Source: an uncultured bacterium (lineage in GTDB: Bacteria; JAGRBM01; JAHCIT01). Taken from it: DNA of 64,000 nt. This document shows, piece after piece, positions 1 through 64,000 of the stretch. The stretch lies in contig CAZUMS010000003.1 in the NCBI GenBank assembly GCA_964621525.1, forward strand, positions 37,129-101,128, given 5' to 3'. Below the pieces are notes generated by a model. The model was not told where the DNA came from. It ran no database searches and was given only the letters and a program-made list of their open reading frames with translations. Positions within the stretch are counted from its first letter, which is position 1. Each line of letters starts with the position of its first letter. The translations under genes and the position numbers were made by a program.

Positions 1-336
1 CGTGCCTTCGAGGTAGGTTTTCCCGGCGGTGCCCGCGTAGGCAGGCTCGGTCGAGCCGGGGAGCGCCATGTAAGGCCCCTGCCCGATGGAAGCGATCACA
101 ACGAGGTCGTTCTCCCGGCGGTCCGACTGCTTGGTGATCGGGTTGTCGAGCAGGAGGGCGGCGCTCGCGCACGGCACGAACGCGACGGCGCGGGAGAGCA
201 CGTCCTCCAGCACCGAATCGACCGGGATTTCCGGCGGAATATCGAGCGCCTTCCGGCGGCGGTCCAGAAAGACCCGGAGCTTGATCCGCGGCAGCGAACC
301 TACGGTCGATCCGTCCGGCCGGCGGGTGATCGGCAT
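1..336 (-). CDS. GAF domain-containing protein (5' part only; continues beyond window start)
   Basis: Minus-strand translation from ATG near 334-336: MPITRRPDGS...VLEDVLSRAVAFVPCASAALLLDNP...LVVIASIGQG, a GAF-like N-terminus. The ORF track only shows the antisense artefact 86..1630. Confidence 0.45.
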   Translation of the reverse strand, partial: MPITRRPDGSTVGSLPRIKLRVFLDRRRKALDIPPEIPVDSVLEDVLSRAVAFVPCASAALLLDNPITKQSDRRENDLVVIASIGQGPYMALPGSTEPAYAGTAGKTYLEGT

Positions 337-343
337 GGCAGCC

Positions 344-688
344 TCAGTGAACGGTCCCGTCGGTCTTGATCATGGGGATGGGCGGCGCGTTCACCACTTC
401 CGTCTCGATGACGCCGAACCGGGCCTCGTAACGCTGCACCGATTCCTGGAGCGCCTTGAGGAACCGCTTGGCCTGACGGGGATTCACGATGATCCGGCTC
501 CGCACGGTGGCGCTGCTGATGCCCTCGGCGCCGGGCGCCTGCGGCGGCATGAAGCAGAAATCGAAGACGAACTCGTTTTCGGCCGCGTTGATGAGCGAGA
601 GATTGGCATAGTTGCCCTGAAGCAGCTCGTTCGGGCAGTGGATCTGGAGCCGGATACCGGGCGGGTTCTTGTCGGCGGGTTCGGACAT
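344..688 (-). CDS. DUF3467 family protein
   Basis: 114 aa; pattern NLSLINAAENEFVFDFCFMPP...VRSRIIVNPRQAKRFLKALQESVQRYEARFG matches the DUF3467 signature (NL..I.H...EF.LDF.F..P...SR....P..AKR.L.AL.E....YE..FG). Confidence 0.6.
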   Translation of the reverse strand: MSEPADKNPPGIRLQIHCPNELLQGNYANLSLINAAENEFVFDFCFMPPQAPGAEGISSATVRSRIIVNPRQAKRFLKALQESVQRYEARFGVIETEVVNAPPIPMIKTDGTVH

Positions 689-718
689 GGAATGAAGGCC
701 TCCGTCGGAACCGTCACC

Positions 719-1660
719 TTACGGAATGGAGACGCCCGAGGGCAACTGGGCGGGCTCCACATGAACGGTCACGTCCCGGATGCCTGCAATGGCCTGCCGG
801 ACGGCATCCGACACCTCGTGGCTGAGATCGTGGGCGCCTCCCACGCTCATGGCCGCATCCACCTGGATCGAGAGGTCCACGAACACCTTGCCTGGCGTCC
901 CCCGGGAACGGATGTCGGTGCAGCCCCGGACGCCCTTCACCCCGAGCACGGCCCGCCGGACCTCCTCCGGGTCGATCTGGGCCCGGTCGGCGAGATAATC
1001 GGCGTTCTCGAGAATGATCCGCACGCCGGTCCAGAAGATCCAGATCGCCACGAGACCGCCCGCCAGGGGGTCTACCCAGGAGATCCCGGCCCAGCCCAGT
1101 ACGACGGCGACCATCACGCCGCCCGTGACGGCAAGGTCGCTCGCCGTGTGGGCCGAATCGGAAAGAAGGAACGGACTGCCAAGTTCCCGGCCCCGGCGGC
1201 GCTCGTAGGAAGCGACGAAAAGATTCACGGCGAAGGTGACCGCCATGACTGCAAGGACGAGCTTTCCGGGCGCCTCCGCCGGGACCGCCGCACCGGTCAG
1301 CTTCTGGTAAACCTCCATCGAAACCGTACCGGCCGTCGCCAGCAGGAACAGCCCCACACCGCCTGCGGCGAAAATTTCGAGCTTCTGGTGCCCGTATGGG
1401 TGGTCTGCATCCGGCGGACGGGAGGCGAAGTAGAGGCTCACGAGACCGACGATGTTGGAGACACCGTCGGTCAAAGAATGCAGGCCGTCGGCATAGACGG
1501 CGACGAGCCCCGCCCAGTGACCCACGGCCATCTTGACGACCGCGATCCCCAGATTAAGGCCGAGGGTGATCCACAGGACCCGGGCGACCGCCCGGTCTGT
1601 CTCACCATCTTCAGGCCGGTTTCCCTCTGAAGTCATGCTCCTCTTTGTTGGCAGCAGCAC
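719..1660 (-). CDS. cation diffusion facilitator (CDF) family metal efflux transporter (CzcD/FieF-like)
   Basis: 313 aa, 6 TM; CDF signature motifs HSLTDGVSN and HPYGHQKLE; C-terminal cytoplasmic domain. Confidence 0.85.
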   Translation of the reverse strand: MLLPTKRSMTSEGNRPEDGETDRAVARVLWITLGLNLGIAVVKMAVGHWAGLVAVYADGLHSLTDGVSNIVGLVSLYFASRPPDADHPYGHQKLEIFAAGGVGLFLLATAGTVSMEVYQKLTGAAVPAEAPGKLVLAVMAVTFAVNLFVASYERRRGRELGSPFLLSDSAHTASDLAVTGGVMVAVVLGWAGISWVDPLAGGLVAIWIFWTGVRIILENADYLADRAQIDPEEVRRAVLGVKGVRGCTDIRSRGTPGKVFVDLSIQVDAAMSVGGAHDLSHEVSDAVRQAIAGIRDVTVHVEPAQLPSGVSIP

Positions 1661-1699
1661 CGGCGGACAGTCAACATGGGAGATCGGGAGATACTACCC

Positions 1700-2434
1700 A
1701 TGAACCGACAGGTCCTCGCGGCCGCCGCCTTCGTTTTCGCCAGCCTGTTCGCCGGTCCCCTCCGGGCGGACGAGATCGAGATCCGCTCCCCCGACGGGGT
1801 GCGCCTGCGGGCCACCTACCGGAAGGCGGTGGGAGAAGCGAAACGGGCCGCCCTCCTCCTTCACATGCTGGGCGGATCCCGCACGGACTGGAAACCGCTC
1901 GAACCCCTGCTGCTCGAGTCGGGAATCTCCACATTCGCCCTCGATTTCAGGGGGCACGGGGATTCGGGCACAAAAACCGATGGCTCCACGGTCGATCACA
2001 AGAGCTTCGACGACCGCACCCGGCCCCTGATCGCGAAAGACGTGGCTCCCGCGCTCCAGTTCCTGGAGGCGCAGGGCTTCAAGCGGCAGGAGATCACGCT
2101 CGTCGGGGCCTCCATCGGGGCGAACGTCGCCATCATCAGTGTGTCCAGAGAGGCCCAGCTCCGGAACGCCGTTCTGCTCTCCCCCGGCATGAACTACCGG
2201 CAACTCCGTATCGAGGACGCCGTGCGGGAGTGGAACTCGCGGCCCCTGCTGGTGATTGCCGCCGAAAACGACACCTACAGCGCCGAGACGGCGCGGAAAA
2301 TCCGCGAGATCCTCGCTTCGAAGGAAAGGGTGAAGGTGGAGGTCTATCCGGGCCACTCCGCCCACGGCACGAACATGCTGGACGTCATCCCCGGCGCAGC
2401 GGAGAAGATCGCCGGGTGGGTCGCCGGGAACTGA
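1700..2434 (+). CDS. secreted alpha/beta hydrolase (dienelactone hydrolase-like)
   Basis: Signal peptide MNRQVLAAAAFVFASLFAGPLRA; nucleophile elbow GASIG (GxSxG); HGDS. The track start 1676 is 8 codons upstream; 1700 chosen so the signal peptide is N-terminal. Confidence 0.7.
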   Translation: MNRQVLAAAAFVFASLFAGPLRADEIEIRSPDGVRLRATYRKAVGEAKRAALLLHMLGGSRTDWKPLEPLLLESGISTFALDFRGHGDSGTKTDGSTVDHKSFDDRTRPLIAKDVAPALQFLEAQGFKRQEITLVGASIGANVAIISVSREAQLRNAVLLSPGMNYRQLRIEDAVREWNSRPLLVIAAENDTYSAETARKIREILASKERVKVEVYPGHSAHGTNMLDVIPGAAEKIAGWVAGN

Positions 2435-2509
2435 AAAACCGTCCTTCCCCCGCCCCTTGCACTCGAACTTTCAAAAGTCTATGAAAGTTTTGAGAAGGAG
2501 GGCGGATTC

Positions 2510-3094
2510 ATGTCCAGCCCGCTACTGACCGGCCCCGACGCCCCGTTCCAGTTCCACCCTGCCCAGGCGGAAGTCACCCTCGGCAACGAGGCTTTCCACG
2601 AGCGGCTTGCCTACGAGATCCGGCGGGCAAAACGCGAAATCTGCGACTTCGTCCACCCCGAAACCGCCAAGGGCCACGAAGAGCACGACATGGAACTGTT
2701 CCGGGCCTATTCGGAGGCCATGGACCGCAACGTCTCCGTCCGGTTCACCATGCCCGACCTCATGTGGAAGATGCTGATCGCCATGTACAGTCACGAGAAA
2801 TACGGCAGCGTCCGGTTTCTTGCCGGCGACGGACACATCCGTACCGTCCCGCAGGTGTGGTCCCCCTACACCGTATTCGACCGCGAGCGCGTGCTGCTCT
2901 GTATCCGCGAACCGCGCAAGCAGCTTCTCTTCAACCAGACCGTGCTGATCCACGACCCCGTGCTCGCGGAGAGGCTGGCCCAGGATTACGACCGCATGTG
3001 GAACGAGAAAGCGAAGGTGGTGGACCGGACCGAAGTGCTCGGCTCCAACTGGCGCAAGAAGCTCGCCGCCGTCCCTGCCGCCCCCGCCGCCTGA
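2510..3094 (+). CDS. hypothetical protein (194 aa, cytoplasmic)
   Basis: Strong SD gaaggaggg 7 nt upstream of ATG; no recognisable motif; first gene of an apparent operon with ispB-like and menA-like genes. Confidence 0.55.
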   Translation: MSSPLLTGPDAPFQFHPAQAEVTLGNEAFHERLAYEIRRAKREICDFVHPETAKGHEEHDMELFRAYSEAMDRNVSVRFTMPDLMWKMLIAMYSHEKYGSVRFLAGDGHIRTVPQVWSPYTVFDRERVLLCIREPRKQLLFNQTVLIHDPVLAERLAQDYDRMWNEKAKVVDRTEVLGSNWRKKLAAVPAAPAA

Positions 3095-3137
3095 AACCCC
3101 GAGCCGCGCTCCTCCTGAAGCGTCCGGAGAACCGCCA

Positions 3138-4202
3138 ATGAGTCCGACCGCCTCTGCAGCCGTCCTCGCCACGATCGACGAGCCGCTCCCTCTGGAGAAC
3201 GCCGCCAGAAGGCCCCGGCCGTCCCCGCCGCTCTGGCAGCAGTTCGCCGTCGAGGCACTGCAGATGCTCCGCGCCGATCTGCTCGACGTGGAAGAGATCC
3301 TGAAAAGCCGGTGTGACGGTATCGCCGACCCGCTGCCGGGCGCGTGCCGCCACCTCGTTACCGCCGACGGCAAACGGCTCCGCCCGATTCTGGCTCTTCT
3401 CGGCTCGCGCATCGCCGGAGTGCCGCGGGACCGGGCCCTGCGCATCGCCGCCGCCTCCGAACTGGTCCACTCGGCCTCGCTCCTTCACGACGACGTGCTG
3501 GACGACGGCACCAAGCGCCGCGGCAAGGACGCAGCCCGGATACTGTATGGAAACCGCATCAGCGTGCTGGGCGGCAATCACCTGCTGGTGGGGGCACTGC
3601 TCGAACTGACCGCGACGAAGCCCGAGGACCTCGCCTCCGTGCTCGGCGTCCTGGACGAACTCGTGGAGGGCGAAGTGCTCCAGCACAACCTGCGCACGCG
3701 GCCGGTGATCCCATCTCCCGTTTACCAGCAGGTTGTGGCACGCAAGACCGCTTCCCTCATTGAATGGTCGGTCTCGGCGGCAGCCTCCGGAACGCCGCTT
3801 CACGGGCCGCTGTCCCACTACGGCTATCACCTCGGCGTGTCGTTCCAGATGGTGGACGACCTGCTGGATGTCACCGGCGATGCGGCAAAGGTCGGCAAGA
3901 ATCTTGCGAACGACGTCAAGGAGGGGAAACCCTCCCTCCCCCTCGTCGTTGCCTGCGAGCTGTTCCCCGAGGCCCGCGCCGAGGCCCGGCGCGTGTTCGC
4001 GCTGCCCGAGGCGGACCGCACGGGCGGCACGCTCACGGAACTGTTCGGCTACCTTACCCACGAGAAGACCCTCGACGTGGGCCGCCGGTGGATCCAGTCG
4101 ATCACGATGCAGGCGCTCACCGCGATCCGCTCCCTGCCGGCCTCCGCCGAGCGGGACCTGCTCGAGCGGGCGACGCTCGCCCTCGAAAACCGTCTAAACT
4201 GA
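3138..4202 (+). CDS. trans-polyprenyl diphosphate synthase (octaprenyl/heptaprenyl-PP synthase, IspB-like)
   Basis: 354 aa; first DDxxD (LLHDDVLDDG) and second DDxxD (QMVDDLLD) motifs; GKRLRP. Confidence 0.85.
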   Translation: MSPTASAAVLATIDEPLPLENAARRPRPSPPLWQQFAVEALQMLRADLLDVEEILKSRCDGIADPLPGACRHLVTADGKRLRPILALLGSRIAGVPRDRALRIAAASELVHSASLLHDDVLDDGTKRRGKDAARILYGNRISVLGGNHLLVGALLELTATKPEDLASVLGVLDELVEGEVLQHNLRTRPVIPSPVYQQVVARKTASLIEWSVSAAASGTPLHGPLSHYGYHLGVSFQMVDDLLDVTGDAAKVGKNLANDVKEGKPSLPLVVACELFPEARAEARRVFALPEADRTGGTLTELFGYLTHEKTLDVGRRWIQSITMQALTAIRSLPASAERDLLERATLALENRLN

Positions 4203-4206
4203 CCGG

Positions 4207-5139
4207 ATGACGGAAACTTCCGGCAAACGGCCGCCCTCCCGGACGGTGATCTGGCTGCGGGCGATGCGGCTCGTCTCGCTGCCCGCCGCCCTCGTGCCGC
4301 TGATGGTGGGCGGCGGCCTCGCCTCCCTTGCCGAAAGGCCCGTGGACTGGCTGCTCATCGTCTGGATGACCCTCTCGGCGTCGGCGATGCTGCTCGCCGT
4401 CAATATCCGCAACGATATCGACGACCACGACCGGGGTCTCGACAAACCCGGCCAGCCGTTCGGTGCGGCGGGTTCGGGCGTACTTCCGGACGGACTGCTC
4501 ACGCGGAAGGAAATGAAACGGGCGCTCTTCCTGCTCATGGGAATCGCGGCGGTTTCGTCGGTCCCGCTGATTTACGCCCGGGGTACCGCCGTGCTCGCGC
4601 TCGGGATTGCCGGTTTCTCGCTCGGGCTCCTCTACACGGCGAAACCGTTCGGCCTGAAATACCTGGGTCTCGGCGATCCGCTGGTGTTCCTGCTCATGGG
4701 GCCCCTGATGGTGAGCGGCGTGGACTGGATCCTGACCGGCGAACTTGTCCCGGCACGGATCCTCGCCGGATTGCCTGTGGGACTCGTGGCGGTACTGATC
4801 CTCCACTGCAACAACTGGCGCGATCTGGATTCGGACCGGGAGGCGGGGACCCTGACGGTCGCGATCCGTCTGGGTGAGCGTGGTTCATCGTTCTATGCAG
4901 CGGTCCTCGCCTACGGCGCAATTCTGATCGCCGCCGGGGCCGCTCTCGCGGGGGCCGTGCCGTACCTCTGCCTGCTCGTATTCTTGTGCCTTCCGAAAGC
5001 GTCCGCTATTCTGCGGCTTATCAGGGAAGGCCGTGAGGCGTACCGGCGGCGCGGACCCCGTGGTGATCCCACGTTCCATGCCGCCCAGCTGCACCTCCTG
5101 TTCGGCCTTCTCTACGCGGCGGGACTGTTCTTCGGCTGA
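4207..5139 (+). CDS. UbiA-family aromatic prenyltransferase, MenA-like (1,4-dihydroxy-2-naphthoate polyprenyltransferase)
   Basis: 310 aa, ~8 TM; Asp-rich motif NDIDDHDRGLD; directly downstream of the polyprenyl-PP synthase. Confidence 0.65.
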   Translation: MTETSGKRPPSRTVIWLRAMRLVSLPAALVPLMVGGGLASLAERPVDWLLIVWMTLSASAMLLAVNIRNDIDDHDRGLDKPGQPFGAAGSGVLPDGLLTRKEMKRALFLLMGIAAVSSVPLIYARGTAVLALGIAGFSLGLLYTAKPFGLKYLGLGDPLVFLLMGPLMVSGVDWILTGELVPARILAGLPVGLVAVLILHCNNWRDLDSDREAGTLTVAIRLGERGSSFYAAVLAYGAILIAAGAALAGAVPYLCLLVFLCLPKASAILRLIREGREAYRRRGPRGDPTFHAAQLHLLFGLLYAAGLFFG

Positions 5140-5142
5140 TAG

Positions 5143-5739
5143 ATGGCGGATGAAAAGCAGTCCGGCCCCGTACACGGTGCGGGGGACAAGTTGACCAAGG
5201 CGGCACAACCCAAACCGGCGCTTCGTGCGCCCAAGCTCATGGCCGACGCCATCGGCCAGCTCATGGAGTTCTGGAATTTCAAGAGCAACCTGGGCCGCAT
5301 CTGGACGCTCCTTTATCTCTCTCCGGACCCGGTCGCCGCCGCCGATATCGCCGACCACCTGAACCTCTCCTCTGGCGCCGTCAGCATGGCGACGAATGAG
5401 CTCCTCCGCTGGAAGGCGATCAAGAAGATCCACCAGCCAGGCGAGCGCAAGGACTTCTTCACGGCCGAAACCGACCTGTGGCGGCTCATTACGGGCGTCC
5501 TGTCGGACCGCGAGCGGCGCGAGATCGAATCGGCCCTGGAGGCCTTCAAGGAAGCGCTCTCGGCGCTCGATTCCGAGAAGGACCACTACGATCCGAAGGA
5601 CTTCAGGTTCAAGAAGGAACGGATCGAGCGGATGTTCCAGCTCGCGATGATGGGCAAGACAATGCTCGACACGCTCCTGAACCAGGCCCACCTCAACATG
5701 AAGCCGATCCGCGAGCATCTGGACAAGCTGAAGAGCTGA
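5143..5739 (+). CDS. GbsR/MarR-family HTH transcriptional regulator
   Basis: 198 aa; winged-helix region LGRIWTLLYLSPDPVAAADIADHLNLSSGAVSMATNELLRWKAI typical of GbsR-type regulators; start 4 nt after the menA-like stop. Confidence 0.6.
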   Translation: MADEKQSGPVHGAGDKLTKAAQPKPALRAPKLMADAIGQLMEFWNFKSNLGRIWTLLYLSPDPVAAADIADHLNLSSGAVSMATNELLRWKAIKKIHQPGERKDFFTAETDLWRLITGVLSDRERREIESALEAFKEALSALDSEKDHYDPKDFRFKKERIERMFQLAMMGKTMLDTLLNQAHLNMKPIREHLDKLKS

Positions 5740-5756
5740 AGCGGAATCCCAGCCCC

Positions 5757-5790
5757 TGAAAAGCCCTACGCCCGCGGCCTTTTCAGGCGG
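5757..5790 (+). terminator. weak hairpin plus T-run after the regulator gene
   Basis: gaaaagccctacgcccgcggccttttc: gaaaag/cttttc arms around the ccgcgg core; imperfect. Confidence 0.3.
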
Positions 5791-5811
5791 CGGACGTTCG
5801 GGTTAATAGGC

Positions 5812-6083
5812 GGAGGGCCGGAGCCCGATCAGGGATTGGGAAAAACCGGGTTCAGCATCGTTACTGGGAGTTGCCAGCCGTTCCGCTTGCGCGGTTCAGC
5901 GATCCCGTGGCAAACCCGGATGCCGGAACCCGATGGAGGAAACCCTCTGCCGGGCGCCGGCCTCTCCAAGGTTTTCTGCCCTGGCCGCCGGAGGGAAGAA
6001 GGCCTGCGCGGCTCGATGTCCAGGTTCCGTTGCGCATCGCAGGCCTCCTTTCATTCCCGTCCGGCTTCCCGGTACTTCCGCTC
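5812..6083. repeat. conserved ~270-nt noncoding element, copy A (immediately 3' of amt1)
   Basis: Shares long identical blocks with 8086..8349: cagggattgggaaaaaccgggt (22/22), gcgatcccgtg, gaggaaaccctctgccgggcgccggcct (28/28), ccaaggt, gtccggcttcc. Not consistently coding (see findings). Confidence 0.7.
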
Positions 6084-7583
6084 TCAGCCGCGGCTTCCGT
6101 GGAGCGTATCGCCCACGTAGCACTCGATGCCGAGTTCCTTGAGGTCGAGACCCTCGACTTCCTCTTCCTCGGACACGCGGACGCCCATCACGGCTTTCAC
6201 CGCATACCAGACCACCAGGCTCGCCGGGAACGCATAGGCTCCGACAGCGACGATGCCGATGATCTGATTGATGAGCTGGCCGGCGCCGCCTCCGTAGAAG
6301 AGGCCGAGGCCGGGCTGGGCTTCTCCGCCGGCAAAGGCCGGAGCGGCGAACAGGCCCACGCAGAGCGTGCCCCAGATCCCGTTGGCGAGGTGGACCGAGA
6401 GCGCGCCGACCGGGTCGTCGATCTTCAGCTTGTCCCAGAACAGCACGCTGTAGAAGCAGAGGATGCCGCCGACCGCGCCGATCACGAACGCGCCGCCTGC
6501 CGTTACCCAGGCGCACGGGGCGGTGATCGCCACGAGGCCCGCGAGGCAGCCGTTCAGCGACATGCCAAGGTCAGGCTTGCCGAACGTGATCCAGGCGATA
6601 GCCGTCGCGGTCGCCATGCCTGCCACTGCGGCGATATTCGTCGTCATGGCGATGTGGGCGATGGCGCCGCCGTCCCAGGTCATGGTCGAGCCGGGGTTGA
6701 ACCCGAACCAGCCGAGCCACAGGATCAGCGTGCCGAGCACGACGAGCGGAATTGAGTGGGCCGGAATCGCGTTGACCTTGCCGTCGGCCGAGTACTTGCC
6801 GATACGCGGCCCGATCACGAGGATGCCGGCGAGACCCGCCCAGCCGCCCACCGAGTGGACGACCGTGGAGCCCGCGAAGTCCCAGAATCCCTTGCCGGCG
6901 AGCCAGCCGGCACCCCAGATCCACTTGCCGGGGACCGGGTAAACCAGTGCTGTCAGCAGGAATGCGAAGACAACGAAGGAGAGATACTTGTTCCGCTCGT
7001 CCACGCAGCCGGAGACGATCGTCGCGGCCGTGCCGGCGAAGGCGAGCTGGAAGAAGAACTTGCCTTCCAGCGCCACGTTCGCCCAGCCGAGGGCGCCGGT
7101 GTAAAGTTCTTCAGGACCGATAAATGGCGTGAAAGAGCCCAGGAAGCCGCTTCCCTCGCCGAACATGAGCGAGAACCCGATCACCCAGTAGGCGAGCGTC
7201 GCCGCGCCGAACACGACGAAGTTCTTGCCGAGGATCGTGGCCGCGTTCTTCTTGCGGCAGAAACCGCTCTCCACAAGCGCGAAACCGGCGTTCATGAAGA
7301 ACACCAGGAAGCCGGCGATCATCGTCCAGACCGTATCGGCCGAAAACTTGATCGCATCGGTGCGGGCCTTCAGTTCTTCAAGCTGCTTGCTCAGCTCTTC
7401 CGTCGAAGGACCGGCCGGGGCTGCCGCGGCAGCCGGTGCCGCTTCGGCGGGCGGAGCGGCCTCAGCCGGTGCGGCCGCTGCTTCGGCCGGCGGCGGCGTG
7501 TCCTGCGCCGTGACGAGGGACGGACGCCAGAGCGCCGCCCCCAGCAGCATCAGTGCGAGAATTACTGTGGATTTCTTCAACAT
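6084..7583 (-). CDS. amt: ammonium transporter (Amt/MEP family), paralog 1
   Basis: 499 aa; signal peptide plus Ala/Pro-rich linker, then the Amt core (DTVWTMIAGFLVFFMNAGFALVESG ... 11 TM). Confidence 0.9.
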   Translation of the reverse strand: MLKKSTVILALMLLGAALWRPSLVTAQDTPPPAEAAAAPAEAAPPAEAAPAAAAAPAGPSTEELSKQLEELKARTDAIKFSADTVWTMIAGFLVFFMNAGFALVESGFCRKKNAATILGKNFVVFGAATLAYWVIGFSLMFGEGSGFLGSFTPFIGPEELYTGALGWANVALEGKFFFQLAFAGTAATIVSGCVDERNKYLSFVVFAFLLTALVYPVPGKWIWGAGWLAGKGFWDFAGSTVVHSVGGWAGLAGILVIGPRIGKYSADGKVNAIPAHSIPLVVLGTLILWLGWFGFNPGSTMTWDGGAIAHIAMTTNIAAVAGMATATAIAWITFGKPDLGMSLNGCLAGLVAITAPCAWVTAGGAFVIGAVGGILCFYSVLFWDKLKIDDPVGALSVHLANGIWGTLCVGLFAAPAFAGGEAQPGLGLFYGGGAGQLINQIIGIVAVGAYAFPASLVVWYAVKAVMGVRVSEEEEVEGLDLKELGIECYVGDTLHGSRG

Positions 7584-7800
7584 GGCTTTTCCTGCCTCTC
7601 CCGTTTTTCATCGTTCGGGAACGGAACCCTTGGAAGATCACCGGCGGACCTCCGGCCTTTACAACCTGTCCGTCTGCCGGATCCATTTCAGACCCGGCGG
7701 GGATCTCTTCGGGTTCCGGACCTCGTTTCAAATGGTTTTTGTCTCTCAGGCGAGACAGGCCGGGCCGGGTGGATCGGACGGCACGGCAGTCTTTCCCACC
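7584..7800 (-). promoter_or_regulatory. amt1 5' leader (~215 nt) with conserved 5' block
   Basis: Minus-strand block gggaaagac..gtgccg..gatccacccgg.ccgg..gtct.gcctgag (plus 7741-7800) is shared with the amt2 leader (plus 10196-10245); it lies immediately downstream of the predicted sigma54 promoter. Confidence 0.5.
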
Positions 7801-7809
7801 GGGGCGGAC

Positions 7810-7825
7810 TGCACTTGGCAGGCCA
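7810..7825 (-). promoter_or_regulatory. sigma54 (RpoN) -24/-12 promoter for amt1
   Basis: Minus strand TGGCCTGCCAAGTGCA: GG and GC in canonical positions (TGGCAC-N5-TTGCA spacing). Confidence 0.55.
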
Positions 7826-8085
7826 CGATGATCTGCAGCCGGACAAAAAGCGCCTGAAGGCAGGGTTGAATCCGCCGGAAGTTCAGGACGCGACAAACAA
7901 ACTCAAGCTACTGTAAGTATAAGCGAAATTAAGGAATCCTCCCCCGGCTGAAGGCACAGCTTTCGGGGTTCATTTTTTTGTCAAGGCTACAGGCTCCCGG
8001 CCCGGAACTAGTGTCTAAATATGTTGCAAGGATGCGGCTGAGAGCCGAGGCTTTGCCCGGAAATTGTGCATCCGGACGAAAATGG

Positions 8086-8349
8086 GGGCCGGTGCCCAGC
8101 CAGGGATTGGGAAAACCGGGTCCAGTACCGTTTTGCCGGAGCCCGTCAGCCGGATCATTTGCACGATCCGGCGATCCCGTGACGGTTCCGAGTACCGGAC
8201 CTCGGTCGAGGAAACCCTCTGCCGGGCGCCGGCCTGCCCAAGGTCGTTGCGAAGCGGCGGAACCCGAAGGAGAAGAGGCACCATTGGCTGCGCGGCGGTT
8301 GCGTTGCGGTTCATGTTGCCTCCCTCCTTCAGTGTCCGGCTTCCAGGCG
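8086..8349. repeat. conserved ~265-nt noncoding element, copy B (immediately 3' of amt2)
   Basis: See copy A. Contains SD gaaggagggagg plus ATG ~36 nt after the amt2 stop (track ORF 8015..8314). Confidence 0.7.
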
Positions 8350-10038
8350 TCAGCGGGCGTGCGGGGTCTCGGACGCCTTGTCCATCACGACACCCACATA
8401 CGCGGCGCAGCCCATTTCCGGGATATCAAGACCCTCAATCTCGGCTTCCACGGGTGTCCTGAGACCGACAGTCACATCGAGCAGCTTGAAGACCGCAAAA
8501 CCGATGGCGCCCACATAGACGAAGTTCGTGAGCACGCCGATCGACTGGGCGATGAACTGGCTCGCATCTCCGTAGAAGAGGCCCTTCACCGGACCGGCAA
8601 CGCCGTTCCAGCCATCGCCGTAGGAACCGTCGGCGAAAAGACCCAGGGCGAGGCAGCCCCAGGCGCCGTTCACGCCATGGACCGCCACCGCACCTACCGG
8701 GTCGTCGATCTTGAGGACGCGCTCGATGAAGAACACGGCCTCGACCACGATGATGCCGGAGACGAGCCCGATGATGCAGGAGGCCATGGAGTTCACGAAC
8801 GCACAGGGTGCCGTGATCGCCACAAGCCCGGCGAGCATACCGTTCGCCATCATGCTGGGATCCGGCTTACCCATCCGGAAAGCCCAGCAGTAGAGCGTGG
8901 CCGCGAGCGCGCCGGTCATGGATGCGAGCATCGTGTTCACGGCTACCACTGCCAGACGAAGATCCGTGCCAGCGAGTGTTGAACCGGGGTTAAACCCGAA
9001 CCAGCCGAAAGCGAGAATAAAGGTGCCGATGATTGCCATCGGAATGTTGTGGCCGGGGATCGGGTTCGGCGAGCCGTCCTTGTTGTATTTTCCGGCGCGG
9101 GGGCCAATCAGCCATCCGCCCACGAGCGCGAGCACGCCGCCCGTCATGTGCACGACCGAGGAGCCGGCGAAATCCACATGCCCGTGACCGAGGCCGTAAT
9201 ACTTGCCCAGCGTCGCCAGGAAGCCGCCGCCCCAGACCCAGCAGCCGTAGATCGGATAAATGATCGTGCCGACGGCGAGGCCATAGAGGAAGAACGACTT
9301 GTAGTTCCAGCGTTCGGCCATGGAACCGGTGGGAATCGTCGCCGTGGTGTCCATGAACACCATCTGGAAGAGGAACAGCGCGAAGATCGAGACATCGTAG
9401 ACGTCGGATCCGAGGAAGAAGCCCTTCGTACCGAACAGCACCCAGTCGTTACCGCCCACCTTGATCGAGAAGGCGGAGTTCAGCACATCCGTGCCGCCCA
9501 GCGTGCCCAGCGCCCCGAAGCCGCCGAACATGAAAGCGAAGCCGCACACGTAGAAACCGAGCATCCCGAGCGGATAGATCAGGAAGTTCATGGCCATTGT
9601 ATGCGACGCATTCTTGGCGCGGGTGAAGCCGGTCTCGACCATGGCGAATCCGGCCTGCATGAACATGACGAGGAAGCCGGCCAGCATGGTCCACACCATG
9701 TTGATCGAAACCTTGTTCTTGCCGACCTGGTTGGCGACGTCGCCCAGGGTCAACTTACCGGCTTCCGACTGAGGAACATCGGTCATGTTGCCCGTGGCGC
9801 CGCCACTGGGATCCGGCGCCCGCGGCGAGGCCGGCGCCTCGACCGTAATGCTCATCTCCACTGGCGCGGGCGGCGCTGCCGGCGGAGCGGGTGTGGCGGC
9901 GGCCTCTGCCGCCGGCGCAGAAGTCTCCGCCGGAGGTGGTACGGTTTCGTCGGCATTGGCCCAGTGGGGAACAATCAGTAGCGCGGCTGCGAACCAGACG
10001 ATCGCCGCAAAACTCATAATCTTTCTGGATTTACTCAT
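8350..10038 (-). CDS. amt: ammonium transporter (Amt/MEP family), paralog 2
   Basis: 562 aa; signal peptide MSKSRKIMSFAAIVWFAAALLIVPHWANA, Pro/Ala-rich linker, Amt core (NMVWTMLAGFLVMFMQAGFAMVETG). About 50% identity to paralog 1. Confidence 0.9.
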   Translation of the reverse strand: MSKSRKIMSFAAIVWFAAALLIVPHWANADETVPPPAETSAPAAEAAATPAPPAAPPAPVEMSITVEAPASPRAPDPSGGATGNMTDVPQSEAGKLTLGDVANQVGKNKVSINMVWTMLAGFLVMFMQAGFAMVETGFTRAKNASHTMAMNFLIYPLGMLGFYVCGFAFMFGGFGALGTLGGTDVLNSAFSIKVGGNDWVLFGTKGFFLGSDVYDVSIFALFLFQMVFMDTTATIPTGSMAERWNYKSFFLYGLAVGTIIYPIYGCWVWGGGFLATLGKYYGLGHGHVDFAGSSVVHMTGGVLALVGGWLIGPRAGKYNKDGSPNPIPGHNIPMAIIGTFILAFGWFGFNPGSTLAGTDLRLAVVAVNTMLASMTGALAATLYCWAFRMGKPDPSMMANGMLAGLVAITAPCAFVNSMASCIIGLVSGIIVVEAVFFIERVLKIDDPVGAVAVHGVNGAWGCLALGLFADGSYGDGWNGVAGPVKGLFYGDASQFIAQSIGVLTNFVYVGAIGFAVFKLLDVTVGLRTPVEAEIEGLDIPEMGCAAYVGVVMDKASETPHAR

Positions 10039-10248
10039 GATCGGTTTCCTGTCTCTCCATGAAATTCACTGCCGCCGTTTCACTTCATCCTGCGGGAGCC
10101 CGGCGCCGGAATCCGTCGTCGGCCCTTCTGGATGGAGCAGCCGACTCAAGCTCGTCGGCGGTTTCAGCAGTGCCGTTGTTGAGGCCTCAGGCAGACGGAC
10201 CGGTCCGGGTGGATCTGGCGGCACAGTCGTCTTTCCCGTCCGAGACGA

Positions 10249-10264
10249 AGCATCAGCTATGCCA
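10249..10264 (-). promoter_or_regulatory. sigma54 (RpoN) -24/-12 promoter for amt2
   Basis: Minus strand TGGCATAGCTGATGCT: TGGCAT-N5-ATGCT with GG/GC at canonical spacing; followed by a leader conserved with amt1. Confidence 0.55.
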
Positions 10265-10460
10265 TAAAAATGAACTAAAAATTTTAGTCTATTTCCGAGA
10301 TATATTCGGAAGAAATATCGGGAATAACGATGTCGAAATTTAATTCATAAGTATATGATATTATTTATATATTTTACCAATTACGGAGATAAATACAGCA
10401 CACCCGAAGGGACGTATTATCCTTCAAATAAATTGTACTAAAAATATGTGTTCATTCTTC
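10265..10460. promoter_or_regulatory. AT-rich island (~200 bp, roughly 25-30% GC) upstream of the amt2 sigma54 promoter
   Basis: Sequence aaaaatgaactaaaaattttagtctatttccgagatatattcgg...tatatgatattatttatatattttaccaatt in a ~67% GC genome; position fits an enhancer/IHF-bending region for a sigma54 promoter. Confidence 0.45.
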
Positions 10461-10967
10461 AAACACCGGTTGAGAACCGTGCGAGGATTTCCGTAATGCC
10501 TCAAAAATTGGCGATTCGAAGACCTGTCGCCCCATTTCTGGGCACATCTGTTCTTTCACCTCTGAATCCCGCTGCCGGAATGTCCAAAAACATGCTCTGT
10601 GGAAATCATTTTCTACCTTTTATTTCACATGGTTATAAAAGTCCTACGTATTCCGAAGCTCCCGGTGGAGTTCTTGGTTTCTGCCTTGCACATTGGGGAA
10701 ACGCTGAACCGGCCTGCCAGAGGATGGGGAACGTCCCGGTCGGGACCGGAAAGCCCGGTCCATACTGTTCTGTTAAGGACAGCTGGATCAGGAGAGCGGT
10801 CGGCAAGGTGGGACGGCGCCGGGTGAAAAACCGGCGCACCGGTGGATTCGGAACCCGTTAAACCCGGCACTCCAAAGAACAAGAAGCCGGTATCAGAGCC
10901 GTCCGGCGGGAGTGCGGAGGAAATCCGCCCCGCCCATGGCAACCCGGATTCCGGGTAGCTAGGTTAG

Positions 10968-11342
<375 letters not shown>

Positions 11343-11494
11343 TCCTGGAATAAAGAGTTCAAGATATCGGCAGGCGGCAGCAGGATCCCGTGCGGCAGCC
11401 GGCCGGAGGCGGGCAAGCGGCAACTGAAAAGGTGCAGGCTCCCGGTGGAAAACCAAAGCAGGGAAAAACAAACCCAAGGAGCACTGGTGTCATT

Positions 11495-12913
11495 ATGACG
11501 ACAGGCAAAGACGTTCTGAAAATGATCAAGGACCACGGCGTCGAGATGGTGGACCTCAAGTTCACCGACTTCCTCGGCTCGTGGCAGCACAAGAGTCACC
11601 CGATCAACATGATCGACGAGGATACGTTCACCGACGGCCTCGGTTTCGACGGCAGCTCGATCCGCGGCTGGGCCGACATCCAGGAATCGGACATGCTCTC
11701 GATCCCGGACCCCTCGACCGCCCGCATCGACCCGTTCATGCAGCATCCGACGCTGTCGCTCGTCTGCGACATCGTGGATCCCATCACCCGCCAGCCGTAT
11801 TCCCGCGACCCGCGCTATATCGCCAGGAAGGCCGAGGCCTACCTGAAGTCGACCGGTATCGGCGACACGGCCTATATCGGGCCGGAGCCGGAATTCTTCA
11901 TTTTTGACGACATCCGGTACGAGGTCGGCCAGCACAAGTCGTTCGTCTCGATCGACTCGGGCGAGGCCCACTGGAACTCGGGCCGCGACGAAGGCGGCAA
12001 CCAGGGCTACAAGATCCGCCCGAAGGAAGGCTACTTCCCGGTTTCCCCGTTCGACCAGCAGCAGGACATCCGCACGGAAATGTGCCTCGTCATGCAGAAG
12101 GTCGGCATCGCGGTCGAAACGCAGCACCACGAAGTCGCCACTGCCGGCCAGGCCGAGATCGACATGGTGTTCGACTCGCTGCTGAACATGGCCGACAAGG
12201 TGATGTGGTACAAGTACATCTGCCGCAACGTCGCCAAGCGCCACGGCAAGGTCGTGACGTTCATGCCGAAGCCCATGCCGGCCGACAACGGGTCGGGCAT
12301 GCACACCCACCAGTCGGTGTGGAAGGGCGGCAAGAACCTGTTCGCGGGCAGCGGCTACGGCGGACTGTCCGAGTTCGGCCTCTACTACATCGGCGGCATC
12401 CTGAAGCACGCCAAGGCTCTCAACGCCTTCACGAACCCGACGCTGAACAGCTACCGCCGTCTGGTTCCGGGCTTCGAGGCGCCGGTGTCCCTGGCCTACT
12501 CGTGCCGTAACCGCTCGGCCTCCTGCCGCATCCCGATGTACAGCAACAGCCCGAAGTCCAAGCGTGTGGAAGTCCGCTTCCCCGACGCGACCTGCAATCC
12601 GTACATCGCTTTCGCCGCCATGCTCATGGCCGGCCTCGACGGTGTTCAGAACAAGATCAACCCGGGCGATGCGCTGGACAAGAACCTGTACGATCTCTCG
12701 CCGGAAGAGCTCGCCAACGTGCCGCAGGCCTGCGGCTCGCTGGAAGAGGCGCTCGAGGCTCTGGAGAACGACCACAAGTTCCTCCTGAAGGGCGACGTCT
12801 TCACGAAGGACGTGATCGACACGCAGCTCGCCTGGAAGCGTCACCACGAAATCGACGTGGCCCGTTTCACGGTTCCGCCGATCGAGCACAAGCTCTACTT
12901 CGACGCCGGCTGA
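11495..12913 (+). CDS. glnA: glutamine synthetase type I
   Basis: 472 aa from [32 protein letters not shown]; SD aaggag 15 nt upstream; GS-I motifs ([25 protein letters not shown]). The track ORF begins 35 codons upstream at a GTG. Confidence 0.95.
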
Positions 12914-13034
12914 TCGCCAGCGCCCCGAAGCGGCCTGCAAGGCGCCGATGCGCTCCTTTCCTCTGGGAAAGGGGCGCATCGCGCTTTTACGGGTCCCGTT
13001 CCACCCGCGCTCCCCGTCCGCTACCCTAGCCCTC

Positions 13035-14063
13035 ATGCCGAAGGTGTCCGTGCTGATTCCGGTCTACAACGGCGCGCCGTTTCTCGGGGACGCGCTGGAG
13101 AGCGTGCTCGCGCAGGAGGGCGCGCCGGATTTCGAGATCGTTACGGCCGACGACGGATCTGCCGATGCCACCCCGGCCCTGCTGGAGCGCTTCGTCCGCC
13201 GGGACGCCCGCATCCGGGCGCTTCGCCTTCCGCACGGGGGAATCGCGAAAACCCTTTCGGCAGGACTTGAGGCGTGCCGGGCTCCTTATGTCTGCCGCCT
13301 CGATGCCGACGACCTGATGCCGCCCGGGCGCCTCGCCGCGCAGACCGCCTTTCTGGAGACGAACCCCGGCGTTACCGCCGTTTCCGGTATGGTCGTCCAC
13401 GAACCCCACCCGGAGATTCCCTCGGACGGCATGGCAAACTACGTTGCCTGGATGAACCGCCAGAAGACCCACGAGGAGATGCTTGCCGCCATCTGGACCG
13501 ATTCGCCGGTCGCCCACCCGTCGGTGATGTTCCGGCGGGATGCGGTCCTTGAAGCGGGCGGCTACGCCAGTGTCCCGTGGCCCGAGGACACGGACCTGTG
13601 GTTCCGGCTGCTGCTCCGGGGCCGGCGGTTCGCCAAGCTCGACACCGGGGTCCTCTGCTGGCGGGATCACGGCAGCCGTCTGACCCGGACCGACAATGGC
13701 CATTACGGCCCCGCCGCGCAGGCGGCGATGAAGGCTCATTACCTGCCGAGGTTTTTCCCCCGCGCGGCCCGCCACGGCGTCACCGTCATCGGCGCCGGCC
13801 CGTTCGGAAAACGGCTCGCGAAATCCCTCGCCGCCGGCGGCGTGCGTGTGAACCGGTTTGTGGATGTGGACCCGCGCAAGATCGGCAGCAGCCGCCTCGG
13901 CATTCCCGTTTTGTCCGCCAGGGACCTGCGCCCGGACGACGGCGACCTGCTCGTATCCGCCGTTGGAACGCCCGGAGCGCGCGAGCTGATCCGGAGCGAA
14001 CTTGCAGGACTCGGAATCCCGGCTAGCCACGGAGGAGACACCCGTGTCGTCTTCTGCCACTGA
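13035..14063 (+). CDS. family 2 glycosyltransferase with C-terminal Rossmann-like (GxGxxG) extension
   Basis: MPKVSVLIPVYNGAPFLGDALESVLAQ...DDGSAD... GT2 (GT-A) N-domain with DxD-like CRLDADD; C-terminal VTVIGAGPFGKRLAKSLAAGGVRV. Confidence 0.75.
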   Translation: MPKVSVLIPVYNGAPFLGDALESVLAQEGAPDFEIVTADDGSADATPALLERFVRRDARIRALRLPHGGIAKTLSAGLEACRAPYVCRLDADDLMPPGRLAAQTAFLETNPGVTAVSGMVVHEPHPEIPSDGMANYVAWMNRQKTHEEMLAAIWTDSPVAHPSVMFRRDAVLEAGGYASVPWPEDTDLWFRLLLRGRRFAKLDTGVLCWRDHGSRLTRTDNGHYGPAAQAAMKAHYLPRFFPRAARHGVTVIGAGPFGKRLAKSLAAGGVRVNRFVDVDPRKIGSSRLGIPVLSARDLRPDDGDLLVSAVGTPGARELIRSELAGLGIPASHGGDTRVVFCH

Positions 14064-14565
14064 CACGAAGGGAACACGCCGGGTACTGGACCGCTGGATC
14101 GTCGTCGAGGCGGGCGGGTTCCAGTTCGCTTTCCCGCTGGAGGAACTGGACGCCGTGGTCGACATCCACTCGTCGAGAATCCGGCGCACCCAGGGACGCC
14201 GGCGGCCGGGGTTCCTGGGCAACGCCGACTGGGCCGGGATGGAGCGGGAGATCCGCCTGCTCGCCGAACAGCTTGGGCTCCCCGCGCGGGTGATGGAGAC
14301 CTATCCGGCGGTGGTCACGCGGCTCGAAGACCCCGCGACCGGCGACTTCGAGCCGGTGTTCTGGGCCGTGGAACGGGTGACAGGCTCCTATGACCGCGAC
14401 CTCGTGGTTCCTGAGCCTGTGCCGCCCGAATGGTGGACATTGAGCCCGGTCCCCTTCAAGGCCGTCTGGTGGCAGGGCAACCGGCCCGTGTGGGTACTGG
14501 GTTCGGCGGAGCTGATCGCCCGGTGGAAGGCTGTGGAAGCCGCCGGACCGGAGACGGCCGCATGA
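14002..14565 (+). CDS. CheW-like domain protein (divergent, Trp-rich)
   Basis: Weak CheW pattern: RWIVVEAGGFQFAFPLEELDAVVDI...PGFLGNADWAGMEREIRLLAEQLGLP ... PVFWAVERVTGSYD..VPEPVPPE ... VWVLGSAELI. TTG start per track overlaps the GT2 end; start uncertain. Confidence 0.4.
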   Translation: MQDSESRLATEETPVSSSATDTKGTRRVLDRWIVVEAGGFQFAFPLEELDAVVDIHSSRIRRTQGRRRPGFLGNADWAGMEREIRLLAEQLGLPARVMETYPAVVTRLEDPATGDFEPVFWAVERVTGSYDRDLVVPEPVPPEWWTLSPVPFKAVWWQGNRPVWVLGSAELIARWKAVEAAGPETAA

Positions 14566-14987
14566 GCCTCTACAGCAATCCCGGACAGGCGATCGAAACC
14601 CTCACCGTGCAGGTGATGACAGGCAGCGTGCGGTGGGTGTTTCCGTTGTCGGGCGTAAAATCGTTCGTCGAGATCCAGGCGGTCTATCCGCTCCCGCCGC
14701 CAGCCGCCTGGGACGGTCTCGTCCGGATCGACGGAGCGGCCTACTGTATCAGGATATTGAGGGAGGCGGGTGGCGACCCCGTGCCCGCAGTTCCTTTCAA
14801 GGGCTGCCTGATCGAGCGCGGACGGATCCCGGTGGTTCTCGGCTTCGAGAAGTTCGTGACCGGGCGGGGCCCGGAGGAGTTCGAGCCGGTGCCCGAAGGC
14901 AGCGGGCCGTTTCCCGGCGTCACGGGCCGGACCGTCCTCCCCGGTGGACCCTGCTACCATATCGACACCGGTAAATTGATCGTTTAG
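14562..14987 (+). CDS. CheW-like domain protein
   Basis: From MSLYSNPGQAIETLTVQVMTGSVRWVFPLSGVKSFVEIQAVYPLPPPAAWDGLVRIDGAAYCIRIL...PVVLGFEKFV..EEFEPVPE; aligns with both CheW subdomains; ATGA overlap with the upstream gene. Confidence 0.5.
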   Translation: MSLYSNPGQAIETLTVQVMTGSVRWVFPLSGVKSFVEIQAVYPLPPPAAWDGLVRIDGAAYCIRILREAGGDPVPAVPFKGCLIERGRIPVVLGFEKFVTGRGPEEFEPVPEGSGPFPGVTGRTVLPGGPCYHIDTGKLIV

Positions 14988-15093
14988 AGTCCCCTCACTG
15001 ACGTCCCATGAGGTCCCTGCACCCGGAGGCCGCGAGGGTTTTTAGGCCCCCCAAAGCCCTGGTTGCGGGAACCGCCCGGAACAGGTGTAACGC

Positions 15094-16359
15094 ATGCCGA
15101 AGAAAATCCTGGTCGCCGACGATTCCGTCACCATCCAGCGGGCCGTCCAGATCACCTTTTCAAACCAGCCGGATTTCACCGTCGAGTTCGCCAGGGACGG
15201 GGACGAGGCGCTCGCGAAGTTCAAGGCATCGAAACCCGATGCCGTCGTCGCCGACGTCGTGATGCCGAAGAAGAACGGTTACGACGTCGCCGAGGCGCTC
15301 AAGGGCCAGGGCGTGCCGGTGGTGCTGCTCAAGGTCAACTCCGAACCCTACAACGATGCCCGTGCGGCCGCCGCCGGAGTTGTCGAGGCGGTGCCGAAGC
15401 CCTTCGAAACGACGGCCCTCGTAGACGCCGTGAAGAACGCCATCGCCAAAGGCGCGGGCAAGGGCGCACCCGCCCCTGCCGCCGCGAAGCCCGCTGCTGC
15501 CCCGGCGGCGCCCAAACCGGTGGCTCCGGCACCTGCGGCGGCGAAGCCTGCGCCCGCCAAGGCGCCGGTTTCCCTCGAAGAAGAGACCGATTCGTGGGAT
15601 CTCGGCGAACCCGAAGCAGCCCCCGCCCCCGTGGCGGCCAAGGCTCCGGCTCCCGCGAAACCCGCCGCTCCTGTTCTCAAAGCTCCGCCTCCCTCGCCGC
15701 CCAAGCCGGCGCCAAAAGCGGTCGAGGAAGACTCGTGGGATCTTGGCGAACCGGAGGCTCCGGCAGCAGCCGCATCCCTCGAAGCCGAAGTCGAAGTCTC
15801 CGTCGAGACGGCGGCGGAGTCCCCCGCCTGGGATCTCGGCGAGACGGAAGCCGTTCCGGCTGAGACCGAAGCCGAAGTCGAGGTCGAACTGGCGGCCAGC
15901 GGCGGCGACATGTGGGATCTAGGCGAAACTGAAGCCGCCCCGGCCGTTCCCCCCGCGTCGATTGCGCCGTCCTTCGGACGCCAGGCTCCGGCGGCCGAGG
16001 TGGAAGTCGAACTGGCCTCGGACGGCGGCGATACCTGGGATCTCGGCGAGCCAGAAGCTGCTCCGCCCGCTCCCGCGACGCCACAGAAAATTCCGGTGAC
16101 TCCGCCCCCCGCGCCGCCGCCAGCTGCCCGTGCGGCTCCGGTTGCTCCGGCGGCAAAATCTGCCCCCGCCGCCCCCGCCACCGCCGTTCAGGTCAATGCC
16201 GCCCAGATCGAAGCGGCCGTGCGACAGGCGATCGAGCTGGCGCTCAAGCCCATGATCGACGAATCCGTGAAGCGGATCTCGAAGGCGATTACCGACGAGT
16301 TCCCGAAGATCGCCGAACGGCTGATCCAGAACGAGATCGACCGGCTCAAGGAAGGCTGA
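15094..16359 (+). CDS. response regulator with Pro/Ala-rich repeat linker and conserved C-terminal helix (RomR-like architecture)
   Basis: N-terminal receiver (ILVADDS...DAVVADVVMPKKNGYD...LLKVNSEP); ~250-aa A/P/E-rich linker with 5 copies of xWDLGE(P/T)EA(A/V)P; C-terminal AVRQAIELALKPMIDESVKRISKAITDEFPKIAERLIQNEIDRLKEG. Confidence 0.6.
   Translation: MPKKILVADDSVTIQRAVQITFSNQPDFTVEFARDGDEALAKFKASKPDAVVADVVMPKKNGYDVAEALKGQGVPVVLLKVNSEPYNDARAAAAGVVEAVPKPFETTALVDAVKNAIAKGAGKGAPAPAAAKPAAAPAAPKPVAPAPAAAKPAPAKAPVSLEEETDSWDLGEPEAAPAPVAAKAPAPAKPAAPVLKAPPPSPPKPAPKAVEEDSWDLGEPEAPAAAASLEAEVEVSVETAAESPAWDLGETEAVPAETEAEVEVELAASGGDMWDLGETEAAPAVPPASIAPSFGRQAPAAEVEVELASDGGDTWDLGEPEAAPPAPATPQKIPVTPPPAPPPAARAAPVAPAAKSAPAAPATAVQVNAAQIEAAVRQAIELALKPMIDESVKRISKAITDEFPKIAERLIQNEIDRLKEG
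15590..16060 (+). repeat. five dispersed ~33-nt direct repeats (tgggatctcggcgaaccngaagc) encoding the WDLGE motifs
   Basis: gattcgtgggatctcggcgaacccgaagcagcc / gactcgtgggatcttggcgaaccggaggctccg / gcctgggatctcggcgagacggaagccgttccg / atgtgggatctaggcgaaactgaagccgccccg / acctgggatctcggcgagccagaagctgctccg. Confidence 0.7.
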
Positions 16360-16543
16360 GCCCTTCCCGGCGGCCTGGACATTCCGGCGACCGGCGGTTT
16401 CTTCACCCGGTCCGGCACCGGACGCGGGCTCCCGGGATCAACCTTCATTTTATTTCCAGTTGCCCCGGCTCCGATTGTCCGGCACAATCCCGACTGACGC
16501 GAGTGTCATTTTGTTAATGCGTTGACCAAACGGGAGATATCCG

Positions 16544-18043
16544 ATGGCAGGGAACGGTTCGGCGGGTACAGGCAACGGCGGGGAACTCCCCTTCCCGACA
16601 GTGGCCATCATCGGCACCGGCTTCGGCGGCCTGTGCATGGCGATCAAGCTGAAGGAGGCCGGTTACAACTCCTTCACCATTTTCGAGAGGGCCTCCCGCG
16701 TCGGCGGAACCTGGCGGGATAACAGTTACCCCGGCGCCGCCTGCGACATCCCTTCCCATCTCTATTCGTACTCGTTCGAGCCCAAGTCGGACTGGACCCG
16801 GGGATTCCCCGAGCAGAAGGAAATCCTCGAATACATAGAGCACTGCGTCCGCAAGTACGGCCTCGAACCGCACATCCAGTTCAATTCGGAGATCGAATCC
16901 TGTTCTTTCGACGAGCAGACGGGTCTCTGGACCGTGCGGACAAAGGGCGGCGAGATCCACAAGGCCCACGCGCTTGTGGCCGGTACAGGTCAGCTGAACC
17001 GTCCGGCGTATCCGAAGATCAAGGGGATCGACAGCTTCGAGGGTACCCAGTTTCACTCCGCCCGCTGGAACCACGAGCACAGGCTCCGTGGCCGGAGCGT
17101 CGCCGTCATCGGCACAGGTGCAAGCGCCATCCAGTTCATCCCGCCCGTCGCCGAACAGGCGAAACAGCTTTATGTGTTCCAGCGGACACCTCCCTATATC
17201 CTCGAAAAGCCGGACCGGGCGTTCATGGAGTTCGAGAAGTCGGTCTTCAGAAAGGTGCCGGCCGTGCGGGAATTCTACCGGCAGCGCATCTACTGGAGTC
17301 TCGAGACCCGGTTCTCGGCGCTCGCCCAGAAGAGCTTCCTGTCGGATCTCGTGACCCACGCCGCGATCCAGCATCTGGAAAACCAGGTGAAGCTCCCCGA
17401 ACTCCGGAAAAAACTCACGCCCGACTACCCGCTCGGCTGCAAGCGGATCCTGATCTCCAACGATTTCTATCCGGCGATGCAGCGGCCGAACGTGGAACTC
17501 GTGACCGATTCCATCGACCGGATCACGAAAAACTCGATCATCACGAAGGACGGCATCGAGCGAGAAGTGGATACGGTCATTTACGGCACCGGCTTCCAGA
17601 CGACCGGCTTCCTCGCGCCCATGAAGATCACCGGGCTCGGGGGCCGCGACCTGAACGACACCTGGAGGGATGGCGCGGAAGCCTACTACGGCGTGACCGT
17701 AACGGACTTCCCGAACCTGTTCATCCTCTACGGACCGAACACGAACCTCGGCCACAACTCGATCATCTTCATGATCGAGTGCCAGGTCCATTACACGATG
17801 CAGTGCCTCAAGCGCCTTGTCAGCCGCCGCCTCAAGTACCTGGATCCCTCGCCCGACGCCATGCGCCAGTACAACGAGTGGGTGCAGCGCCGCCACGGCA
17901 AGCTCGTCTGGAGCTCCGGCTGCGAGAGCTGGTACAAGAACGAGGCCGGCAAGGTGACGAACAACTGGCCGGGCTACACCGTGACCTACTGGCGGCGCAC
18001 CCGCCGCCCTGACTTCGGGAGCTACCGCGAAGTGCTCCAGTAA
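16544..18043 (+). CDS. flavin-containing (Baeyer-Villiger-type) monooxygenase
   Basis: 499 aa; FAD site IGTGFGG; BVMO fingerprint FEGTQFHSARW; second Rossmann VIGTGASA. Confidence 0.8.
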   Translation: MAGNGSAGTGNGGELPFPTVAIIGTGFGGLCMAIKLKEAGYNSFTIFERASRVGGTWRDNSYPGAACDIPSHLYSYSFEPKSDWTRGFPEQKEILEYIEHCVRKYGLEPHIQFNSEIESCSFDEQTGLWTVRTKGGEIHKAHALVAGTGQLNRPAYPKIKGIDSFEGTQFHSARWNHEHRLRGRSVAVIGTGASAIQFIPPVAEQAKQLYVFQRTPPYILEKPDRAFMEFEKSVFRKVPAVREFYRQRIYWSLETRFSALAQKSFLSDLVTHAAIQHLENQVKLPELRKKLTPDYPLGCKRILISNDFYPAMQRPNVELVTDSIDRITKNSIITKDGIEREVDTVIYGTGFQTTGFLAPMKITGLGGRDLNDTWRDGAEAYYGVTVTDFPNLFILYGPNTNLGHNSIIFMIECQVHYTMQCLKRLVSRRLKYLDPSPDAMRQYNEWVQRRHGKLVWSSGCESWYKNEAGKVTNNWPGYTVTYWRRTRRPDFGSYREVLQ

Positions 18044-18068
18044 AGTGACGTCCGGTTTGCCGCTTTAA

Positions 18069-18113
18069 AACACCCGGGGGCGGCGCCTTTTAATCGGCGC
18101 CGCCCCCGGTGTG
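18069..18113. terminator. bidirectional Rho-independent terminator (17-bp GC stem)
   Basis: cacccgggggcggcgcc-ttttaat-cggcgccgcccccggtg, flanked by tttaaaa and tgttctg; lies between the convergent BVMO and receiver genes. Confidence 0.75.
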
Positions 18114-18172
18114 TTCTGAGGAGGAGGGGAGAGAAGAGAAAGGACGTCAGGGACTCTTTGAAAATCTTCCGG

Positions 18173-18508
18173 TCAATGGACTGCGGCCAGCACGGTCCGG
18201 AGGCGGTCCGACAGGCGGGTCCCGCTTGGCAGCACGCCGGCGGCCCTGGACGGCGAAGCCTCGAATGCCTCGTCGTCCGCGCCCACTACAATCACATGGG
18301 TACGCTCGGCCAGCGCCTCGACCGTCTCCGAATCGATTCTGGCGTTCTCGACCATGACCCAGTCGTAGGTCCGCCGCCGCACGGCATCGAGCACTCCGCC
18401 GTCGTTCCCATCACGAAGCGAATCGATGCAGACCTGTCCGTAGAGCAGCACCTGGAGCGCCGCCACCACACTGGGATCCGAGCCCGCGATCAGCCCTCGT
18501 TTCATCAC
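18173..18508 (-). CDS. stand-alone receiver (CheY-like) domain protein, possibly degenerate
   Basis: 111 aa; LIAGSDPS...YDWVMVE...HVIVVGAD resembles a REC fold, but the acidic pocket is not clearly canonical. Confidence 0.35.
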   Translation of the reverse strand: MMKRGLIAGSDPSVVAALQVLLYGQVCIDSLRDGNDGGVLDAVRRRTYDWVMVENARIDSETVEALAERTHVIVVGADDEAFEASPSRAAGVLPSGTRLSDRLRTVLAAVH

Positions 18509-19049
18509 GACTGTCTCCTTGCCGGGACCGGCAGCGCGTTTCTATAACTGCTCCACTGCCGTTCTCTGCCCTAACAAATACACAACTCGTGCCAGAAAAC
18601 CGCCGCGCGGGTTAAATGTGGATAACGGAGAAAACCCTTCTGGTAACAGCCGCTTACCGGGCCTGCGTCAATACGCCTGTTTACCTGTATCTTTTTGGTG
18701 TGAGCGTTGCCCCGTGCCCGGATCACAGGGTGTAATCCTGCGCAGACACCTGTCTGCAAACGGCACGCAAGCGTTGCGGGGTCTTGTGAATCTCCGCTCA
18801 CAGTTGTTGACAAGGGTCCACCCCCTGCTGGGCGGCAAAACGTGCGTCAGGTCACATGTAACCTGTTGAAATCCAAGGCTTATCAGCCCCCAACAAACGT
18901 GACTTGCATCGCTTCACATGGGAATTTTGGAGTGGTATGGTATTTGGGCTTCCGGGGGGACGCCGATTCAACCGATATAGTGCGACCTGCCGGAACCGCT
19001 GGCTGCGGGCCAGTGGTGGACTTTTATGTTCACGGGAGAAGAAGCCGTC
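18509..19049. promoter_or_regulatory. 540-bp reduced-GC divergent intergenic region with inverted repeats
   Basis: TGTGAatctccgcTCACA (~18786-18804), gtcacatgtaac near-palindrome (~18851), GTGACttgcatcgctTCAC (~18903), tggtatggtat direct repeat; GC visibly below the window average. Confidence 0.4.
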
Positions 19050-21023
19050 ATGAAGATAAAGCACAGTCGCTCGATCTGGAAAACCGTCGCGCTTTCAGCC
19101 GCCGCCCTGCTTGTTGCGGCGGGCTGCGAATCTCCCCAGGAGTCCGGCACCGCCCAGGTTCCGATCAACGTCCTCCTGAAACCAGCGGGCATATCTGCCG
19201 CCGCGCTGTCGCCGACCGTGAATGATCTCTGTGAAAGCGCCGCACTTCCTGAATATGTGCGGTTCCGGTTCACCGACGTCAATGGCGAACAGGCGCTCGA
19301 GCGCTACTACGAAGGGCTCCTCACCGAAGAGGATCTGGCCAATACCGGCGGCTTCGTGAAAACTCCCGATGATCTCCCGTACCGCGAGATCGTCTATGTG
19401 AATCCCTATATTGACCCCCTCCCCTACGAAGGTAATGCCGAGGTGGTGGGCAGCCTTTTTGAGCAATCTTCTTCCGGCCTCTCGGGTGTCTTCCTGTTGC
19501 CCAAAACCCGCCTCCGTATCGAGTTCACCGCCTGGACCCGTCCGGCCATTGAGGACGGTATTTATTCCGTGACGCCGCAGTTCTGTCAGGGCGAGACCGA
19601 TATCGAGATTACCGGCGATGACGAAGTGACTATCGAGGGCAATCGCGCGGAAACCGCCGAGGTCGATGTGAGCGTCCGGATGAACGGCAACACCGATGGC
19701 CCGGCCCCGTTCGCCTATTTCGCCCTTGTGGATTTCGATACCGGTTACGGTTTCCCTGTTCGCACGATCGCCGACGACGAGTTCGTGGACCCCTACAGCA
19801 ATTTTTCGGTGGACAACGCGAACGTGATCCCGGAAGTCCCGGTGGGTCGCGACTATACATTCGTCGCCTGGCATCCGGGCCGCTATCCGTACGGCGGCAA
19901 CGGCGGCTTCATCACGGAGATCCAGAACACCGGCAAATACGAGGTGGATGAGATCGATGACCTGACCACCGAAGGCGGCAGCGCCTCGGTGAACATCAAC
20001 CTGTCGCAGGACCAGCCGCTCATTTTCTTCGGAATTGATGAAGATGCACCTAGAGGGATTCCAACAGTTGCAATTTCCGCCGATGATCGCTCGAAAAGCG
20101 CTTCGGACGAGGCCGAGAGGGCCGAAAAGTTCAAGGGTGCCCTCGATGTCATCGGCGCCATCAAGATCTGCAATCTCGCCGACGGTGACGAATACAACGC
20201 TGGCTACTCTATCAATGACTATGACTGTGCTACTGGCAATTTGGCAGAGCCCATGCTGACGCCGCCCGAAATGGCTTTTGTCAGCGGCGCTTACGGCTAT
20301 GAATATAGCTCCAATTCCGGGTTCGCCCTCGAACGGACCGAGGCGCTCGCCGATAAGGACTTCTTTATATCAGAAGAAGGACTGACCATTACGGCCAATG
20401 CAACCTATGGGTATGTGTCTATACCAGTGCCTGATCCCGACCGTTCCTCGGGCCGCGGCCTCGACACCAACGTCATTCAGCCGGACTGGGGTGTGGGCCT
20501 TGCACGGTCGTTCTGTGTCTATACCAAGTACGTTGCCGGCATTGAGGCGAAGTTCACCTCCGCCCGCCTGTTCGACGATCCTTCCAGCAAGATCTCCGAG
20601 GCGAACCTGTACCAGTCCCAGGATTCCGCCGTGAAGAACGGTCTCTGCCGCGCCGACAGCGAAAGCGCCACGATCCTGAACCCCGGCATCTCGCTCCGGA
20701 ACGGTGTCTTCTTCCAGACCCGCCGGAACCTGGCCCCGGCGAACTTCACCGGCACGTTCAATAACAACGATTCCAATAATTTCGGCTTCACTGTTCCGCC
20801 GGGCTTCGACGTCATCATCGTACCCGAGCCCGGCGACGGCCAGCGGCCACACTTCGACCCCCCCGCCATCTTCTGCGATGACGGGGCCTGCTTCGGCGAA
20901 GCCCTGTGTAGTTTTGCCGCTGGCCAGGAAATGCGCGCCTACAGCGTGGGCCCGAACGAGGTCCCATCGCTTGAGTTCCTTTCCCTGACAGTGGGCGTGG
21001 GCTCGGAAGACGCCTGTTTCTGA
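19050..21023 (+). CDS. acidic Cys-containing lipoprotein of unknown function (657 aa)
   Basis: MKIKHSRSIWKTVALSAAALLVAAGC lipobox; SD gggagaagaag; D/E/N/Y-rich; codon usage and GC (~55%) lower than neighbours. Confidence 0.7.
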   Translation: MKIKHSRSIWKTVALSAAALLVAAGCESPQESGTAQVPINVLLKPAGISAAALSPTVNDLCESAALPEYVRFRFTDVNGEQALERYYEGLLTEEDLANTGGFVKTPDDLPYREIVYVNPYIDPLPYEGNAEVVGSLFEQSSSGLSGVFLLPKTRLRIEFTAWTRPAIEDGIYSVTPQFCQGETDIEITGDDEVTIEGNRAETAEVDVSVRMNGNTDGPAPFAYFALVDFDTGYGFPVRTIADDEFVDPYSNFSVDNANVIPEVPVGRDYTFVAWHPGRYPYGGNGGFITEIQNTGKYEVDEIDDLTTEGGSASVNINLSQDQPLIFFGIDEDAPRGIPTVAISADDRSKSASDEAERAEKFKGALDVIGAIKICNLADGDEYNAGYSINDYDCATGNLAEPMLTPPEMAFVSGAYGYEYSSNSGFALERTEALADKDFFISEEGLTITANATYGYVSIPVPDPDRSSGRGLDTNVIQPDWGVGLARSFCVYTKYVAGIEAKFTSARLFDDPSSKISEANLYQSQDSAVKNGLCRADSESATILNPGISLRNGVFFQTRRNLAPANFTGTFNNNDSNNFGFTVPPGFDVIIVPEPGDGQRPHFDPPAIFCDDGACFGEALCSFAAGQEMRAYSVGPNEVPSLEFLSLTVGVGSEDACF

Positions 21024-21165
21024 CGCCGCCGTCCTGATTCAGCCGGAACGGGCTCCCAATGAGGAGCCCGTTCTGTTTCAGGGTCGGCTCCGCCGCGCTT
21101 GATTTCCCCGGTGCGGGCCGGAATCGTCACAGCCTCAGGGCCACAACGCCCGGCGGAGGATACCC

Positions 21166-21657
21166 ATGCCGTCGTTCGACATCGTCAGCGAGATCAACCT
21201 GCAGGAGCTGGACAACGCCCTCAATCAGGCGCGCAAGGAACTTCAGCAGCGGTTCGACCTCAAGGACTCAGGCAGCGAGATCGCCGACGATATGAAGGAA
21301 AAGGTCATCACCATTTCCTCGGGCAGCGATTTTACGCTGAAACAGGTGACCGGCATCCTGGAGAACAAGCTCGCCAAGCGGAGTGTGCCGATCCAGAACT
21401 TCGAGTACCTTCCGGTAGAGAAGGCGGCCGGCTCCAGCGTGCGCCAGAAGATCCGCGTGAAAACCGGTATCGACAAGGAGCCTGCCAAGGAGATCGTGAA
21501 GGCCGTGAAGGATTCGGGCCTCAAGCTGCAGGCCTCGATCATGGACAACCAGGTTCGCGTCACCGGGAAAAAGCGGGACGACCTGCAGGAATGCATCGCG
21601 CTGCTCAAGGGAAAGCCGTTCGGCCTTGCCCTCCAGTTCACGAACTTCAGGGAGTGA
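21166..21657 (+). CDS. yajQ: YajQ family nucleotide-binding protein (UPF0234)
   Basis: 163 aa MPSFDIVSEINLQELDNALNQARKELQQRFDLKD... typical YajQ. Confidence 0.85.
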   Translation: MPSFDIVSEINLQELDNALNQARKELQQRFDLKDSGSEIADDMKEKVITISSGSDFTLKQVTGILENKLAKRSVPIQNFEYLPVEKAAGSSVRQKIRVKTGIDKEPAKEIVKAVKDSGLKLQASIMDNQVRVTGKKRDDLQECIALLKGKPFGLALQFTNFRE

Positions 21658-21660
21658 TCC

Positions 21661-22890
21661 TTGCCGCTGTTCGCCACGGGCCAGCCCGCCCGAATCGTTA
21701 TCGCCGGGGGGGGCTACGCCGGACTCCATGCGGCGGCGGGGCTTGCTGCGCGCCTCGATCCCGGCCGGGCCCGGCTTACGGTCGTGCAGCCGGGTCTGCG
21801 CTTCGTGGACATCTGCCGCCTGCATGAGGCGGCCCTCGATCCTGTCAGCATTTCCTATTCTCTTCAGGATATCCTGGGCCGCCTGCCGGTGGACCTGATC
21901 GACGGCTCGGTTCAGGAAGTGGACCGGAGCCGCCATACGCTCACGCTGGATGCTTACGGGCACCCGGCCGACCTCCCGTGGGACTATCTGGTGCTGGCCG
22001 GGGGATCGGGGCCCGCCGATTTCGGAATCCCCGGCGTCCGCGAACACGCCCTCCCGCTGAAAACGGCCGACGACGCCGAACGGATCCGGGCGCAGCTCGC
22101 CGAGGTCCGCCGGCTCGGCCCGTCGGCCACCGCCGTTGTCGCGGGAGCAGGACTCACGGGCGTCGAAATGGCGTCGGAGATCGCCGCCCGCTGGAACCGG
22201 ATTCCGGTCCGCCGGAGACCCCAGGTAATCCTTGTGGATACCGCCGCGCGGCTTCTGCCCCTGAGCCATGAGGATGCGGCGGATTACTCGCACCAGTGGT
22301 TCCGCAGGAACGGTGTCCGGATCCGGCTTTCCTCGCCCATCGCGGCGGTGGAGAAAGACCGGCTCGTCTTCCGCGACGGCAGCGCCCAGCCGGCCGAAGC
22401 CATAATCTGGTGCGCGGGAATCCGGGTGCCGCCCATGACGGGCCTGGAAGATCTTTACACGGGACCTGGCGGCCGAATCCCAGTCTCGGAGACACTCGAA
22501 ACTGCTTCCCCCGGCATCTTCGCCATCGGCGATCAGGCGGCTCTCGCAGGCCGCGATGGAACGCCCGTCCCTCCGAGGGCCATGTACGCCTGCCAGATGG
22601 GAGACAGCCTCGCCGGAATCCTCTCAGCCCGGCTCCGGGGAAAATCCCCGCGTCCCTTCCGCCCGCAGGATCAGGGCGAGCTGCTCTCTCTTGGGCGGCT
22701 GGACGGAGCCGGTTACGTGCGGGCCGGATCGCGCCGGATTCCGGTTTACGGCAAGGCCGCTGCAGCGATGAAGGCGGCTTCGCTCCAGGCGCATCTCTTC
22801 CGTCTCATGGGCGAGCTCCGCCGCCCCATCCTGCCCGAGGGTTCGCTGATCGGCGATGTCCTCGGACGCCTGCGGGGCGGAACCCGCTGA
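21661..22890 (+). CDS. FAD/NAD(P)-binding oxidoreductase, type II NADH dehydrogenase (NDH-2)-like
   Basis: TTG start; IVIAGGGYAG and VVAGAGLTGVEMASEIA dinucleotide-binding motifs; 409 aa. Confidence 0.65.
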   Translation: MPLFATGQPARIVIAGGGYAGLHAAAGLAARLDPGRARLTVVQPGLRFVDICRLHEAALDPVSISYSLQDILGRLPVDLIDGSVQEVDRSRHTLTLDAYGHPADLPWDYLVLAGGSGPADFGIPGVREHALPLKTADDAERIRAQLAEVRRLGPSATAVVAGAGLTGVEMASEIAARWNRIPVRRRPQVILVDTAARLLPLSHEDAADYSHQWFRRNGVRIRLSSPIAAVEKDRLVFRDGSAQPAEAIIWCAGIRVPPMTGLEDLYTGPGGRIPVSETLETASPGIFAIGDQAALAGRDGTPVPPRAMYACQMGDSLAGILSARLRGKSPRPFRPQDQGELLSLGRLDGAGYVRAGSRRIPVYGKAAAAMKAASLQAHLFRLMGELRRPILPEGSLIGDVLGRLRGGTR

Positions 22891-23564
22891 TGGACCGGCC
22901 TTACACGAACGCGATTCTCGCTGTGAGCCTGGACGGCAAGATCACGACTGCCGAAGGCGGCCCGCCGCGCTTCGCCTCAAAAACCGACAAACGTCATCTC
23001 ATGGAGCAGCGGGCGCGGGCGGACGCGGTGCTCCTGGGCGGCGCGAGCGTCCGGAACGAAAATCCCCGGCTTGTCGTGGGAAAACGCTTCGAGACCGAAC
23101 GCCGACGCCGGGGCCAGTCCCTTCAGCCGATGGTGGCGGTGGTGAGCGCGAGCGGCAACCTCGGGCCGGACCCGAGGTTTCTCCAGACTCAAGGTGAAGT
23201 CCGCCTCTATACGTCCACGCAGAGCCGCGGCCCCCGCAACCATCTGCCCGGCCTGGAAGTGATCCGGATGCCCGCCGGAAAAGACGGGGAACTCCCGCTC
23301 GGCCGGATCGTCGCCGGCCTCTGGAACTCGGGCGTACGGAAACTCCAGTGCGAGGGCGGCGGGGAACTTGTCCAGCGGATGCTCCGCCTCGATCTCATCG
23401 ACGAGCTTTCGCTCACGATCTGCCCGGTAGTCATCGGCGGCCGCACGACGCCGTCGGCTGCCGGTGGTTCGGGTTTCAGCCTCGCGGAGATCGCGCGGTT
23501 CGGCCTCGTATCGGTCCGCCGGACGGGTAATGAGCTGTATACGGTTTACCGCCGGAACAGATGA
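22890..23564 (+). CDS. RibD C-terminal domain / dihydrofolate-reductase-like reductase
   Basis: 224 aa MDRPYTNAILAVSLDGKITTAEG...KTDKRHLMEQRARADAVLLGGASVRNENPRL...GGGELVQRMLRLDLIDELSLTICPVVIGG; TGATG overlap with the upstream gene. Confidence 0.75.
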   Translation: MDRPYTNAILAVSLDGKITTAEGGPPRFASKTDKRHLMEQRARADAVLLGGASVRNENPRLVVGKRFETERRRRGQSLQPMVAVVSASGNLGPDPRFLQTQGEVRLYTSTQSRGPRNHLPGLEVIRMPAGKDGELPLGRIVAGLWNSGVRKLQCEGGGELVQRMLRLDLIDELSLTICPVVIGGRTTPSAAGGSGFSLAEIARFGLVSVRRTGNELYTVYRRNR

Positions 23565-23577
23565 CGGACCGGGATGC

Positions 23578-24516
23578 TCAGTGGGCCCGTTCGACCACGT
23601 ACCGCGCCAGCGCCCTTAAAGGATCGGCGCGGCGGTCGAATTTTTTCAGCGAGGCTACCGCCCGTTCCGCCGTGTCACGGGCGGCTTTCCGGGAACCTTC
23701 GATGCCGAGCAGCGCCGGAAAAGTCATCTTCTTCTCGGCGAGGTCGCTCTTGGCGGTCTTGCCGAGCGTCTTCTCGTCGGCGGTGAGATCCAGCACATCG
23801 TCCTGGATCTGGAACGCGAGGCCGATCAGGCGTCCGTAGTTGGCGAGCGCCTTCCGCTGGGCGCTCGGCGCACCGCAGAGAATCGCCCCGCCCTCGACCG
23901 AGGCGGCGATCAGCGCGCCTGTTTTGCAGAGGTGCAGCCGCTCGAGCTCCGAACGGGTGAGGCGCTTGCCCTCGGCGGCGAGATCCAGGGCCTGCCCGCG
24001 GATCATTCCCTTGTAGCCGGCCGCTTCCGCCAGCACGTTGGTGAACTCCAGCACGAGAGCGGGCGGCACGCGGCGGCGGTTGCTCGAATTTGAGCAGATG
24101 GCAAAGGCGTCCGTCAGGAGTCCGTCGCCCGCGAGAATCGCCACGGCCTCGCCGAAAACGACGTGATTGGTCGGCCGTCCACGGCGCAGGTCGTCGTCGT
24201 CCATGGCGGGCAGGTCGTCGTGAACCAGCGAATAGGTATGAACAAGCTCGATGGCACAGGCGAACGGCAGCACGGCGTCGGAGCTCCCACCCACCGCTTC
24301 GGCGGCGGCCAGGGCGAGCACCGGCCGGAGCCGCTTGCCGCCGGCCAGCAGGCTGTAGCGCATGGCCTTGCCGATCTGGGCGTCGGCGGGCATCTCCCGG
24401 GGTGCATGACGCCGGAGTGCGGCTTCCACCCGGCGGGCCTGCCGCTTGAGGTATGCCTCGAACGTCTCACCGTTCAGAAACCCGCCGGAGGGCCGGCTAC
24501 CGGTTTTTCTGGTCAC
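23578..24516 (-). CDS. ispA: (2E,6E)-farnesyl diphosphate synthase / geranyltranstransferase
   Basis: 312 aa; GGKRLRP, first DDLPAMDDDDLRRG, second QIQDDVLD; classic xseB-ispA pairing. Confidence 0.9.
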   Translation of the reverse strand: MTRKTGSRPSGGFLNGETFEAYLKRQARRVEAALRRHAPREMPADAQIGKAMRYSLLAGGKRLRPVLALAAAEAVGGSSDAVLPFACAIELVHTYSLVHDDLPAMDDDDLRRGRPTNHVVFGEAVAILAGDGLLTDAFAICSNSSNRRRVPPALVLEFTNVLAEAAGYKGMIRGQALDLAAEGKRLTRSELERLHLCKTGALIAASVEGGAILCGAPSAQRKALANYGRLIGLAFQIQDDVLDLTADEKTLGKTAKSDLAEKKMTFPALLGIEGSRKAARDTAERAVASLKKFDRRADPLRALARYVVERAH

Positions 24517-24902
24517 TGCCGGTCATCCTCTTCTTCGTCGCCGTCACCGGCGTCGTCTCCAAAATCTTCATCATCGTCTTCGCCGCTGTCCCCGCGGATC
24601 GAGCCGCCGGACAGGATCTTTCCGGCATCGAGCGAGCGTTTCTCCACTTCCGTGCGGCTCTTGCGGACCAGCAGTTCCACGCGCTTTTCGGCCGTTTCCA
24701 GCCGGTCCAGCAGGGACTTGGAGAGTCCCATGCCTTCCTCGAACAGGCCGATCGCCTCTTCGAGCCGGAGGTCCTCGCCCTCCATCCGTTCGACCAGGAG
24801 TTCGAGCCGCCGGAGCTGGTCTTCGAACCCCTCGCTGCCGTCGCCGCTGGAAGCCCCGGCAGGGGATGTCCGGGCGTCTTTCTTGCGGCGGGATGAACTC
24901 AC
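24513..24902 (-). CDS. xseB: exodeoxyribonuclease VII small subunit with acidic C-terminal tail
   Basis: FEDQLRRLELLVERMEGEDLRLEEAIGLFEEGMGLSKSLLDRLETAEKRVELLV; GTG start inferred 58 codons into the track ORF; ATGA overlap with ispA. Confidence 0.7.
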   Translation of the reverse strand: MSSSRRKKDARTSPAGASSGDGSEGFEDQLRRLELLVERMEGEDLRLEEAIGLFEEGMGLSKSLLDRLETAEKRVELLVRKSRTEVEKRSLDAGKILSGGSIRGDSGEDDDEDFGDDAGDGDEEEDDRQ

Positions 24903-25322
24903 GAGAGGGGTACCACCTTGCGCGGAGACGCCATCTCTGAAGGCTGGGGCTTCCGCGAAAGCGCCCAAGCTATAGTCCCCCTCCCCGGCGGTCAAGATCG
25001 GATCCGGGCGCGGACAACGCCGGTTCCGCCCGAACCGGACCCGTGCTCTTTCACGGGAAAACGGCGCGATCTGCATACCACCTTCAGCCGATTTCCCGAT
25101 TAGTTACCGGGACTTGCAACGCACGCCCGGTTCCGGGTATTCTTCAAGCCGACTCGCAGTTCCAGATTGTTTTCTGTCCCACCTGCGAAACGAGGAGGCC
25201 GTGCGTGAATTCGCCCGGCCGGTCCGGCTGCATCCCGAATGCTGCGGACCCTCTGTAGCGGCCACGCAGGTCTCCCCGGCATACGCAGTCTTTCCGTTCT
25301 GGATGTACACAGGAGTTTTCCC

Positions 25323-28300
25323 GTGCCGAACCGCCGTCTTTCGATTCTGGCCCTCACCCTCGTTGCCGGCCTGCTGGGTTTTTCCCCGGCCCATGCCCTG
25401 AATGTCGAATGGGAGAACGCCTTCGGCAGCCGGGGCGAAGGTTCCGGCCAGTTCAGCACGCCCCTTCACGCCGCCGTCGACGAGAAGGGTAACTATCACG
25501 TCACCGATTCCCGGAACGGCCGGGTCCAGGTGTTCGATCCGAAGGGACTCTATCTGCGTTCCTACGGGCATCTCTCCTCGCCCCGGCTGTCGCGGCCCTC
25601 GGGCATCGCCATCAGCCCGGTCACGAAGCTGATCTTCGTCACCGACACGGACCAGCATCTTCTGTTTGTCTTCAACCCGGACGGAACGCTCAAGGAAACC
25701 CTTGGCGGCAGCGGTTCGGAGCCTGGCTACCTGAGCAGCCCGCAGGGCGTCTCCGTGGGCCGGGGCGGCCGGGTCTACGTCGCAGATACCGGCAACGGCC
25801 GCATTTCCGTGTTCGGCGAGGACGGCCTGTTCCTCGGCGTCTTCGGCCCCGAGACCCGGAACACGGTCGCCACGCTCAAGAAGCCCGTGGATGTCGCCAC
25901 AGACATCGAGGAAACGCTCTACGTCGCCGACGCGGGCCTGAGGGAAGTGGTCATTTTCAGCCGCGAGTGGCGGCGTCTCACCAAGATCGGGCGCGAGCGG
26001 GGGTTCGACACCCCCGCAGCGGTCGCCGCCGATCGCTACGGTAGCGTCGCCATGCTGGACGAGGGCAGCCAGCGGATCTTCCATTTCGCCGCCGGCCAGA
26101 AGCCGCTTCAGACCTTCGGTTCCGAGGGCACCGCGCAGGCCCAGTTCCAGGACGCAGGCGGCCTCCTGTTCGACGAAGTGAACAACCGGTTCGTGGTCGT
26201 GGACGGCGGCAACCAGCGGGTCCAGACCTTCCGGCACCGGAGCCGTGAGGAACAGCAGGAGCTGCCGCCTTACCAGCCCGGTTTCACGCTCGAATACGTT
26301 CGTTCGATCTCCGCCCGCGCTGATGATCTGGATGCGGCTGACGGACGGCTTTATGCCTTGAACCGCGAGGCGAAAGAAATCCGCATCTATTCGGCCGACG
26401 GAGCCGAGCAGGGCCGCATCCCGCTCAAGTGGGGTTCCAAGGACGATACCGACGATCCTTCGCGGATCCTGTTCGCCAGCGACACGGTCTATGTGACCGA
26501 CTCGGGCGCAGGCGACGTGAAGATGTTCGACCCCAAGGGAGTATTCCGCGGACGCATGGGCTCCAAGGGATCGGAACCGGGCAAGCTCCGGGATCCAAAG
26601 GGCATGTTTGCCGATGAACGGTTCATCTATGTGGTCGACCGGGGCAACGACCGGATCTCGCTGTTCAGTCCGAACGGCGGCTTCGTGACCGTGAATCAGG
26701 CGAAAGGATCGGGCGAACTGGATGAGCCCTGGGACGTCGTTACCGACCGTGAAGGGAATCTCTACGTGGCCGATGAAGGCCGCAATCAGGTCATGAAATA
26801 TTCACGAAACAGCCAGTTCCTCAATGCCCTCTGCAAGGAGGGTTACGGGCCGGGGTTTCTCCAAGGCCCCGTCTCCATCGAGATCGACAAGATGGAAGTG
26901 CTCTATGTGCTGGACGAGAACGGAGTTACGGTCGCCGACCGGGAGTGCAAGCCCATCGCCCGCTTCGGAGCCGGAAAGGGCAAGGGCAAGGGCCGCTTCC
27001 AGCTGCCCGGCGGTCTTGCCGTGGATGATTCCCGCGGCGTGCAGATCTACTTTTCGGACCCCGCCAACAATGTGATTCATGTGGTCGCCTACAAGCAGAC
27101 GCCTACGGCGGCCGTGAATTTCAAGGCGGCGCCCGGCAAGACCGGCGCCACCTTCAGCTGGGACGGCCCGCAGGAAGCATTCCGCGAAACCTGGGTGCTC
27201 GAAGGCGCCGTGAAGCCCGACGGCCCGTTCTCGAAGGTCGTCGAAGCGAAGGCATCGCCCGTCACCGTGAACTACCCCGTGGCCGGGGACCCGGTGTATT
27301 TCCGGGTCGTGGCGAGGAGTTTCTCGGGCGTCGAAAGTGCGCCCTCCCTCGTCGTTACGGACGTCTACCGCCAGGCGCAGCTCTATTTCGCGGCCCGGCA
27401 GTACGACGCGGCCCTGACCAAGGCGGACGAATATCTCTCGGGCGTTCCCGATCAGCCGGACGCCCTGCTGCTCAAGGCCCGTACGCTGACAGCCCTCACG
27501 CAGCCGCAACGGGCCGCGGAAATCTACCGTAAGCTGGCCGAAGTGGCGGGTTACGAGGAAACCGCCCTCGAGGAACTGGGCCGCATCCATGCCGCCGAGG
27601 GCAAGTACCGCGAGGCGACCGAGGCCGCGACGAGACTGCTCACAAAGAACGACAAGTCGGTGGCGGGATACAAGCTGCTGGCCGAGGTCGCCCTTGCCTC
27701 GGGCTCGCTCGACGATTCCATCTCACAGTCGGCGCGGGCGCTGGCCATCGCCCCCGACGACACGGGTGCCATGGATCTGCAGGCGAAGGCCTATATCAAG
27801 AAGGGTCTCGGCGACGAGGCGATCCGCATCTATTCAGCCGCGATCAAGATCAACAAGACCGATCCACGCCTCTACGCCGGCATCTCGGCGGCGCTTCTCG
27901 CCACAAACCGGCCCAGCCAGGCGGTTCCCTACCTCCAGTGGGTCGTGAAGACGCAGCCCAAGGAAGTTCCCGCCCGCGCCATGCTCGCCCGGGCGCTTCT
28001 GGCCTCCAAACAGCCAACCCCCGCCGCCGAACAGGCGGAGGAGATCAAGAAACTCGCGCCGGATTCGCCAGAAGGGTACGAACTCGCAGGCTTCGCGGCC
28101 CGTGATCTCGGCAATGCCGGAAAGGCGATCTTCGAGCTCGAGCAGGCGGCCCGCAAGGACCCGCAGAACCCCCGCTACCAGATCCAGCTCGGACTGCTCT
28201 ATCAGCAGAACAACCGTCCGGGAGACGCCAGCCAGGCGTTCCAGAAGGCTATCGCACTCACGCCGAATACGGCCAAGGAACGCCGCGTGCTGGCGGACCA

Positions 28301-29171
28301 GCTCTTCGAAGCCAAGCTCTACCCGCTGGCGGTCATCGAATACGACAATGTCTTCAAGCTGGATCCCAAACAGACGGATGCTCTCGTTCAGGGAGCCGAG
28401 TGCTATTTCCTCCTGAACCGGACCGAGCCGGCCCGCAATCTGTATTTAAAGGCCATCGACGCCAATCCGAACGCGTCGGTGGCACATTTCCGCCTCGGCA
28501 GCATGCATATGACGGCCAAGGAGTTCGACAAGGCGGTTCCCCGGCTCATGCTCGCCGCCCGGATCGACCCCCGCCAACCGCTCTACCCAGCGCTGCTCGG
28601 CGATTCGTTCTCGGCCCTGGGCGACTACCGCTCGGCGTCCGAATCCTACCAGCTTGCGACGCAGCTCGAACCCACGAATGCCCAGTACCAGGCGAAGTTC
28701 CGCGAGGCGAAAGGCAAATACGACGCCGCTCCGTATGAACTCACCGGCCCGCTGGAAGTCGTGGACCTCACGGTGCCCGATCTCGAGCAGTCGTCGTTCG
28801 AGTCCTACCGGCAGAACGGCGCCCTCACGGTGAAGTTCGCCAACAACGCGGCGAAGCCCGTCTACCGGATCCGGCTCAAGTTCAGCGTCGTGGGGATGCT
28901 CCAGTATCCGTTCGAGGACCAGATCTCGTCCGTCGAAACGAAGGAAACGAAATCCCTCGTCGTGAAGCCCCGCTTCAACCAGGCGGCCATGGATCTTCCC
29001 GCCGACACCTTCGGGATTGCTGCATTCGAGATCGAATATTTCTTCCAGAAGAAACAGTACAACTACACGCTCTACCGGTCGGTGCTCATGAAAGCCGACC
29101 TCGCAGCCAGGAACACCCCTGCCCCCATGCCGGCAGTTACGCCGCCGCCTCCCGGCTATCCGGGGCGGTAG
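25323..29171 (+). CDS. secreted NHL-repeat beta-propeller / TPR-repeat protein (~1280 aa)
   Basis: GTG start with SD aggag; signal peptide NRRLSILALTLVAGLLGFSPAHA; at least 10 NHL-like units (GxGxGQFxxPxGvAvDxxGnvYVaDxxNxRvqvF); central Fn3-like segment; C-terminal ~15 TPR units. Confidence 0.75.
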   Translation: MPNRRLSILALTLVAGLLGFSPAHALNVEWENAFGSRGEGSGQFSTPLHAAVDEKGNYHVTDSRNGRVQVFDPKGLYLRSYGHLSSPRLSRPSGIAISPVTKLIFVTDTDQHLLFVFNPDGTLKETLGGSGSEPGYLSSPQGVSVGRGGRVYVADTGNGRISVFGEDGLFLGVFGPETRNTVATLKKPVDVATDIEETLYVADAGLREVVIFSREWRRLTKIGRERGFDTPAAVAADRYGSVAMLDEGSQRIFHFAAGQKPLQTFGSEGTAQAQFQDAGGLLFDEVNNRFVVVDGGNQRVQTFRHRSREEQQELPPYQPGFTLEYVRSISARADDLDAADGRLYALNREAKEIRIYSADGAEQGRIPLKWGSKDDTDDPSRILFASDTVYVTDSGAGDVKMFDPKGVFRGRMGSKGSEPGKLRDPKGMFADERFIYVVDRGNDRISLFSPNGGFVTVNQAKGSGELDEPWDVVTDREGNLYVADEGRNQVMKYSRNSQFLNALCKEGYGPGFLQGPVSIEIDKMEVLYVLDENGVTVADRECKPIARFGAGKGKGKGRFQLPGGLAVDDSRGVQIYFSDPANNVIHVVAYKQTPTAAVNFKAAPGKTGATFSWDGPQEAFRETWVLEGAVKPDGPFSKVVEAKASPVTVNYPVAGDPVYFRVVARSFSGVESAPSLVVTDVYRQAQLYFAARQYDAALTKADEYLSGVPDQPDALLLKARTLTALTQPQRAAEIYRKLAEVAGYEETALEELGRIHAAEGKYREATEAATRLLTKNDKSVAGYKLLAEVALASGSLDDSISQSARALAIAPDDTGAMDLQAKAYIKKGLGDEAIRIYSAAIKINKTDPRLYAGISAALLATNRPSQAVPYLQWVVKTQPKEVPARAMLARALLASKQPTPAAEQAEEIKKLAPDSPEGYELAGFAARDLGNAGKAIFELEQAARKDPQNPRYQIQLGLLYQQNNRPGDASQAFQKAIALTPNTAKERRVLADQLFEAKLYPLAVIEYDNVFKLDPKQTDALVQGAECYFLLNRTEPARNLYLKAIDANPNASVAHFRLGSMHMTAKEFDKAVPRLMLAARIDPRQPLYPALLGDSFSALGDYRSASESYQLATQLEPTNAQYQAKFREAKGKYDAAPYELTGPLEVVDLTVPDLEQSSFESYRQNGALTVKFANNAAKPVYRIRLKFSVVGMLQYPFEDQISSVETKETKSLVVKPRFNQAAMDLPADTFGIAAFEIEYFFQKKQYNYTLYRSVLMKADLAARNTPAPMPAVTPPPPGYPGR

Positions 29172-29206
29172 ACGGCGGACCGGGTTTTACATCCCGGCCA
29201 CCAAGG

Positions 29207-29240
29207 AAAGAGGCGGGGCAAATCCCGCCTCTTTCTGCTT
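29207..29240. terminator. bidirectional Rho-independent terminator
   Basis: aagaggcggg-gcaaat-cccgcctctt (10-bp perfect stem) followed by tctgctt; lies between the convergent NHL and SDR genes. Confidence 0.75.
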
Positions 29241-29260
29241 CAGCCGCCCGGGTTTCGGAA

Positions 29261-30175
29261 TCAGACAAGCGGATCGTAGGGGAAGATATCGGCCGACACC
29301 TGGAGCGGCACGAAGTTCGTCTTGAGCGCTGCCGGAACGATTGCGGCGATGTCCTCGGCGGTCCAGCCGCCCGCGTGGTGCAGATGACGTACAGGGCGTG
29401 GCACCGAGAACAGCACGATCTCGCCGCCGCGGACGGCGAAGATCTGGCCCGTGACCTCCTTCGCCTGGTCGGAGGCGAGGAACACGCACAGCGGGGCGAT
29501 CTGCTCCGGCTTCATTTTCTTGAGATTCTCGACCCGGGCCTTCTGGGCCTCGGTCTCGCCCTCCGGGATCGTCGCCGTGAGGCGGGTCCAGGCGAAAGGC
29601 GCGATGGCATTCGCGCGGACATTGAAGCGGCTCATGTCGAGGGCGATGGAGCGGGTGAGCCCCACGATGCCCAGCTTCGCGGCGGCGTAATTCGCCTGCC
29701 CGAAATTGCCGATGAGGCCTGACGTCGAGGTGAAATTGATGATTGATCCCGACGACTGTTTGCGGAAATGCTCGGCAGCGGCGCGGCACATGTTGAAATT
29801 GCCCTTGAGGTGGACGGCGATGACGGCATCCCAGTCCTGCTCGGTCATCTTGTGGAAGATCACGTCCCGGAGATTACCGGCATTATTCACCACGAAGTCG
29901 ATCTTGCCGAACTCCTTGGCCGCCTGGGCGACCATGGCGTGAGCGTCGTCCCACGAAGCGACGGACCCGAAGTTCGCTGCAGCCTTGCCGCCGGCCTTCC
30001 TGATCTCGGTCACGACTTCTTCGGCCGGTCGTTCGGTGGTAGCACTCCCGTCGGGTGCCACGCCGAGGTCGTTGACGACCACCGCAGCACCGTGTTTCGC
30101 CATGAGCAGCGCGATCTCGCGGCCGATGCCGCGGCCCGCTCCCGTCACGATTCCAACTTTACCCTGAAGCATCAT
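29261..30175 (-). CDS. short-chain dehydrogenase/reductase (SDR) family oxidoreductase
   Basis: TGAGRGIGREIA glycine motif, NNAG, catalytic S...YAAAK; 304 aa. Confidence 0.85.
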   Translation of the reverse strand: MMLQGKVGIVTGAGRGIGREIALLMAKHGAAVVVNDLGVAPDGSATTERPAEEVVTEIRKAGGKAAANFGSVASWDDAHAMVAQAAKEFGKIDFVVNNAGNLRDVIFHKMTEQDWDAVIAVHLKGNFNMCRAAAEHFRKQSSGSIINFTSTSGLIGNFGQANYAAAKLGIVGLTRSIALDMSRFNVRANAIAPFAWTRLTATIPEGETEAQKARVENLKKMKPEQIAPLCVFLASDQAKEVTGQIFAVRGGEIVLFSVPRPVRHLHHAGGWTAEDIAAIVPAALKTNFVPLQVSADIFPYDPLV

Positions 30176-30199
30176 GTCTCTGTTTCTCCCTCCACCGGC

Positions 30200-31255
30200 T
30201 CATCCGCCGGCCTGTTTCAGTTTCTTGAGCGACCTGGAGTATGGCGGCCGGGCGATGCCGGCTTCCGTAATGATGGCCGCGATATTCGCCGCTGGCGACA
30301 CATCGAACGCTGGATGGCGGGCGGCGACGGCTTCCGGCGCGAGGTTCATTCCCCGGACCTGTTTCACCTCGTGGTGGCTTCTCTCCTCGATAGGGATCTC
30401 TTTGCCGGATTTCGTTCCGGGATCGATCGTGGAAAGCGGCGCCGCCACGTAAAACGGGATATCGTGCTCCTTGGCGAGGACCGAGAGCGTATAGGTTCCG
30501 ATCTTGTTCGCCGTGTCACCGTTGGCGGCGATCCGGTCGGCGCCGACAACGATGCAGTCCACGTCGCCCTGCTGCATGAAGTGCCCGGCCATGTTGTCGG
30601 TAATGAGCGTCGCGGGGATACCTTCCTTCACGCATTCCCAGGCGGTTAGCCGGGCGCCCTGCAGGAACGGCCGGGTCTCGTCCACCCAGACGCTGATTTT
30701 CCGGCCCAGTTCGTGCGCCCGCTTGATGACGCCGAGCGCGGTACCATAGCCGCCGCTCGTGGCGAGCGCACCGGCATTGCAATGGGTGAGGATGCGGGCG
30801 CCTTTCGGAATCAGCCTGGCGCCGTGCTCCGACAGGGCGCGGCTCGCAGCAAGGTCTTCCGCATGGATCCGGACCGCCTCGACGAGGATCTGCCGGGGGT
30901 AATCGGCCGAGGACACGCCCGTTTCGATCAGTTCGTAGGCTCGTGCCCGCATCCGTTCGAGGGCCCAGAAGAGGTTCACGGCGGTGGGCCTTGTCTTTGC
31001 CAGACGGGCGATATCCCGTTCTGTCCGGTCGAGCGCCTTTGCCGGGGAGAGCCGGCCGGCAGCTCTCGCCCCCATGGCAACGCCGTATGCGGCCGTGACG
31101 CCGATGGCGGGAGCGCCGCGGACGGCCATGTCCTCGATCGCCCGTGCCGTCTCCTCCGCCGTACGGCAGCGGACCCACAGCTCACGCGACGGAAGCTGGC
31201 GCTGGTCGATCAGCTCCAGCACTCCGTTACGCAGACGTACGGTCTCTACAGTCAC
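30200..31255 (-). CDS. mtnA: S-methyl-5-thioribose-1-phosphate isomerase (eIF-2B alpha/beta/delta family)
   Basis: 351 aa; LELIDQRQLP...ILTHCNAGALATSGGYGTALGVI...VWVDETRPFLQGARLTAWE...VVGADRIAANGDTANKIGTY. Confidence 0.85.
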   Translation of the reverse strand: MTVETVRLRNGVLELIDQRQLPSRELWVRCRTAEETARAIEDMAVRGAPAIGVTAAYGVAMGARAAGRLSPAKALDRTERDIARLAKTRPTAVNLFWALERMRARAYELIETGVSSADYPRQILVEAVRIHAEDLAASRALSEHGARLIPKGARILTHCNAGALATSGGYGTALGVIKRAHELGRKISVWVDETRPFLQGARLTAWECVKEGIPATLITDNMAGHFMQQGDVDCIVVGADRIAANGDTANKIGTYTLSVLAKEHDIPFYVAAPLSTIDPGTKSGKEIPIEERSHHEVKQVRGMNLAPEAVAARHPAFDVSPAANIAAIITEAGIARPPYSRSLKKLKQAGG

Positions 31256-31356
31256 GAAGGGGAACCTTCCGGATGAATTCGGTTCAGGCGGGAATACCGC
31301 CGGAGCCCATCGCAGATACCCGCCGTACCGCTGGCCGTCAACCGGGCGTCAGGCGG

Positions 31357-33000
31357 TCATTTCAGCGCGAGGGAAAGTTTCTCCAGGACCCGGCGGCGGG
31401 ATTCGAAATCGGCAAAATCGGGTTTTGGCGAGAAAAATTCGCCCCGGATAACGAGTTCCCCGTCCGGTGGGCGGGATGAAGAACCCGCACCAAGCCACAG
31501 TCCGAGCCGCCCGTCCGGAACGGGCTCCACCCGCACAGTCCCGGCGTCCAGCCACAAACGACGGTCCAATCGGTCCTTTTCCATGTCGAGTTCGAGCCTC
31601 ATGGAACGGACTTCCGATTCGAGCAGCGGAAACTTCCGGCCACCCGTGAACGAGGTGATCCCGAGTGCCGTAACCTCGGGCGCGACAAATTCAAGAAGCG
31701 GACGTCCGATCTTCCCGAAGGCGGTTCTGGCGGAGAGTTTTCCGGTCTTCCGGTCAAAACGGACGCCCAGGGAGAACTCCGAATGGCGAAACCGGTACAG
31801 GACGGGGATCATCTTGCCCGGTTCCTTCACCGTCGCCCGGTCCAGCCGGAAATCCCAATAACCATCACCGGTTTCCAGCGATGCCGAGGGGCCTTTGGCG
31901 GGCCCCTGAAAGCCGAAACGGTCCGGCTCCGAAACGTCCAGATCCGCGAATCTCAGCTCCGAGAAATTGACCGGAACGCCGGCCCATTTCAGCCCGATCA
32001 GGCGGCTCAGGTCGATCACGCCCGGTGATCCGTCCGGCGAAGGCCACCGGAACGAACTGCCCAATTCGACGGATGAGAGTTTTCCGCCGGAGAATATCCA
32101 ACGGACCGGTTCCGGACCCACCAGGAGTTCACCCTTACTTTCCTCCGGTGAGATGGAAAGATCGAGCGAGCCTTTCAGGCTTGCGCTGTTTTCAGAAGAC
32201 AGTTCCCAGTCCTTCAGCACCAGCCGGCGTTTCGAATCCTCAACCAATATCGAGGTTCCGGCCCCTGCCTTCAAGGTCCAGTCCGGCATAAAGAACGAGA
32301 ACATCAGCGAAAGATCCGCAGGGCCTTCAAGGAATATCCCGGATCCGGAAATTCGTACCGGTCCTACAGGACCTCCGAGGTCCGGCTGAACGGCCATGAG
32401 CCATCCTTCGCCGCCAGACGGCTGCCGGGTGAACATCCAGAGCAGTTCGTTCTGGTTCCGGAACAGCCGGAGGCTCCCCTTCCCTTCCTGCCAGCGCAGG
32501 GAGAAGTTCACGGTCCGGGAGCGTTTCCCGGCCTGGCCGTCAATCTCAACCACCAGAGGCAGGGACGGACTCACACCCTGCAGGCCGGTGAGGGCATCGA
32601 ACAGGGCACGTCCAGTTGCCGCTGGCCAGTCCGGCAGCGAGAGGTCAAGCGGCAGTTCGCCGGAGGGATCGAGCACGAGGCCGGCCCCCGTCATCGTGAC
32701 GCGCCGGGGACGGCCGCCTTTCAGGATGTCCAGCCAGGAGAGCCGGGCTTCAAACCGTCCGAGGGCGAGGATCAGCGTTCCGAGCTCCGTCCGGCGGGAG
32801 GCGCGAATGCCCGCTACCTGCCGGGAGACGCCGGCAAGGCCGATCCGGTAGCCTGCCCCCGAGGCGGACACTTCCGTCCAGCCCTCGCGCTCCAGCGCGG
32901 CCCTGAGTTCCTGCACGGAGCCGGTATCCGGGACCGAACAGCCCGCGACAAGGGCCAAAACCCCCAGAGCCGCGAGCCACGGTAAACGCCTTCTGCGCAT
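31357..33000 (-). CDS. hypothetical lipoprotein (547 aa)
   Basis: MRRRRLPWLAALGVLALVAGCS lipobox; no recognised domain; lies between gatB and mtnA. Confidence 0.6.
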   Translation of the reverse strand: MRRRRLPWLAALGVLALVAGCSVPDTGSVQELRAALEREGWTEVSASGAGYRIGLAGVSRQVAGIRASRRTELGTLILALGRFEARLSWLDILKGGRPRRVTMTGAGLVLDPSGELPLDLSLPDWPAATGRALFDALTGLQGVSPSLPLVVEIDGQAGKRSRTVNFSLRWQEGKGSLRLFRNQNELLWMFTRQPSGGEGWLMAVQPDLGGPVGPVRISGSGIFLEGPADLSLMFSFFMPDWTLKAGAGTSILVEDSKRRLVLKDWELSSENSASLKGSLDLSISPEESKGELLVGPEPVRWIFSGGKLSSVELGSSFRWPSPDGSPGVIDLSRLIGLKWAGVPVNFSELRFADLDVSEPDRFGFQGPAKGPSASLETGDGYWDFRLDRATVKEPGKMIPVLYRFRHSEFSLGVRFDRKTGKLSARTAFGKIGRPLLEFVAPEVTALGITSFTGGRKFPLLESEVRSMRLELDMEKDRLDRRLWLDAGTVRVEPVPDGRLGLWLGAGSSSRPPDGELVIRGEFFSPKPDFADFESRRRVLEKLSLALK

Positions 33001-33045
33001 CGATACCGGGAAGCCTAAACGATAAAAGAGCCAAACGGGACCCGC

Positions 33046-34500
<1,455 letters not shown>

Positions 34501-34513
34501 TGCGTCCGTCCTT

Positions 34514-35980
34514 TCAGAGTTTCGGGAACTGGCGGTGCCAGTCCGTGGCGCGCTCGTAGGCCCCGCCCGTCTGGATGAGCAGTTCCTCGGCGAAGTGCGG
34601 TGCGAGCACCTGGAGCCCGACGGGGAGCCCCTTGCCGGTGAACCCGCACGGCACGCTGAGCCCGCAGATGCCGGCGAGGTTGCACGAAATCGTGAAGATG
34701 TCGGAGAGGTACATCTGGATCGGATCGGCGGACTTTTCGCCGAACCGGAACGCCGCCGACGGCGTCACCGGCGAGGCGATCACATCGCACGATTTGAATG
34801 CGTCCAGGAAATCCTGCCGGATCAGCCACCGGAGCTGCTGGGCCTTCCGGTAGTAGGCGTCGTAATAGCCCGCCGAGAGGCAGAACGTCCCGAGCATGAT
34901 CCGGCGCTTCACCTCGGGGCCGAATCCCTCGCCGCGGCTCCGGATGTAGAGATCGGCGAGGTCCTTCGGGTCCTTCGCCCGGTATCCGAACCGCACGCCG
35001 TCATAACGGGCAAGGTTCGACGAGGCTTCGGCCGTCGCCACAAGGTAGTAGGTCGCCACGGCGTATTTCGTGTGCGGGAGCGACACAGGCACGGTCTTGG
35101 CGCCCTGCTTCTCCAGCTCGGAGATGGCGGCGCGGACCGCCTTCTCCACGTCCGCGTCCATGCCGTCGATGAAGTATTCCTTCGGGATGCCGATCCTGAG
35201 GCCCTTCACCCCGCGGTCATGGGCCGCGGCGTAGTCCGGAACCGGCCGGTCGACCGAAGTGGAATCCATCCCGTCGTAACCGCTCATGAACTGGAGGAGG
35301 TGCGCGGCATCCTTCACCGTCCGGCCGAAGGGGCCGAGCTGGTCGAGGCTCGAGGCGAAGGCGATGACGCCGAACCGGCTCACGCGGCCGTAGGTGGGCT
35401 TGAGGCCCGCAACGCCGCAGAAGGACGCCGGCTGGCGGATCGAGCCGCCCGTGTCGGAACCGATCGTGACCGGCGCAAACCCGGCTGCCACCGCCGCCGC
35501 GCTCCCGCCCGACGATCCCCCCGACACACAGCCCGTATCCCAGGGATTCGCCGTCTTTTTGAACGCCGAGTTCTCCGTCGAGGAGCCCATGGCGAATTCG
35601 TCCATGTTGAGTTTGCCGAACGGGACGGCGCCTGCGTGCTTCAGCTTCGTGACGACAGTTGCATCGAACGTGCCGTTGAACTTTTCCAGCATCCGGCTCG
35701 CCGCCGTGGAGGGAGTTCCCTCCATGACGATGACGTCCTTGATGCCGACTGGAATGCCTGTAAGCGCTGTGACACCCCGGCCGCCGTCCAGCAGCTCCTG
35801 CGCCTTCTTTGCCTGCGCGAGCGCCTGTTCGGCGTTCACGTGCAGGAACGCACCGATTTTCCCGTCGTGCTCCCCAACCCGTTTCAGATGAGCCTCGAGG
35901 ATCTCGGGTGCGGAAACCTTCTTCTCGCGGAGCAGCTTGCCCAGCTCGTCGACCGTTAGATGGCAGAGATCGGTACTCAC
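34514..35980 (-). CDS. gatA: Asp-tRNA(Asn)/Glu-tRNA(Gln) amidotransferase subunit A
   Basis: GTG start [21 protein letters not shown] (residue 178 of the track ORF); amidase signature [26 protein letters not shown]; 488 aa. Confidence 0.9.
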
Positions 35981-36267
35981 TATTCGATCACCTTCGGCAC
36001 GCGGAACATATTGAGCTCGGCAGCGGGGGCGTTTTCGAGTCCCCGAACCACGTCGAACGGCCGGTTCACCACGTCGTCGCGGAGCGGGGTATCCATCTCC
36101 ACCGCGTGTTCCAGCGTGGGCACCTTCGAGGTGTCCACCTCCGAGAGCTGGGCCACGTAATCCAGCATCCGGTTCATGTGGGTGACATACGCCTCCGCCT
36201 CGGCGTCCGTGACGGACAGCCGGGCGAGCGATGCGATCTTGCGCACGTTGCCGACGTCGAGTTTCAT
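35980..36267 (-). CDS. gatC: Asp-tRNA(Asn)/Glu-tRNA(Gln) amidotransferase subunit C
   Basis: [27 protein letters not shown]...; 95 aa; 1-nt overlap (TAGTG) with gatA. Confidence 0.85.
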
Positions 36268-36410
36268 TGGCGGTGACTCCAGCGGGAACCGTGCCGGGGA
36301 CCGGCCGGCAACCTCCGAAAGAAGGCTCCGCACGGCCCGAAGCGGGTTCCGGGAGGGCGAGCTTTACATGGCAAAACGGAGCTGGGCAACCGGGCGGGAG
36401 GGGCGTTTCC

Positions 36411-38441
36411 CTACCCCTTCGCCAGCGTGGTGAACCGGGCGACGAGGTCCCGGTTTTTCTGTTTCTGGCGTTCGTCGTGGATCTGCCGCATCTCGGCCCG
36501 GCGGTCGGCAAGGAGTTCCGGCGGGATGTCGGCGAGGAACCGGCTCGGCAACTGCGGCACGGCCTTGCCGTATTTTTCCCTGGTTCTCGCCCGCGAGAGC
36601 ACGAGACGCTCCTTGGCCCTCGTGACAGCGACGTAAAAGAGCCGCCGCTCCTCGGCCGTATCCACGTTCTGGTAGTCGGCCTTCACCCCCTCACGGATAT
36701 CGGTGGACTTGAAGTGCGGCAGCAGGCCGTCCTCGCAACCCGCAACGAACACCAGGCGAAACTCGAGCCCCTTGGCCGCATGTATCGACAGCAGCGTGAT
36801 CCGGTCGCCGGGGCCGTCGGAGGTGTCTTTCTTCTCGAGGGCGGACTCCTCCAGAAGCCGGGTGACGGCTTCCCGGGGATCGGTGACGTCGGCCGGAAGG
36901 GACCGGATCAGCTCGTTCAGGATGTTGTGCCGGACATCCCGCTGTACAGGGTCCTTGTACTCCCGGTCGATTTCGGCCCGGAGCCCCGAGCGGTCCACGA
37001 GCCGGTCGAGCACCGCCGACGCCTGGGATTTCTCGGCGAACATCCGGCGCCCTTCGTCGACGAGTTCGAGAAACCCCCTGAGACCTGCCGTCTGGGCCGG
37101 GGCGAGGGATCCGGATTCCACCAGATGGCGGGCGGTTTCCTCGTAGGGTTTTCCCGCCCCGGCCGATTTCTCCTTGATGAGATCCACCGTCGTCTTGCCG
37201 ACACCGCGGGCCGGATAGTTCACGACCCGCAGGAACGAGAGGTTGTCGCGCGGACGGACGACGCATTTCAGGTAGCCCAGCGCGTCCTTCACCTCCCGCC
37301 GCTCGAAGAAGCTCTCGCCCCCCAGGACCCGGTAAGGGAGCTTCGAGATACGGAGCGCCTGTTCCAGCGGCCTCGCCTGCTGGTTGGTCCGGTAGAGAAC
37401 GGCGATCTCCCCGAGCGGGACTCCGCGCGAGACGGCCGCCTGGATCTCGCTGGCGATCTGGTCGGCTTCCGATTCGGGGGTTTCGAACTCAAGCAGTTCC
37501 ACCGGTGCGCCGGGACCCTTCACCGTTCGGAGCTGCTTCTTGTGCCGGTCGGAGAGCTTCGCAATGACGGCGTTGGCTGCATCGAGAATGTTCTTCGAGG
37601 AGCGGTAGTTCGATTCGAGCCGGATCACCTTCGCACCGGGGAAATGGCGGTCGAAAGAGAGGATGTGCTTCACTTCGGCCCCGCGCCAGCCGTAGATCGA
37701 CTGATCGTCATCACCCACGACGCAGCAGTTACCGGTTCTCTCCACCAGCCCCTTGAGGAGACGGAATTGTCCGCCGTTCGTGTCCTGGTATTCGTCCACC
37801 AGCACGTAATCGTATTTCTCGCGAAGCTTGGCCCCGGCTTCCGGATCCGCGAGAAGCTTCAGGGGCAGGAGCAGAAGGTCCTCGAAATCGACCATGTCCT
37901 GCGAGCGGAGCGATTCCTCGTAGGGCTCCCACAGCTCGAACGCCGCCCGGTCGTAATCGGTAATGACGGACGGCACGGTCGAAGGCTCCAGCCCCGCACC
38001 CTTCCAGCGGGTGATGCGGCTCGCGATCTCAAAGACGTCCCATTTCCGATGATCGAGGCCGTGGGCGCGGATCTGCGCCCGCACGATGTCGCACTGGTCA
38101 CCCACGTCCGCGATGCCGAAATCGCGCCTGAGGCCGAGCGGTTTCCCGTGATCCCGGAGCAGCCTCGCCCCGAGGGCGTGGAACGTGGAGAGCGTGACCT
38201 TCTTCGCCCGGTCGTGACCTACGAGCTTCTCGAGCCGTTCGCGCATCTCGCGGGCCGCCTTGTTCGTGAACGTAACGCCGAGAATCCGTGCCGGGTTCAC
38301 ACCCTTGTCCAGCAGGTGCGCGACCCGGAACGTGATCACTCGGGTTTTTCCGGAGCCGGCGCCTGCGAGCACCAGCACAGGGCCCTCCGTCGTTTCGACG
38401 GCGAGGCGCTGTTCGGAGTTGAGCGTGGAGAGATCGAGCAT
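36411..38441 (-). CDS. pcrA: ATP-dependent DNA helicase, UvrD/PcrA/Rep family
   Basis: [38 protein letters not shown]; Walker A plus UvrD motifs; 676 aa. Confidence 0.9.
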
Positions 38442-38503
38442 GGGCGGCGGCCGTCAAAATAGAACGGCTGCCGCACGAGACAAGCGGAACGGAAAAATAA
38501 AAC

Positions 38504-38989
38504 CTAGAGCCGTTCGGTGGCGATCTTGAAATCGATGCCGCTGACGGGCGGGCTCACCGGATTACCGGGGTAAAAACCCTCGATGTCCCCCGGCGCACCG
38601 ATGGCGTCGCCCGACCGGGAGATACGGGCAAATATCCGCATTTCGCCAGCGAAAACCGCACCGGGCTGGCGGAGCATCATGTCCGACGCAGAGAGCTCGT
38701 ACCGGAGCGGAAACGAATATTGGCCGGGGATGTACCGCTTCACCGCCACGGGCGGACCGCCGTCGCCCTGCCGGGCGAAGATATAGAGTACGTCGGTAGA
38801 CGGCTGGAGTTTCGTCTTGAGCGCCTCGTCCACGTCGATGGTTCCGGAGACGGTTCCGCCTGTTACGGCGGCGGCTTTCGGGCGCCCTTCGCCATCCACT
38901 TCGCCGATGCGTTTCACCTCGGCCCTGTCGGAGCAGGCGGCGAGCAGAACGATAGCGGCGGCGAACAGAGCAGACTTCAGGCTGGACAT
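38504..38989 (-). CDS. small lipoprotein (161 aa), unknown function
   Basis: MSSLKSALFAAAIVLLAACS lipobox (residue 28 of the track ORF). Confidence 0.55.
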   Translation of the reverse strand: MSSLKSALFAAAIVLLAACSDRAEVKRIGEVDGEGRPKAAAVTGGTVSGTIDVDEALKTKLQPSTDVLYIFARQGDGGPPVAVKRYIPGQYSFPLRYELSASDMMLRQPGAVFAGEMRIFARISRSGDAIGAPGDIEGFYPGNPVSPPVSGIDFKIATERL

Positions 38990-39006
38990 GGACGTTTCTC
39001 CTCCGG

Positions 39007-40035
39007 TCAGAGTTCCCAGATCGTGCGATTGAACTTGCCCGTATCCGGCTCCCAGCGAAACTCGGCCCAAGGGGCGAATAGCTCCGACGGCAGGGGGCCC
39101 ACGATGACGAGCACGGGCGCCTTCGGGCGGCGGCGCTCCGGCAGCCGGGTCAGGAAGTCCCGGAACGCCTCAAACGCCTCGGGATATTTGGTGGACCGCT
39201 CGTACGTGCAGATCACAAACAGCCCGGCATCGATCTGGTTGAAATCGGCAATGGCACTGCGGAACATGCCGAACCGGTCCAGCTCGCCCATGACCACCGC
39301 CGTGCGGTCGGGGGCGCCGGGTTCTCCGGCCGGGGCCATCCAGCCCTGCGAAAAGCCGAACTTACGGGGCTCGACGCCGGGGAAGAACCGGCGGCCGATC
39401 TTTTCCCACAGGCCGCAGTCGCGGATGTGCTCATGAGAGAGATTGCCCACCATCACCTTGGTCCAGTTTTCGGGGCGCTTGTAGAGGTTCTTCCAGTTCT
39501 CGTACTCATGACGGAACCGGCGGATCTCGGCGAAGAATTCCCGCGAGACTTCTTCAGGTATCGGCATGGGCAGCGAGCTGCCCAGAAGCCTCAGCACCAG
39601 GGGGAGCGGCACGGCGGAGGTCCAGCCTTCTTCGGTGCCTTCTGAGATCCGGCGGACGAAGTCGAGCTTCACAGGCTCGCCCTTCGCATCCACAAGGCGC
39701 CCGGCCTCGAACGCCACATACTCGAGTGCATCCTTCCAGGCGATCAGCACCGGCTCCGAACGGAGTTCCTTGAGGAGCGGCCCCTCGCATTTCACCGGCT
39801 CGCCGGCGGTCAGCGGATCCCGGCTGTAGGCCATCGGCAGTCCCTGGAAGAACTCCATCGGCTTTTCGTGACGGCCGATCGTCCGCTCGCCGATCTCGAT
39901 GGGCCGGGACATGACGAGGATCGCATCCGCGAACGCCGTCCCGGTGACGTAGAAATCGCTTCCCTCTAGCAGCACGCGGAACAGCGGCGTCCGCTGGGCG
40001 CCGTCGAACCTGAAGAATGGAACCGCCTGAATCAT
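39007..40035 (-). CDS. hypothetical protein (342 aa, Trp-rich)
   Basis: No recognisable motifs; tightly packed between the lipoprotein and gluQ. Confidence 0.5.
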   Translation of the reverse strand: MIQAVPFFRFDGAQRTPLFRVLLEGSDFYVTGTAFADAILVMSRPIEIGERTIGRHEKPMEFFQGLPMAYSRDPLTAGEPVKCEGPLLKELRSEPVLIAWKDALEYVAFEAGRLVDAKGEPVKLDFVRRISEGTEEGWTSAVPLPLVLRLLGSSLPMPIPEEVSREFFAEIRRFRHEYENWKNLYKRPENWTKVMVGNLSHEHIRDCGLWEKIGRRFFPGVEPRKFGFSQGWMAPAGEPGAPDRTAVVMGELDRFGMFRSAIADFNQIDAGLFVICTYERSTKYPEAFEAFRDFLTRLPERRRPKAPVLVIVGPLPSELFAPWAEFRWEPDTGKFNRTIWEL

Positions 40036-40155
40036 GCCGTCCTTGCCGGAGGCGGGACTGGGGCCCGTACGGGCTCTCCCGCCTCAGCGGTGCGGGCACT
40101 ATGCGGATAAACAGGGGTGCTGGCAACCCCCGTGACCCGGAATTCCACCGGACTT

Positions 40156-41121
40156 TCAGGAGAATACTGCCGGGTCCAGCTCGAACGGTTCCCGGCGGAG
40201 TTTCCGGTGCGAATACACCGGGAGGAGTTCCGCCGGGCTGGCCGGAACGGGCGCAGGAATCAGCCCCGCCGAGAAGGCGAGAAACCCGGTCACCCGGTCC
40301 GGCGTCCAGCCGGCTCCGAGCAGCCGGTCCAGGGAAATATCCCGTTCCCGCTTGGCGAATTTGCGGCCGCCCGGAGCCACGATCAGCGGAACGTGGAGAT
40401 AGTCCGGCGTCCGCCAGCCCATCGCCTGTTGCAGGGCGATCTGCCGGGCTGTGGAAGCGAGGAGATCCGCACCCCGGACAACGCAGGTGATGCCCATCAG
40501 TTCATCGTCGGTCACGACCGCGAGTTGGTAGCTCGCCACGCCGTCCCTGCGGAACACCACGAAATCTCCCGATGCCGCCTGGACGTCCTGGGACAGGGTG
40601 CCATAGAAACTGTCGGAGAACCGGATCTCGCCGCCCCCGGTACGGAACCGCCAGGCACAGGACTCCCCGTTCCGGACACGGCGCTCCGCTTCGGACGGGT
40701 CCATATGGCGGCAGGTGCCGGGATAGACCGGGCCGTCGTCCCCCGGTGCGGGCGCCCCGGCAGCCGTTTCGATCTCCCGGCGGCTGCAAAAACAGGGGTA
40801 GACGAGATTCCTCGCCCGGAGCGATTCGAGCACCTGCCGGTACACTCCGCTCCGGCCGCTCTGGAGATAAGGGCCATGTCCCACCGGCCGGTCGGGACCC
40901 TCGTCCCAGTCGAGGCCGAGCAGGCGGTAGTCGTCGGCGATGGCGCCGGAAAACTCCGGCCGCGAGCGGTCCGGGTCCAGGTCCTCGATGCGCAGGACGA
41001 TCCGGCCGCCCCGGGAACGGGCGTCCAGCCACGCAATGAGCGCGGTTCTCAGGTTTCCGATGTGCTGGCGGGCGGTGGGCGACGGGGCGAACCGGCCCAC
41101 GTATGGGCGCTCAACACTCAC
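40156..41121 (-). CDS. gluQ: glutamyl-Q tRNA(Asp) synthetase (truncated GluRS paralog)
   Basis: RFAPSPTARQHIGNLRTALIAW; class I HIGH-like region; ~320 aa lacking the anticodon-binding domain. Confidence 0.75.
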   Translation of the reverse strand: MSVERPYVGRFAPSPTARQHIGNLRTALIAWLDARSRGGRIVLRIEDLDPDRSRPEFSGAIADDYRLLGLDWDEGPDRPVGHGPYLQSGRSGVYRQVLESLRARNLVYPCFCSRREIETAAGAPAPGDDGPVYPGTCRHMDPSEAERRVRNGESCAWRFRTGGGEIRFSDSFYGTLSQDVQAASGDFVVFRRDGVASYQLAVVTDDELMGITCVVRGADLLASTARQIALQQAMGWRTPDYLHVPLIVAPGGRKFAKRERDISLDRLLGAGWTPDRVTGFLAFSAGLIPAPVPASPAELLPVYSHRKLRREPFELDPAVFS

Positions 41122-42122
41122 GCGGCCTTCTTCAGAACCTCGTCCACCATCTGTCCGGTAGTGGCGCCGCCGCCCATGTCGGCGGTAACGGCCTTTTTCT
41201 CTGTGACAACGGCGTCGATGGCAGCCTCAAGCTTCATGGCCAGCTTCCGTTCGTTCACATGGTCGAGGAGCATGACCGCCGTGCGGAGCACGCCGATGGG
41301 GTTCGCCCAGCCGGTGCCGCTCTTGTGCGGACGGGCCCCGTGAAACAGCTCGAACACGGCTGTTCCCGCGTCGCCGTAGTTGGCGCTCGCCACCGTGCCG
41401 GGTCCGCCGACGAGGCCCGCGCCGAGATCCGACAGGAGATCGCCGTAAAGGTTCGTCGTCAGGATGATGTCGTATTTCTGCGGCCGCTGGACCATCTGGA
41501 GCGAGGCATTGTCCACGATGAAGTCGCTAAACCGGATAAAGGGGGAATCCCCGGCAATGCGGCGTGCGGTGTCGAGAAAAAGTCCGTCCGACTTTTTCAT
41601 GATGTTCGCCTTGTGCACGCAGACGACCGACTGCCGCCCGTACCGCTTGGCGTAGTCGAAGGCGAACCGGGAAATACGTTCGCACGCCTTCTGCGTCGCC
41701 AGCTTGATCGTGATGACGACGCCCTGGGCCGCTTTGTGCTCGATGCCGGCGTATATGTCCTCCGTGTTTTCGCGAACCACGACGGCATCGATGCCGCGGA
41801 ATGCCTCGCGCACGCCGGGCAGGCTCTTGAGCGGCCGGACGTTGGCATAGAGGTTCAGGGCCTTGCGGAGCTGCACGTTCGGCGAGACGTACTTGACCCC
41901 GACTGCCGATTCGACCGGGCCCTTGAGGCAGACACGGTTCCGGCTGATCGATTCAACGAGTTCGGGCGGTACCGGATTCCCGGTCCGGTCGAAGGCGGAG
42001 CGGCCCATGTCGTGCACTTCCCATGCTGTTCCGGGGAGCAGGGCGTCAATCACGCGCCGCGCATGGCCCAGAAGTTCGGGACCGAGACCTTCGCCGGGAA
42101 CGTAGGTGATGGTGAGTGCCAT
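41118..42122 (-). CDS. isocitrate/isopropylmalate/homoisocitrate dehydrogenase family protein (334 aa)
   Basis: NLYANVRP, DAVVVRENTEDIYAGIEH, TTNLYGDLLSDLGAGLVGGPG (GDILSD-like) motifs. Confidence 0.8.
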   Translation of the reverse strand: MALTITYVPGEGLGPELLGHARRVIDALLPGTAWEVHDMGRSAFDRTGNPVPPELVESISRNRVCLKGPVESAVGVKYVSPNVQLRKALNLYANVRPLKSLPGVREAFRGIDAVVVRENTEDIYAGIEHKAAQGVVITIKLATQKACERISRFAFDYAKRYGRQSVVCVHKANIMKKSDGLFLDTARRIAGDSPFIRFSDFIVDNASLQMVQRPQKYDIILTTNLYGDLLSDLGAGLVGGPGTVASANYGDAGTAVFELFHGARPHKSGTGWANPIGVLRTAVMLLDHVNERKLAMKLEAAIDAVVTEKKAVTADMGGGATTGQMVDEVLKKAA

Positions 42123-42175
42123 AATGGCCCATTTTTACCACACCGGCCGCCGGGCCGGTAGGCGCAGAAAGAGAG

Positions 42176-42206
42176 AGGGGTGCAGACCGGCTTCCGGCCT
42201 GCACCC
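42176..42206 (-). terminator. hairpin (9-bp GC stem) downstream of the small minus-strand ORF
   Basis: ggggtgcag-accggcttccggc-ctgcacccc, followed on the minus strand by the pyrimidine-rich tract tctctctttctg. Confidence 0.4.
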
Positions 42207-42341
42207 CGAGAGAAAGAGAAAAAAAGGAGTTATGGAACAGCCCCGGACCGTTCTGCGGTTTTGGGGCCCGCAGACCGCCCCGGGGGCACTTATGCCCGGG
42301 TCAGGATGGGGACGGACTCTGCCGGGTCCGGCCGCCGGGCA

Positions 42342-42449
42342 TCAGCCGAAAATGACGATGTAGACCACAACGCCGATCAGGAGCGCGAAGTAGACCTTGG
42401 CCGACCAGGGGGCCTTCCGGCTTCTTGCGATCACCGAATTCTCGAACAT
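42342..42449 (-). CDS. unannotated 35-aa single-TM small protein
   Basis: Minus strand ggaggag SD 8 nt before ATG; MFENSVIARSRKAPWSAKVYFALLIGVVVYIVIFG; candidate -10 TATACT ~95 nt upstream; not in the ORF track (under 60 aa). Confidence 0.5.
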   Translation of the reverse strand: MFENSVIARSRKAPWSAKVYFALLIGVVVYIVIFG

Positions 42450-42700
42450 GCGTTCCACTCCTCCAGTCAGTCCCACGTATGGGTCTCTCTGCGGCAGGCC
42501 ACCTGGGGCCTTAAACGATCGGGGGACAGACCGGAACCAGTTTCAACCAATGCCGCCAGTATAGCTACAAGAAGCGTACCCTGAACAGCACTCGGCAAAC
42601 GGCTCCTTTTCAGCCGGAGCAGGCGGTTTTGAAAATCCGTGCTCCGGACTGTCAACAATCGGCGACACCTGCACGCATTGGGCTACCCGGCTTGCGGCAA

Positions 42701-45748
<3,048 letters not shown>

Positions 45749-45752
<4 letters not shown>

Positions 45753-46393
45753 GGCGCATCCCCCTTCAGGACCACACTGCCGGTGGCGGTGGAAATGCCC
45801 GAGCTGTTCCACAGGCGCCAGACGAGCTCGGTTTCCGGTGCCGGATCTTCCTCGTAGAACAGCACCCCTGAAACCCGTTCCCCCGGCAGGAGCCGCCGGG
45901 CTTCCAGTGCGTGATTGCCGAAATCGGCGATCCGCTCCCGGTTCGGACCTCCCTGCATCGAGAGTGTAAGGCGTTCGGCTGGTGCCCAGAGGACAAGCAG
46001 AAGAAGGCGTATGAGACCGTAGCCGTCGTAGTTCACCGGCCGGTGCCTCCACGAAGTCATCATCGCCGCCCTGAGCGGCGGGAGCGGGTGCACCCCGATG
46101 CGGGTCGAAGACAGTGTGAAATCCCACGGCTCGAGATCGACGGGCTCTTCGAGTCCGTTCAGCACGGCGACGTGAACCGCAAGGACATGGTCGCTCGTGC
46201 CGGAGTCCCATTCGTTCTCGCCAAGTAGCCGGGCTTCAACCCTGACAGAACCGGCCGGGGGTTTTCCGGCCTCTGCCGCCGGGAGCCGGAGCGGCGCATA
46301 ACCGCACCCCGTCACGAGGCAGGCGGCAAATACCAGCGGAATCAGGAGACGTTTCACAAAGCCTATCGTTGCCGGAACGGTTCCGGCACGCAA
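45749..46393 (-). CDS. lipoprotein (~200 aa), unknown function
   Basis: VKRLLIPLVFAACLVTGCG lipobox; start ambiguous (TTG per track or internal GTG). Confidence 0.5.
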
Positions 46394-46412
46394 CTATTGA
46401 GATGGAAACCCG

Positions 46413-48242
46413 ATGGACCGACCTGTACCCGCCGCGCTGCCGGAATCCGTTCCGGCCCTGACCCGCCTCGACCGGCTGATCCTCCTTGCCGGGGCGGCAG
46501 TTTATCTCGCACTCCTGCCACTGGCGTTCGGCCGGGCCGGGGACGCTGTGGTCGATTCCTTTCACGATCTCGTGACCGTCATGCGGATCTCGCACGGCGA
46601 AGTCCTCTATCGGGATATCGCCTTCCTGTATGGCCCCATGGGGCCGCTTACGGTCTGGCTCTGGACGGCGCTGGCGGGGCTCACCGTGAAATCCTACCTC
46701 GTCCTGTGCGCCCTGCTCGCCGCGGCGGAGCTCTGGCTCGCCCTGAAAATAGCCCGGCGCTACCTCGCCCCCCTGGGTTGCCTGCTGCTTTTGCTCGCCC
46801 TCCTCTTCGGCTTCACGTTTCAAAGCGAACTGTTCTCCAGGCTCATGCCCTATTCGTTCTCGGCGTTTCTGGCCGCGACAGGTTTCCTGCTGTTTCTGGA
46901 CCGGCTTCTGGCCGCGCGTGAAGGCAGCCTGATCGCCGCCTTCACGGGGGGCCTCGTCGCCGGGCTCCTGCTCCATACGAAGCTCGAATTCGGCCTGGCG
47001 GCGCTCGGAACCGCCGGACTGGATCTCGCGACCGAACGTATTTTTTACCGCCGGCACGAACCGGTCACCCGCCACCAGCCGCACCTTTGGGCCGGAATTC
47101 TGCTGGGAGCTGGATTCGGCTTCATCGTCGTGAACTCCCTTGGAGCTTCACTTTCCGACTATGCCGTGAACGTCGACCCGAGACCGTTCCTTTCAAGTCC
47201 AGCCGGAAAGGCGCTTGCCCGGACCGCCGGCGGAATTTCCTCCTTTGCAGGTTTCCTGAATTTCCTCCGTCAGGCGGGGGTTTCCCTCGCCCTCGCCGTT
47301 ATGCCCGCCGCCTTCGTCTGGTGGGCGGGAACCCGAAACCACCGCTCCGCTCTCCTCTCCGCCGTTCTTGCCGGCGTCTTCCTTCTGGCGGCAGCAGGCG
47401 CGCCGGGGGGATTCGGCGCTGCACTGGAGATCGCCGCGGACTACACCATACTGGCCGGTGTGATCCCACTGCTGCTGCTTGCAGCAGCTGCACTCGCCCG
47501 GGACCGGCAGGATCTCGAGCCCGGAGGACGCACAAAATTTATTCTCGCCGCCGCCGGACTCGCCCTGCTCGCGAGAACCCCGAACGCGCTGTCCCCCGGC
47601 CTGTTCGGGGCATTCTACCTGCTGCCGGGCACGGTACTCGCCGTCAGCCTGTCGGGCTGGTGGGGATGCTGGTTCTCGGACTCCAGTCCTCGCCGGTCCG
47701 GCCAGGCCGTCGCCGCCGGGCTGCTGGTGTTCTGCCTGCCCGGATTCGTGCAGAACCTCGACCGGTTCCGGTTCAAGGAGTATGCGCCCGCCGAGGACCT
47801 GATGCCGTTCGCCACCGACGGACGGCGAGCCAAAGTGATCGGAGAGACCATTGCCTTCCTGCGAACACGGATGAAACCCGGCGACCCGTTTGCCGCCCTT
47901 CCGCAAGAACCGGTCCTCTACTTTGCCCTTGAGGCAAAACCCGTGTTCCCGGATCACAACTTCATCGCTCATGTGGTGCGAGGAGAACCGATGGAGCAGC
48001 TCGCCCGGCAGCTAGAGAGCACACTCCCCGCCTACGTGGCGGTGAGCAACCGCGCCTATCGCGAGGGTGGGCTTGGTGGGTTTGGAACCACTTACGCCCG
48101 GGAGATCCAGGAAGTTCTCAGCCGCCGTTACCGGGTGGCAAAAACCTTCGGCTCGCCGTCGATACCTCCCGGCCATGTCTCCACCGGCGGACTCGGGGAC
48201 CCGCTCTATGCAATTACGGTCTGGGAACTGAAGCCCGATTGA
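46413..48242 (+). CDS. polytopic membrane protein, possible GT-C-fold (ArnT/PMT-like) glycosyltransferase
   Basis: 609 aa; more than 10 predicted TM helices with aromatic-rich early loops (DAVVDSFHD...LYRDIAFLYGPMGP), then a ~150-aa soluble C-terminal domain. Confidence 0.35.
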   Translation: MDRPVPAALPESVPALTRLDRLILLAGAAVYLALLPLAFGRAGDAVVDSFHDLVTVMRISHGEVLYRDIAFLYGPMGPLTVWLWTALAGLTVKSYLVLCALLAAAELWLALKIARRYLAPLGCLLLLLALLFGFTFQSELFSRLMPYSFSAFLAATGFLLFLDRLLAAREGSLIAAFTGGLVAGLLLHTKLEFGLAALGTAGLDLATERIFYRRHEPVTRHQPHLWAGILLGAGFGFIVVNSLGASLSDYAVNVDPRPFLSSPAGKALARTAGGISSFAGFLNFLRQAGVSLALAVMPAAFVWWAGTRNHRSALLSAVLAGVFLLAAAGAPGGFGAALEIAADYTILAGVIPLLLLAAAALARDRQDLEPGGRTKFILAAAGLALLARTPNALSPGLFGAFYLLPGTVLAVSLSGWWGCWFSDSSPRRSGQAVAAGLLVFCLPGFVQNLDRFRFKEYAPAEDLMPFATDGRRAKVIGETIAFLRTRMKPGDPFAALPQEPVLYFALEAKPVFPDHNFIAHVVRGEPMEQLARQLESTLPAYVAVSNRAYREGGLGGFGTTYAREIQEVLSRRYRVAKTFGSPSIPPGHVSTGGLGDPLYAITVWELKPD

Positions 48243-48251
48243 CGGCCGGAA

Positions 48252-48764
48252 TCATTCTTCGGGGATGCCGTACTCAGCGAGCAGCTGGGTCAGCCGCTCG
48301 ATGTTCACGAACTCGATGGGCGAGCCTTCCACGATCTTGTGGACGTCGGCCGTGAAGTAGTCGGTCGTGATGAACACGCCCTTGAGGCCCCGCTCACCAC
48401 GGACCGAGCTTTTCAGCTCCTCGACCCGCTCGGCGGTCACAGGCTCGTCGCTCATGACACAATGGAAAATCACGAGTCCCGAGGCGAGCCCTGCCGGTAG
48501 CGAGGCGAACACCTCGAACTCGTTGTCGTCGGACCGCTCGATTTTCTGGACGTTCATCCCCTGCGCGAGAGCAAGCTGACGGACGGCCTCGGCGAAGGTT
48601 TCAAGCGACGAGAACCGGCGGAACCGGCCCTTGTCCGGAGGAGCGTCGGTGCCGCCGCCCTCGCCCCCATCCTCGCGGAGCACAGGTACAGGATGCCGCC
48701 CGGCAATGGCGATCAGGACAAACCCCAGCAGGAGTCCTCCGATCATCAGATACACAACGCTCAT
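48252..48764 (-). CDS. membrane-anchored restriction-endonuclease-like (Mrr_cat-like) domain protein
   Basis: N-terminal TM MSVVYLMIGGLLLGFVLIAIA; C-terminal DNEFEVFA...VIFHCVMSDEPVTAERVEELKSSVRGERGLKGVFITTDYFTADV resembles Mrr_cat, but the expected (Q/E)xK is HCV here. Confidence 0.4.
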   Translation of the reverse strand: MSVVYLMIGGLLLGFVLIAIAGRHPVPVLREDGGEGGGTDAPPDKGRFRRFSSLETFAEAVRQLALAQGMNVQKIERSDDNEFEVFASLPAGLASGLVIFHCVMSDEPVTAERVEELKSSVRGERGLKGVFITTDYFTADVHKIVEGSPIEFVNIERLTQLLAEYGIPEE

Positions 48765-48828
48765 CCCGAAACCTCGCTGTACCTAATTATATCCCACCGG
48801 CGGCGGCGACTTCTCCGGTCTGCCCCAT

Positions 48829-48858
48829 GAAAAAGGCCCGCTCGCTGCGGGCCTTTTC
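48829..48858 (-). terminator. Rho-independent terminator after the small membrane-protein gene
   Basis: aaaaggcccg-ctcgctg-cgggcctttt: perfect 9-10 bp stem with A/T runs on both sides. Confidence 0.7.
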
Positions 48859-48881
48859 CGGCGGTGCGGCCCGGTAACGGG

Positions 48882-49133
48882 TTATTCGCACATTTCCTTG
48901 TACATCTCGGCTCGGCGGCCCTCGCGAATCAGCTGATCCGCCCGGAAACCCTGCCGCAGGGAAGTCCAGATCGTGCCGTTCACGAGGAAAATCATGCCGA
49001 CGATCGGAATATTGTCGCCCTTCTTCACGATCAGGAGGAAGTTGTGGCTGTAAATACAGCCGGCAATGAGGCCGATCAGCAGGGCCACATTGAAGACGAT
49101 CATGGAAATATCGAGCGCTTTGATCCGGTCCAT
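48882..49133 (-). CDS. small 2-TM membrane protein (83 aa), unknown
   Basis: MDRIKALDISMIVFNVALLIGLIAGCIYSHNFLLIVKKGDNIPIVGMIFLVNGTIW...; reduced GC relative to neighbours. Confidence 0.5.
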   Translation of the reverse strand: MDRIKALDISMIVFNVALLIGLIAGCIYSHNFLLIVKKGDNIPIVGMIFLVNGTIWTSLRQGFRADQLIREGRRAEMYKEMCE

Positions 49134-49364
49134 CGTCTGTTTTCTCCCCGAAAGGGTCTCTGCCCGGCTTACTGAACCCTGAATAACGGGTCCGAGGGCC
49201 AGCGGGCGTTTTGTGATGTACCCACCGGGGCAAAATCAAGGGCATAAGGAAAGGGTTTCCAGGATGAAAAACCGGTGGAATCCGGCAGGGGTCCGGGGGT
49301 GGCCATACAGGCCAGGTAGCGGTTATAGGGGACGCGGGGCGCCAATAGGCCCCGGAGCACCGGT

Positions 49365-51452
49365 TTGTTCGAGCGAATCCTGGAAATCCTGCAGGCCCAG
49401 CCCCCCGAGGTCCTGATTGCCATCATGGTAGGCATCCTGCTCGCCTGCGGGCTGGGACTCCCGATGCCCGAGGACATCGTCCTCGTAACGACGGGCTACC
49501 TTGCCTACAACGGACTGCTCGATTTCCGGTGGGAGGTTGTCCCTGACGGCTATCACGAAGGATTGTTGATCGGCATAGCCGCGACGCTGCTGGGTGTTCT
49601 GGGCGGGGACCTGATCATTTTCTCCCTCGGCAGCCGGTACGGGACCCACATCCTCGACTTCAGGCCGGTCAAAAAGATCGCCACCCGGGAGCGGATCGAG
49701 GCCGCTGAATACTACTTCGAAAAATACGGGGCCAGGTTCATTTTCGTCGGCCGCTTCATGGCCGGAGTCCGGGCGCCGATGTTCCTGACAGCAGGCATGC
49801 TCAAGGTTCCGATGCGGACGTTTATCCTTTACGACGGAATCTCGGCACTCTTCAGCGTCCCGCTTCTCGTCTGGGTGGGATTCCACTTCGGCGAGGACAT
49901 CAACGATGCCTTCCGGGCAGCCAAGAAGGCGCAGAACACGATCCTCTACCTGTTCGCTGCCGTGGGACTCTATTTCCTCGTCCGCTATATCCTCCGGGTC
50001 ACGGGCGTCCTCAGGGAGAAACTGATCGTCGATCCGGCTGCGGAGAAATTCGAGCAGCAGCACCCCTCGGACGGCGAAAAACCCTTCATTCTGACCCCCG
50101 GTTTCGGGAAAGGCGCAAACCACATGAGCATTTTCAAGGCATACGACATCCGGGGCGTCGTTCCCGGCGAGCTGGACGAACGGCTCGCCCGGCGTATCGG
50201 GATGGCTGTGGTGGATTTTCTCAAGGTGGACCGGCTCTGCGTCTGCCGCGACGTGCGAGCAACGGGGGATGCGATCTTCGAAGCCTTCGCCGCGGGCTGC
50301 CGCCACCGGGGAGCGGATGTCTACGATATCGGCCGGGGGACGACCCCGCTGCTCAATTTCATGGTCGGCCGGCACGCCTTCCCCGCCGGAGTCATGATTA
50401 CCGCCAGCCATAATCCGCCCCAGTACAACGGCTTCAAGATCTGCCGCTCGGGCGCGGTGCCGGTTTATGATGCCGAAATCCGCACCATCGGCGAGATGGC
50501 CCTCGAACCGGCCGAACCCTCTGCAGCACCGGCCGCCGGGAAGATCGTACCGTTCCAGGACCGGGAGCCTTACTACGCGGCGATCCGGGCAAAGATCCGG
50601 AGCGGCGGCCGCCGGCTGAAAGTCGTCGTCGACATGTCGAATGGTGCAGCAACGACAGTGACACCCGCTCTCCTGCCGCTCCTTCCCCACGACATCGTCG
50701 TCATCAACGGCGAGCCGGACGGCACGTTCCCGAACCACGAACCCGATCCGCTCAAGGAAGAGAACCTCGAGCAGTGCCGCCGGAAAGTGATCGCCGAAAA
50801 GGCCGACCTTGGTGCCGTGTTCGATGGCGATGCGGACCGGCTGGTGTTCCTGGACGAGACGGGCCGGACCGTGACGGGCGATATCGCGACGCTCCTCATG
50901 GCGCTGAACCTGATCGGCGGCCGCGCGGGAGAAACCGTCCTCTACGACGTCCGTTCCTCGTGGACCGTCCGGGAGGAACTGCTCAAAGTGAAGGCTAAAC
51001 CCGACGTCTGCCGCGTGGGCCACGCCTTCATCAAGATGGCCATGCGCGAACGTGACGCCCTGTGCGCCGGAGAGCTGTCCGGGCACTACTACTTCCGGGA
51101 CAATTTCTACGCCGAAAATACCGACCTCGCCCTGCTCCTCATCCTGAACCAGCTCGCCTTCTCGGACGAGCCGCTCAGCCGGATTGCGGGCCGCTATCGC
51201 CGCTACCACGCCTCGGGGGAGATCAATTCGGAAGTGGCCGACAAAGCGGCTATGATCGCCGGCATCAAGGAGCGTTACGGGGCCAGGGGCCGGGTATCCG
51301 AAGTGGACGGTCTCACGGTCGAATTCGACGACTGGTGGTTCAACCTGAGGCCGTCGAACACCGAGCCGCTCCTGCGCCTGAACGTCGAGGCGAAGACGGC
51401 GGACCGGCTCAGGGAAAAGACGGACGAGCTCCTGAAGACCATCCGGGCTTGA
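49365..51452 (+). CDS. fusion ORF: N-terminal DedA/SNARE-associated (TVP38/TMEM64) membrane domain plus C-terminal phosphomannomutase/phosphoglucomutase
   Basis: Residues 1-215: DedA signature ACGLGLPMPEDIVLVTTGYLAYNG, FIFVGRFMAGVRAPMFLTAG. From residue 254 (nt 50124): MSIFKAYDIRGVVPGEL, active-site TASHNPPQYNGFK, DGDADR. No in-frame stop between the two parts. Confidence 0.7.
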   Translation: MFERILEILQAQPPEVLIAIMVGILLACGLGLPMPEDIVLVTTGYLAYNGLLDFRWEVVPDGYHEGLLIGIAATLLGVLGGDLIIFSLGSRYGTHILDFRPVKKIATRERIEAAEYYFEKYGARFIFVGRFMAGVRAPMFLTAGMLKVPMRTFILYDGISALFSVPLLVWVGFHFGEDINDAFRAAKKAQNTILYLFAAVGLYFLVRYILRVTGVLREKLIVDPAAEKFEQQHPSDGEKPFILTPGFGKGANHMSIFKAYDIRGVVPGELDERLARRIGMAVVDFLKVDRLCVCRDVRATGDAIFEAFAAGCRHRGADVYDIGRGTTPLLNFMVGRHAFPAGVMITASHNPPQYNGFKICRSGAVPVYDAEIRTIGEMALEPAEPSAAPAAGKIVPFQDREPYYAAIRAKIRSGGRRLKVVVDMSNGAATTVTPALLPLLPHDIVVINGEPDGTFPNHEPDPLKEENLEQCRRKVIAEKADLGAVFDGDADRLVFLDETGRTVTGDIATLLMALNLIGGRAGETVLYDVRSSWTVREELLKVKAKPDVCRVGHAFIKMAMRERDALCAGELSGHYYFRDNFYAENTDLALLLILNQLAFSDEPLSRIAGRYRRYHASGEINSEVADKAAMIAGIKERYGARGRVSEVDGLTVEFDDWWFNLRPSNTEPLLRLNVEAKTADRLREKTDELLKTIRA

Positions 51453-51498
51453 CGCCCCGGTCCGGGAGCGGCCCGGACTCCCGCACCGGGCGGAGCAT

Positions 51499-54150
51499 AT
51501 GAACGGGCAGCTGGAAACGCTGACAGTCGAGGAGATGCCGAAGTCGGCCACGAGGATATTCCTCGAAGGCACGGCCATCGCCGCCTTCTTTGCCCTGATG
51601 ACCGTCGTGGTCGGCGTCGTCTCGATGTTCCTGACCGGCGGGATGTACGACCCCGAAGCCCGCCAGTTCTTCGGCGGCTTCATGAGCTCGGACCGCTTCG
51701 GCCCTCTCGGCATTTTCGTATTCATCCTTGTGAACGTCTGGACCTGGTGGTTCTGGCGGATCATGGGCTGCGTCCGGGAGTTCAAAGCGCTTCCGCCGGA
51801 AGAATGGAAAGCGAGTCCCGAGCGCCTGACCGAGCTGTTCCGCCAGATTCACGACATCCCTTACCGGGCGGGGTTTTCCAGTTTCCTCATGTGGCTGGTG
51901 GGCGGGGTGATCGCCATCTGGTTTTTCCGGGACCTGCCGGGATTCATGCGGTGGCTTGTGCCGCTGATCGCCGTAAGTGCGGGGCTCTCGATCAACCTGC
52001 CGCAGATGTACACGCTGAAGTTCCTGGTGCGGCCTGTCGAGAACGAGATCCGCCGCCTGAATCCCGACATCAGCATCGCCGCGCTCGAACGGCGGAACAG
52101 CATCGGGCGCAAGCTCCGGGCGGGACTGATCGGCCTGCTGGCGCTTACACTGGGCGTATCGTTCCTGATCTCTTTCCTGCTCGTGGAACGCTACCGTCTG
52201 ATCGACCGCAAGGACCGGCTGACGAACCAGATGGTTCTCTACCAGGACTGGCTGTCCCGCATGAACATTTCCGATGCAACGCCGGAAGAAATGGACAGGT
52301 GGATGGGTCCCCTGAAGGAGTTCAGGACCAGTTCTCACGGAGGCGCGATTCTCTATGATCTGGATACCAGCCGCTTCCTCGTGAACGTGCCCGGAGCGCC
52401 GGAAACGAAGGAAACCATTGATCTCATGCTGGCATCCGACCAGCAGTTCACCGACGACTACATCAACGGATTCACCTACCGGTCACTGCCCCCGGACCTG
52501 TTCGACCGGTACGGCCTGAGCGGCCGCTACCGACTTGTTCTCGCGGAACATTACGTCCTCGGATCGGGCGGATTCCTGAGAAACTCGCTCCTCGTTTACG
52601 GCATATTCTTCGCCATGGCCCTGCTCATCTCCTACTACCTGAGCCGGGACATCATCGTCCCCCTGCGGGAGCTCCTCCGGTACACGAAGCGCATGGGCCA
52701 GGGCCGCCTGAACCGCCGCCGCCCGTTCGTCGCCGGCGACGAGCTGGGAGAACTTGCCGAAGAGACCGCCCAGACGGCCTCGAATATCGCCGCCATCGTG
52801 ACCGATATCCGCACCGTCGGCGGTTCGGTGAACGATGCAGCCCGTGCCGTCGCGGGCCGCAGCGTCTCGCTCTCTCAGGCAAGCCGTGACCAGCTCCATC
52901 AGGCCGAGAACACGGCCCGTTCCATCGACCTGCTGGCCAGCCGTCTCGAAGGCAGCAAGCAGGAGATCGACCGGCTGGAAGAAGCCGTTTCCGCCAGTTC
53001 GTCGGCAGCCATCGAGATGCATGCGAGCGCCCAGCAGGTGAACCAGACCACCACCCAGCTCGCCGTCGAGACGGAGAATATCAAGAACGCTTCCGGGAAG
53101 ATGGTCGAGGCGACCGAGCATGTGGCGAACCGCCTCGCCGACCTCGAGTCGTACACCGACCAGACGGTTTCGGCTGTCCAGCTCATCGAGGACCGCATCC
53201 GCGCGCTCCGCAAGGACGCAAGCCTGTCGGAACAGCTATCGAGCGACGCGCTGGCCAACAGCCAGGTCGGGCGCGACGCACTCGCCGCTACCGTCCAGTC
53301 CATCGCCTCGGGCCGTCAGCTCGTCATCGAAACAGCCCAGATCATCGTCTCGCTGCGGAACCGGAACCGCGCCATCAACGAGATCATCGAGACCATCCGT
53401 TCCGTGGCAAGCCGTACGACACTGCTCTCTCTGAACGCCTCCATCCTGGCGGCACAGGCCGGAGAACACGGGGCATCGTTCCAGGTGGTGGCCGAAGAGA
53501 TCCGCCAGCTCGCCACCGGTACCAACACCAAGGCCCGTGAGATCGCCGAACTCATCGAGACGATCCAGGTGGAGACCGAAAATGCGGCGCAGGCCATCGA
53601 GCAGGTGACTGTGCAGGCGGACGAGAATGTCTCGCTTGCCGAAGGCACTTCCCGGGTCCTCGATGAAATCACCCGCAAGGCGGAGAGTTCCCTTTCGGTG
53701 GTGGAGCGAACCACCCGCGCCATCGAGGACCAGAGCCGGTCGGCGGGGGAGATTACCGAGATCGTGAAACAGCTCGGCGAACTGGTCCGGGAGTTTTCCC
53801 AGCTCGGTGAATCCCAGCGGACCATGGGCGGCCGCATCGCCGCCGGCATCGAGCAGGTCCGCGAACACGTACTCCGGGTCAGCCGGGCAAGTTCCGAACA
53901 GGTGCGCGCCTCCGGGCAGGTGACGGATGGTGTCGAAACCGTGACCCACACTCTCCAGAACGTCCTCCGCACCCTGAACGAGGAAATCGGTTCCACGGGT
54001 GATATCCGTAAATCTTCCGGCCTGGTCCGTGACACGGCGACAAGCTCGTCCCACCAGAGCGAGGAACTGGTCCGAGTATCCCGTGAGCTGGAACGGTTCG
54101 CCGAGCTGCTCCAGAAGGATGTGGACCGGTTCCGGATCGAAGACTCCTGA
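51499..54150 (+). CDS. methyl-accepting chemotaxis protein
   Basis: 883 aa; N-terminal multi-TM sensor region, HAMP, long MCP signalling domain with conserved tip TLLSLNASILAAQAGEHGASFQVVAEEIRQLA. Confidence 0.9.
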   Translation: MNGQLETLTVEEMPKSATRIFLEGTAIAAFFALMTVVVGVVSMFLTGGMYDPEARQFFGGFMSSDRFGPLGIFVFILVNVWTWWFWRIMGCVREFKALPPEEWKASPERLTELFRQIHDIPYRAGFSSFLMWLVGGVIAIWFFRDLPGFMRWLVPLIAVSAGLSINLPQMYTLKFLVRPVENEIRRLNPDISIAALERRNSIGRKLRAGLIGLLALTLGVSFLISFLLVERYRLIDRKDRLTNQMVLYQDWLSRMNISDATPEEMDRWMGPLKEFRTSSHGGAILYDLDTSRFLVNVPGAPETKETIDLMLASDQQFTDDYINGFTYRSLPPDLFDRYGLSGRYRLVLAEHYVLGSGGFLRNSLLVYGIFFAMALLISYYLSRDIIVPLRELLRYTKRMGQGRLNRRRPFVAGDELGELAEETAQTASNIAAIVTDIRTVGGSVNDAARAVAGRSVSLSQASRDQLHQAENTARSIDLLASRLEGSKQEIDRLEEAVSASSSAAIEMHASAQQVNQTTTQLAVETENIKNASGKMVEATEHVANRLADLESYTDQTVSAVQLIEDRIRALRKDASLSEQLSSDALANSQVGRDALAATVQSIASGRQLVIETAQIIVSLRNRNRAINEIIETIRSVASRTTLLSLNASILAAQAGEHGASFQVVAEEIRQLATGTNTKAREIAELIETIQVETENAAQAIEQVTVQADENVSLAEGTSRVLDEITRKAESSLSVVERTTRAIEDQSRSAGEITEIVKQLGELVREFSQLGESQRTMGGRIAAGIEQVREHVLRVSRASSEQVRASGQVTDGVETVTHTLQNVLRTLNEEIGSTGDIRKSSGLVRDTATSSSHQSEELVRVSRELERFAELLQKDVDRFRIEDS

Positions 54151-54227
54151 CTGGAATATCTCCAAGTTGCTGTAATTAATGAATATTCCTGGATGCCGAG
54201 ACGCGCCGCGGCAGCCAGAACCTGACC

Positions 54228-54266
54228 AAAGTCAATTTGACTTTCGTTTTCAAAATCGGGGATACT
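54228..54266 (+). promoter_or_regulatory. 17-bp palindrome overlapping a predicted -35 (TTGACT) / -10 (GATACT) promoter of feoAB
   Basis: AAAGTCAA-T-TTGACTTT (8-1-8 inverted repeat) 80 nt upstream of the feoA ATG; an AT-rich tgtaattaatgaatatt stretch lies further upstream. Confidence 0.45.
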
Positions 54267-54322
54267 TCTCCTGACCGGGGTGTGGCGTGGACACCGCACT
54301 CCGCGGGTGGTGAAAACGTATC

Positions 54323-54568
54323 ATGGAGTGCTCCCCGGCAAACGGGCTGCTGACCCTGGCCGAACTGGGCCGTAACGAGGCGGGAATCGTCACGGCCGTC
54401 ACCGGCCGGTGCCGGGACTCGTTCCGTCTGATGGAGATCGGTCTCGTGCCGGGCACTCCGGTCCGTGTGCTGAATTCCGGCAAACTGCGACTCCTGGCGG
54501 TTCATGGTGGGCGCTTCGGCATCTCCCGCGATCTCGCCAGATCCGTACAGGTCCGCCGGGCCGCCTGA
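54323..54568 (+). CDS. feoA: ferrous iron transport protein A
   Basis: 81 aa; LTLAELGRNEAGIVTAV...RLMEIGLVPGTPVRVLNSGKLRLLAVHGGRFGISRDLARSVQV, the FeoA SH3-like pattern. Confidence 0.85.
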   Translation: MECSPANGLLTLAELGRNEAGIVTAVTGRCRDSFRLMEIGLVPGTPVRVLNSGKLRLLAVHGGRFGISRDLARSVQVRRAA

Positions 54569-54605
54569 TGCCGGAAAGTCCGGTTCTTTCCCGGCGGGAA
54601 ACCCG

Positions 54606-56855
<2,250 letters not shown>

Positions 56856-56873
56856 AAAAGGATCCCGGAGGAA

Positions 56874-57245
56874 TCAGGCGGCCGATTCGGTGTCGCCGGG
56901 AAGGTCGCTGGCGGCGGCATCCGCCGGAGCGTCTTCCTCGCGCCGCTTCTTCTGGGCGCGGCGTTCGAGCTGGAAGATAACCGGCGTCTTGATCTCCGAA
57001 CGCTCGATCTCGTCTACCACGATTCCACGGAACGTGGCCGGAGTCTCGCCTTCCTTCGTGCTGTTCAGGACCGGCTTGTGGACGATGGCGCGGATGGTGG
57101 TGCGGCGGTGCTTGCCCTTCACGTTAGTAAACACGAGGCGATCCCCGACGGCCAGCGGCTGGTCGGGCATCAGCCCGATCACAAGCACGCCCTTGTCGTC
57201 CAGGGTGTAGGCGTTCAGGCCTTCGAAGAAAATATCGCCGCTCAT
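56874..57245 (-). CDS. hypothetical protein (123 aa) with K/R/E-rich C-terminal tail
   Basis: MSGDIFFEGLNAYTLDDKGVLVIGLMPDQPLAVGDRLVFTNVKGKHRRTTIRAIVHK...; downstream of rsmG in the same orientation. Confidence 0.45.
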   Translation of the reverse strand: MSGDIFFEGLNAYTLDDKGVLVIGLMPDQPLAVGDRLVFTNVKGKHRRTTIRAIVHKPVLNSTKEGETPATFRGIVVDEIERSEIKTPVIFQLERRAQKKRREEDAPADAAASDLPGDTESAA

Positions 57246-57322
57246 GCTGCCGGTCGCTCCAGGGTTCGGAAATCGGTTATTCAATACTGCCCGTCCGCAC
57301 CACGGGCGTCAACGCGCAGGGA

Positions 57323-57997
57323 TCATTTCCGGCGTGCGCAAATCACGCGGACCGCCTGTTCGCGGAAGCGCCGGGGTTCGAGCGGAACCGCCGACTCGAC
57401 GGTCCAGCCGGGCTGGTTCAGGCCGAGTTCAGCCCGTTCCGATTCCTCAAACGACGGTCCGCGAATGAAGACAGCCCTGCCCGAAGGCGACAGGAGTCCG
57501 CCTGCAAGCCCCAGCACGAAGGCCGGAGTGCCGAGCGCCTGCGCCGTGAGCCAGTCATAGCTGCCGGGTTCGCCGAACGCTCCGGCGGCGATGGATGCCG
57601 GATCGACACGCACCTCGGCCGTCCGGTGGTTGGCCAGTGACAGCAGCCGGGCCGCATGTTCCTGGAACGTGACTTTCTTGCGCCGGGCCTCGATGCTCGT
57701 CACCTGAAGGTGCGGCCGGGCCCAGGCCAGAACGAGTCCCGGGAAACCCGCCCCCGAACCGGCATCGGCGAGACGCCCCCGGTCGGGTATCTCTGCCGCA
57801 AGCTCCAGCGCATCCAGACAGAGCGCCTCGACGAGGGCTTCTTCGTCCGGAAGGGCCGTGAGCCGTACGGCGCGGTTCCACTTCAGCACTTCCCGCGCAA
57901 GCTGGAACAGGGGGTACACGTCCGTGCGGGGCGATCCGGCCGCCTTCAGTTTCGCCCGCAGCCGGTTTTCCAGATCCCCGCTCATCGTCTCCGCCAC
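57323..57997 (-). CDS. rsmG: 16S rRNA (guanine527-N7)-methyltransferase
   Basis: 224 aa; SAM motif DAGSGAGFPGLVLAWARP; GidB-like. Confidence 0.85.
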   Translation of the reverse strand: MAETMSGDLENRLRAKLKAAGSPRTDVYPLFQLAREVLKWNRAVRLTALPDEEALVEALCLDALELAAEIPDRGRLADAGSGAGFPGLVLAWARPHLQVTSIEARRKKVTFQEHAARLLSLANHRTAEVRVDPASIAAGAFGEPGSYDWLTAQALGTPAFVLGLAGGLLSPSGRAVFIRGPSFEESERAELGLNQPGWTVESAVPLEPRRFREQAVRVICARRK

Positions 57998-58074
57998 AAT
58001 CCTGAAACGCGAAGGGGCGGCAGGTAAACACCGCCGCCCCCCCCCCGCGTCTGTCCGGCCTCCGAAACGCCGGC

Positions 58075-60126
58075 TCAGCTTCCGGCTTCTTCCTCGTCAC
58101 CCTTGATCAGGGTATCCGGCTCGATCTTGTACTCGATCTTCGTATCAGCCTTGATCTTCTCGAGGAGCTGCATCTGGACCTCGCTCCGCATGGAGCGGGT
58201 CAGGTCGTCGCGGACCTCATTCAGCTGGGACTCCCGCTGGGCAGGATCCGGATCGACCCGGCTCTTCAGGCGGATCACAAACAGCTTCTCGCCCACCTCA
58301 AACGGTCCGGCAACCTGTCCCGGCTTCGTGAGACCGAAGGAAGCCAGCTTGAGCTCGCTCGAACGGCCGATCTTGTTCACGACGTCACTGCCGCTCACGC
58401 CCTCGGCCGAGCCGGAGTCCGCCTTCGCGAACACGCCGGTCTCTCCTGAAGCGGCACCTTTCACGGCCTTCGCCGCCTTGTCGGGAGCCGTACCGGAGGC
58501 AAGGGCCTTCTTCACACCCTCGATTTCGGAGGCCAGCTTCTCGCGGGCAAGCCGCTTCTTCACACGCTCGGCGACCTGCTCTTTCACTTCCTCGAGCGGG
58601 CTCGGCGAGGGCTGGAGAATTTCCTTGAGCTGGTAGACAAGGGTCCGTCCGCCAACCTTGGCCAGCCGGGGCTCGTCACCGGGCTTCAGGGTGCCGAACA
58701 CGATATCCTCGTCTTCCTGCGGCAGGCGGCCCACACCGGCCAGCATCTCGCCGCGCGCGAACGGCGGCGAAACGACGATCTCGGGGGCCGTGCCGGACTC
58801 CGGAATGCCGGTCGCCTTGATCTTTGCGAGATACTGCTGCGACTCCGTGTCGGCCACGGCCTGGGCGCGCTCGTTGGCAAGCTTGCGGCGGATCGCTTCC
58901 TTCTGGTCGTCGAACGGCTTCTTGTCGCCCTTGGCGAACTTCTCCGTCACGGTGACAAACCGGTAGGAACCGAACGACTCGAAAACGGGGGAAATATCCT
59001 TGAGGGCCAGTTTCTTCGCCTGCTCGACCACGTCCTTGTTGAAGTATTTCTCACTGACGAGCCCTAGGTCGCCGCCCTTCTTGAGCAGCTTCTCGCGGCG
59101 ATCGGTGCTGACCTCGTTGGCGACCGCGGCGAAATCCTCACCGGCCTTGACGCGCTTCAGGGCCTCCTCGATGATTTCGCGGGCCTTTTTCTTCTTGTCG
59201 TCGTCGGAGAGCTTCTTGAGCGCTTCGCTCTCGGGATTGCCCAGATCGAACCCGACGACCATTTCGCGCACCCGGAAGTTCTCCTCCTGGAAGGTATATT
59301 CGTCCGGATTCTGGTCATAGTAGGCGCGGATGTCGGCATCGGAGATGTTCTTCACGTTTTCCCGGTCGCGGATTTCTTTGCCGTTCGGATTGAAGTCCGC
59401 ATAGCGCAGCACTCGCCGCTCGGGACGGAAGAACTCCATCTGGTTTTTCTCGTAATAGTCGCGGATCTGGGCATCCGACGGCTTCATCGAGCCCGACAGT
59501 TCCTGGATATCGACGCTCACGAACTCCAGCGCCACCTTGGTGTTGCGGTTCTGCCACTCTTCCTCGACCTGGGCTCGCGACGGGCGGACGCCGTCGTAGA
59601 ACAGGTTCGTGAGCTTCTGGCGGATCAGATCCTCGCGCAGGTCCCCCTCGAACTTCTCGGCCGTCATGCGGCGGCGCTGGAGGAACTGCTGATAGAGATT
59701 CACCCGGAACACGCCGGCTTCGTCGTGGAACGTGGGCGTTTCCTCGACGAGGCGGCGGACTTCCTCGTCACTAACACTGAGACCCAGTTCCTTCGCCTTG
59801 TCGCCCGCCCCATAGCGGAAGATGATCCGGTCGAGGGAGTTGGTTTTCACCTGCGGGCCGAAATAGCCCTTCAGCTGGTCCCACTGGTCGCCGTACTGCT
59901 CCTGATAGCGGTACTCCATCTGCCGGTAGGTCTCCATGAACTCCCGGACCGGGACCTTGTGCTTGTCATTCACGATCGCAAAGGTGTGCTCGGCCTGGGG
60001 GCCGCCCGAAAACCGGTGGAGGTTCGGCACCAGCAGGAAACCTGCAAAGAAGGAAAGTGCGAGCAGCCACAGGAGCGCCTTGGCCCCGATGGTCTTGAAA
60101 CGCTGGCTAGCGGTGACTTTCGCCAT
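58075..60126 (-). CDS. ppiD: periplasmic chaperone PpiD/SurA-like peptidyl-prolyl isomerase
   Basis: 683 aa; N-terminal membrane anchor KALLWLLALSFFAGFLLV; SurA_N-like domain and parvulin-type PPIase region. Confidence 0.7.
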   Translation of the reverse strand: MAKVTASQRFKTIGAKALLWLLALSFFAGFLLVPNLHRFSGGPQAEHTFAIVNDKHKVPVREFMETYRQMEYRYQEQYGDQWDQLKGYFGPQVKTNSLDRIIFRYGAGDKAKELGLSVSDEEVRRLVEETPTFHDEAGVFRVNLYQQFLQRRRMTAEKFEGDLREDLIRQKLTNLFYDGVRPSRAQVEEEWQNRNTKVALEFVSVDIQELSGSMKPSDAQIRDYYEKNQMEFFRPERRVLRYADFNPNGKEIRDRENVKNISDADIRAYYDQNPDEYTFQEENFRVREMVVGFDLGNPESEALKKLSDDDKKKKAREIIEEALKRVKAGEDFAAVANEVSTDRREKLLKKGGDLGLVSEKYFNKDVVEQAKKLALKDISPVFESFGSYRFVTVTEKFAKGDKKPFDDQKEAIRRKLANERAQAVADTESQQYLAKIKATGIPESGTAPEIVVSPPFARGEMLAGVGRLPQEDEDIVFGTLKPGDEPRLAKVGGRTLVYQLKEILQPSPSPLEEVKEQVAERVKKRLAREKLASEIEGVKKALASGTAPDKAAKAVKGAASGETGVFAKADSGSAEGVSGSDVVNKIGRSSELKLASFGLTKPGQVAGPFEVGEKLFVIRLKSRVDPDPAQRESQLNEVRDDLTRSMRSEVQMQLLEKIKADTKIEYKIEPDTLIKGDEEEAGS

Positions 60127-60450
60127 AATCGAATAAATCCCTGCCGGATCACGGCTTTCTGTGATTTTCCTGAGTCAGGAGGCTTACACCTACCCCGAGG
60201 GGAGACCCGATCTCAAGAGGGCTCTCTAGTGCCTTCCCGGAACGGCCTTGTCAAACCCCCTAGGCCACCGGCCCGAAACCGCCAATCCCCCGGCAATACT
60301 GGAGATTTCCGGCTAGGATAGTTACAAAGGCATCGGGGGCGGGGGTCCCGGCGTGTCCTCTTCCGAAGGGCCGCAGGGCTGATAACGGTCTTGCGGATTC
60401 CGGAGCTTTCCGGAATCGACCGGCGCGGAAAGGTTTGGCACCCCGGCGGC

Positions 60451-61374
60451 ATGTATTCCTTCTGGCAGAAACCGCTCTACCGGCTCGTGATTCTCACGGC
60501 CGCGTCGTTTTTCGTGTTTCTGAACAGCATCGCCCGGCAGAATCAGGTGGGCCCCGTACCTCGGCTCGTGCTGAACAGTGTGGCGGCCGTACATCAGGGG
60601 CTTGCGGGTTCGGCTTCATGGATAGCCAGCGTCGCGGGCCGCTATGTCTATCTCGTGGGGATCAAGGACCGGCTCGATCGGGCGGAGCAGGAGCGCGATT
60701 ATCTGCTGGCCGAACGGCACCGGCTGATCGAGCTGGCCCGGGAGAATGCGAGACTGCGCAGTCTCGCCGGTCTCCGGGAGACGCTTGGCGGCGACCTCCT
60801 GCCTGCCCACGTTATCGGCGTCTCGGACGACCCGACCGTCATTACCATCGACCAGGGGTCGTTCAGATCCGTCGTCCCCGGACAGGCTGTGATCTCGTCC
60901 GGCGGTGTCGTCGGCCAGATCTGGTACGCGGGGGAGTTCACCTCAACGGTGCTTCTCCTCTCGGACGCCCGGAGCCGTGTCCCCGCCTACGCCGAGCGTT
61001 CACGGGCCCGGGGCATCATCACCGGCTACGGAAACGATGAGCCCATCCAGGCGGCGCGAGTCCGCCGGACCGACGATGTGAAAACGGGCGACCTGTTCAT
61101 CTCGGCCGGCTCGGGGCTGATCTTCCCCAGGGGACTCCCCGTGGCCCGCGTCGTCTCCGTCGGCGACCCCGGCAACGAGCTCACCCTGCCCATCGTCGTG
61201 GAACCCGCCGTGGACGTGAACCTGCTGGACGAGGTGATGGTGGTCCGGCTGCGGGCCGACACGGGGACGGACCCCGCCGCGAGCGGCGCCGCCGGAACGC
61301 CTGCTCAACCTGAAACTGCCGCGATCCCGGTCCTTCAGTCCAGGGCTGCCGAAACACACGGGAGGAATCCATGA
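60451..61374 (+). CDS. mreC: rod shape-determining protein MreC
   Basis: From MYSFWQKPLYRLVILTAASFFVFL; coiled-coil then beta-rich domains (VIGVSDDPTVITIDQG..., GDLFISAG...GLPVARVVSV); upstream of mreD and mrdA. Confidence 0.85.
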   Translation: MYSFWQKPLYRLVILTAASFFVFLNSIARQNQVGPVPRLVLNSVAAVHQGLAGSASWIASVAGRYVYLVGIKDRLDRAEQERDYLLAERHRLIELARENARLRSLAGLRETLGGDLLPAHVIGVSDDPTVITIDQGSFRSVVPGQAVISSGGVVGQIWYAGEFTSTVLLLSDARSRVPAYAERSRARGIITGYGNDEPIQAARVRRTDDVKTGDLFISAGSGLIFPRGLPVARVVSVGDPGNELTLPIVVEPAVDVNLLDEVMVVRLRADTGTDPAASGAAGTPAQPETAAIPVLQSRAAETHGRNP

Positions 61375-61925
61375 TCGACCCGTCCCAGGATCCGGTCTGG
61401 CGCGGCTTCCTGCTCTATGTCGCCGTGGGCGCCCTGTGCCTCATGCTCCAGCAGACGCTGCTCACGCCGCTTGTCCCCTGGCTTTCTGTCCAGCCGCTCG
61501 TCGCCCTCTGCGTACACGCCGGATTCCGGCGCGGCCCCCGCGAGGCCATCTGGGCCGGGACGGCGCTCGGCATCCTGTGGGACGTGATGGGCTCCGGCCT
61601 GTTCGGGGCCGCCTGGTTCCGGCTGATGGCGGTGCTCGTCGTTGTGCATCTGGCCCGCCGGTTCTTCCGCGATTCGGTGGCGTTCCTTGTCTTCACCACG
61701 TTTATAGCCTCGGCCGCCGAACGCATCATCTACGTTGTCGAAACGGCGGGGTTCGCCGGATGGGAGATCGACACTGGCAGCGTGCTGGCCCGGATCCCCG
61801 TGGCCGGGCTTGCGAACGCCCTGCTGGCGCTCGGCTTCGTCTATTTCTTCGACCGGGTGTTCAGGACCCGGATGTTCCGCCTCGTTCAGACCGGCATCAA
61901 CATGGGCGGCTACGGAAGCAGCTGA
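61371..61925 (+). CDS. mreD: rod shape-determining protein MreD
   Basis: 184 aa polytopic; ATGA overlap with mreC; position in the mreCD-mrdA-rodA cluster. Confidence 0.7.
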   Translation: MIDPSQDPVWRGFLLYVAVGALCLMLQQTLLTPLVPWLSVQPLVALCVHAGFRRGPREAIWAGTALGILWDVMGSGLFGAAWFRLMAVLVVVHLARRFFRDSVAFLVFTTFIASAAERIIYVVETAGFAGWEIDTGSVLARIPVAGLANALLALGFVYFFDRVFRTRMFRLVQTGINMGGYGSS

Positions 61926-61934
61926 ACGGACGTC

Positions 61935-63899
61935 ATGGCGAACTATCTCGACACCGGCGCGATCCAGAAGTGGCTCCAGGGCCGCATCGCGCCGCTCGTG
62001 ATCCTGTTCACCGTGCCGCTTCTCGCCCTGATGATCCGGCTGTTCATCCTCCAGATCGTGCAGCACGAGCACTACGAGGTCCTCTCCCGGGACAACAAGC
62101 TGATCAGCGAACGGCTCGTGGGCTACCGGGGAATCATCTACGACCGCTACGGCACGATCCTCGCCGAGTCCCGCGCCGCCTTCTCGCTCATGCTGATGCC
62201 GGACCAGTTCCGGGTATCCCGTCATGACCGGCGGCGGCAGGATGACATCGACGCCCTGATCGGCCAGATCGCCCTGCTGCTCGAGGACGACCCGGCCAAT
62301 ATCCGGAAGTTCCTGAAATCCTGGAAAGGCCGGGACCAGTTTTTCTACCAGCCCTACCGCCGCGACCTCACCTGGGAACAGATGTCGCGGATCGAGGAAG
62401 CGCACCTGCCTCCGGCCTACGCCATGGTCATCACCGATCCGGTCCGCGACTATCCGTTCGGACGCAACCTCTCGCACGTCCTGGGTTATGTGGGCGAGAT
62501 CAGCGAGAGCGAGCTGCCGAAATTCCGCGAGAAATCCCCCGCCAAGGATTACCGGCAGGGCGACTGGATCGGAAAGGCCGGTATCGAACTCACCATGGAG
62601 CAGGAACTCCGGGGGGAAACCGGCTACCGGGAGCGGATCGCCAACGCCAAGGGCGAAATCCTGGACCCGGAAGACCTCGCCGAGTTCGGTATCCGCGGCG
62701 AGCATATCCCGGCGAAGTCGGGCAACTCGCTGATGCTCACCATCGACGCCGAGCTCCAGCAGTACGCCTGGAACCGGATGGAGCATGTGCTCGAGGGTTC
62801 GCTGGTGGCCCTCGACCCCGCAAGCGGCGAAGTGCTGGCCATGGTGGACAAGCCCGGCTTCGATCCGAACCTGTTTTCCACCGGTATCCGGCCCGAGATC
62901 TACCAGTCGCTGCTCTCCGACAAGCTCAGGCCGCTGTTCTCGCGCACCGTGCAGGGACGCTATCCGCCGGGTTCCACCTACAAGATCGCTGTCCAGGCGG
63001 CCGCCCTCGAGGAAGGCGTGGTCGGGCCGAACACCTCCTACCTCTGCACGGGCAAGAAGAAATTCGGTAACCGCGATTTCGCCTGCTGGAACAAGAAGGG
63101 GCACGGCAACGTCTCGGCCAAACGGGCCATGCAGGGAAGCTGTGACGTCTATTTCTACAGCGCCGGCGCGGCGCTCGGTATCGAGAAACTGGCCTACTGG
63201 TCGGATCATTTCGGCCTCGGAAAGCCCACGGGTATCGAGCTGCCGCATGAAACCGCCGGTGTAAACCCGAGCCCGGAATGGAAAAAGCGCGTCCTCAAGC
63301 AGCCCTGGTACTGGGGCGAGCTGATCAGCTCGTCCATCGGTCAGGGCTACACGCTCATGAGCCCGCTCCAGGTCGCCAAGATGACCTCCGTGATCGCCGC
63401 GGGCGGCAAGGTGTACCGGCCGCATCTCGTCAAAGCCGTCGTCCCCGGCGACGGTTCCCCGGTCCGCGAGATCCCCAAGGACCCGGAAGAAATCCTGAAG
63501 ATGGACAGGAGCGTGATCCAGACAGTGACGGAGGGCCTCCGGGCCGTGGTGAACGAACCCGGCGGCACGGCATTCATGAGCCGGGCGAAGGACATCCTGA
63601 TCGCGGGGAAAACCGGCACCGCGCAGGTGTCGGCCATGGAACTCCAGAAGAAATACAAGGACAAGGGCGAAGAACTGCCCTATGACCTCCAGGACCACGC
63701 CTGGTTCACGGCCTATGCACCGGCGGGAGAAGATGAGACGCCGGAGATCGTCGTGACGACGCTTGTGGAGCACGGCGGCCACGGCTCCAGCGCGGCGGCC
63801 CCGCTCGTCAGGGACGTGATTCTGGAGTGGCAGCGGCTGAAGGAAGCCCGCCGCCTCAAGGCGGAACTGAAGCCGCCCCGGGGGGAGGCCACGCCATGA
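61935..63899 (+). CDS. mrdA: penicillin-binding protein 2 (peptidoglycan D,D-transpeptidase)
   Basis: 654 aa; SxxK (GSTYKIA), SxN-like (SCD), KTGT (AGKTGTAQV). Confidence 0.9.
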   Translation: MANYLDTGAIQKWLQGRIAPLVILFTVPLLALMIRLFILQIVQHEHYEVLSRDNKLISERLVGYRGIIYDRYGTILAESRAAFSLMLMPDQFRVSRHDRRRQDDIDALIGQIALLLEDDPANIRKFLKSWKGRDQFFYQPYRRDLTWEQMSRIEEAHLPPAYAMVITDPVRDYPFGRNLSHVLGYVGEISESELPKFREKSPAKDYRQGDWIGKAGIELTMEQELRGETGYRERIANAKGEILDPEDLAEFGIRGEHIPAKSGNSLMLTIDAELQQYAWNRMEHVLEGSLVALDPASGEVLAMVDKPGFDPNLFSTGIRPEIYQSLLSDKLRPLFSRTVQGRYPPGSTYKIAVQAAALEEGVVGPNTSYLCTGKKKFGNRDFACWNKKGHGNVSAKRAMQGSCDVYFYSAGAALGIEKLAYWSDHFGLGKPTGIELPHETAGVNPSPEWKKRVLKQPWYWGELISSSIGQGYTLMSPLQVAKMTSVIAAGGKVYRPHLVKAVVPGDGSPVREIPKDPEEILKMDRSVIQTVTEGLRAVVNEPGGTAFMSRAKDILIAGKTGTAQVSAMELQKKYKDKGEELPYDLQDHAWFTAYAPAGEDETPEIVVTTLVEHGGHGSSAAAPLVRDVILEWQRLKEARRLKAELKPPRGEATP

Positions 63900-64000
63900 T
63901 GCGCCCCGGCGAAATGACCTCGAAGCTGGACCGGTGGCTTCTCTACACGCTGCTGTTCATCTGCACCTTCGCCGTCCTGAATCTGGCGAGTGCCGGACAG
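63896..64000 (+). CDS. rodA: peptidoglycan glycosyltransferase RodA (SEDS family), N-terminal fragment
   Basis: MMRPGEMTSKLDRWLLYTLLFICTFAVLNLASAGQ; ATGA overlap with the mrdA stop; truncated by the window end. Confidence 0.7.
   Translation, partial: MMRPGEMTSKLDRWLLYTLLFICTFAVLNLASAGQ

What the first reader, a model, noticed from the sequence alone, without database searches (positions are those of the whole stretch)
5812..6083. Duplicated ~265-nt conserved noncoding element sits directly after the stop codon of BOTH ammonium-transporter paralogs
The two amt genes are ancient paralogs (~50% amino-acid identity; coding DNA largely diverged). Yet the ~265 nt immediately downstream of each stop codon (5812-6083 after amt1; 8086-8349 after amt2) share long runs of perfect identity in the same order: cagggattgggaaaaaccgggt (22 nt), gcgatcccgtg, gaggaaaccctctgccgggcgccggcct (28 nt), ccaaggt, gtccggcttcc. 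Noncoding DNA conserved better than the flanking CDS implies purifying selection or gene conversion on a functional RNA or DNA element. Candidates: a 3'UTR-derived sRNA, an RNA stability/processing element, or a nitrogen-regulator binding platform. Each amt lacks the usual downstream glnK, so this element occupies the position where a PII gene is normally found. I do not recognise it as a known Rfam family.
Basis: seen in the sequence. Interest (0 to 1): 0.8.

Follow-up and report, generated by a model that had tools for sequence, protein, structure and literature searches.

The report
New structured RNA after ammonium-transporter genes
Both ammonium-transporter genes in this window are followed by a copy of a previously undescribed RNA of about 168 nt that folds into a long hairpin; it recurs after every such gene in a small group of uncultured bacteria, always with a matching conserved leader at the front of the same gene, so it is probably a new post-transcriptional control element for ammonium uptake.

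Summary
The amt genes lie on the minus strand. The conserved element is a 167-168 nt core (5810-5976 and 8081-8248) that starts about 100 nt after each stop codon; it is not 265 nt directly after the stop.

The two cores match at 76% identity over 161 nt (E 3e-24). The two Amt proteins are only 41-45% identical.

I found eight copies in five uncultured genomes or contigs, each after an amt gene. They fold into one irregular 54-bp hairpin. 95% of pair cells are paired, and 20 pairs show compensatory changes, against 1-5 in slid controls.

G-U pairs outnumber A-C pairs 34 to 9, and folding z-scores are stronger on the amt-sense strand, so the RNA is read in the amt sense. Terminator-like hairpins with a U-tract follow four copies, placing the element in the 3'UTR.

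There is no Rfam, plasmid or phage match, no consistent ORF and no glnK remnant.

The same eight genes, and only those, also carry a sigma54-like promoter, a conserved 5' leader hairpin and a conserved RBS block.

Function is inferred. The invariant pyrimidine-rich internal loop is complementary to the mRNA's 5'-terminal GGGAAAGA and to its SD region. That suggests 5'-3' UTR pairing of the icaR or hbs type. A released sRNA or a protein/RNase platform remain serious rivals.

The parts
5810..5976 (-). 3' element, copy 1 (after amt1): 167-nt irregular hairpin RNA
   Evidence: R1 hit of 192.9 bits. The MFE fold equals the consensus fold, z = -4.95. Covariation.
8081..8248 (-). 3' element, copy 2 (after amt2): 168-nt irregular hairpin RNA
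   Evidence: R1 hit of 157.6 bits. MFE z = -6.95.
5934..5942 (-). Copy 1, 5' strand of internal loop A: UUUCCUCCA, CCUCC-containing (anti-SD-like)
   Evidence: UUUCCUC is invariant in all 8 copies and mostly unpaired. Copy 2 equivalent: 8206-8214.
5838..5845 (-). Copy 1, 3' strand of internal loop A: UUUUUCCC
   Evidence: UUUCCCAAUCC is invariant. It is complementary to the 5'-terminal GGGAAAGA of the amt leaders. Copy 2 equivalent: 8109-8115.
5901..5907 (-). Copy 1, 7-nt bulge B: CGGGAUC
   Evidence: GGGAUCG is invariant in 8/8 copies and unpaired in the consensus and MFE folds. Copy 2 equivalent: 8173-8179.
5998..6048 (-). Spacer hairpin S between the amt1 stop and the element, with a purine-rich GGAGG 5' arm
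   Evidence: MFE folds of the spacers: a hairpin S in 6 of 8 copies with differing sequences; L003_amtB has a canonical terminator hairpin in its place and L003_amtA (30-nt spacer) has none. Copy 2 equivalent: 8269-8327.
5758..5797 (-). GC-rich hairpin followed by CUUUUC, about 12 nt after copy 1: probable intrinsic terminator of the amt1 transcript
   Evidence: Read from the sequence and its fold. Equivalent hairpin plus U4-5 follows the element in L004_amt1, L003_amtA and L009. The consensus terminator scan did not list it.
6084..7583 (-). amt1 CDS (499 aa, Amt family)
8350..10038 (-). amt2 CDS (562 aa, PF00909)
7734..7802 (-). Conserved 5' leader hairpin of amt1. It begins GGGAAAGAC at about +1 to +3 of the promoter; the apical loop holds the invariant GAUCCACC.
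   Evidence: Alignment A7/A8. R2 hit of 95 bits. Pair counts (weak covariation).
10175..10242 (-). Conserved 5' leader hairpin of amt2
   Evidence: R2 hit of 74 bits.
7811..7825 (-). Sigma54-type promoter match TGGC-N8-TGC upstream of amt1
   Evidence: TGGC and TGC are invariant in all 8 upstream regions.
10250..10264 (-). Sigma54-type promoter match upstream of amt2
7587..7602 (-). Conserved purine-rich RBS block GGGAGAGGCAGGAAAA of amt1 (amt2 equivalent: 10045-10058)
   Evidence: Present before all 8 amt start codons.

Best explanation
Shown:
- The element is a transcribed, structured RNA domain in the 3'UTR of amt mRNAs. It is a 54-bp irregular hairpin of about 168 nt.
- Three unpaired segments are invariant: UUUCCUC(C), (C)GGGAUC and UUUUUCCC.
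- It occurs after every amt gene in a narrow uncultured clade.
- It always comes with a sigma54-type promoter, a conserved leader that begins at the mRNA 5' end, and a conserved purine-rich RBS block.

Inferred mechanism:
- The two pyrimidine-rich strands of the internal loop pair with purine-rich parts of the amt 5'UTR. UUUUUCCC would pair with the 5'-terminal GGGAAAGA, and UUUCCUCC with the SD block GG(C)AGGAAA. The bulge GGAUC may also kiss the leader loop GAUCC.
- This could happen within one mRNA, or after the 3' domain is released and acts on the two amt mRNAs.
- The result would tune translation initiation and 5'-end-dependent decay of amt mRNA once sigma54/NtrC has switched transcription on.

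My confidence that it is a structured sense-strand 3'UTR RNA is about 0.9. My confidence in the pairing mechanism itself is about 0.35; the figure given below is for the mechanism.
For: Structure:
- 95.4% of pair cells are paired.
- 20 of 54 pairs have double (compensatory) changes, against 1-5 in slid controls. 0 of 500 shuffles reach the observed covariation score, percentage paired or number of double-change pairs.
- A MAFFT-only alignment of six copies gives 12 compensatory pairs.
- MFE folds of single copies reproduce the consensus fold.

Strand:
- 34 G-U cells against 9 A-C cells.
- z = -4.95 and -6.95 on the sense strand, against -2.26 on the antisense strand.

Inside the transcript:
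- A hairpin plus U-tract lies 10-25 nt after the element in 4 copies.

Association:
- 8 of 8 copies follow an amt gene, in 92 kb from 5 genomes.
- Leader model R2 hits only the same 8 genes in 152 kb.
- The RBS block is conserved in 8/8.

Pairing:
- GGGAAAG(A) against UUUUCCC, and GAUCC against GGAUC, are complementary in all or 7 of 8 cognate pairs.
- The 5' terminus is the best duplex site for loop A3 within the whole 5'UTR in 8 of 8 genes, at -9.9 to -15.5 kcal/mol. The RBS is the best site for loop A5 in 5 of 8.
- Shuffle P is 0.018 for A3 and 0.005 for A3 and B jointly.
- The three site pairs lie in antiparallel colinear order.

Precedents: the icaR 3'UTR anti-SD pairing (PMC3868564) and the hbs 5'/3'UTR 14-bp interaction (PMC5737220).
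Against: - All the proposed intermolecular pairs involve invariant nucleotides, so no covariation supports them.
- The complementarity was found post hoc.
- Window-wide, about 8 other sites pair with loop A3 as well as or better than the amt1 5' end. The amt 5'UTR sites for loop A5 and bulge B are not in the top 10.
- Bulge B alone has shuffle P = 0.24.
- In L011 and window copy 2 the U-run is shorter or interrupted, which weakens the A3 duplex to 6-7 bp.
- Pairing the 5' GGGAAAGA would require opening the base of the leader hairpin.
- In L003_amtB a canonical terminator precedes the element.
- There are no expression data.
Confidence: 0.35

Rival explanations
1. Protein- or RNase-recognition platform. 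The rod with invariant loops and bulge is bound by a dedicated RNA-binding protein, or cut by RNase III or RNase E, and sets amt mRNA stability from the 3' end. This would be retroregulation or an exonuclease barrier. The leader is a second site for the same factor.
For: - The long, mostly double-stranded rod (54 bp) with sequence-invariant internal loop and bulge is typical of protein-recognised RNAs.
- It is very stable, at -87 and -99 kcal/mol.
- It sits just upstream of terminator hairpins.
- Strict co-occurrence with the leader fits a shared trans factor equally well.
- Regulation from a bacterial 3'UTR has precedents, such as the L17 downstream element (PMC2864571).
Against: - No candidate binding protein was identified in the neighbourhood.
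- A mere exonuclease barrier would not need invariant unpaired sequences, or a separate terminator downstream.
- This idea does not explain why the invariant loop strands are complementary to the invariant 5' terminus (P about 0.02).
Confidence: 0.3
2. A 3'UTR-derived small RNA. The domain plus the terminator is cut from the amt mRNA under nitrogen limitation and acts in trans on other mRNAs through its C/U-rich loops, as GlnZ does from the glnA 3'UTR.
For: - It lies in the 3'UTR of sigma54-type nitrogen genes and shares their terminator.
- A semi-conserved single-stranded A-rich tail, GAAAACCUU, immediately 5' of the rod is a plausible RNase E entry site.
- The conserved unpaired CCUCC and UCCC tracts could mask SD sequences.
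- Precedent: GlnZ (PMC9731577).
Against: - At 168 nt and almost fully base-paired, it is unlike typical seed-plus-terminator sRNAs.
- The U-tract terminator is not evident after the amt2-type copies.
- Two diverged copies per genome (72% identical) are each tied to an amt gene, where a single sRNA gene would be expected.
- Anti-SD loops have low target specificity.
- Processing cannot be tested here.
Confidence: 0.17
3. Selfish palindromic repeat (MITE, REP or ERIC-like) that happened to insert after the amt genes.
For: The element is an imperfect long palindrome with GC-rich terminal inverted arms, GGCCGG...CCGGCC. ERIC-type repeats also fold into hairpins (own knowledge).
Against: - Only 2 copies occur in 64 kb, and 8 of 8 copies in 92 kb are after amt genes.
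- No target-site duplication is visible at the ends.
- No match in plasmids, phages or viral contigs.
- The strict pattern scan found it in only one other genome contig among 185,579 species genomes and one metagenome contig.
- The G-U asymmetry and invariant loops argue for RNA-level selection.
Confidence: 0.03
4. DNA-level element, such as a regulator-binding or cruciform site, or neutral similarity left by recent duplication or gene conversion of the flanks.
For: The invariant GATC-containing blocks could in principle be protein sites on DNA. In L003 a CDS was exchanged between the conserved flanks, so recombination does occur here.
Against: - 34 G-U cells against 9 A-C cells, and the strand-asymmetric z-scores, point to RNA.
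- Compensatory changes keep the helices while the sequence drifts to 63-83% identity.
- Within-genome copies are not homogenised, and amt1-type copies group across genomes.
- The element is conserved in genomes whose Amt1 is only 75-77% identical.
Confidence: 0.04

Closest known systems
icaR mRNA 3'UTR-5'UTR pairing in Staphylococcus aureus (PMC3868564)
   Same: A pyrimidine-rich (UCCCC-type, anti-SD) motif in a long bacterial 3'UTR is complementary to the SD region of the same mRNA. The proposed effect is on translation and decay.
   Different: There is no sequence or structural homology. Here the C/U tracts sit in an invariant internal loop of a 168-nt rod. The strongest complementarity is to the 5' terminus rather than to the SD. 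The host gene, phylum and promoter type differ, and nothing is experimentally shown.
Bacillus subtilis hbs mRNA 5'/3'-UTR interaction (PMC5737220)
   Same: A long-range duplex between the extreme 5' region and the 3'UTR modulates ribonuclease access.
   Different: hbs uses one 14-bp duplex. Here there would be 6-11 bp at the 5' end plus two short auxiliary contacts. The RNases involved are unknown.
GlnZ, an sRNA released from the glnA 3'UTR in Enterobacteriaceae (PMC9731577)
   Same: An RNA encoded in the 3'UTR of an NtrC/sigma54-controlled nitrogen-assimilation gene.
   Different: The host gene differs (amt, not glnA). There is no Rfam or other sequence match. This element is much more base-paired, has two copies per genome, and its processing is not shown.
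L17 downstream element and other 3'UTR cis-regulatory motifs (PMC2864571)
   Same: A conserved structured motif placed after the coding region it is presumed to regulate, which is rare in bacteria.
   Different: An unrelated structure, with no evidence that Amt or any other protein binds it.
Glutamine riboswitch (glnA RNA) and Downstream-peptide motif (PMC2864571)
   Same: RNA motifs associated with nitrogen genes, including ammonium transporters.
   Different: Those are small 5'UTR aptamers of cyanobacteria and marine bacteria. No match here at E<=10. This element has a different size and position.
REP/ERIC-type palindromic repeats (own knowledge)
   Same: Imperfect palindromes of 100-170 nt in intergenic DNA that are transcribed into hairpins and can stabilise upstream mRNA.
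   Different: Those are dispersed in many copies regardless of gene. This element is found only after amt genes and has invariant loop sequences.

Membership tests
Any Rfam 15 family (including glnA RNA, Downstream-peptide, 6S RNA and known sRNAs) | Covariance-model score at or near the family's gathering threshold | tested here: not met
   No hit at gathering thresholds in the 64 kb. The best hits at E<=10 over the elements and leaders are 10-18 bit miRNA/lncRNA noise.
3'UTR-derived sRNA (GlnZ/CpxQ type) | Lies between the stop codon and the mRNA's own intrinsic terminator | tested here: inconclusive
   A hairpin plus U4-5 lies 10-25 nt after the element in 4 of 8 copies. This is unclear after the amt2-type copies, and in L003_amtB a terminator precedes the element.
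3'UTR-derived sRNA (GlnZ/CpxQ type) | Released as a discrete stable species by RNase processing; a conserved single-stranded seed | not testable with these tools
   No transcript data. Conserved unpaired tracts exist, but they are internal loops of a rod rather than a 5' seed.
icaR/hbs-type 5'-3' UTR pairing | Conserved complementarity between the 3'UTR motif and the 5'UTR/SD of the same mRNA | tested here: met
   GGGAAAG(A)/UUUUCCC is complementary in 7-8 of 8 cognate pairs and is the best 5'UTR site in 8/8. RBS/UUUCCUCC is the best site in 5/8. Shuffle P = 0.018. However, the analysis was post hoc and specificity across the window is low.
icaR/hbs-type 5'-3' UTR pairing | Demonstrated duplex and an effect on translation or decay (compensatory mutants) | not testable with these tools
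   The partners are invariant, so natural covariation gives no information.
MITE / REP / ERIC-like repeat | Many dispersed copies irrespective of the neighbouring gene; target-site duplications | tested here: not met
   8 of 8 copies follow amt genes, with none elsewhere in 92 kb. No flanking direct repeats. No plasmid, phage or viral match.
Intrinsic terminator | GC-rich hairpin immediately followed by a U-tract | tested here: not met
   The 3' flanks of the rod vary (CCGCCUAUUAAC, CAUUUUCGU, CAUCCUUAAAC and others). Separate terminator hairpins follow.
Small protein-coding ORF or glnK pseudogene | Conserved reading frame with 3n indels; similarity to P-II | tested here: not met
   Indels of 1-2 nt separate the copies, every sense frame has stop codons in some copies, and the ORFs differ in frame between copies 1 and 2. 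tblastn with P-II gives E>=0.08. The 99-aa ORF over copy 2 has no homologue among 5.8 billion proteins other than itself.
Sigma54-dependent promoter (for the associated upstream module) | GG at -24 and GC at -12 with exact spacing (TGGC-N8-TGC) | tested here: met
   Invariant in all 8 upstream regions at a fixed distance from the leader. The pattern alone is not enriched in the window: 9 found against 9.45 expected. Activity is not tested.

The most novel reading that the evidence does not exclude
The amt genes of this clade carry a bipartite 5'/3' UTR RNA device. The internal loop of the 3' rod clamps both the 5'-terminal nucleotides and the Shine-Dalgarno region of the same mRNA, and a bulge-loop kiss reaches the leader hairpin. 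This closes the bacterial mRNA into a loop and gates translation and decay of an ammonium transporter. The device may respond to a nitrogen signal (a protein or a metabolite) in a lineage where amt is not linked to glnK. The modules also seem portable: in one genome the CDS between them has been swapped.
Probability: 0.15. Interest if true: 0.85.

Novelty: new variant of a known kind. Interest (0 to 1): 0.58.

Why it matters
Conserved structured elements in bacterial 3'UTRs are rare, and none has been linked to ammonium transport. This one has unusually clean covariation for so few sequences. It is tied one-to-one to amt genes of two distant paralog classes, and it is coupled to a conserved leader that starts at the mRNA 5' end. 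If the predicted 5'-3' contacts are real, it would be a natural, evolutionarily conserved example of closed-loop control of a bacterial mRNA. It would also add a post-transcriptional layer to the sigma54/NtrC/P-II control of ammonium uptake. Even if not, it is a candidate new RNA family suitable for submission to Rfam. Limits: it is known only from five uncultured genomes or contigs, the host phylum is unresolved, and there is no experimental handle yet.

Tried and rejected
1. Coding sORF. An SD-like GGAGG plus ATG follows both stop codons. However, the frames differ across the core, indels are not multiples of three, and stop codons occur. The 99-aa ORF has no homologues.

2. glnK remnant. 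No similarity.

3. Known RNA families. Four Rfam scans found nothing.

4. The apical GNRA tetraloop as a conserved feature. It held in the first six copies but not in L009 or L011, so I dropped it.

5. L002 (an Acidobacteriaceae MAG) from the genome pattern scan is a chance match inside a CDS.

6. The 21-bit R1 hit after amt in L007 is just a GC-rich terminator.

7. More distant amt loci lack both the element and the leader. These are L007, L008 and L013-L018: Amt1-type at 67-68% identity and Amt2-type at 74-77%. Two further look-ups returned no DNA.

8. Mobile-element origin. No plasmid, phage or viral matches.

9. Host taxonomy. Cluster look-ups gave no names, so the phylum remains unknown.

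10. Trans-target prediction. The loop complements are too short and too common in this GC-rich DNA to be specific.

11. Literature. No paper describing an amt 3'UTR motif was found.

Full report
**Observation**

The window holds two ammonium-transporter genes on the minus strand: amt1 at 6084-7583 (499 aa) and amt2 at 8350-10038 (562 aa).

blastn of either flank against the whole window finds the other one: 161 nt, 75.8% identity, E 3e-24. It finds nothing else. Four of the five quoted identity runs are exact. The '22-nt' run is broken by a 1-nt indel in copy 2.

The proteins are 41% identical by BLASTP and 45% by global alignment. Their coding DNA is 57% identical, and 47% at third codon positions. 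Alignable flanks at 72-76% identity are therefore unexpected.

**Extent and relatives**

A strict two-block pattern was scanned over 185,579 species genomes and over the JGI metagenome collection. It returned one real genome hit, L003 (a MAG labelled 'uncultured bacterium', about 77% nucleotide identity, syntenic). It also returned one metagenome contig, L004 (86% identity, syntenic), and one chance hit inside a CDS, L002.

Amt homologues were then traced back to their contigs. This added L009 (identical to L010) and L011 (identical to L012), whose Amt1 is 77% and 75% identical to the window protein.

In total there are eight distinct copies in five genomes or contigs. Each lies after an amt gene, and every amt gene in those loci has one.

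The alignment shows that the conserved unit is a 167-173 nt core, at window 5810-5976 and 8081-8248. The spacer between the stop codon and the core is 97-113 nt in seven copies and 30 nt in L003_amtA. It is not conserved in sequence.

Amt loci of more distant relatives lack the element. These include Amt1-type loci at 67-68% identity, some with Planctomycete-type neighbouring genes. They also include Amt2-type loci at 74-77% identity, two of which have a P-II gene close by (L008, L018).

**Structure**

RNAalifold on a plain MAFFT alignment of six copies predicts one long irregular hairpin of 54 bp, with 12 compensatory pairs.

On the eight-copy alignment:
- 95.4% of pair cells are standard pairs.
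- 20 of 54 pairs have changes on both sides.
- 0 of 500 column shuffles reach the observed covariation score, percentage paired or number of double-change pairs.
- Sliding the partners by 1-3 columns leaves 28-51% paired and only 1-5 double-change pairs.

Single-sequence MFE folds reproduce the same rod at -86.6 and -99 kcal/mol, with z = -4.95 and -6.95.

The strand is the amt-sense strand. There are 34 G-U cells against 9 A-C cells, so pairing would drop from 95.4% to 89.6% on the other strand. The opposite strand also folds with z of only -2.26.

The longest invariant runs are:
- UUUCCUC, the 5' strand of internal loop A.
- GGGAUCG, a 7-nt bulge.
- UUUCCCAAUCC, the 3' strand of loop A plus the adjoining helix.
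- CCGG in the basal helix.

An apical GNRA loop seen in six copies is not kept in L009 or L011.

**Transcript context**

Terminator-like hairpins followed by four or five U residues lie 10-25 nt after the element in window copy 1, L004_amt1, L003_amtA and L009. There, the element sits inside the 3'UTR.

Six of eight spacers fold into a second hairpin, S. Its sequence varies, and its 5' arm is purine-rich (GGAGG). L003_amtA has no such hairpin. In L003_amtB the spacer hairpin is a canonical terminator, which remains unexplained.

The element is not coding. Indels of 1 and 2 nt separate the copies, each sense frame has stop codons in some copies, and the ORFs over copies 1 and 2 use different frames. 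The 99-aa ORF over copy 2 has no relative among 5.8 billion proteins. The element has no similarity to P-II.

No Rfam family matches, even at E<=10. There is no match in plasmids, phages or viral contigs.

**A matching upstream module**

Aligning the regions upstream of the eight amt genes revealed three further conserved pieces.

- A sigma54-type promoter, TGGC-N8-TGC, is invariant in all eight (window 7811-7825 and 10250-10264).
- A near-invariant leader follows 10-12 nt later, at about the predicted +1: GGGAAAGAC...GAUCCACC...GCCUGA.
- The leader folds into a hairpin with an 11-nt loop (window 7734-7802 and 10175-10242).
- Covariation in the leader is weak: 2 double-change pairs and 97% paired.
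- The purine-rich RBS block GGGAGAGGCAGGAAA lies before all eight start codons.

A covariance model of the leader hits only these eight genes in 152 kb. It does not hit the P-II/glnA operon or any element-less amt locus.

The locus is a nitrogen-assimilation island. P-II (10968-11342) and glnA (11354-12913) lie divergent from amt2, across an AT-rich gap.

**Evolution**

Amt1-type copies group across genomes, at 79-95% identity. Copies within one genome are only 72-79% identical. The duplication is therefore old, and the similarity is not a product of recent gene conversion.

In L003, the unit at the amt1 position has an amt2-type CDS (81% identical to window amt2). It sits between an amt1-type leader/RBS and an amt1-type 3' element (79% identical to copy 1). 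The UTR modules evidently persist while the CDS between them is exchanged.

**Mechanism (inferred)**

The invariant unpaired segments of the 3' rod each have conserved complements in the cognate 5'UTR.

- Loop strand UUUUUCCC against the 5'-terminal GGGAAAGA. This is the best duplex site in the whole 5'UTR in 8 of 8 genes, at -9.9 to -15.5 kcal/mol.
- Bulge GGAUC against the leader loop GAUCC.
- Loop strand UUUCCUCC against the RBS GG(C)AGGAAA. This is the best site in 5 of 8 genes.

The three pairs lie in antiparallel colinear order. Shuffling the leader gives P = 0.018 for the first contact, 0.24 for the second and 0.005 for both together.

The weaknesses are serious:
- The analysis is post hoc.
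- The partners are invariant, so there is no covariation to test.
- About eight other window sites match loop A3 as well or better.
- The 5'UTR sites for loop A5 and bulge B are not among the ten best in the window.

I therefore rate 5'-3' UTR pairing only slightly above a protein/RNase platform. This pairing could occur in cis, or after release of the 3' domain. It resembles icaR (PMC3868564) and hbs (PMC5737220). A trans-acting 3'UTR-derived sRNA of the GlnZ kind (PMC9731577) also remains open. Selfish-repeat, DNA-site and neutral explanations are poorly supported.

**Comparison and novelty**

The element is not a member of any known RNA family. It works most like known 3'UTR regulatory elements, and it may differ by being half of a conserved two-ended UTR system on a sigma54-type transporter gene. 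I file it as a new variant of a known kind.

The sample is small: 8 copies in a narrow clade of unknown phylum. R-scape was not run, and no expression data exist.

Noticed in passing
window 7734-7825 (-) and 10175-10264 (-): Every amt gene that carries the 3' element also has an invariant sigma54-type TGGC-N8-TGC promoter. A leader hairpin of about 69 nt follows, beginning GGGAAAGAC at about +1. It has no Rfam match and occurs only upstream of these 8 genes.
   Followed up: yes
window 7587-7602 (-) and 10045-10058 (-): A purine-rich RBS block, GGGAGAGGCAGGAAA(A), is conserved before all 8 amt start codons, although the rest of the 5'UTR varies in sequence and length (116-256 nt).
   Followed up: partly
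window 5998-6048 (-) and 8269-8327 (-): A second, sequence-variable hairpin (S) lies between the stop codon and the core element in 6 of 8 copies. Its 5' arm holds an SD-like GGAGG, followed by an ATG in several copies. The resulting ORFs are not conserved in frame.
   Followed up: partly
L003 4837-4949 (-): In L003_amtB a canonical intrinsic terminator (a 13-bp GC-rich stem plus UGUUUUG) sits between the amt stop codon and the 3' element. In four other copies the terminator follows the element instead.
   Followed up: no
L003 2100-4400 (-): The unit at the amt1 position in L003 has an amt2-type CDS (81% nucleotide identity to window amt2) between an amt1-type leader/RBS and an amt1-type 3' element. 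The CDS has been swapped between conserved UTR modules.
   Followed up: partly
window 10968-12913 (+): A P-II gene immediately followed by glnA (glutamine synthetase) lies divergent from amt2. The locus is a nitrogen-assimilation island, and P-II is present even though no glnK follows the amt genes.
   Followed up: partly
window 10200-10500: A strongly AT-rich stretch (GC 0.33-0.37 against 0.64 for the window) lies in the divergent intergenic region between amt2 and P-II/glnA. It may hold activator- or bending-protein sites.
   Followed up: no
window 7380-7500 (-), Amt1 residues about 27-75: After its signal peptide, Amt1 has a Pro/Ala-rich low-complexity segment and a short charged helix (STEELSKQLEELKARTDAIK) before the transporter core. 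Amt2 has a different long N-terminal extension.
   Followed up: no
window 5143-5739 (+): A gene for a MarR-like HTH protein (198 aa; weak PF12802 hit, below the gathering cutoff) converges on amt1. The same arrangement, with UbiA, polyprenyl synthase and DUF7436 genes behind it, is kept in L003 and L009, and the convergent HTH-type gene also in L004 and L011.
   Followed up: no
L002 5109-5215: The pattern-scan hit in an Acidobacteriaceae MAG is a chance match inside coding sequence and has no similarity to the element.
   Followed up: yes

Follow-up and report, generated by a model that had tools for sequence, protein, structure and literature searches.

How do two ammonium transporter genes as different as amt1 and amt2 come to share the same control sequences? 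Both lie on the minus strand of the stretch of DNA analysed here (64,000 nucleotides; the window), and their products are only 46-47% identical and therefore are not recent duplicates.

6084-7583, minus strand: amt1 coding sequence, 499 aa (Pfam Ammonium_transp, E=2e-117)
8350-10038, minus strand: amt2 coding sequence, 562 aa (Pfam Ammonium_transp, E=5e-108)

The two genes have in common a promoter type, a hairpin at the 5' end of the leader, a box at the ribosome site and a structured RNA of ~155 nt after the gene. The hairpin probably controls the translation or the lifetime of the amt messages in a small group of uncultured bacteria, as far as can be judged from comparison of the sequences. 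The reading that we favour, with a probability of roughly 0.6, is that a 5'-terminal regulatory hairpin following a sigma-54-type promoter gates ribosome access and/or mRNA stability, and is read through its loop by a factor acting in trans.

The surroundings are those of a nitrogen locus. A glnB (P-II) gene at 11004-11342 on the plus strand is divergent from amt2, and a probable glnA comes next. The gene order GT2, glnA, P-II, amt, amt, small regulator, UbiA, polyprenyl synthase, with breaks after P-II and after the second amt, is annotated in two related contigs too. Both amt1 and amt2 lack a glnK partner. A neighbouring regulator is 82% identical to one in a MAG labelled Deltaproteobacteria bacterium, a weak label that is the sole taxonomic hint.

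Predicted promoters and the shared block in five populations

Is the arrangement kept outside the window? Protein searches with Amt1 and Amt2, followed by contig look-ups, yielded four further populations (L119 being the window's own genome).

L081: JGI Ga0268299_1004784, Amt1 96% identical
L082/L083: Logan, 75-77% identical
L084/L085: Logan, 72-75% identical
L118: NCBI GCA_964565925.1, both transporters Amt2-type

The original prediction turned in part on the retention of a shared block upstream of amt in related genomes, and the block is retained in all four. With the window, there are eight distinct copies in five populations, each directly upstream of an amt gene. The block can be written as GGGAAAGAC…GTGCCG…GATCCACC…GTCT…GCCTG. 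It is carried by leaders of ~226 nt (amt1) and ~210 nt (amt2), measured from the -12 box to the ATG at 7583 and 10038, respectively, which align poorly outside this one block. An ungapped comparison of positions 7753-7797 with 10193-10237 gives 82% identity across 45 nucleotides, and the sequences diverge on both flanks, in line with the earlier description of a block directly downstream of the promoter followed by divergence.

Three sigma-54-type promoters are predicted at the locus.

7810-7825, minus strand: amt1 -24/-12 sigma-54-type promoter TGGCCTGCCAAGTGCA; GG-N10-GC kept in L081, L082, L084 and L118, 11-12 nt from the hairpin
10249-10264, minus strand: amt2 -24/-12 sigma-54-type promoter TGGCATAGCTGATGCT; kept in L081 and L118
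10675-10690, plus strand: glnB(-glnA) sigma-54-type promoter TGGTTTCTGCCTTGCA, of the divergent unit; kept in five genomes

The two amt boxes are present on the minus strand exactly where they had been placed (7825-7810 and 10264-10249), and their assignment to both paralogs gains from the comparison. TGGC-N8-TGC[A/T] is found in 8/8 copies from the five populations, 11-12 nt upstream of GGGAAAGAC. Neither the GG/GC boxes nor the distance between them and the block varies, whereas the box spacer, the upstream DNA and the remaining leader have diverged among the eight copies; similarity in the promoter spacer and in the upstream 100 nt is at background level. By itself, TGGC-N8-TGCW is not significantly enriched in the window (four matches against 2.8 expected, with 30 of 100 shuffles reaching four), so the promoter call rests on position and on conservation in other genomes. 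At glnB, a TGGTT…TTGCA box lies 310-349 nt upstream of the ATG in 5/5 genomes, and this third -24/-12 box indicates that the locus uses the sigma-54-type promoter class. Comparative support for the amt and glnB boxes as sigma-54 promoters is good, short of proof. From the conserved boxes, amt transcripts are predicted to begin 1-3 nt before GGGAAAGAC. Transcripts from sigma-54 promoters begin about 11-13 nt past the -12 GC, and the constant distance of 11-12 nt to the hairpin base is an indirect hint of such a start.

Control of ammonium uptake usually combines NtrC/sigma-54 transcription with GlnK, which plugs the transporter. The promoters described here resemble the NtrC/sigma-54 glnK-amtB and glnA promoters of Enterobacteria, Pseudomonas and others in having GG at -24 and GC at -12 at canonical spacing upstream of an ammonium transporter, and in having neighbouring glnB-glnA genes with the same promoter type. 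Several aspects differ from those systems. The -12 region reads RTGCW and not the TTGCW of the sigma-54 pattern TGGCAC-N5-TTGCW, no glnK is co-transcribed with either amt, and the leaders, at 104-244 nt, are long and contain conserved RNA elements. Nor were the other parts of such a system found: in the 64-kb window, tblastn queries with RpoN of E. coli and the AAA+ core of NtrC detected no rpoN or activator gene, and no shared upstream activator (enhancer) site or dyad was found upstream of the amt or glnB copies. An NtrC-like TGC-N11-GCA dyad was considered as a shared activator site and rejected, since it occurs only at amt1, in the window and in its 96% relative.

The 5'-terminal hairpin

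What kind of element is the block? RNAalifold, applied to six and then to eight sequences, gave a single hairpin of 16 pairs, consisting of four short stems with small internal loops. The stems are named P0 (YGGG/CCUG), P1 (AGAC/GUCU), P2 and P3.

7747-7798, minus strand: amt1 5'-terminal hairpin, 52 nt; stems YGGG/CCUG, AGAC/GUCU, GCCG/CGGC and GCCG/CGGC; 11-nt loop UCCGAUCCACC; -22.6 kcal/mol when isolated; covariance-model match of 94.6 bits
10188-10238, minus strand: amt2 5'-terminal hairpin, 51 nt, of the same architecture; loop CCAGAUCCACC; -17.6 kcal/mol when isolated; covariance-model match of 73.2 bits
7736-7746, minus strand: A-rich tract AGAGACAAAAA, directly 3' of the amt1 hairpin and kept in amt1-type copies

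The limits first given for the block (7741-7800 and 10196-10245) were slightly off, while the block itself stood. The agac and gtct arms, suggested to close a stem, do pair with each other, as P1 within the longer hairpin.

Several lines of evidence bear on the fold. Standard pairs occupy 90% of the pair cells, against 22-43% when partners are slid. Covariation among orthologous amt leaders, the check proposed with the original prediction, agrees with the fold at n=8. The score is 0.190 against 0.155±0.012 for shuffles, and 1/500 shuffles reach it, a figure that describes the shuffle control and is not a probability. Compensatory changes from G-C to A-U are seen at pairs 18-46 and 26-38, with another at the optional pair 17-47, and the U·C mismatch at 22-42 becomes C-G in L118. 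The alignment comprises eight sequences from five populations, with an effective number of 2.47, and half of the hairpin pairs never vary among these eight. The two strands also behave differently: the 16 pairs are satisfied in 125/128 cells on the sense strand (18 of them G·U) versus 107/128 on the antisense strand, and the one-sided changes all yield G·U on the sense strand.

Isolated 52-mers adopt the same shape in 8/8 cases, at -17.6 to -25.7 kcal/mol, with modest Z-scores of -0.5 to -3.3. The full hairpin is present in the minimum-energy folds of only about half of the whole leaders. In such folds, GAGAC of the A-rich tract can pair locally with GUCUC of the hairpin 3' strand, forming an alternative small hairpin. 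Since the whole-leader folds are inconsistent among copies, they were not relied on. From the consensus fold, the pair counts, the strand asymmetry and the isolated folds, the view that the block is a structured RNA hairpin of the 5' UTR is supported. The earlier interpretation as a whole is partly supported, at the level of sequence comparison.

The hairpin is more conserved than its surroundings. Identity is 75-92% in pairs of copies in which third codon positions are 40-58% and the remaining leader 12-58% identical, and the hairpin is common to Amt1 and Amt2 genes although their proteins have diverged as described above. Its invariant parts are an 8-nt sequence, GAUCCACC, that ends the 11-nt loop, and the bulges AA and G54. 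The pattern common to the two deeply diverged amt genes (promoter type, hairpin, ribosome-site box and 3' RNA, with a glnK partner missing from both) points to strong selection for nitrogen control at the RNA level in this uncultured lineage.

How widely does the hairpin occur? A covariance model, R1, was built from it and searched against ~720 kb, comprising the window, the loci of its relatives and some 90 further loci that were retrieved; within that sequence, it matches amt leaders only. A dispersed repeat of the REP or MITE type was rejected, as every R1 match in the window and across the loci of the clade is an amt-leader copy. A leader peptide, read in a frame GTG…GCC-TGA across the block, was likewise rejected: 1-nt indels in L082 and in the window amt2 break the frame, and a start codon for it is missing in most copies.

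Outside the clade, the block is absent from 80 reference-genome amt loci (up to 59% Amt1 identity), from loci L086, L111, L113 and L114 (65-68% Amt1 identity), and from the Amt2 relatives L123 (77%) and L125 (65%). It is also absent from L120, a related genome in which the syntenic regulator gene has no adjacent amt. A pattern scan of JGI metagenomes gave the L081 contig as its sole true homolog; of 23 other contigs, 17 have an unrelated repeat at their ends and six carry chance matches, apparently in coding sequence. The absence from more distant amt loci indicates that the block is real yet confined to a narrow clade.

No Rfam family matches anywhere in the window at gathering scores, and neither the hairpin nor the 3' RNA is in Rfam 15. 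A scan of positions 5000-11500 at E≤10 returned noise only, with no glutamine riboswitch match. As judged from these comparisons, the amt hairpin represents a new cis-regulatory RNA of narrow distribution that belongs to a known general class, the nitrogen-gene leaders downstream of sigma-54 promoters.

The ribosome-site box and the proposed action of the hairpin

A second conserved island of the leader lies over the ribosome site. This island was not part of the original prediction.

7589-7602, minus strand: conserved box GGGAGAGGCAGGAA over the amt1 Shine-Dalgarno region; resembles the hairpin 5' strand and is complementary to its 3' strand
10046-10058, minus strand: conserved box GGAGAGACAGGAA over the amt2 Shine-Dalgarno region

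Why should such a box be conserved? Its GGGAGAG lies at -22 to -15, too far from the ATG to serve as a Shine-Dalgarno sequence, and its conservation thus needs another reason. The box GGGAGAGGCAGGAA is a near copy of the hairpin 5' strand GGGAAAGAC, and the pyrimidine-rich 3' strand, …GUCUCGCCUG, is complementary to it. Three mutually exclusive segments can be recognised: GGGAAAGAC on the 5' side of the hairpin, GUCUCGCCUG on its 3' side and the box GGGAGAGGC at the ribosome site. Within 6/8 leaders no segment pairs better with the box than the 3' strand does (-12.2 to -21.2 kcal/mol), and with pairing enforced the closed and alternative states of these six are -3.3 to +4.0 kcal/mol apart. In the two L118 leaders, the pairing of 3' strand and box is weak (-10 to -12 kcal/mol) and no better than with other segments, and the hairpin is more stable in its closed state, by 7-10 kcal/mol.

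The complementarity between the 3' strand and the conserved box is the reason for favouring a gating hairpin. It is proposed that each amt gene is transcribed from a promoter of the sigma-54 (RpoN) type, and that the first 52 nt of the amt mRNA form the conserved hairpin, which would act in cis on the RNA. While the hairpin is closed, its 3' strand would be sequestered and the ribosome site free; if its base came open, that strand could mask the ribosome site. The balance would be set by a factor in trans, whether a protein, a small RNA or a metabolite, for which the invariant loop and bulges would be the recognition site and whose existence we infer. A base-paired 5' end could also protect the mRNA from decay that depends on the 5' end, a second effect compatible with the first.

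The proposed switch resembles the anti-SD/anti-anti-SD arrangements of translational riboswitches, RNA thermometers and protein-controlled leaders in its three mutually exclusive segments and in its two states, which are near-isoenergetic in 6/8 leaders. In contrast to those switches, the alternative pairing is weak in L118 and is without covariation support, because position 48, the partner of A in AGGA, is mismatched in 4/8 copies. The switch itself is suggested by modelled energies, and it may not hold in every member of the family.

Could the hairpin act in a simpler or a different way? It might be a mere 5'-terminal stabiliser of the mRNA against attack by RNase E, RNase J or RppH, with neither switching nor a factor in trans. 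For 5'-terminal stabilisers such as the E. coli ompA 5' UTR, a stem that begins about 0-4 nt from the 5' end is the defining need for protection from decay, and the hairpins are not constrained in sequence. The stem of the amt hairpin is likewise placed only a few nucleotides from the predicted 5' end: its base stands at a constant 11-12 nt from the -12 box, which implies that it starts within ~3 nt of the predicted end in 8/8 copies. The strongly favoured closed state in L118 also fits. A generic stem, however, needs neither an invariant 8-nt loop and the bulges AA and G54 nor 75-92% identity across paralogs whose proteins are 47% identical, and the co-conserved GGGAGAGGC box, a ribosome-site partner that sets the leaders apart from such stabilisers, is left unexplained. 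We regard simple stabilisation as unlikely, though it deserves to be taken seriously; if it proved correct, the locus would offer a clean, testable case of a modular regulatory RNA across non-orthologous genes. A more elaborate role is that of the aptamer of a new small-molecule riboswitch for nitrogen status (e.g., glutamine, 2-oxoglutarate, or ammonium or a related ion), with the basal stem and the ribosome-site box as the expression platform. The element is tied to amt only, its pairing with the ribosome-binding region is mutually exclusive with the closed form, and 52 nt with invariant loop and bulge nucleotides within covarying stems are reminiscent of small aptamers. To our knowledge, the glutamine riboswitches (glnA RNA, RF01739, and Downstream-peptide, RF01704) are the sole catalogued riboswitch classes upstream of amt or other nitrogen genes. 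They too are small RNAs in 5' UTRs, but have a three-stem junction with an E-loop and a pseudoknot, whereas the amt element is a single extended hairpin without a match to their covariance models, even at E≤10. Most riboswitch classes are broadly distributed; this element is confined to five populations and has no Rfam relative, its platform is weak in L118, and the potential of a simple hairpin to form a pocket is limited, no pseudoknot having been detected. A riboswitch is a doubtful reading, and more so than stabilisation. Should the hairpin prove to be operated by a ligand or a protein, it would represent a new class of nitrogen-responsive RNA and a compact 52-nt part for engineering.

Other readings move the site of action to the DNA, to a second RNA or to transcript termination. 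If the block were a DNA operator, a nitrogen-responsive repressor or activator bound to double-stranded DNA from +1 to +52 would control the sigma-54 holoenzyme, and the hairpin would be an imperfect inverted repeat. The fixed spacing to the promoter suits an operator, as does a TCCACC core (GAATCCACC in the window, GGATCCACC in L082 and L084, TTTCCACC in L118) that recurs on the same strand in 5/5 genomes, 160-200 bp ahead of the glnB ATG, as expected of a shared regulator site. Against it stand the G·U pairs, which preserve pairing on the sense strand only (the 125/128 versus 107/128 cells given above), and the compensatory changes; moreover, the non-palindromic centre is the most conserved part, arms 32 bp apart are unlike a dimer site, and a footprint of 52 bp would be unusually long. 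We hold an operator to be improbable, to the same degree as a riboswitch. Alternatively, the loop might serve to dock a second RNA, be it the glnB leader, the 3' RNA of amt, or an unlinked sRNA acting with Hfq. GGUGGAU of the glnB leader is complementary to AUCCACC of the loop, over 6-10 nt in 5/5 genomes and 10 nt in L082; the 3' RNA has conserved unpaired pyrimidine tracts and stands alongside every copy of the hairpin, which is followed by an A-rich, ARN-like tract. Both sides of the duplex are almost invariant, so that covariation is unavailable, the lone informative change (C38 to G in L084) is uncompensated in its glnB leader, and the predicted pairing of leader and 3' element does not exceed shuffled controls in strength. 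Docking is thus slightly less credible again than an operator. Premature termination with antitermination, finally, has a published precedent that is also the closest published layout: in Geobacter sulfurreducens, conserved terminator hairpins, which the ANTAR protein GnfR is proposed to counter, lie behind the RpoN promoters of nif, glnK and amtB (PMC2995071). The likeness lies in a sigma-54 promoter followed by a conserved stem-loop across nitrogen genes, including amtB, and the phylogenetic neighbourhood is likely similar if the weak label of the MAG with the 82% identical regulator is followed. In contrast to the Geobacter leaders, the predicted amt leaders begin with the hairpin, whose 3' strand matches the region of the ribosome site. 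The hairpin is followed by an A-rich and not a U-rich tract, a scan of the minus strand over 7584-7809 and 10039-10248 found no terminator, a single hairpin with a loop of 11 nt takes the place of two tandem hexaloop hairpins, and neither leader contains the GnfR box CAGGCAANGGCGCC at up to two mismatches. Control by termination is the least plausible of these readings, and we give it very little credence.

The structured RNA downstream of each amt gene

The regulatory hairpin, our preferred reading of the 5' element, does not stand alone. Alignment and RNAalifold identify a second structured RNA after each transporter gene, again common to both.

5812-5967, minus strand: structured RNA of ~155 nt, downstream of amt1; no Rfam match
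8083-8239, minus strand: structured RNA, the same element, downstream of amt2

Do the two RNAs act together? They occur together in 8/8 cassettes, including the one in L118 where an Amt2-type gene occupies the amt1 position, and this co-occurrence is what suggests that they may act together. Pairing between the 5' and 3' elements was considered and rejected, as the predicted energies of leader-to-3'-element duplexes match those of shuffled controls. A bolder proposal is that the hairpin and the 155-nt 3' RNA form a novel RNA module for nitrogen sensing, in which the hairpin would be a new class of riboswitch or of protein-responsive switch that replaces GlnK control of Amt at the mRNA level. 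If true, it would explain both the missing glnK partners and the presence of the same 5' and 3' RNAs on two unrelated Amt subfamilies; it is nonetheless a speculative and rather unlikely proposal.

The 3' RNA has a rod-like form. RNAalifold assigns it 53 pairs, 15 of which show compensatory changes, and one covarying stem is capped by GCAA in the window, a GNRA tetraloop on the sense strand only.

Structured RNA downstream of the amt genes

Downstream of each amt gene in the clade lies a rod-like structured RNA of approximately 155 nt. It occurs in the window, and also in the four related loci with the same amt arrangement (L081, L082, L084, and L118):

5812-5967, minus strand: 3' RNA element after amt1
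8083-8239, minus strand: 3' RNA element after amt2

RNAalifold predicts 53 pairs for this RNA, with compensatory changes at 15 of them, and one of the covarying stems is capped by a GCAA (GNRA) loop. The conserved tracts that are left unpaired are UCCUCCA, CGGGAUC, and UUUUUCCC. The element has no match in Rfam. In L118, the stretch that separates the first amt stop codon from the 3' RNA element of that gene contains, at approximately 7160-7200, a strong hairpin resembling a terminator (GGACCCGGCGG…CCGCCGGGUCC, then UUUGUUUUG). In this locus, the 3' RNA may depend on read-through or on a promoter of its own.

The glnB leader and the region upstream of amt1

Four further features are found in the regions upstream of glnB and amt1:

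10675-10690, plus strand: sigma-54-type box TGGTTTCTGCCTTGCA, 313 nt 5' of glnB
10841-10849, plus strand: GGTGGAT(T/C)C, conserved in the glnB leader
10937-10968, plus strand: TGGCAAC…GCTAGG(G)TTAGG block, conserved in the glnB leader close to the start codon
8040-8056, minus strand: 17-bp dyad TGCACAATTTCCGGGCA, 245 nt 5' of the amt1 promoter

The glnB box is divergent from the amt2 promoter, and the two are separated by an AT-rich stretch of approximately 410 bp (10265-10674). Each of the five genomes keeps the box, 310-349 nt before the glnB ATG, which points to a long glnB leader. The GGTGGAT(T/C)C motif within it is the complement of GAUCCACC, the loop of the conserved hairpin in the amt 5' leaders, and the complementarity reaches 10 nt in L082.

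The dyad upstream of amt1 has the layout TGC-N11-GCA and resembles an NtrC site. Its counterpart in L081 (approximately 5544-5560) is a perfect palindrome, TGCCCAATTTATGGGCA; beyond the window and L081, the dyad was not found in the other genomes compared.

Antisense reading frames, contig ends, and Amt N-termini

One long reading frame lies antisense to glnB and the probable glnA:

11126-13036, minus strand: 636-aa ORF

It matches nothing in Pfam. Like the long plus-strand ORFs over amt1 and amt2, it is almost certainly spurious, an antisense frame of the kind that GC-rich DNA produces. Seventeen of the JGI metagenome contigs fetched by a pattern scan for the hairpin block (L087-L109; Ga0187892 and Ga0187893) share a terminal sequence (…GGGAAAGGGGGGAGTGCCGCCGCGATCCACC…) that is unrelated to the amt hairpin; L096 has a copy at each end, the two inverted relative to each other. 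The sequence resembles the terminal repeat of a mobile element that is present in many copies and interrupts assembly. The N-termini of Amt1 and Amt2 (coding 7300-7583 and 9700-10038, minus strand) are signal-peptide-like, and in both proteins a Pro/Ala-rich extension of 80-110 aa precedes the transporter domain, the Pfam match beginning at residue 85 in Amt1 and at residue 115 in Amt2.

Follow-up and report, generated by a model that had tools for sequence, protein, structure and literature searches.

Each of two tandem ammonium-transporter genes in the window (i.e. the whole 64,000-nt stretch of DNA analysed) is followed, on its own strand, by a 172-nt rod that is a previously undescribed structured RNA, so far known from five uncultured genomes. 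In the window this rod, hereafter the core, is preceded by a hairpin, hereafter D1, in which an SD-like purine tract and an ATG are embedded. Judged from the sequence alignments, both D1 and the core are RNA structures of the amt sense strand that are conserved, co-vary and are under purifying selection. On the folding models, the SD-like tract is very probably a structural element, namely the 5' arm of D1, and the comparison of reading frames indicates that the 58- and 99-codon ORFs opened by the two ATGs are almost certainly non-coding.

Search for the element in other genomes

Copies of the element were sought with two pattern scans. The first, over 185,579 GTDB species with one representative genome each, returned a single MAG contig (L002, GCA_964565925.1); the second, over metagenomes, returned 11 loci, of which only L011 was real according to the covariance model, the others being chance matches. 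Two further loci, L019 (with an identical copy, L020) and L021 (with an identical copy, L022), came from contigs that carry the closest AmtA homologues. In total, the core was found in eight distinct copies from five uncultured genomes, each located directly after amt and on the same strand. They are designated below as winA and winB (window, after amtA and amtB), L11A and L11B (L011), L2up and L2dn (upstream and downstream copies of L002), L019 and L021.

Both the core and the 5' hairpin described below were absent near amt homologues of 65-78% identity (L003, L016-18 and L023-28). A 17.8-bit match at L027 was rejected, as it lies on the opposite strand and represents a palindromic GC hairpin. 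At L018, whose amt homologue is 77% identical, a P-II gene (glnK) follows amt at 48 nt; many bacteria carry glnK at the position occupied here by the RNA. The impact of the findings is bounded by this narrow distribution, i.e. five uncultured genomes.

Organisation of the amt locus

The genes amtA (6084..7583, 499 aa; PF00909, E = 2e-117) and amtB (8350..10038, 562 aa; PF00909, E = 5e-108) lie in tandem on the minus strand and adjoin a divergent glnB-glnA pair (11004..11342 and 11390..12913). Their products share 44% protein identity, their four-fold sites are 43% identical, and the stretches that follow their stop codons (~280 nt each) align with each other at 77% identity. Upstream of each gene, a minus-strand motif of the GG-N10-GC form (TGGCCTGCCAAGTGCA at 7810..7825 for amtA and TGGCATAGCTGATGCT at 10249..10264 for amtB) is kept in the alignment of relatives; following the established consensus, we take both motifs to be sigma-54-type promoters. 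A 78-nt hairpin is found near the expected transcript start (minus strand; 7730..7807 for amtA, 96.9 bits with covariance model R2; 10170..10247 for amtB, 75.3 bits), and its 8-nt loop GAUCCACC is invariant, as is the RBS of the amt genes, GGAGAGRCAGGAA. With model R2, this 5' hairpin was detected at all eight core-bearing amt genes and nowhere else in ~230 kb.

Judged from sequence and fold, the amtA transcript has a terminator-like end made of a GC-rich hairpin and the run CUUUUC (5759..5802, minus strand), and this hairpin faces a convergent MarR-like gene (5143..5739). A hairpin with a U-run is likewise located 15-30 nt past the core in winA, L11A, L2dn and L019, where amt is the last gene of its cluster. 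No clear terminator follows the core in the B-position copies, the cases of winB, L2up and L021 being ambiguous. The order of the cassette is sigma-54-type promoter, 5' hairpin, RBS, amt, D1, A-rich linker and core, with a terminator in the last gene of the pair. The whole represents a well-supported structured RNA, together with a partner 5'-UTR hairpin, that is specific to sigma-54-driven ammonium-transporter genes.

Structure and conservation of the core

The 3' element starts 2-19 nt past the amt stop, on the same strand. Within it, copy A of the core occupies 5804..5975 (minus strand; 197.7 bits with covariance model R1) and copy B, a long hairpin of 172 positions in which covariation is visible, 8075..8247 (minus strand; 174.4 bits, E = 4.7e-43); the whole 3' element of copy A has a folding z of -4.5. 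A short A-rich linker is present ahead of the core in the eight copies. In the alignment of the eight sequences, 95.4% of the cells hold standard pairs, and when partners were slid by 1-3 columns as a control, pairing was 26-50%. Eighteen of the 49 pairs are changed on both sides, against 7.3 +/- 2.0 in shuffles (none of 500 reached 18), a covariation statistic that is modest and partly phylogenetically dependent, given eight sequences from five closely related genomes. Conserved G-U pairs assign the structure to the amt sense strand.

Covariation is located in the distal helices of the rod. The basal helices are invariant and so are three unpaired pieces: UUUCCUC on the 5' side of a large internal loop, UUUCCCAAUCC, which comprises the 3' side of this loop plus the adjoining helix, and a 7-nt bulge, CGGGAUC (GGGAUCG segment). 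The pyrimidine-rich internal loop can be written UUUCCUC / UUUUCCCA. The cores that follow amtA and amtB are 71% identical, although the paralogues are saturated at silent sites, and winA and L11A share 72% identity at four-fold sites and 95% in the core. Moreover, the downstream gene of L002 combines a B-type coding sequence with an A-type core, so that the core acts as a module in its own right, not tied to the coding sequence.

It is scarcely credible that the likeness of the two downstream regions is merely the functionless leftover of a recent tandem duplication of the amt cassette, or a dispersed repeat. The genes are indeed in tandem and their flanks align, but the paralogues are ancient (44% protein identity, silent sites saturated) and their cores, at 71% identity, carry compensatory changes; furthermore, orthologous cores are conserved across five genomes and the window holds no further copies. 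A dispersed repeat of the REP or MITE-like kind was specifically rejected, as only two copies, both post-amt, occur in 64 kb. The single GTDB species-representative genome with the element also has just two copies, both of them post-amt.

Several known categories were considered for the element. Rfam 15 gave no match at gathering score over the whole window and, for the region 5500-11100 at E <= 10, four chance-level matches only, none of them inside the element; membership of a 6S-like or riboswitch family, including glnA RNA, was rejected on this absence of Rfam matches. A sigma-54 promoter inside the element, at TGGAGAGGCCGGCGC, was discarded because its spacing is not conserved in L11B. 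Finally, a degenerate glnK (P-II) gene was rejected, the best tblastn hit having E = 0.27 (3-kb database) and short blastn matches being noise only.

Hairpin D1 and the SD-like tract

After amtA, the TGA is followed by 46 nt and then an ATG (6037..6035, minus strand), with AGGAGG (6044..6049) 6 nt upstream of this ATG; after amtB, the TGA is followed by 35 nt and then an ATG (8314..8312, minus strand), 4 nt upstream of which the purine tract GAAGGAGGGAGG ends (8319..8330; GGGAGG-N4-ATG). The sequence-only reading had reported an SD and an ATG at 36-47 nt after each amt stop; both are there, its distances being the same 35 and 46 nt counted inclusively. The two ATGs open ORFs of 58 codons (5861..6037, MRNGTWTSSRAGLLPSGG...) and 99 codons (8015..8314, MNRNATAAQPMVPLLL...), respectively. 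GGAGG-N3-9-ATG was observed 11 times on the two strands of the 64-kb window vs 18.6 times expected from shuffles, and two of these 11 matches lie on the amt strand, each less than 50 nt from an amt stop. As the two post-amt copies are homologous, the SD/ATG pair reflects retention and not two independent events.

Among relatives, the SD/ATG pair is kept in both copies of L011, in L019 and in L021, and is absent from both copies of L002. An ATG 4-9 nt past the purine tract is retained in four diverged D1 lineages, in differing local pairing contexts; in L019, the ATG nearest to the tract is only 1 nt away and opens a 3-codon ORF. Retention of the ATG after the tract in four diverged D1 lineages is not something that a purely structural role requires.

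D1 extends over 8249..8348 after amtB (minus strand; MFE -47.1 kcal/mol, z = -3.4), where it holds the SD-like tract and the ATG, and over 5978..6075 after amtA (minus strand; MFE -50.2 kcal/mol). It is present in six of the eight copies (window A/B, L011 A/B, L019 and L021), between the amt stop and the core, and forms a near-continuous helix of ~22-36 bp. The folds comprise 25-36 bp, with MFE values of -45 to -66 kcal/mol and z between -2.3 and -4.2. In copy A, AGGAGG pairs with CCUUCU (5997..6002) with a P(unpaired) of 0.005-0.04, and the ATG (6035..6037) is placed just above a 12-bp inner stem. In copy B, the purine tract forms the D1 5' arm (P(unpaired) 0.003-0.004), its internal anti-SD-like partner is the pyrimidine tract CCUCUUCUCCUUC of the 3' arm (8266..8278, minus strand), and the ATG (8312..8314), close to the tip of D1, is in part base-paired (CAU:AUG).

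Covariation in D1 was assessed on the six copies anchored on GAGGC, with partners taken from the MFE fold of each copy. GAGGC is paired with GCCUC in all six, and the pairs at offsets +1 to +4 are A-U, G-C, G-C and C-G throughout. Above them, offsets +5 to +9 swap on both sides (CG/AU/UA, UA/UG/CG, GC/CG, CG/GC/AU and GC/UA/UG, respectively). The earlier proposal that the purine tract belongs to an RNA is thus borne out by this pairing and by the co-varying pairs above it, which place the tract in a folded structure. Thermodynamic prediction gives the SD-like tract a P(unpaired) of 0.00-0.20, vs 0.23-0.55 for the genuine amt RBS; with the first 15-20 nt after the stop held single-stranded, a setting that mimics a terminating ribosome, the value for the tract is still <= 0.16. 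The tract is therefore predicted to be inaccessible. Regarding the mechanisms suggested earlier for the tract, the anti-SD pairing partner was recovered as GAGGC:GCCUC, whereas translational coupling found no support, the tract staying paired (<= 0.16).

Hairpins that sequester an SD by pairing it with an internal anti-SD-like tract are known from translational riboswitch platforms and RNA thermometers. D1 resembles them in the pairing of a GGAGG-type tract with a strand that contains CCUC and in the position of the start codon at the top of the helix, the SD being paired to an internal pyrimidine tract in all six D1 copies. However, such hairpins are located in 5' UTRs and gate a conserved gene, whereas D1 belongs to a 3' UTR, the ORF that follows is unconserved and no conserved downstream coding sequence under the control of D1 was found. 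With -45 to -66 kcal/mol, the stem of D1 is also much too stable for an RNA thermometer.

The two copies of L002 depart from this arrangement. In L2dn, D1 is absent and the core begins 38 nt past the stop. In L2up, an unrelated 17-bp GC hairpin followed by UUUGUUUUG forms a canonical intrinsic terminator ahead of the core; this terminator between the upstream amt and the core fits read-through or independent transcription less simply. Since L002 has a core after both amt genes without the SD/ATG hairpin, D1 is accessory to the core, and it is dispensable for it. The SD/ATG had been placed inside the conserved element; this localisation has to be corrected, as the pair sits in an accessory upstream hairpin, outside the universally conserved core, and the L002 core comes without SD/ATG. 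D1 itself was rejected as an intrinsic terminator, the D1 of the window, L011, L019 and L021 having no U-run and only the non-homologous hairpin of L2up having one.

Coding potential of the SD-led ORFs

The six SD-led ORFs of the window, L011, L019 and L021 copies are 58, 99, 69, 114, 70 and at least 123 codons long, and all extend at least to the middle of the core. Relative to a fixed landmark of the core (TTTCCTC), their frames are 2, 1, 0, 2, 2 and 2. A 1-nt indel puts the ORFs of winA and L11A in different frames despite 95% identity, and the C-termini of these ORFs differ. No frame is open in every copy, each being interrupted by stops in some copy. The minimum numbers of substitutions at codon positions 1, 2 and 3 are 45, 48 and 47 (chi-square p = 0.95), i.e. 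without 3-periodicity. The SD-led frame is no more open than either of the two others; ORF length is therefore a composition effect devoid of coding signal and was rejected as an indication of coding. No Pfam family was found for the ORFs, and a search of 1.84 billion (1.84e9) representative proteins with the 99-aa product returned only the self-match.

These results agree with two statements of the sequence-only reading, namely that the frames do not co-vary (the difference in frame between RGRRPAEGFL in A and QAGARQRVSS in B over shared blocks was verified) and that the element is not a conserved protein, as shown by the differing frames, the stops in every frame, the 45/48/47 substitutions and the lack of a homologue of the 99-aa product. 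The alignment of orthologous loci that it had called for gave a divided answer: SD/ATG are retained while frames vary in L011, L019 and L021, and SD/ATG are lost in L002.

The ORFs could nevertheless have been taken for small proteins of 58 and 99 aa co-expressed with Amt, as the SD-like motif lies at a fitting distance from the ATG, a public assembly annotates the 99-aa ORF as a gene and a single frame is shared by five of seven SD-led ORFs across the 5' half of the core. However, by our own calculation, at least four of six copies fall in one frame by chance in ~30% of cases; the frame changes between the near-identical winA and L11A, leaving different C-termini; compensatory base-pair changes are observed instead of 3-periodicity; and neither a Pfam family nor a homologue was found. 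This reading, to which we attach almost no credence, is effectively already refuted. The gene called for the 99-aa ORF in a public assembly is an artefact, and neither the 58- nor the 99-codon ORF should be annotated as a gene.

Possible functions of the 3' element

The reading that we prefer, with about even confidence, is that the SD-like tract would be an arm of D1 with no protein behind it, the core a regulatory RNA borne by the 3' UTR and D1 its boundary or processing hairpin. The whole 3' element would be transcribed with amt under nitrogen limitation. D1 would shield the amt message at its 3' end and/or provide a site at which a double-strand RNase releases the core, and the core would act via its invariant single-stranded pieces, i.e. 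the internal loop UUUCCUC / UUUUCCCA and the 7-nt bulge CGGGAUC, by binding a partner, which may be a protein or purine-rich sites in mRNAs. As expected for a 3'-UTR sRNA, the element is on the same strand as amt, in its 3' UTR, with a sigma-54-type promoter upstream. Release of the core by RNase E or RNase III is at most suggested by the anatomy, i.e. a long D1 helix and an A-rich linker. That the core would be released as a trans-acting RNA is a more tentative proposal, about which we are rather doubtful. A scan for target duplexes over 49 translation-initiation regions of the window gave no outlier, the value for amtA being -19.6 vs a mean of -15.1 (sd 5.3).

Instead of being released, the 3' element may act purely in cis, together with the 5' hairpin, on the amt message, as a determinant of stability, termination or translation, for example by blocking 3'-to-5' exonucleases or by binding a protein that controls the fate of the amt mRNA. 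We regard this as possible and on the unlikely side. It would account for the co-occurrence of the 5' hairpin and the 3' core at eight of eight amt genes and nowhere else in ~230 kb, for the presence of a core after each of two very different paralogues and not once per genome, and for the lack of a convincing trans target in the scan of the 49 start regions. However, a simple exonuclease block needs no invariant loop and bulge sequences over 170 nt, and the B-type gene with an A-type core in L002 points to a module independent of the coding sequence. As retention of the ATG exceeds structural need, we also kept the alternative that the SD/ATG is a real, normally masked initiation site, at which ribosomes would start once a factor, temperature or processing opens D1. 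Translation into the core, irrespective of sequence, would then open up the core or keep Rho or RNases off the 3' UTR, the peptide being immaterial. Six of the eight copies, belonging to four genomes, retain the tract and an ATG 4-9 nt further on despite the divergence of D1, all SD-led ORFs reach at least the middle of the core (58-123+ codons), and GGAGG-type SDs serve some genuine genes of the window (e.g. 2497-2512 before the ORF 2510..3094). Yet we consider such a site distinctly unlikely: the SD is buried (P(unpaired) 0.00-0.20) and is left paired by a ribosome at the amt stop, the non-SD frames are equally open, which makes ORF length uninformative, L002 has a core without any SD/ATG, and the nearest ATG of L019, 1 nt from the tract, opens 3 codons only.

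The core might also be a ligand- or protein-sensing, riboswitch-like domain of the 3' UTR, which would read a nitrogen signal and replace the regulatory link provided by a co-transcribed glnK. Invariant internal-loop and bulge nucleotides set in a co-varying scaffold would suit such a sensor, as would the exclusive association of the core with amt and the P-II gene that L018 has where core-bearing genomes have the RNA. We nevertheless hold this to be very unlikely, the core being a single rod, without the multi-helix junction or pseudoknot typical of ligand pockets, without an evident expression platform and without an Rfam match, the glnA/glutamine riboswitch included. The glnA RNA, or glutamine riboswitch, is a known structured RNA tied to amt genes and resembles the core in its association with ammonium-transporter and other nitrogen genes; it differs in being a ~60-nt 5'-UTR motif of cyanobacteria and marine bacteria (PMC2864571), and none was matched in the window.

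Comparison with known 3'-UTR-derived RNAs

For the preferred reading, i.e. a regulatory RNA borne by the amt 3' UTR, the closest parallels are GlnZ and RsaC. GlnZ of E. coli and Salmonella is released from the glnA 3' UTR under NtrC control and shares the 3' end of its parental mRNA (PMC9731577; bioRxiv 10.1101/2022.04.01.486790). The likeness lies in a non-coding RNA located in the 3' UTR of a nitrogen-assimilation gene and derived from an NtrC/sigma-54-controlled mRNA (PMC9731577). However, GlnZ is a short Hfq-type sRNA cut by RNase E, whereas the core is a 172-nt rod behind a long hairpin, has two copies per genome, each paired with a 5'-UTR element, and shows no similarity to GlnZ in sequence or structure.

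RsaC of Staphylococcus aureus is released by RNase III from the transcript of the transporter mntABC, near a large 5' hairpin (PMC6765141). Like the core, it is located downstream of a nutrient-transporter operon, with which it is co-transcribed, and its large 5'-end hairpin is placed like D1 (PMC6765141); by this analogy, we infer no more than that RNase III might cleave at D1. RsaC differs in its length (544-1116 nt), in its occurrence in Firmicutes and in its pairing with the sodA start codon, and is not homologous to the core (PMC6765141). If the core is a released regulator, the principle illustrated by GlnZ and RsaC, i.e. a nutrient-uptake or assimilation mRNA with a regulatory RNA in its own 3' UTR, would extend to another lineage and another nutrient system.

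Possible cooperation between the 5' and 3' UTRs

A more speculative idea, to which we give a slim chance, is that one post-transcriptional device could consist of two halves, namely the 5' hairpin with its loop GAUCCACC and the 3' rod with its GGGAUCG bulge and its pyrimidine loops. CGAUCC and GGAUCG could form a loop-bulge kiss of 5-6 bp, and the 3' strand of the core, CCGGCCCUCC, matches the amt RBS, GGAGAGGC; alternatively, both elements may bind one regulator of nitrogen state. Translation or decay of the amt mRNA would thereby be tuned by its own 3' end, in replacement of the missing amtB-glnK coupling. The true RBS would then have decoys in D1 and at the core base, namely the RBS-like GGAG(A)GGC tracts.

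Unrestricted RNAduplex runs between the 5' and 3' UTRs returned only meaningless whole-length duplexes, and no 5'-3' complementarity stands out statistically or co-varies. A contiguous helix between GGGAAAGAC and GGUUUUUCCC (7-12 bp, in several genes) was rejected, as it is no better than many other 7-12-bp helices and shows no covariation. If the core does work with the 5' hairpin, the amt cassette would represent a rare bacterial instance of 5'-3' UTR cooperation.

Promoters and 5' leaders of the amt genes

Both ammonium-transporter genes of the window are preceded by a sigma-54-type promoter (7810-7825 and 10249-10264, minus strand) of the pattern TGGC-N9-TGC, i.e. GG-N10-GC, and these promoters are also kept in the relatives. 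Between glnB and the amtB promoter, an AT-rich island (10200-10600; GC 0.37-0.45 vs about 0.63 in the surroundings) contains the palindrome AAATGAACTAAAA/TTTTAGTCTATTT at 10268-10294. The sigma-54 promoter may have its enhancer- or IHF-binding region here.

A conserved 78-nt hairpin with the invariant loop GAUCCACC was located in the 5'-UTR, starting approximately where a sigma-54 transcript would be expected to begin. Each of the eight amt genes followed by the 3' core, the rod-like RNA downstream of amt, has a copy: two lie in the window (7730-7807 and 10170-10247, minus strand), two in each of the related loci L002 (3330-3407 and 5748-5825) and L011 (2577-2654 and 5012-5089), and one each in L019 (826-902) and L021 (1078-1155). 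No copy was found outside core-bearing amt genes in the sequence searched, and the hairpin had no match in Rfam. Co-variation was seen for only 2 of its 16 pairs.

Relation between the ribosome-binding site and the 3' core

The invariant amt RBS opens with GGAGAGRC, and the same octamer (GGAGAGGC) stands at the start of the core that follows amtA. Half of the occurrences in the window (3/6) fall within amt cassettes, at 7594-7601, 10051-10058 and 5960-5967, all on the minus strand. Since RBS and core share this octamer, the 3' strand of the core (CCGGCCCUCC) could also pair with the true amt RBS.

Organization of the L002 cassettes

The downstream cassette of L002 (6001-7873) is a mosaic, combining a B-type coding sequence (83 % amino acid identity to AmtB of the window, 45 % to AmtA) with an A-type 3' core (82 % nucleotide identity to the A core, 66 % to the B core). 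Such a combination suggests that gene conversion took place, or that the coding sequence was exchanged while the UTR modules on either side stayed the same. In the upstream cassette, a canonical intrinsic terminator (5150-5200; 17-bp GC stem plus UUUGUUUUG) separates the amt stop from its core, which in this genome would need read-through or a promoter of its own.

Annotation of the 99-aa ORF and additional elements

The Logan assembly of SRR14271338 (L001 2736-3035) contains a gene call for the 99-aa ORF downstream of amtB (window 8015-8314, minus strand). This call is likely spurious, lying over a structured non-coding RNA.

Visual inspection revealed a short GCTAGGTTAGGCC-like block conserved upstream of glnB in three genomes, situated at about 10950-10990 in the window (glnB leader, plus strand), 90-115 in L019 and 315-335 in L021; it may represent a glnB leader element. 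Elsewhere in the window, an ORF at 15094-16359 (plus strand) encodes a response-regulator receiver domain followed by a repetitive C-terminal region, with five copies of a repeat of about 36 nt (consensus ..TGGGATCTCGGCGAACC..) spaced 84-141 nt apart.

Follow-up and report, generated by a model that had tools for sequence, protein, structure and literature searches.

What accounts for a sharply bounded, extremely AT-rich stretch of DNA between an ammonium transporter gene and the glnB-glnA genes of an otherwise GC-rich bacterial sequence? The window, by which we mean the whole 64-kb stretch analysed here, contains one such island at positions 10265-10460, in the spacer between the divergent amt2 and glnB-glnA genes. 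Its GC content is 27.0%, compared to a mean of 64.1% (sd 4.0) in the other 196-bp segments of the window (z = -9.2), and the sharp AT-rich island reported in the first-pass annotation is therefore real. Outside the amt2-glnB spacer, the lowest GC of any 196-bp segment in the 64 kb is 0.50, and the other gaps between called ORFs never fall below 0.44 per 100 bp. The island is the sole tract of such composition in the 64 kb; one of its AT-rich runs, tatatgatattatttatatatttt, is located at 10354-10377. The entire 965-bp spacer is 100% identical across three independently assembled Logan contigs, which come from separate runs within one and the same study series. Since three independent assemblies agree base for base, an assembly artefact can be ruled out for the spacer.

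Pfam matches support the genes on both sides, so the 965-bp spacer between divergent amt2 and glnB-glnA (10039-11003) stands as first described. To the left, amt2 (8350..10038, minus strand) encodes an ammonium transporter of 562 aa with a long N-terminal extension (Ammonium_transp, E = 5e-108), with a further amt gene, amt1 (6084-7583, minus strand), located downstream. To the right, glnB (11004..11342, plus strand) encodes P-II (Pfam P-II, E = 9e-34) and is followed by glnA (11495..12913, plus strand; Gln-synt_N and Gln-synt_C), whose product has 472 aa when counted from the ATG. This ATG at 11495 is probably the true glnA start, judging from the translation and from orthologues that are also 472 aa long. 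ORFs of 94, 105 and 137 aa within the spacer had no Pfam match, and a search for tRNAs returned none. In Rfam, nothing reached the gathering threshold across the whole window, and nothing relevant appeared at E<=5 in positions 7500-11400.

The island directly adjoins a sigma-54 type -24/-12 promoter of amt2, TGGCATAGCTGATGCT (10249..10264, minus strand), which was called from a strict consensus and from its conservation. It is the sole match to TGGYAYN5WTGCW in the 64 kb, where 0.16 matches are expected by chance. The same letters are found in the closest relative (L091, see below), while TGGCATAGCCAATGCT occupies the equivalent place in L085. The promoter element runs from 10264 to 10249 on the minus strand and the island begins at the next base. 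Both the amt2 sigma-54 promoter and the coincidence of its -24 end with the start of the island were thus correctly recognized in the first-pass annotation. The usual distance from the -12 GC to +1 at sigma-54 promoters is 11-12 nt, from which we infer that amt2 transcription starts near position 10238.

A divergent sigma-54 type promoter also precedes glnB-glnA. This promoter, TGGTTTCTGCCTTGCA (10675..10690, plus strand), lies 411 bp from that of amt2, and its TGGTTW-N5-TTGCA is retained in all five lineages that we compared. A third promoter of this type, TGGCCTGCCAAGTGCA (7810..7825, minus strand), is found at amt1, where it is conserved and is followed by a leader hairpin. The amt2, glnB and amt1 promoters all have GG and GC doublets exactly 10 bp apart in a TGGCAC-N5-TTGCW-like element, and all three promoter types are retained in L091, L085, L094 and L095. 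A loose weight-matrix scan for sigma-54 sites found many matches within GC-rich coding sequence; we base the promoter calls on conservation and not on the pattern alone. No Sigma54, Sigma54_activat, RpoN or IHF/HU-type domain was found among the window ORFs scanned.

Relatives of the locus were found by protein searches followed by contig look-ups. This revealed four lineages in which an amt gene is divergent from glnB, glnA and a glycosyltransferase gene: L091 (JGI metagenome; GlnA identity 98%), L085 (GCA_964565925.1; 94%), L095 (GCA_964606035.1; about 90%) and L094 (GCA_026129095.1; 83-86%), whose GlnA is labelled as that of a Deltaproteobacteria bacterium MAG. Four further loci (L101-L104) turned out to represent L095 and L094 again. 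After these, GlnA identity drops to only about 70%, in homologues annotated as Deltaproteobacteria or Thermodesulfobacteriota. Among the five lineages, an amt2-type gene is next to glnB only in the window, L091 and L085, with 93% Amt2 identity in L091 and 79-87% in L085. The gene adjacent to glnB in L094 and L095 is of the amt1 type, being 75-77% identical to Amt1 and 40% to Amt2. The nearest homologues of Amt2 are from unrelated phyla. When a genome collection was scanned with Amt2, all 80 returned loci came from unrelated lineages with other gene orders (best identity 77%), and Amt2 has evidently been widely exchanged among phyla. More distant Amt1 homologues (L096-L100) have neither a glnB neighbour nor the leader hairpin.

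The distance between the two promoters is nearly constant. Measured from the first base of the amt -24 element to the first base of the glnB -24 element, it is 411 bp in the window and in L091, 410 bp in L085 and L094, and 421 bp in L095, about one helical turn more. Beyond L091, most of the intervening sequence cannot be aligned. In the same five lineages, the amt leaders vary from 133 to 274 nt, and the stretch from the glnB -24 element to the ATG varies from 326 to 365 nt. Since the leaders vary while the promoter distance stays at 410-421 bp, indels are common nearby yet not between the promoters. Over these five lineages, this suggests that the length or the helical phase of the inter-promoter interval is constrained. 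The distance could also have been inherited through a tandem duplication in which the junction next to glnB was kept. The near-constant distance further rules out that the island is a recent insertion.

In contrast to the distance, composition differs strongly among the lineages. In the 200 bp next to the amt promoter, GC is 0.22-0.38 in the window, 0.26-0.32 in L091, 0.36-0.44 in L085, 0.46-0.56 in L094 and 0.58-0.66 in L095. The AT-richness is lineage-specific and graded with relatedness, and it was gained or lost in place. The first-pass annotation had tied its enhancer interpretation to the presence of the tract in close relatives with the same layout. This expectation fails for L085, where the tract is just 36-44% GC, and for L094 and L095, where composition is normal, though the gene next to glnB is of the amt1 type there. 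Because these relatives share the layout without a strong tract, strong AT-richness is not needed for such a promoter architecture in general.

Conservation within the island is confined to short blocks, for which most of the evidence comes from L091, the closest of the five lineages compared. Block A, ATAAAAATGAACTAAAAATTTTAGTC (10265..10290, at -27 to -52), contains the palindrome ACTAAAA-a-TTTTAGT and an A5T4 tract. Its GC is 0.15 in the window and 0.11 in L091, to which it is 88% identical, compared to 43% in the adjoining spacer, and it is partly recognisable in L085. Block B, AAATTTAATTCATAAGTATATGATATTATTTATATATTTT (10333..10377, at -95 to -139), has a GC of 0.13 in the window and 0.12 in L091, with 79% identity between the two, and is by its position a candidate activator (UAS) or nucleoid-protein site. 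Block C, TCATTCTTCAAACACCGGTTGAGA (10451..10474), lies at the right edge of the island, is about 0.40 GC and 83% identical to L091, and is partly retained in L085. Its distance to the point halfway between the promoters (10469.5) is no more than a few bp.

The spacers between the blocks have a GC of 0.32-0.52 and are 43% identical to L091, which is near saturation. Identity to L091 at four-fold degenerate sites is 60% in amt2, 71% in amt1 and 83% in glnB and glnA. The segments at 10475-10598 are as unconserved as the spacers inside the island, yet their GC is 44-58%. The most extreme AT content is found in the conserved segments, which is therefore evidence against pure mutational decay of an unconstrained spacer. 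Several other patterns in this region were considered and rejected. A palindrome at 10293-10311 (TTCCGA-N7-TCGGAA) resembles an operator but is not conserved in L091; dyads at the midpoint between the promoters occur in all lineages, but their 4-bp arms are common by chance; and three 27-nt direct repeats (10267, 10336 and 10430) share 63-74% identity, about what chance gives in AT-rich DNA by our own estimate.

Conserved blocks are also found on the glnB side of the interval. One of these, AATGCCTCAAAAATTGGCG (10494..10513), lies about 190-205 bp upstream of the glnB start and is 90% identical to L091, with its TGCC-N-CAAAAA..GCG retained in L085. Another conserved and AT-rich block upstream of the glnB promoter (10599..10643, at -102 to -58) includes CTGTGGAAAT and GGTTATAAAAG and has a GC of 0.29 in both the window and L091; its CTGTGGAWAA and GGTTAT are found at equal distance from the glnB promoter in L085 and L094. 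Beyond the promoter, a glnB 5' leader of about 300 nt (10701..11003, plus strand) contains CCGGTGGA, CCATGGCAAC and GGTAGCTAGGTTAGGCCGCC, which are conserved in the five-lineage alignment, as well as a covarying hairpin just before a GGUGGAU. The leader has no ORF conserved with L091 and no Rfam match. The roughly 500 bp at 10460-11003 had been described as having no convincing ORF and an unexplained function. The former holds in that no ORF is conserved, while the latter gives way to a glnB-proximal control half, the glnB promoter and its leader.

The amt2 leader is about 200 nt long (10039-10238, minus strand), counted between the predicted start and the gene. At the 5' end of the predicted transcript is an extended hairpin (10188..10238, minus strand) with an invariant GGGAAAGAC, the loop GAUCCACC and a GCCUGA. 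The same hairpin follows the amt1 promoter (7747-7798, minus strand), and the motif is present upstream of all eight amt genes in the five related lineages. It was predicted unaided by RNAalifold. In addition, 87% of cells pair, compared to 21-45% with slid partners, and there are compensatory changes at two to three pairs. A covariance model of the hairpin (R1), run on the window plus about 830 kb of other lineages' amt loci, matched none but these eight copies, and nothing comparable was found in Rfam. Seven other metagenome matches to the leader pattern had no amt genes and were discarded. The GGUGGAU of the glnB leader is complementary to the hairpin loop GAUCCACC. This motif is the best pairing target in four of the five lineages, but with an energy no better than that of shuffled leaders, so that contact between the two RNAs is no more than a lead.

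The motifs that the first-pass annotation had proposed to look for are not enriched. The IHF consensus WATCAANNNNTTR has one match with a single mismatch (10348, minus strand), compared to 1.2 expected, and this match is not retained in L091. For NtrC (TGCACC-N5-GGTGCA), there is no TGCACY half-site in 10265-10674, and the best full site has four mismatches, which is at chance level. Scans with the TnrA/GlnR, NtcA and NrpR consensus sequences were at or below chance as well.

Bending was predicted with a dinucleotide wedge model. The predicted curvature of the window peaks at 38.6 degrees (99th percentile 24.4) within the A5T4 tract of block A, at 10280, and is second highest at 10442. In L091, 23-29 degrees are predicted at -40 to -80, whereas none is predicted in L085. 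A bend at the 10494-10513 block is predicted in the window, L091 and L085. Among shuffles of the same composition, 27% attain the island's curvature maximum. A global bend from phased A-tracts was not indicated in the island, where the end-to-end ratio and the maximum curvature match those of shuffles. A bend at block A is thus plausible under this model, as would be expected of any sequence this AT-rich.

We consider there to be about an even chance that the island is an upstream architectural or enhancer module of a sigma-54 promoter, of a known kind but in an unusually AT-rich, lineage-specific form. The 410 bp separating the divergent amt2 and glnB-glnA sigma-54 promoters would then be a control region and the island its amt2-proximal half, in which the conserved blocks A and B (11-15% GC) and the edge block C are parted by fast-evolving, moderately AT-rich spacers. 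Block A would most likely be an intrinsic or protein-stabilised bend beside the polymerase. Block B, which is at the usual activator distance, would most likely bind a nitrogen-responsive activator or an architectural protein, and the two blocks together may deliver the activator to the sigma-54 polymerase at amt2 via looping. The positions of the blocks are like those in studied sigma-54 promoters, since GnfM sites have been footprinted at -131 to -91 in RpoN promoters of Geobacter, where glnB is RpoN-dependent (PMC2995071), and at the divergent orp sigma-54 pair of D. vulgaris, sites for the EBP lie at -131/-88 and those for IHF at -42/-79/-43 (PMC3897727), at comparable distances. An enhancer or bending module had already been suggested for the island. 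Its position, the conservation of blocks and a plausible bend speak for this suggestion; against it, no IHF or NtrC motif rises above chance, and the tract is missing in some relatives.

Several other explanations start from the composition of the island. AT-rich tracts in GC-rich genomes are targets of H-NS-like nucleoid proteins, and the island might be a silencing platform on which an AT-binding protein (H-NS-, MvaT-, Lsr2-like or HU) keeps amt2, and perhaps glnB, shut in nitrogen plenty until an activator partly relieves the block. This would fit the strongest AT outlier of a 64% GC sequence (z = -9.2) directly abutting a promoter. We still think it unlikely, as no candidate gene for such a protein was noticed in the window, conservation is block-wise instead of purely compositional, and relatives have the same promoters without the tract. 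Slightly less probable is that only the distance matters, and that the length-constrained sequence has decayed toward AT under a general GC-to-AT mutation bias. A distance of 410-421 bp across unalignable sequence, an AT content graded with relatedness and a between-block identity of 0.43, near saturation, would all be expected of such drift. Conversely, the best-conserved segments are those lowest in GC, the equally unconserved 10475-10598 has stayed at 44-58% GC, and the other non-coding gaps of the window all stay at or above 0.44 GC. The constant distance may also be read together with the RNA elements. Here, the 410-bp interval would be a phase-locked nucleoprotein unit of fixed length (410/411 bp, or 421 bp) and free sequence, in which a central factor or a loop between the AATGAAC-N6-TTTTAGT copies described below coordinates both promoters, coupled to a clade-specific RNA layer consisting of the GAUCCACC loop on every amt mRNA and the complementary GGUGGAU in the glnB leader. 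We regard this proposal as speculative and about as doubtful as drift.

The remaining alternatives depend on the ends or the content of the island. AATGAAC-N6-TTTTAGT occurs near the left end (10269..10288, plus strand) and again, inverted and 168 bp away, near the right end (10437..10456, minus strand). The pair could represent operators of a looping regulator or old terminal repeats. If they are operators, one oligomeric regulator would bind both copies, about 16 helical turns apart, and loop out the flexible AT-rich DNA by the amt2 promoter. The inverted match is exact (14/14), and no further exact copy exists in the 64-kb window or in the loci fetched from other genomes. The folding z-scores of the island are equal on both strands (about -2.1) because of its inverted symmetry, which is a property of the DNA. 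However, the pair is inexact in L091 (a 7-bp spacer in the left copy; a deletion and two altered positions in the right one) and absent from L085, and the match, which lies in low-complexity DNA, was spotted only after the fact. A loop of this kind is therefore less probable still than drift.

If the copies are instead terminal repeats, the island could be a mobile or foreign remnant, such as a miniature inverted-repeat element acquired together with amt2 or later. Like such elements, the island is a unit of about 190 bp with inverted repeats at its ends. Its composition is foreign to that of the genome, and amt2 is found between amt1 and glnB in only part of the clade and has its closest homologues in unrelated phyla. 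Unlike these elements, the island has no flanking target-site duplication, no other copy in the window or loci searched and no added length relative to its relatives, as the promoters are 410-421 bp apart with and without the AT tract. This unchanged distance contradicts the remnant of foreign DNA that the first-pass annotation had considered. Moreover, L091 has the tract in partly conserved form and L085 in recognisable form, the surrounding genes are of the housekeeping kind and include no transposase, and the coding sequence of amt2 has a host-like GC3 of 0.81. We therefore find a mobile origin very improbable. The same applies to an unannotated small RNA, small protein gene or sigma-70 promoter within the island, the first of which had also been considered. 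One sigma-70-like match (10344-10373) and a weak terminator-like hairpin on the minus strand (10399-10416) could belong to such a gene. However, promoter and terminator counts in the island equal the chance expectation, Rfam gave no match, none of the small ORFs within the island is common to L091, the hairpin and the promoter spacing are not retained in L091, and the folding signal is symmetric between the strands.

If the island is indeed an upstream module of the amt2 promoter, a sigma-54 upstream region has shifted in situ from about 55% GC to about 27%, with its length unchanged. Selection would then act on two short AT-rich blocks and on spacing, and not on most of the sequence. The locus would offer a clean natural setting in which the contributions of spacing, bending and activator sites to bacterial enhancers could be told apart. 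It would also define a nitrogen-control region for an uncultured lineage whose closest named relatives carry a Deltaproteobacteria annotation. For annotation, the gain is that an 'empty' 965-bp spacer becomes two promoters, two long leaders and a control region.

At the enteric NtrC-dependent promoters glnAp2 and glnK-amtB, the activator binds upstream at about -100 to -140. The locus described here is like these in having -24/-12 promoters before amt and glnB/glnA and an upstream region at about -100 to -140. It differs in that there is no TGCACC-N5-GGTGCA site or half-site, and in that the promoters are divergent and about 410 bp apart, with leaders of 200-300 nt and extremely AT-rich upstream DNA. 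Curved A/T tracts or UP-like elements aid other sigma-54 promoters, including K. pneumoniae nifLA and Pseudomonas putida Pu. The island resembles these tracts in that AT-rich DNA lies between the candidate activator site and the promoter, with a predicted bend beside the polymerase; unlike them, its curvature is no more than its composition predicts, and it is missing in L085.

The GnfL/GnfM regulon of Geobacter sulfurreducens (PMC2995071) also has RpoN promoters for glnB and other nitrogen genes in a lineage labelled Deltaproteobacteria, and the closest named GlnA homologues of the window are annotated as Deltaproteobacteria or Thermodesulfobacteriota. GlnA of the window is just about 70% identical to those of these groups, however, and no GnfM-like gene is present in the window. 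Compared to the D. vulgaris orp1/orp2 region (PMC3897727), our locus has no IHF-consensus site and may differ in inter-promoter distance, genes and activator. What the two have in common is a pair of divergent sigma-54 promoters within one intergenic region, with blocks A and B at distances comparable to those of the orp sites.

The predicted mRNA of every amt (ammonium transporter) gene in the clade opens with an extended hairpin of about 50 nt. The window carries two copies, at the 5' start of the predicted amt2 and amt1 mRNAs (10188-10238 and 7747-7798, minus strand). Two copies each were found at the related loci L091 and L085, and the hairpin is also present at L094 and L095, the other two loci where amt lies divergent from glnB-glnA. 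Its constant parts are the invariant GGGAAAGAC, the loop GAUCCACC and GCCUGA. The ribosome-binding region, GGGAGAGGCAGGAAAAGCCATG, is nearly invariant across the amt genes of the clade. The hairpin had no match in Rfam, and it was not found at amt loci of other phyla. Judged by eye, GAGGCAGG within the hairpin and CCUGUCUC, directly on the hairpin's 3' side, are complementary.

The leader of the P-II gene glnB contains the reverse complement of this hairpin loop. This motif, an invariant GGUGGA(U), occurs at 10834-10850 (plus strand) in the window and at the homologous place in L091, L085, L094 and L095, where it directly follows a covarying hairpin at +125 to +144 of the leader. The predicted duplex between the amt loop and the glnB leader falls on GGUGGA(U) in four of the five lineages, and its predicted strength was not above that obtained with shuffled leaders.

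The distance between the divergent predicted sigma-54 elements of amt and glnB was 411, 411, 410, 410 and 421 bp across the window (10264 to 10675), L091, L085, L094 and L095, the single outlier being about one helical turn off the other four. The DNA within this interval is mostly unalignable among the five lineages, and the adjoining leaders differ in length by tens to more than 100 nt. Upstream of the glnB promoter, L085 (on the reverse strand) and L094 share CTGTGGATAA at an equal distance, about 95 bp before the -24 element. At this site both loci carry TGTGGATAA, which is identical to the DnaA-box consensus. The site is degenerate in the window (10599-10608) and in L091, reading CTGTGGAAAT and TTGTGAAAAT.

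A gap of 524 bp (7826-8349), probably non-coding, separates the amt2 stop from the promoter of amt1. It includes a 99-aa ORF (8015-8314, minus strand), and its plus strand carries a terminator-like hairpin with a T-run after it (approximately 7935-7980). Blocks of this gap, including TCAGGGATTGGGAAAA, CCGGCGATCCCGTG and GGAGGAAACCCTCTG, are kept as DNA in both L091 and L085, neither of which has a gene called there.

A 198-aa protein adjoining the end of amt1 (5143-5739, plus strand) matches a MarR-like winged helix weakly (E = 7e-5) and might be a local regulator; L085 and L101, a locus belonging to the lineage of L095 or L094, have a similar-sized gene in this place, with no Pfam hit recorded. 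The window also encodes a 421-aa response regulator (15094-16359, plus strand), in which the roughly 300 residues after the receiver domain had no Pfam match. The equivalent position in L094, downstream of glnA, a glycosyltransferase and two small ORFs, holds a 413-aa receiver-domain protein, and that in L095 holds a 416-aa gene with no Pfam hit recorded.

Comparing the window (6084-10038), L085 (6001-10223), L094 (1592-3054) and L095 (302-1768) showed that amt gene content varies inside the clade. Both amt1 and amt2 are present in the window and L091, only an amt1-type gene neighbours glnB in L094 and L095, and both amt genes of L085 are amt2-type, the distal copy lying behind an amt1-type promoter and leader. 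Amt2 is extended at its N-terminus by about 100 residues ahead of the transporter domain, which starts at residue 115 (Pfam); GC reaches 76-79% in the DNA encoding this extension (N-terminus at 9830-10038, minus strand). Full-length matches to the Amt2 query were limited to Verrucomicrobiota/Opitutae homologues. The closest Amt2 homologues (72-77%) belong to MAGs of Omnitrophota, Schekmanbacteria and Bacteroidota, which suggests that the amt2 coding sequence has been exchanged horizontally.

Follow-up and report, generated by a model that had tools for sequence, protein, structure and literature searches.

What is the function of two CheW-like proteins whose genes have no chemotaxis kinase gene beside them and lie between a glycosyltransferase gene and a response regulator gene? 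This question was raised by four ORFs of the plus strand in a 64-kb window (the whole stretch of DNA analyzed), and all four were found where the preliminary description had placed them. They encode a GT2-family (GT-A) glycosyltransferase (13035..14063; 342 aa), a divergent, Trp-rich CheW-like protein that we call sP1 (14044..14565; 173 aa, GTG start), a divergent CheW-fold protein, sP2 (14562..14987; 141 aa), and a RomR-like regulator, RR (15094..16359; 421 aa). Two starts needed correction. The GT2 gene has an alternative upstream ATG at 12948, chosen at first reading, but its homologues begin at the equivalent of ATG 13035 (MPKVSVLIPV...). The sP1 frame is open from TTG 14002, and gene calls in all relatives together with a GGAGGAG box set its start at GTG 14044; the 62-nt overlap claimed between GT2 and sP1 (14002-14063) was thereby reduced to 20 nt (14044-14063). 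The 4-nt overlap between sP1 and sP2 was as described, with the sP2 start on the sP1 stop (ATGA, 14562-14565). Translational coupling of the whole cluster had been proposed. These overlaps bear it out for GT2, sP1, and sP2, but not for RR, which starts 106 nt beyond sP2 (102-112 nt across the window and its relatives) and may have its own promoter. A consensus scan gave a plus-strand sigma70-like candidate, TCGACA-17-TAGAGT, at the end of sP2 and 5' of RR (14962..14990); its sequence, TTTAGAGT, is kept in five lineages, yet it overlaps conserved coding sequence and is a weak feature. Scanning the window for Rfam families and tRNAs gave no matches.

RR is a divergent member of the RomR family: a receiver that can be phosphorylated is followed by a disordered, Pro-rich linker and a helix like RomR-C. 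Its nearest relatives among 5.8 billion proteins were REC-linker-RomR-C proteins, 40-50% identical over REC, which upheld the RomR-like architecture proposed earlier; PDB receivers scored only about 50 bits. The REC domain (15094..15447, plus strand; Pfam PF00072, E 1.3e-18; dN/dS about 0.1) keeps, as read from the sequence, D9/D10, D54 at the phospho-acceptor position, and K102. The linker (15448..16194, plus strand) is Pro/Ala-rich and acidic (242 residues, 49 Pro, 70 Ala, pI 4.2) and carries EVEVEL repeats. It is unstructured and Pro-rich like that of RomR, and unusual in having conserved short motifs, represented by the peptides EEETDSWDLGEPEA and QKIPVTPPPAPP. The latter is an invariant polyproline motif at 16084-16119. 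The other recurring element, WDLGE(P/T)EA, occurs five times, with its WDLGE core at 15595-15609, 15736-15750, 15829-15843, 15913-15927, and 16036-16050, and these cores contain all five Trp of RR. Synonymous codon differences separate the copies, and their number and order are kept in relatives that share only ~57% identity in the sP genes.

The C-terminal helix (16195..16359, plus strand; ...SKAITDEFPKIAERLIQNEIDRLKEG) is probably a divergent RomR-C. It was matched by an HMM that was trained on 48 canonical RomR-C tails and run against 2183 ORFs, with a weak score in the window (E 0.0085, 12.9 bits, second half of the helix only) and E 0.0024 over most of the helix in L036, a contig of the same clade. 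Matches were confined to RR C-termini, and no unrelated ORF scored better than E 1. This specific match superseded a PopZ-like reading of the tail. The dN/dS of the helix is 0.02-0.03. In published RomR, MglC is bound by E390, K391, W394, and E402, W394 being essential, and the helix is kinked near residue 396; the W[ED]xxP motif seen in 48 of the 74 matches of the RR profile search agrees with these residues and the kink. When the RR tail was aligned to RomR on P398 and the AERLI motif, K391, P398, and E402 were kept, whereas W394 was replaced by Thr and E390 by Ser. The set of MglC-binding residues is incomplete, and none of the five lineages has the essential Trp. The suggested relation to RomR-type polarity gained support from an MglA homologue on L036, 8 kb downstream (E 2e-66 to solved MglA); none was found within the 64-kb window, and no MglB was encountered.

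As to the gene neighborhood, which the preliminary description had wished to see conserved, the order GT2-sP1-sP2-RR is intact in five lineages. Across these, the gene downstream of RR changes three times, being valS, an FMO-like gene, or a convergent gene: valS follows RR in L001 and L036, not in the window or L008, and sP1/sP2 lie upstream in every case. Gene order in so narrow a clade is weak evidence when taken alone, because glnA is equally conserved upstream in the clade relatives. The order romR-valS(-nadC)-birA-coaX is common to L001 and L036 and to the canonical RomR loci L013, L038, L041, and L043. In Myxococcus xanthus, the published order is MXAN4462 ("contains two CheW domains"), romR, and the Val-tRNA synthetase gene (Leonardy 2007, PMC2034494), the CheW annotation appearing only in a figure legend of that paper and the function being unpublished. 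The arrangement recurs on metagenome contig L043, where a double-CheW protein (Pfam E 7.5e-18) ends 95 nt before a canonical romR-valS-nadC-birA-coaX; the statement that no such arrangement had been described was therefore not supported. L043 was the only one of nine other RomR-like loci to have a CheW gene upstream; L012/L015, L013/L014, L020, L037, L038, L040, L041, and L042 lacked one there. A CheW gene beside romR is an arrangement with precedent, and sP1/sP2 hold the position of the single two-CheW-domain gene 5' of romR-valS. On balance, we regard the locus as probably a clade-specific RomR polarity module in which a double-CheW adaptor is split in two, together with a GT2 specific to the clade.

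Another possibility was that GT2, sP1, and sP2 form a self-contained operon unrelated to RR, in which the CheW-fold pair scaffolds or regulates GT2 or shares its pathway, and the adjacency of romR is merely an order inherited within a narrow clade. The coupling of these three genes only, the gap and promoter-like site before RR, and the equal conservation of glnA fit this possibility, as does the anchoring of romR by valS-birA-coaX across phyla while upstream genes vary. Against it, RR stays with sP2 where valS has been lost (the window and L008), L036 has lost the overlap between the GT2 and sP1 genes, and CheW-domain genes recur directly 5' of romR in M. xanthus and L043. Because so few genes of a genome encode CheW, this recurrence is unlikely to be due to chance, and we consider the separate operon unlikely.

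The glycosyltransferase itself is well defined. It matched Pfam PF00535 (E 5.6e-28, 98.4 bits against a cutoff of 23.3), it has DAD and DDGS motifs that provide the DxD signature, and its best PDB sequence relatives were GT2 enzymes such as chondroitin synthase (E 8e-18). Its C-terminal Rossmann-like domain (aa ~275-350 of the 371-aa ORF starting at 12948) has the GxGxxG motif IGAGPFG and gave only sub-threshold matches (aa 277-355), to CoA_binding (E 0.0016) and the NeuD N-terminal region (E 5e-7). The GT2 dN/dS was 0.18 against an 84-88% identical relative. Judged only from the overlap of the GT2 gene, the module may be linked to polysaccharide synthesis.

sP1 and sP2 are distinct proteins of the CheW fold, both strongly diverged and both with the two intertwined beta-barrel subdomains of CheW and CheA P5; the structure model of sP2 is a confident fold. 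Both had been called Trp-rich, which is true of sP1 (9 W, 5.2%, eight of them invariant) and not of sP2 (2 W, 1.4%). sP1 also has an invariant basic, Arg-rich loop, SSRIRRTQGRRRPG. The window copy of sP1 scored 15.2 bits, below the gathering threshold of 23.5 bits for Pfam CheW (PF01584), and that of sP2 had no match to this family. Profile searches of both against PDB sequences returned no CheW, only chance matches (E > 0.2). Comparisons by hhalign of sP1 with sP2, and of each with a three-sequence CheW profile and with the L043 double-CheW protein, were all non-significant, so that neither the paralogy of sP1 and sP2 nor their orthology with the L043 protein is established by sequence. As they lack sequence similarity to the L043 protein, common descent with MXAN4462 is likewise unproven. 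A Roadblock/LC7 identity was ruled out by the absent Pfam signal and the CheW fold. The family is restricted to one small clade: it was represented by a single cluster in 1.84 billion, scanning metagenomes with the sP1 profile recovered only an already known contig, and an exhaustive HMMER search with sP2 gave no further credible relatives.

The CheW fold of both proteins would also be expected if they were functional couplers in a chemoreceptor array, with CheA and MCPs encoded elsewhere, giving a Frz-like input to RomR rather than a module lacking CheA. The Myxococcus Frz system does act through RomR, CheW proteins that are divergent or combine several domains exist, though they are rare, and the window contains an orphan MCP at 51499-54150. 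This MCP is the only one in the window and lies 35 kb away, and as had been reported, CheA, CheR/CheB, and MCP are not adjacent to the locus. CheA, CheB, CheR, and canonical CheW were absent from about 45 scanned window ORFs, and no che gene was found in the 64-kb window or on any related contig; the term "CheA-less" is valid for the 64-kb window only. Also against an array role are the sub-threshold Pfam scores, the restriction of the family to one small clade, and the replacement of CheW Arg62 (E. coli numbering, LRG motif) by Ala64 in sP1 and by Asp57 in sP2 (Glu in relatives), a position set by motif alignment and a non-significant hhalign match. We therefore find this role doubtful. As for chance ORFs or decaying pseudogenes, the GC content of 66-68% and the many long spurious ORFs overlapping the region could suggest them, but the conservation pattern refutes this reading, whose probability we put at next to nothing: dN/dS against an 84-88% identical relative is 0.12 for sP1 and 0.14 for sP2, ~60 columns are invariant among homologues 52-58% identical, the gene overlaps are conserved, and the sP2 fold model is confident.

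Returning to the polarity module, we infer a partnership between CheW-fold proteins and RomR that could work as follows. sP1 and sP2 would be made together and pair as CheW does with CheA-P5, forming a split double-CheW adaptor for RomR. The adaptor might connect RomR with a polar landmark or with the input from a receptor or kinase whose gene lies elsewhere. RomR-C would have lost its MglC-binding Trp, while the linker would have gained the five Trp-acidic motifs and the polyproline motif as multivalent docking sites, the Trp-rich, Arg-loop-bearing sP1/sP2 pair being their most likely partner. Phosphorylation of D54 would switch RomR localization, as in Myxococcus. GT2 would be co-expressed with the adaptor pair, either as a polar output in the form of local glycan synthesis or simply through sharing the operon. 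A bolder proposal, which we think quite improbable, is that the CheW fold has taken on a new task, the recognition of short linear motifs: an sP1/sP2 heterodimer would bind the five WDLGE motifs and/or the polyproline motif, replace the lost RomR-C/MglC contact, and form a multivalent polar scaffold, independent of a kinase, which also positions a soluble glycosyltransferase. If so, a direct partner still missing for RomR in Myxococcus would be the uncharacterized two-CheW-domain protein encoded beside romR.

In the polarity switch operated by the MglA GTPase, RomR serves as the central scaffold at the poles, and its linker by itself localizes there. The occurrence of CheW-domain genes 5' of romR in M. 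xanthus, on the unrelated contig L043, and, as a split pair, in an uncultured clade makes CheW-fold proteins candidates for direct partners of RomR. The clade also illustrates how far the CheW fold can diverge under kept selection, to the point of being invisible to Pfam, and that RomR can lose the MglC-binding Trp while acquiring conserved linker motifs.

CheW-fold proteins acting outside the standard receptor-kinase bridge include FrzB of M. xanthus, which stabilizes arrays, ParP of Vibrio, which anchors them at the pole, WspB/WspD and DifC, the Wsp and Dif systems having paired CheWs in an exopolysaccharide-controlling pathway, and CheV, a CheW joined to a receiver. To our knowledge, all of these work with CheA and MCPs from the same gene cluster, and none is paired with RomR or a GT2 gene. 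sP1 and sP2 share with CheW and CheA P5 (PF01584) the two-subdomain beta-barrel fold and, in the first half, a recognizable pattern of Gly-x5-Gly and a Pro-rich motif; they differ in their Pfam scores, the replaced Arg62, the Arg-rich loop and eight invariant Trp of sP1, and the absence of CheA, MCP, CheR, and CheB nearby. RR resembles RomR (MXAN_4461) in its N-terminal receiver with a phospho-acceptor Asp, its long disordered Pro-rich linker, its short C-terminal helix with a Pro kink and an ...AE(R/T)(L/I)I..EI..L tail, and its near-equal length (421 vs 420 aa); it differs in the Thr and Ser at positions 394 and 390 and in its linker motifs. Finally, the locus is like that of M. xanthus in that CheW domains are encoded immediately 5' of the regulator gene, valS lies immediately 3' of it in clade relatives, and the clade has an MglA. 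In contrast to M. xanthus, its CheW coding consists of two overlapping genes whose products have diverged beyond alignment with known CheW proteins, the window copy has no valS neighbor, and the gene 5' of the CheW-like pair is GT2, where M. xanthus has a GGDEF regulator.

The locus encoding the GT2 glycosyltransferase, the small proteins sP1 and sP2, and the response regulator RR is real and conserved, and constitutes a new version of the RomR polarity locus. It comprises four plus-strand genes in succession. Homologue comparison placed the GT2 start at ATG 13035, not 12948 (342 aa). sP1 (173 aa) most likely starts at GTG 14044, which follows a GGAGGAG box and is the start called in every relative; the GT2 stop and the sP1 start thereby overlap by 20 nt, and not over 14002-14063 as first described. 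The other reported overlap, at 14562-14565, held up as an ATGA shared by the sP1 stop and the sP2 start (14562; 141 aa). RR (15094-16359; 421 aa) is preceded by a 106-nt spacer containing a promoter-like TCGACA-17-TAGAGT, and hence lacks translational coupling to sP2; the proposal that all four genes are coupled had to be dropped. Compared with an 84-88% identical relative, sP1, sP2, and GT2 were under purifying selection (dN/dS 0.12, 0.14, and 0.18), and dN/dS fell to 0.02-0.03 in the 50 C-terminal codons of RR.

A check of gene neighborhoods found the four-gene order intact in five lineages, namely the window and the related contigs L006, L001, L008/L011, and L036. Downstream of RR lay valS, an FMO-like gene, or a gene in convergent orientation, depending on the lineage, and glnA lay upstream in all cases. 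Since glnA is equally constant, gene order conserved inside so narrow a clade says little by itself.

Homologues of sP1 and sP2 are exceedingly scarce, with three to four clusters in 5.8 billion proteins, one credible representative among 1.84 billion in the sP2 search, and one JGI metagenome contig. In Pfam, the window sP1 matched CheW alone, with a score under the threshold (15 bits, E 0.02). CheW was likewise the sole match of all five sP1 family members scanned (best E 6.8e-5). The CheW-like nature first proposed for the small proteins is upheld. The window sP2 had no Pfam match, and one of four members of its family matched CheW (E 0.004). The CheW relationship went undetected in PDB profile searches with either protein, and in hhalign comparisons of sP1 with sP2 and of both with a three-sequence CheW profile. 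In a statistically non-significant motif alignment, both keep the Gly57/Gly63 equivalents, and the conserved CheW Arg62 is replaced by Ala in sP1 and Asp/Glu in sP2. An invariant Arg-rich loop, SSRIRRTQGRRRPG, occupies the usual place of the IPxAP segment in sP1. Of the two, only sP1 is Trp-rich (nine Trp, eight invariant).

The RR receiver retains D9/D10, D54, and K102. A profile search with RR retrieved one further full-length relative (P0008) and dozens more proteins built from a receiver, a 150-450-residue Pro/Ala/acidic linker, and a tail reading ...IEK(I/V)(A/V)WEV(V/I)P(E/D)LAE.(I/L)I.EEI..L, whose Trp motif was present in 48 of the 74 matches. In RomR, the 371-420 helix binds MglC, W394 being essential, E390, K391, and E402 conserved, and a kink lying near residue 396 (PMC12719032; bioRxiv 2024.02.20.581209). 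The tail agrees exactly with these data. An HMM built from the 48 Trp-bearing tails matched the C-terminus of the window RR (E 0.0085) and its L036 copy (E 0.0024), and no unrelated ORF scored better than E 1 among 2183 ORFs. When the Pro kink and the AERLI motif serve as anchors for the alignment, the window RR retains K391, P398, and E402, with Thr at W394 and Ser at E390. A second RomR-like group (P0023, P0038, P0042; tail ...VSxIAERLVREEIxR) also lacks the W394 equivalent, with Ser in its place, so loss of the MglC-binding Trp is not unique to the window clade.

Gene order supported orthology of RR with RomR. On L001 and L036, RR is followed by valS-birA-coaX-TPR; in other phyla (L013, L038, L041, L043), a canonical RomR-like gene is followed by valS-nadC(-birA-coaX). 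Together with the RomR-type relatives and the tail HMM match, this bears out the initial RomR-like assignment. The housekeeping block romR-valS-nadC-birA-coaX is conserved in several phyla (L013, L037, L038, L041, L043, and the P0011 contig) and is useful for locating RomR orthologues by position. Eight kilobases downstream, L036 encodes an MglA homologue (11568-12605; E 2e-66 and 7e-64 with T. thermophilus and M. xanthus MglA) that is extended at its C-terminus by ~150 Pro/Ala-rich residues. A 356-aa protein without Pfam match (10470-11540) precedes it by 28 nt, and no Roadblock/MglB gene was seen adjoining it.

The linker of RR stands out: the five Trp of the protein all fall within five WDLGE(P/T)EA motifs, whose number and order are kept across lineages with sP genes only ~57% identical, and whose codons differ synonymously from copy to copy. 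EVEVEL repeats and an invariant QKIPVTPPPAPP are also present. RomR linkers are lineage-specific, and the linker alone reaches the poles (Keilberg et al.). The linkers of P0056, P0068, P0041, P0020, and P0010, though not conserved in other respects, also contain short Trp-acidic motifs such as EEIWGDL, DEDIWES, and EDDLWGAFELEEE; such motifs may be an overlooked general feature of RomR-like proteins.

How might the module work? The 4-nt overlap of their genes suggests joint production of sP1 and sP2. CheW and P5 domains pair via their subdomains, so the simplest model is an sP1-sP2 heterodimer that corresponds to one CheW protein of two domains. Such a heterodimer would serve as an adaptor connecting RomR either to a polar landmark or to input from a receptor/kinase encoded elsewhere. 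Loss of the MglC-binding Trp coincides with the acquisition of a multivalent set of Trp-acidic and polyproline motifs. This gain, and the Arg-rich loop and invariant Trp cluster on the SH3-like barrel of sP1, suggest that the linker motifs might dock on the sP pair. GT2 is a GT-A enzyme, apparently soluble, that carries a NeuD-N-like Rossmann domain in addition; operon structure alone ties it to the module.

Elsewhere in the window, an orphan MCP (HAMP + MCPsignal; 51499-54150) lies between a mutase gene and feoB and has no che genes as neighbors; the label "CheA-less" holds for these 64 kb only. In the single mutase ORF (49365-51452), all four domains of a phosphogluco/phosphoglucosamine mutase (aa 256-689) follow a VTT/DedA membrane domain (aa 35-172) in the same frame. 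The divergent genes amtB and glnB (P-II) are separated by a conserved ~965-nt non-coding spacer (10039-11003), which has an AT-rich centre and gave no Rfam match; it bears sigma54-type -24/-12 boxes towards amtB (10248-10264, minus strand) and glnB-glnA (10675-10690, plus strand), both conserved in L001 and L006. Behind a signal-like segment, the ammonium transporter encoded by this amtB (8350-10038, minus strand) is extended at its N-terminus by ~70 Pro/Ala-rich residues, and a second amtB lies at 6084-7583 (minus strand). NHL beta-propeller repeats and a long TPR array occur together in a 1310-aa protein (25239-29171).

The preliminary description held that no such arrangement was known. A counterpart has in fact been published: the M. 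xanthus romR locus reads MXAN4463 (GGDEF regulator)-MXAN4462-romR-MXAN4460 (Val-tRNA synthetase), and MXAN4462 "contains two CheW domains" and is needed for fruiting, an unpublished result (Leonardy 2007, PMC2034494). The literature searched did not mention MXAN4462 beyond that study. The same order occurs on metagenome contig L043, where the gene for a double-CheW protein (two stretches, Pfam E 7.5e-18) stops 95 nt short of a canonical romR-like gene followed by valS-nadC-birA-coaX-TPR. Upstream genes were unrelated at eight other RomR-like loci checked. Neither sP1 nor sP2 aligned significantly with the L043 double-CheW protein, and the pair may have arisen by gene split or independent recruitment. 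To our knowledge, genes with CheW domains make up very little of any genome; that they recur directly upstream of romR in at least two to three independent settings thus argues for a functional link. The main value of the locus is that it points, with M. xanthus and L043, to an unstudied CheW-RomR association.
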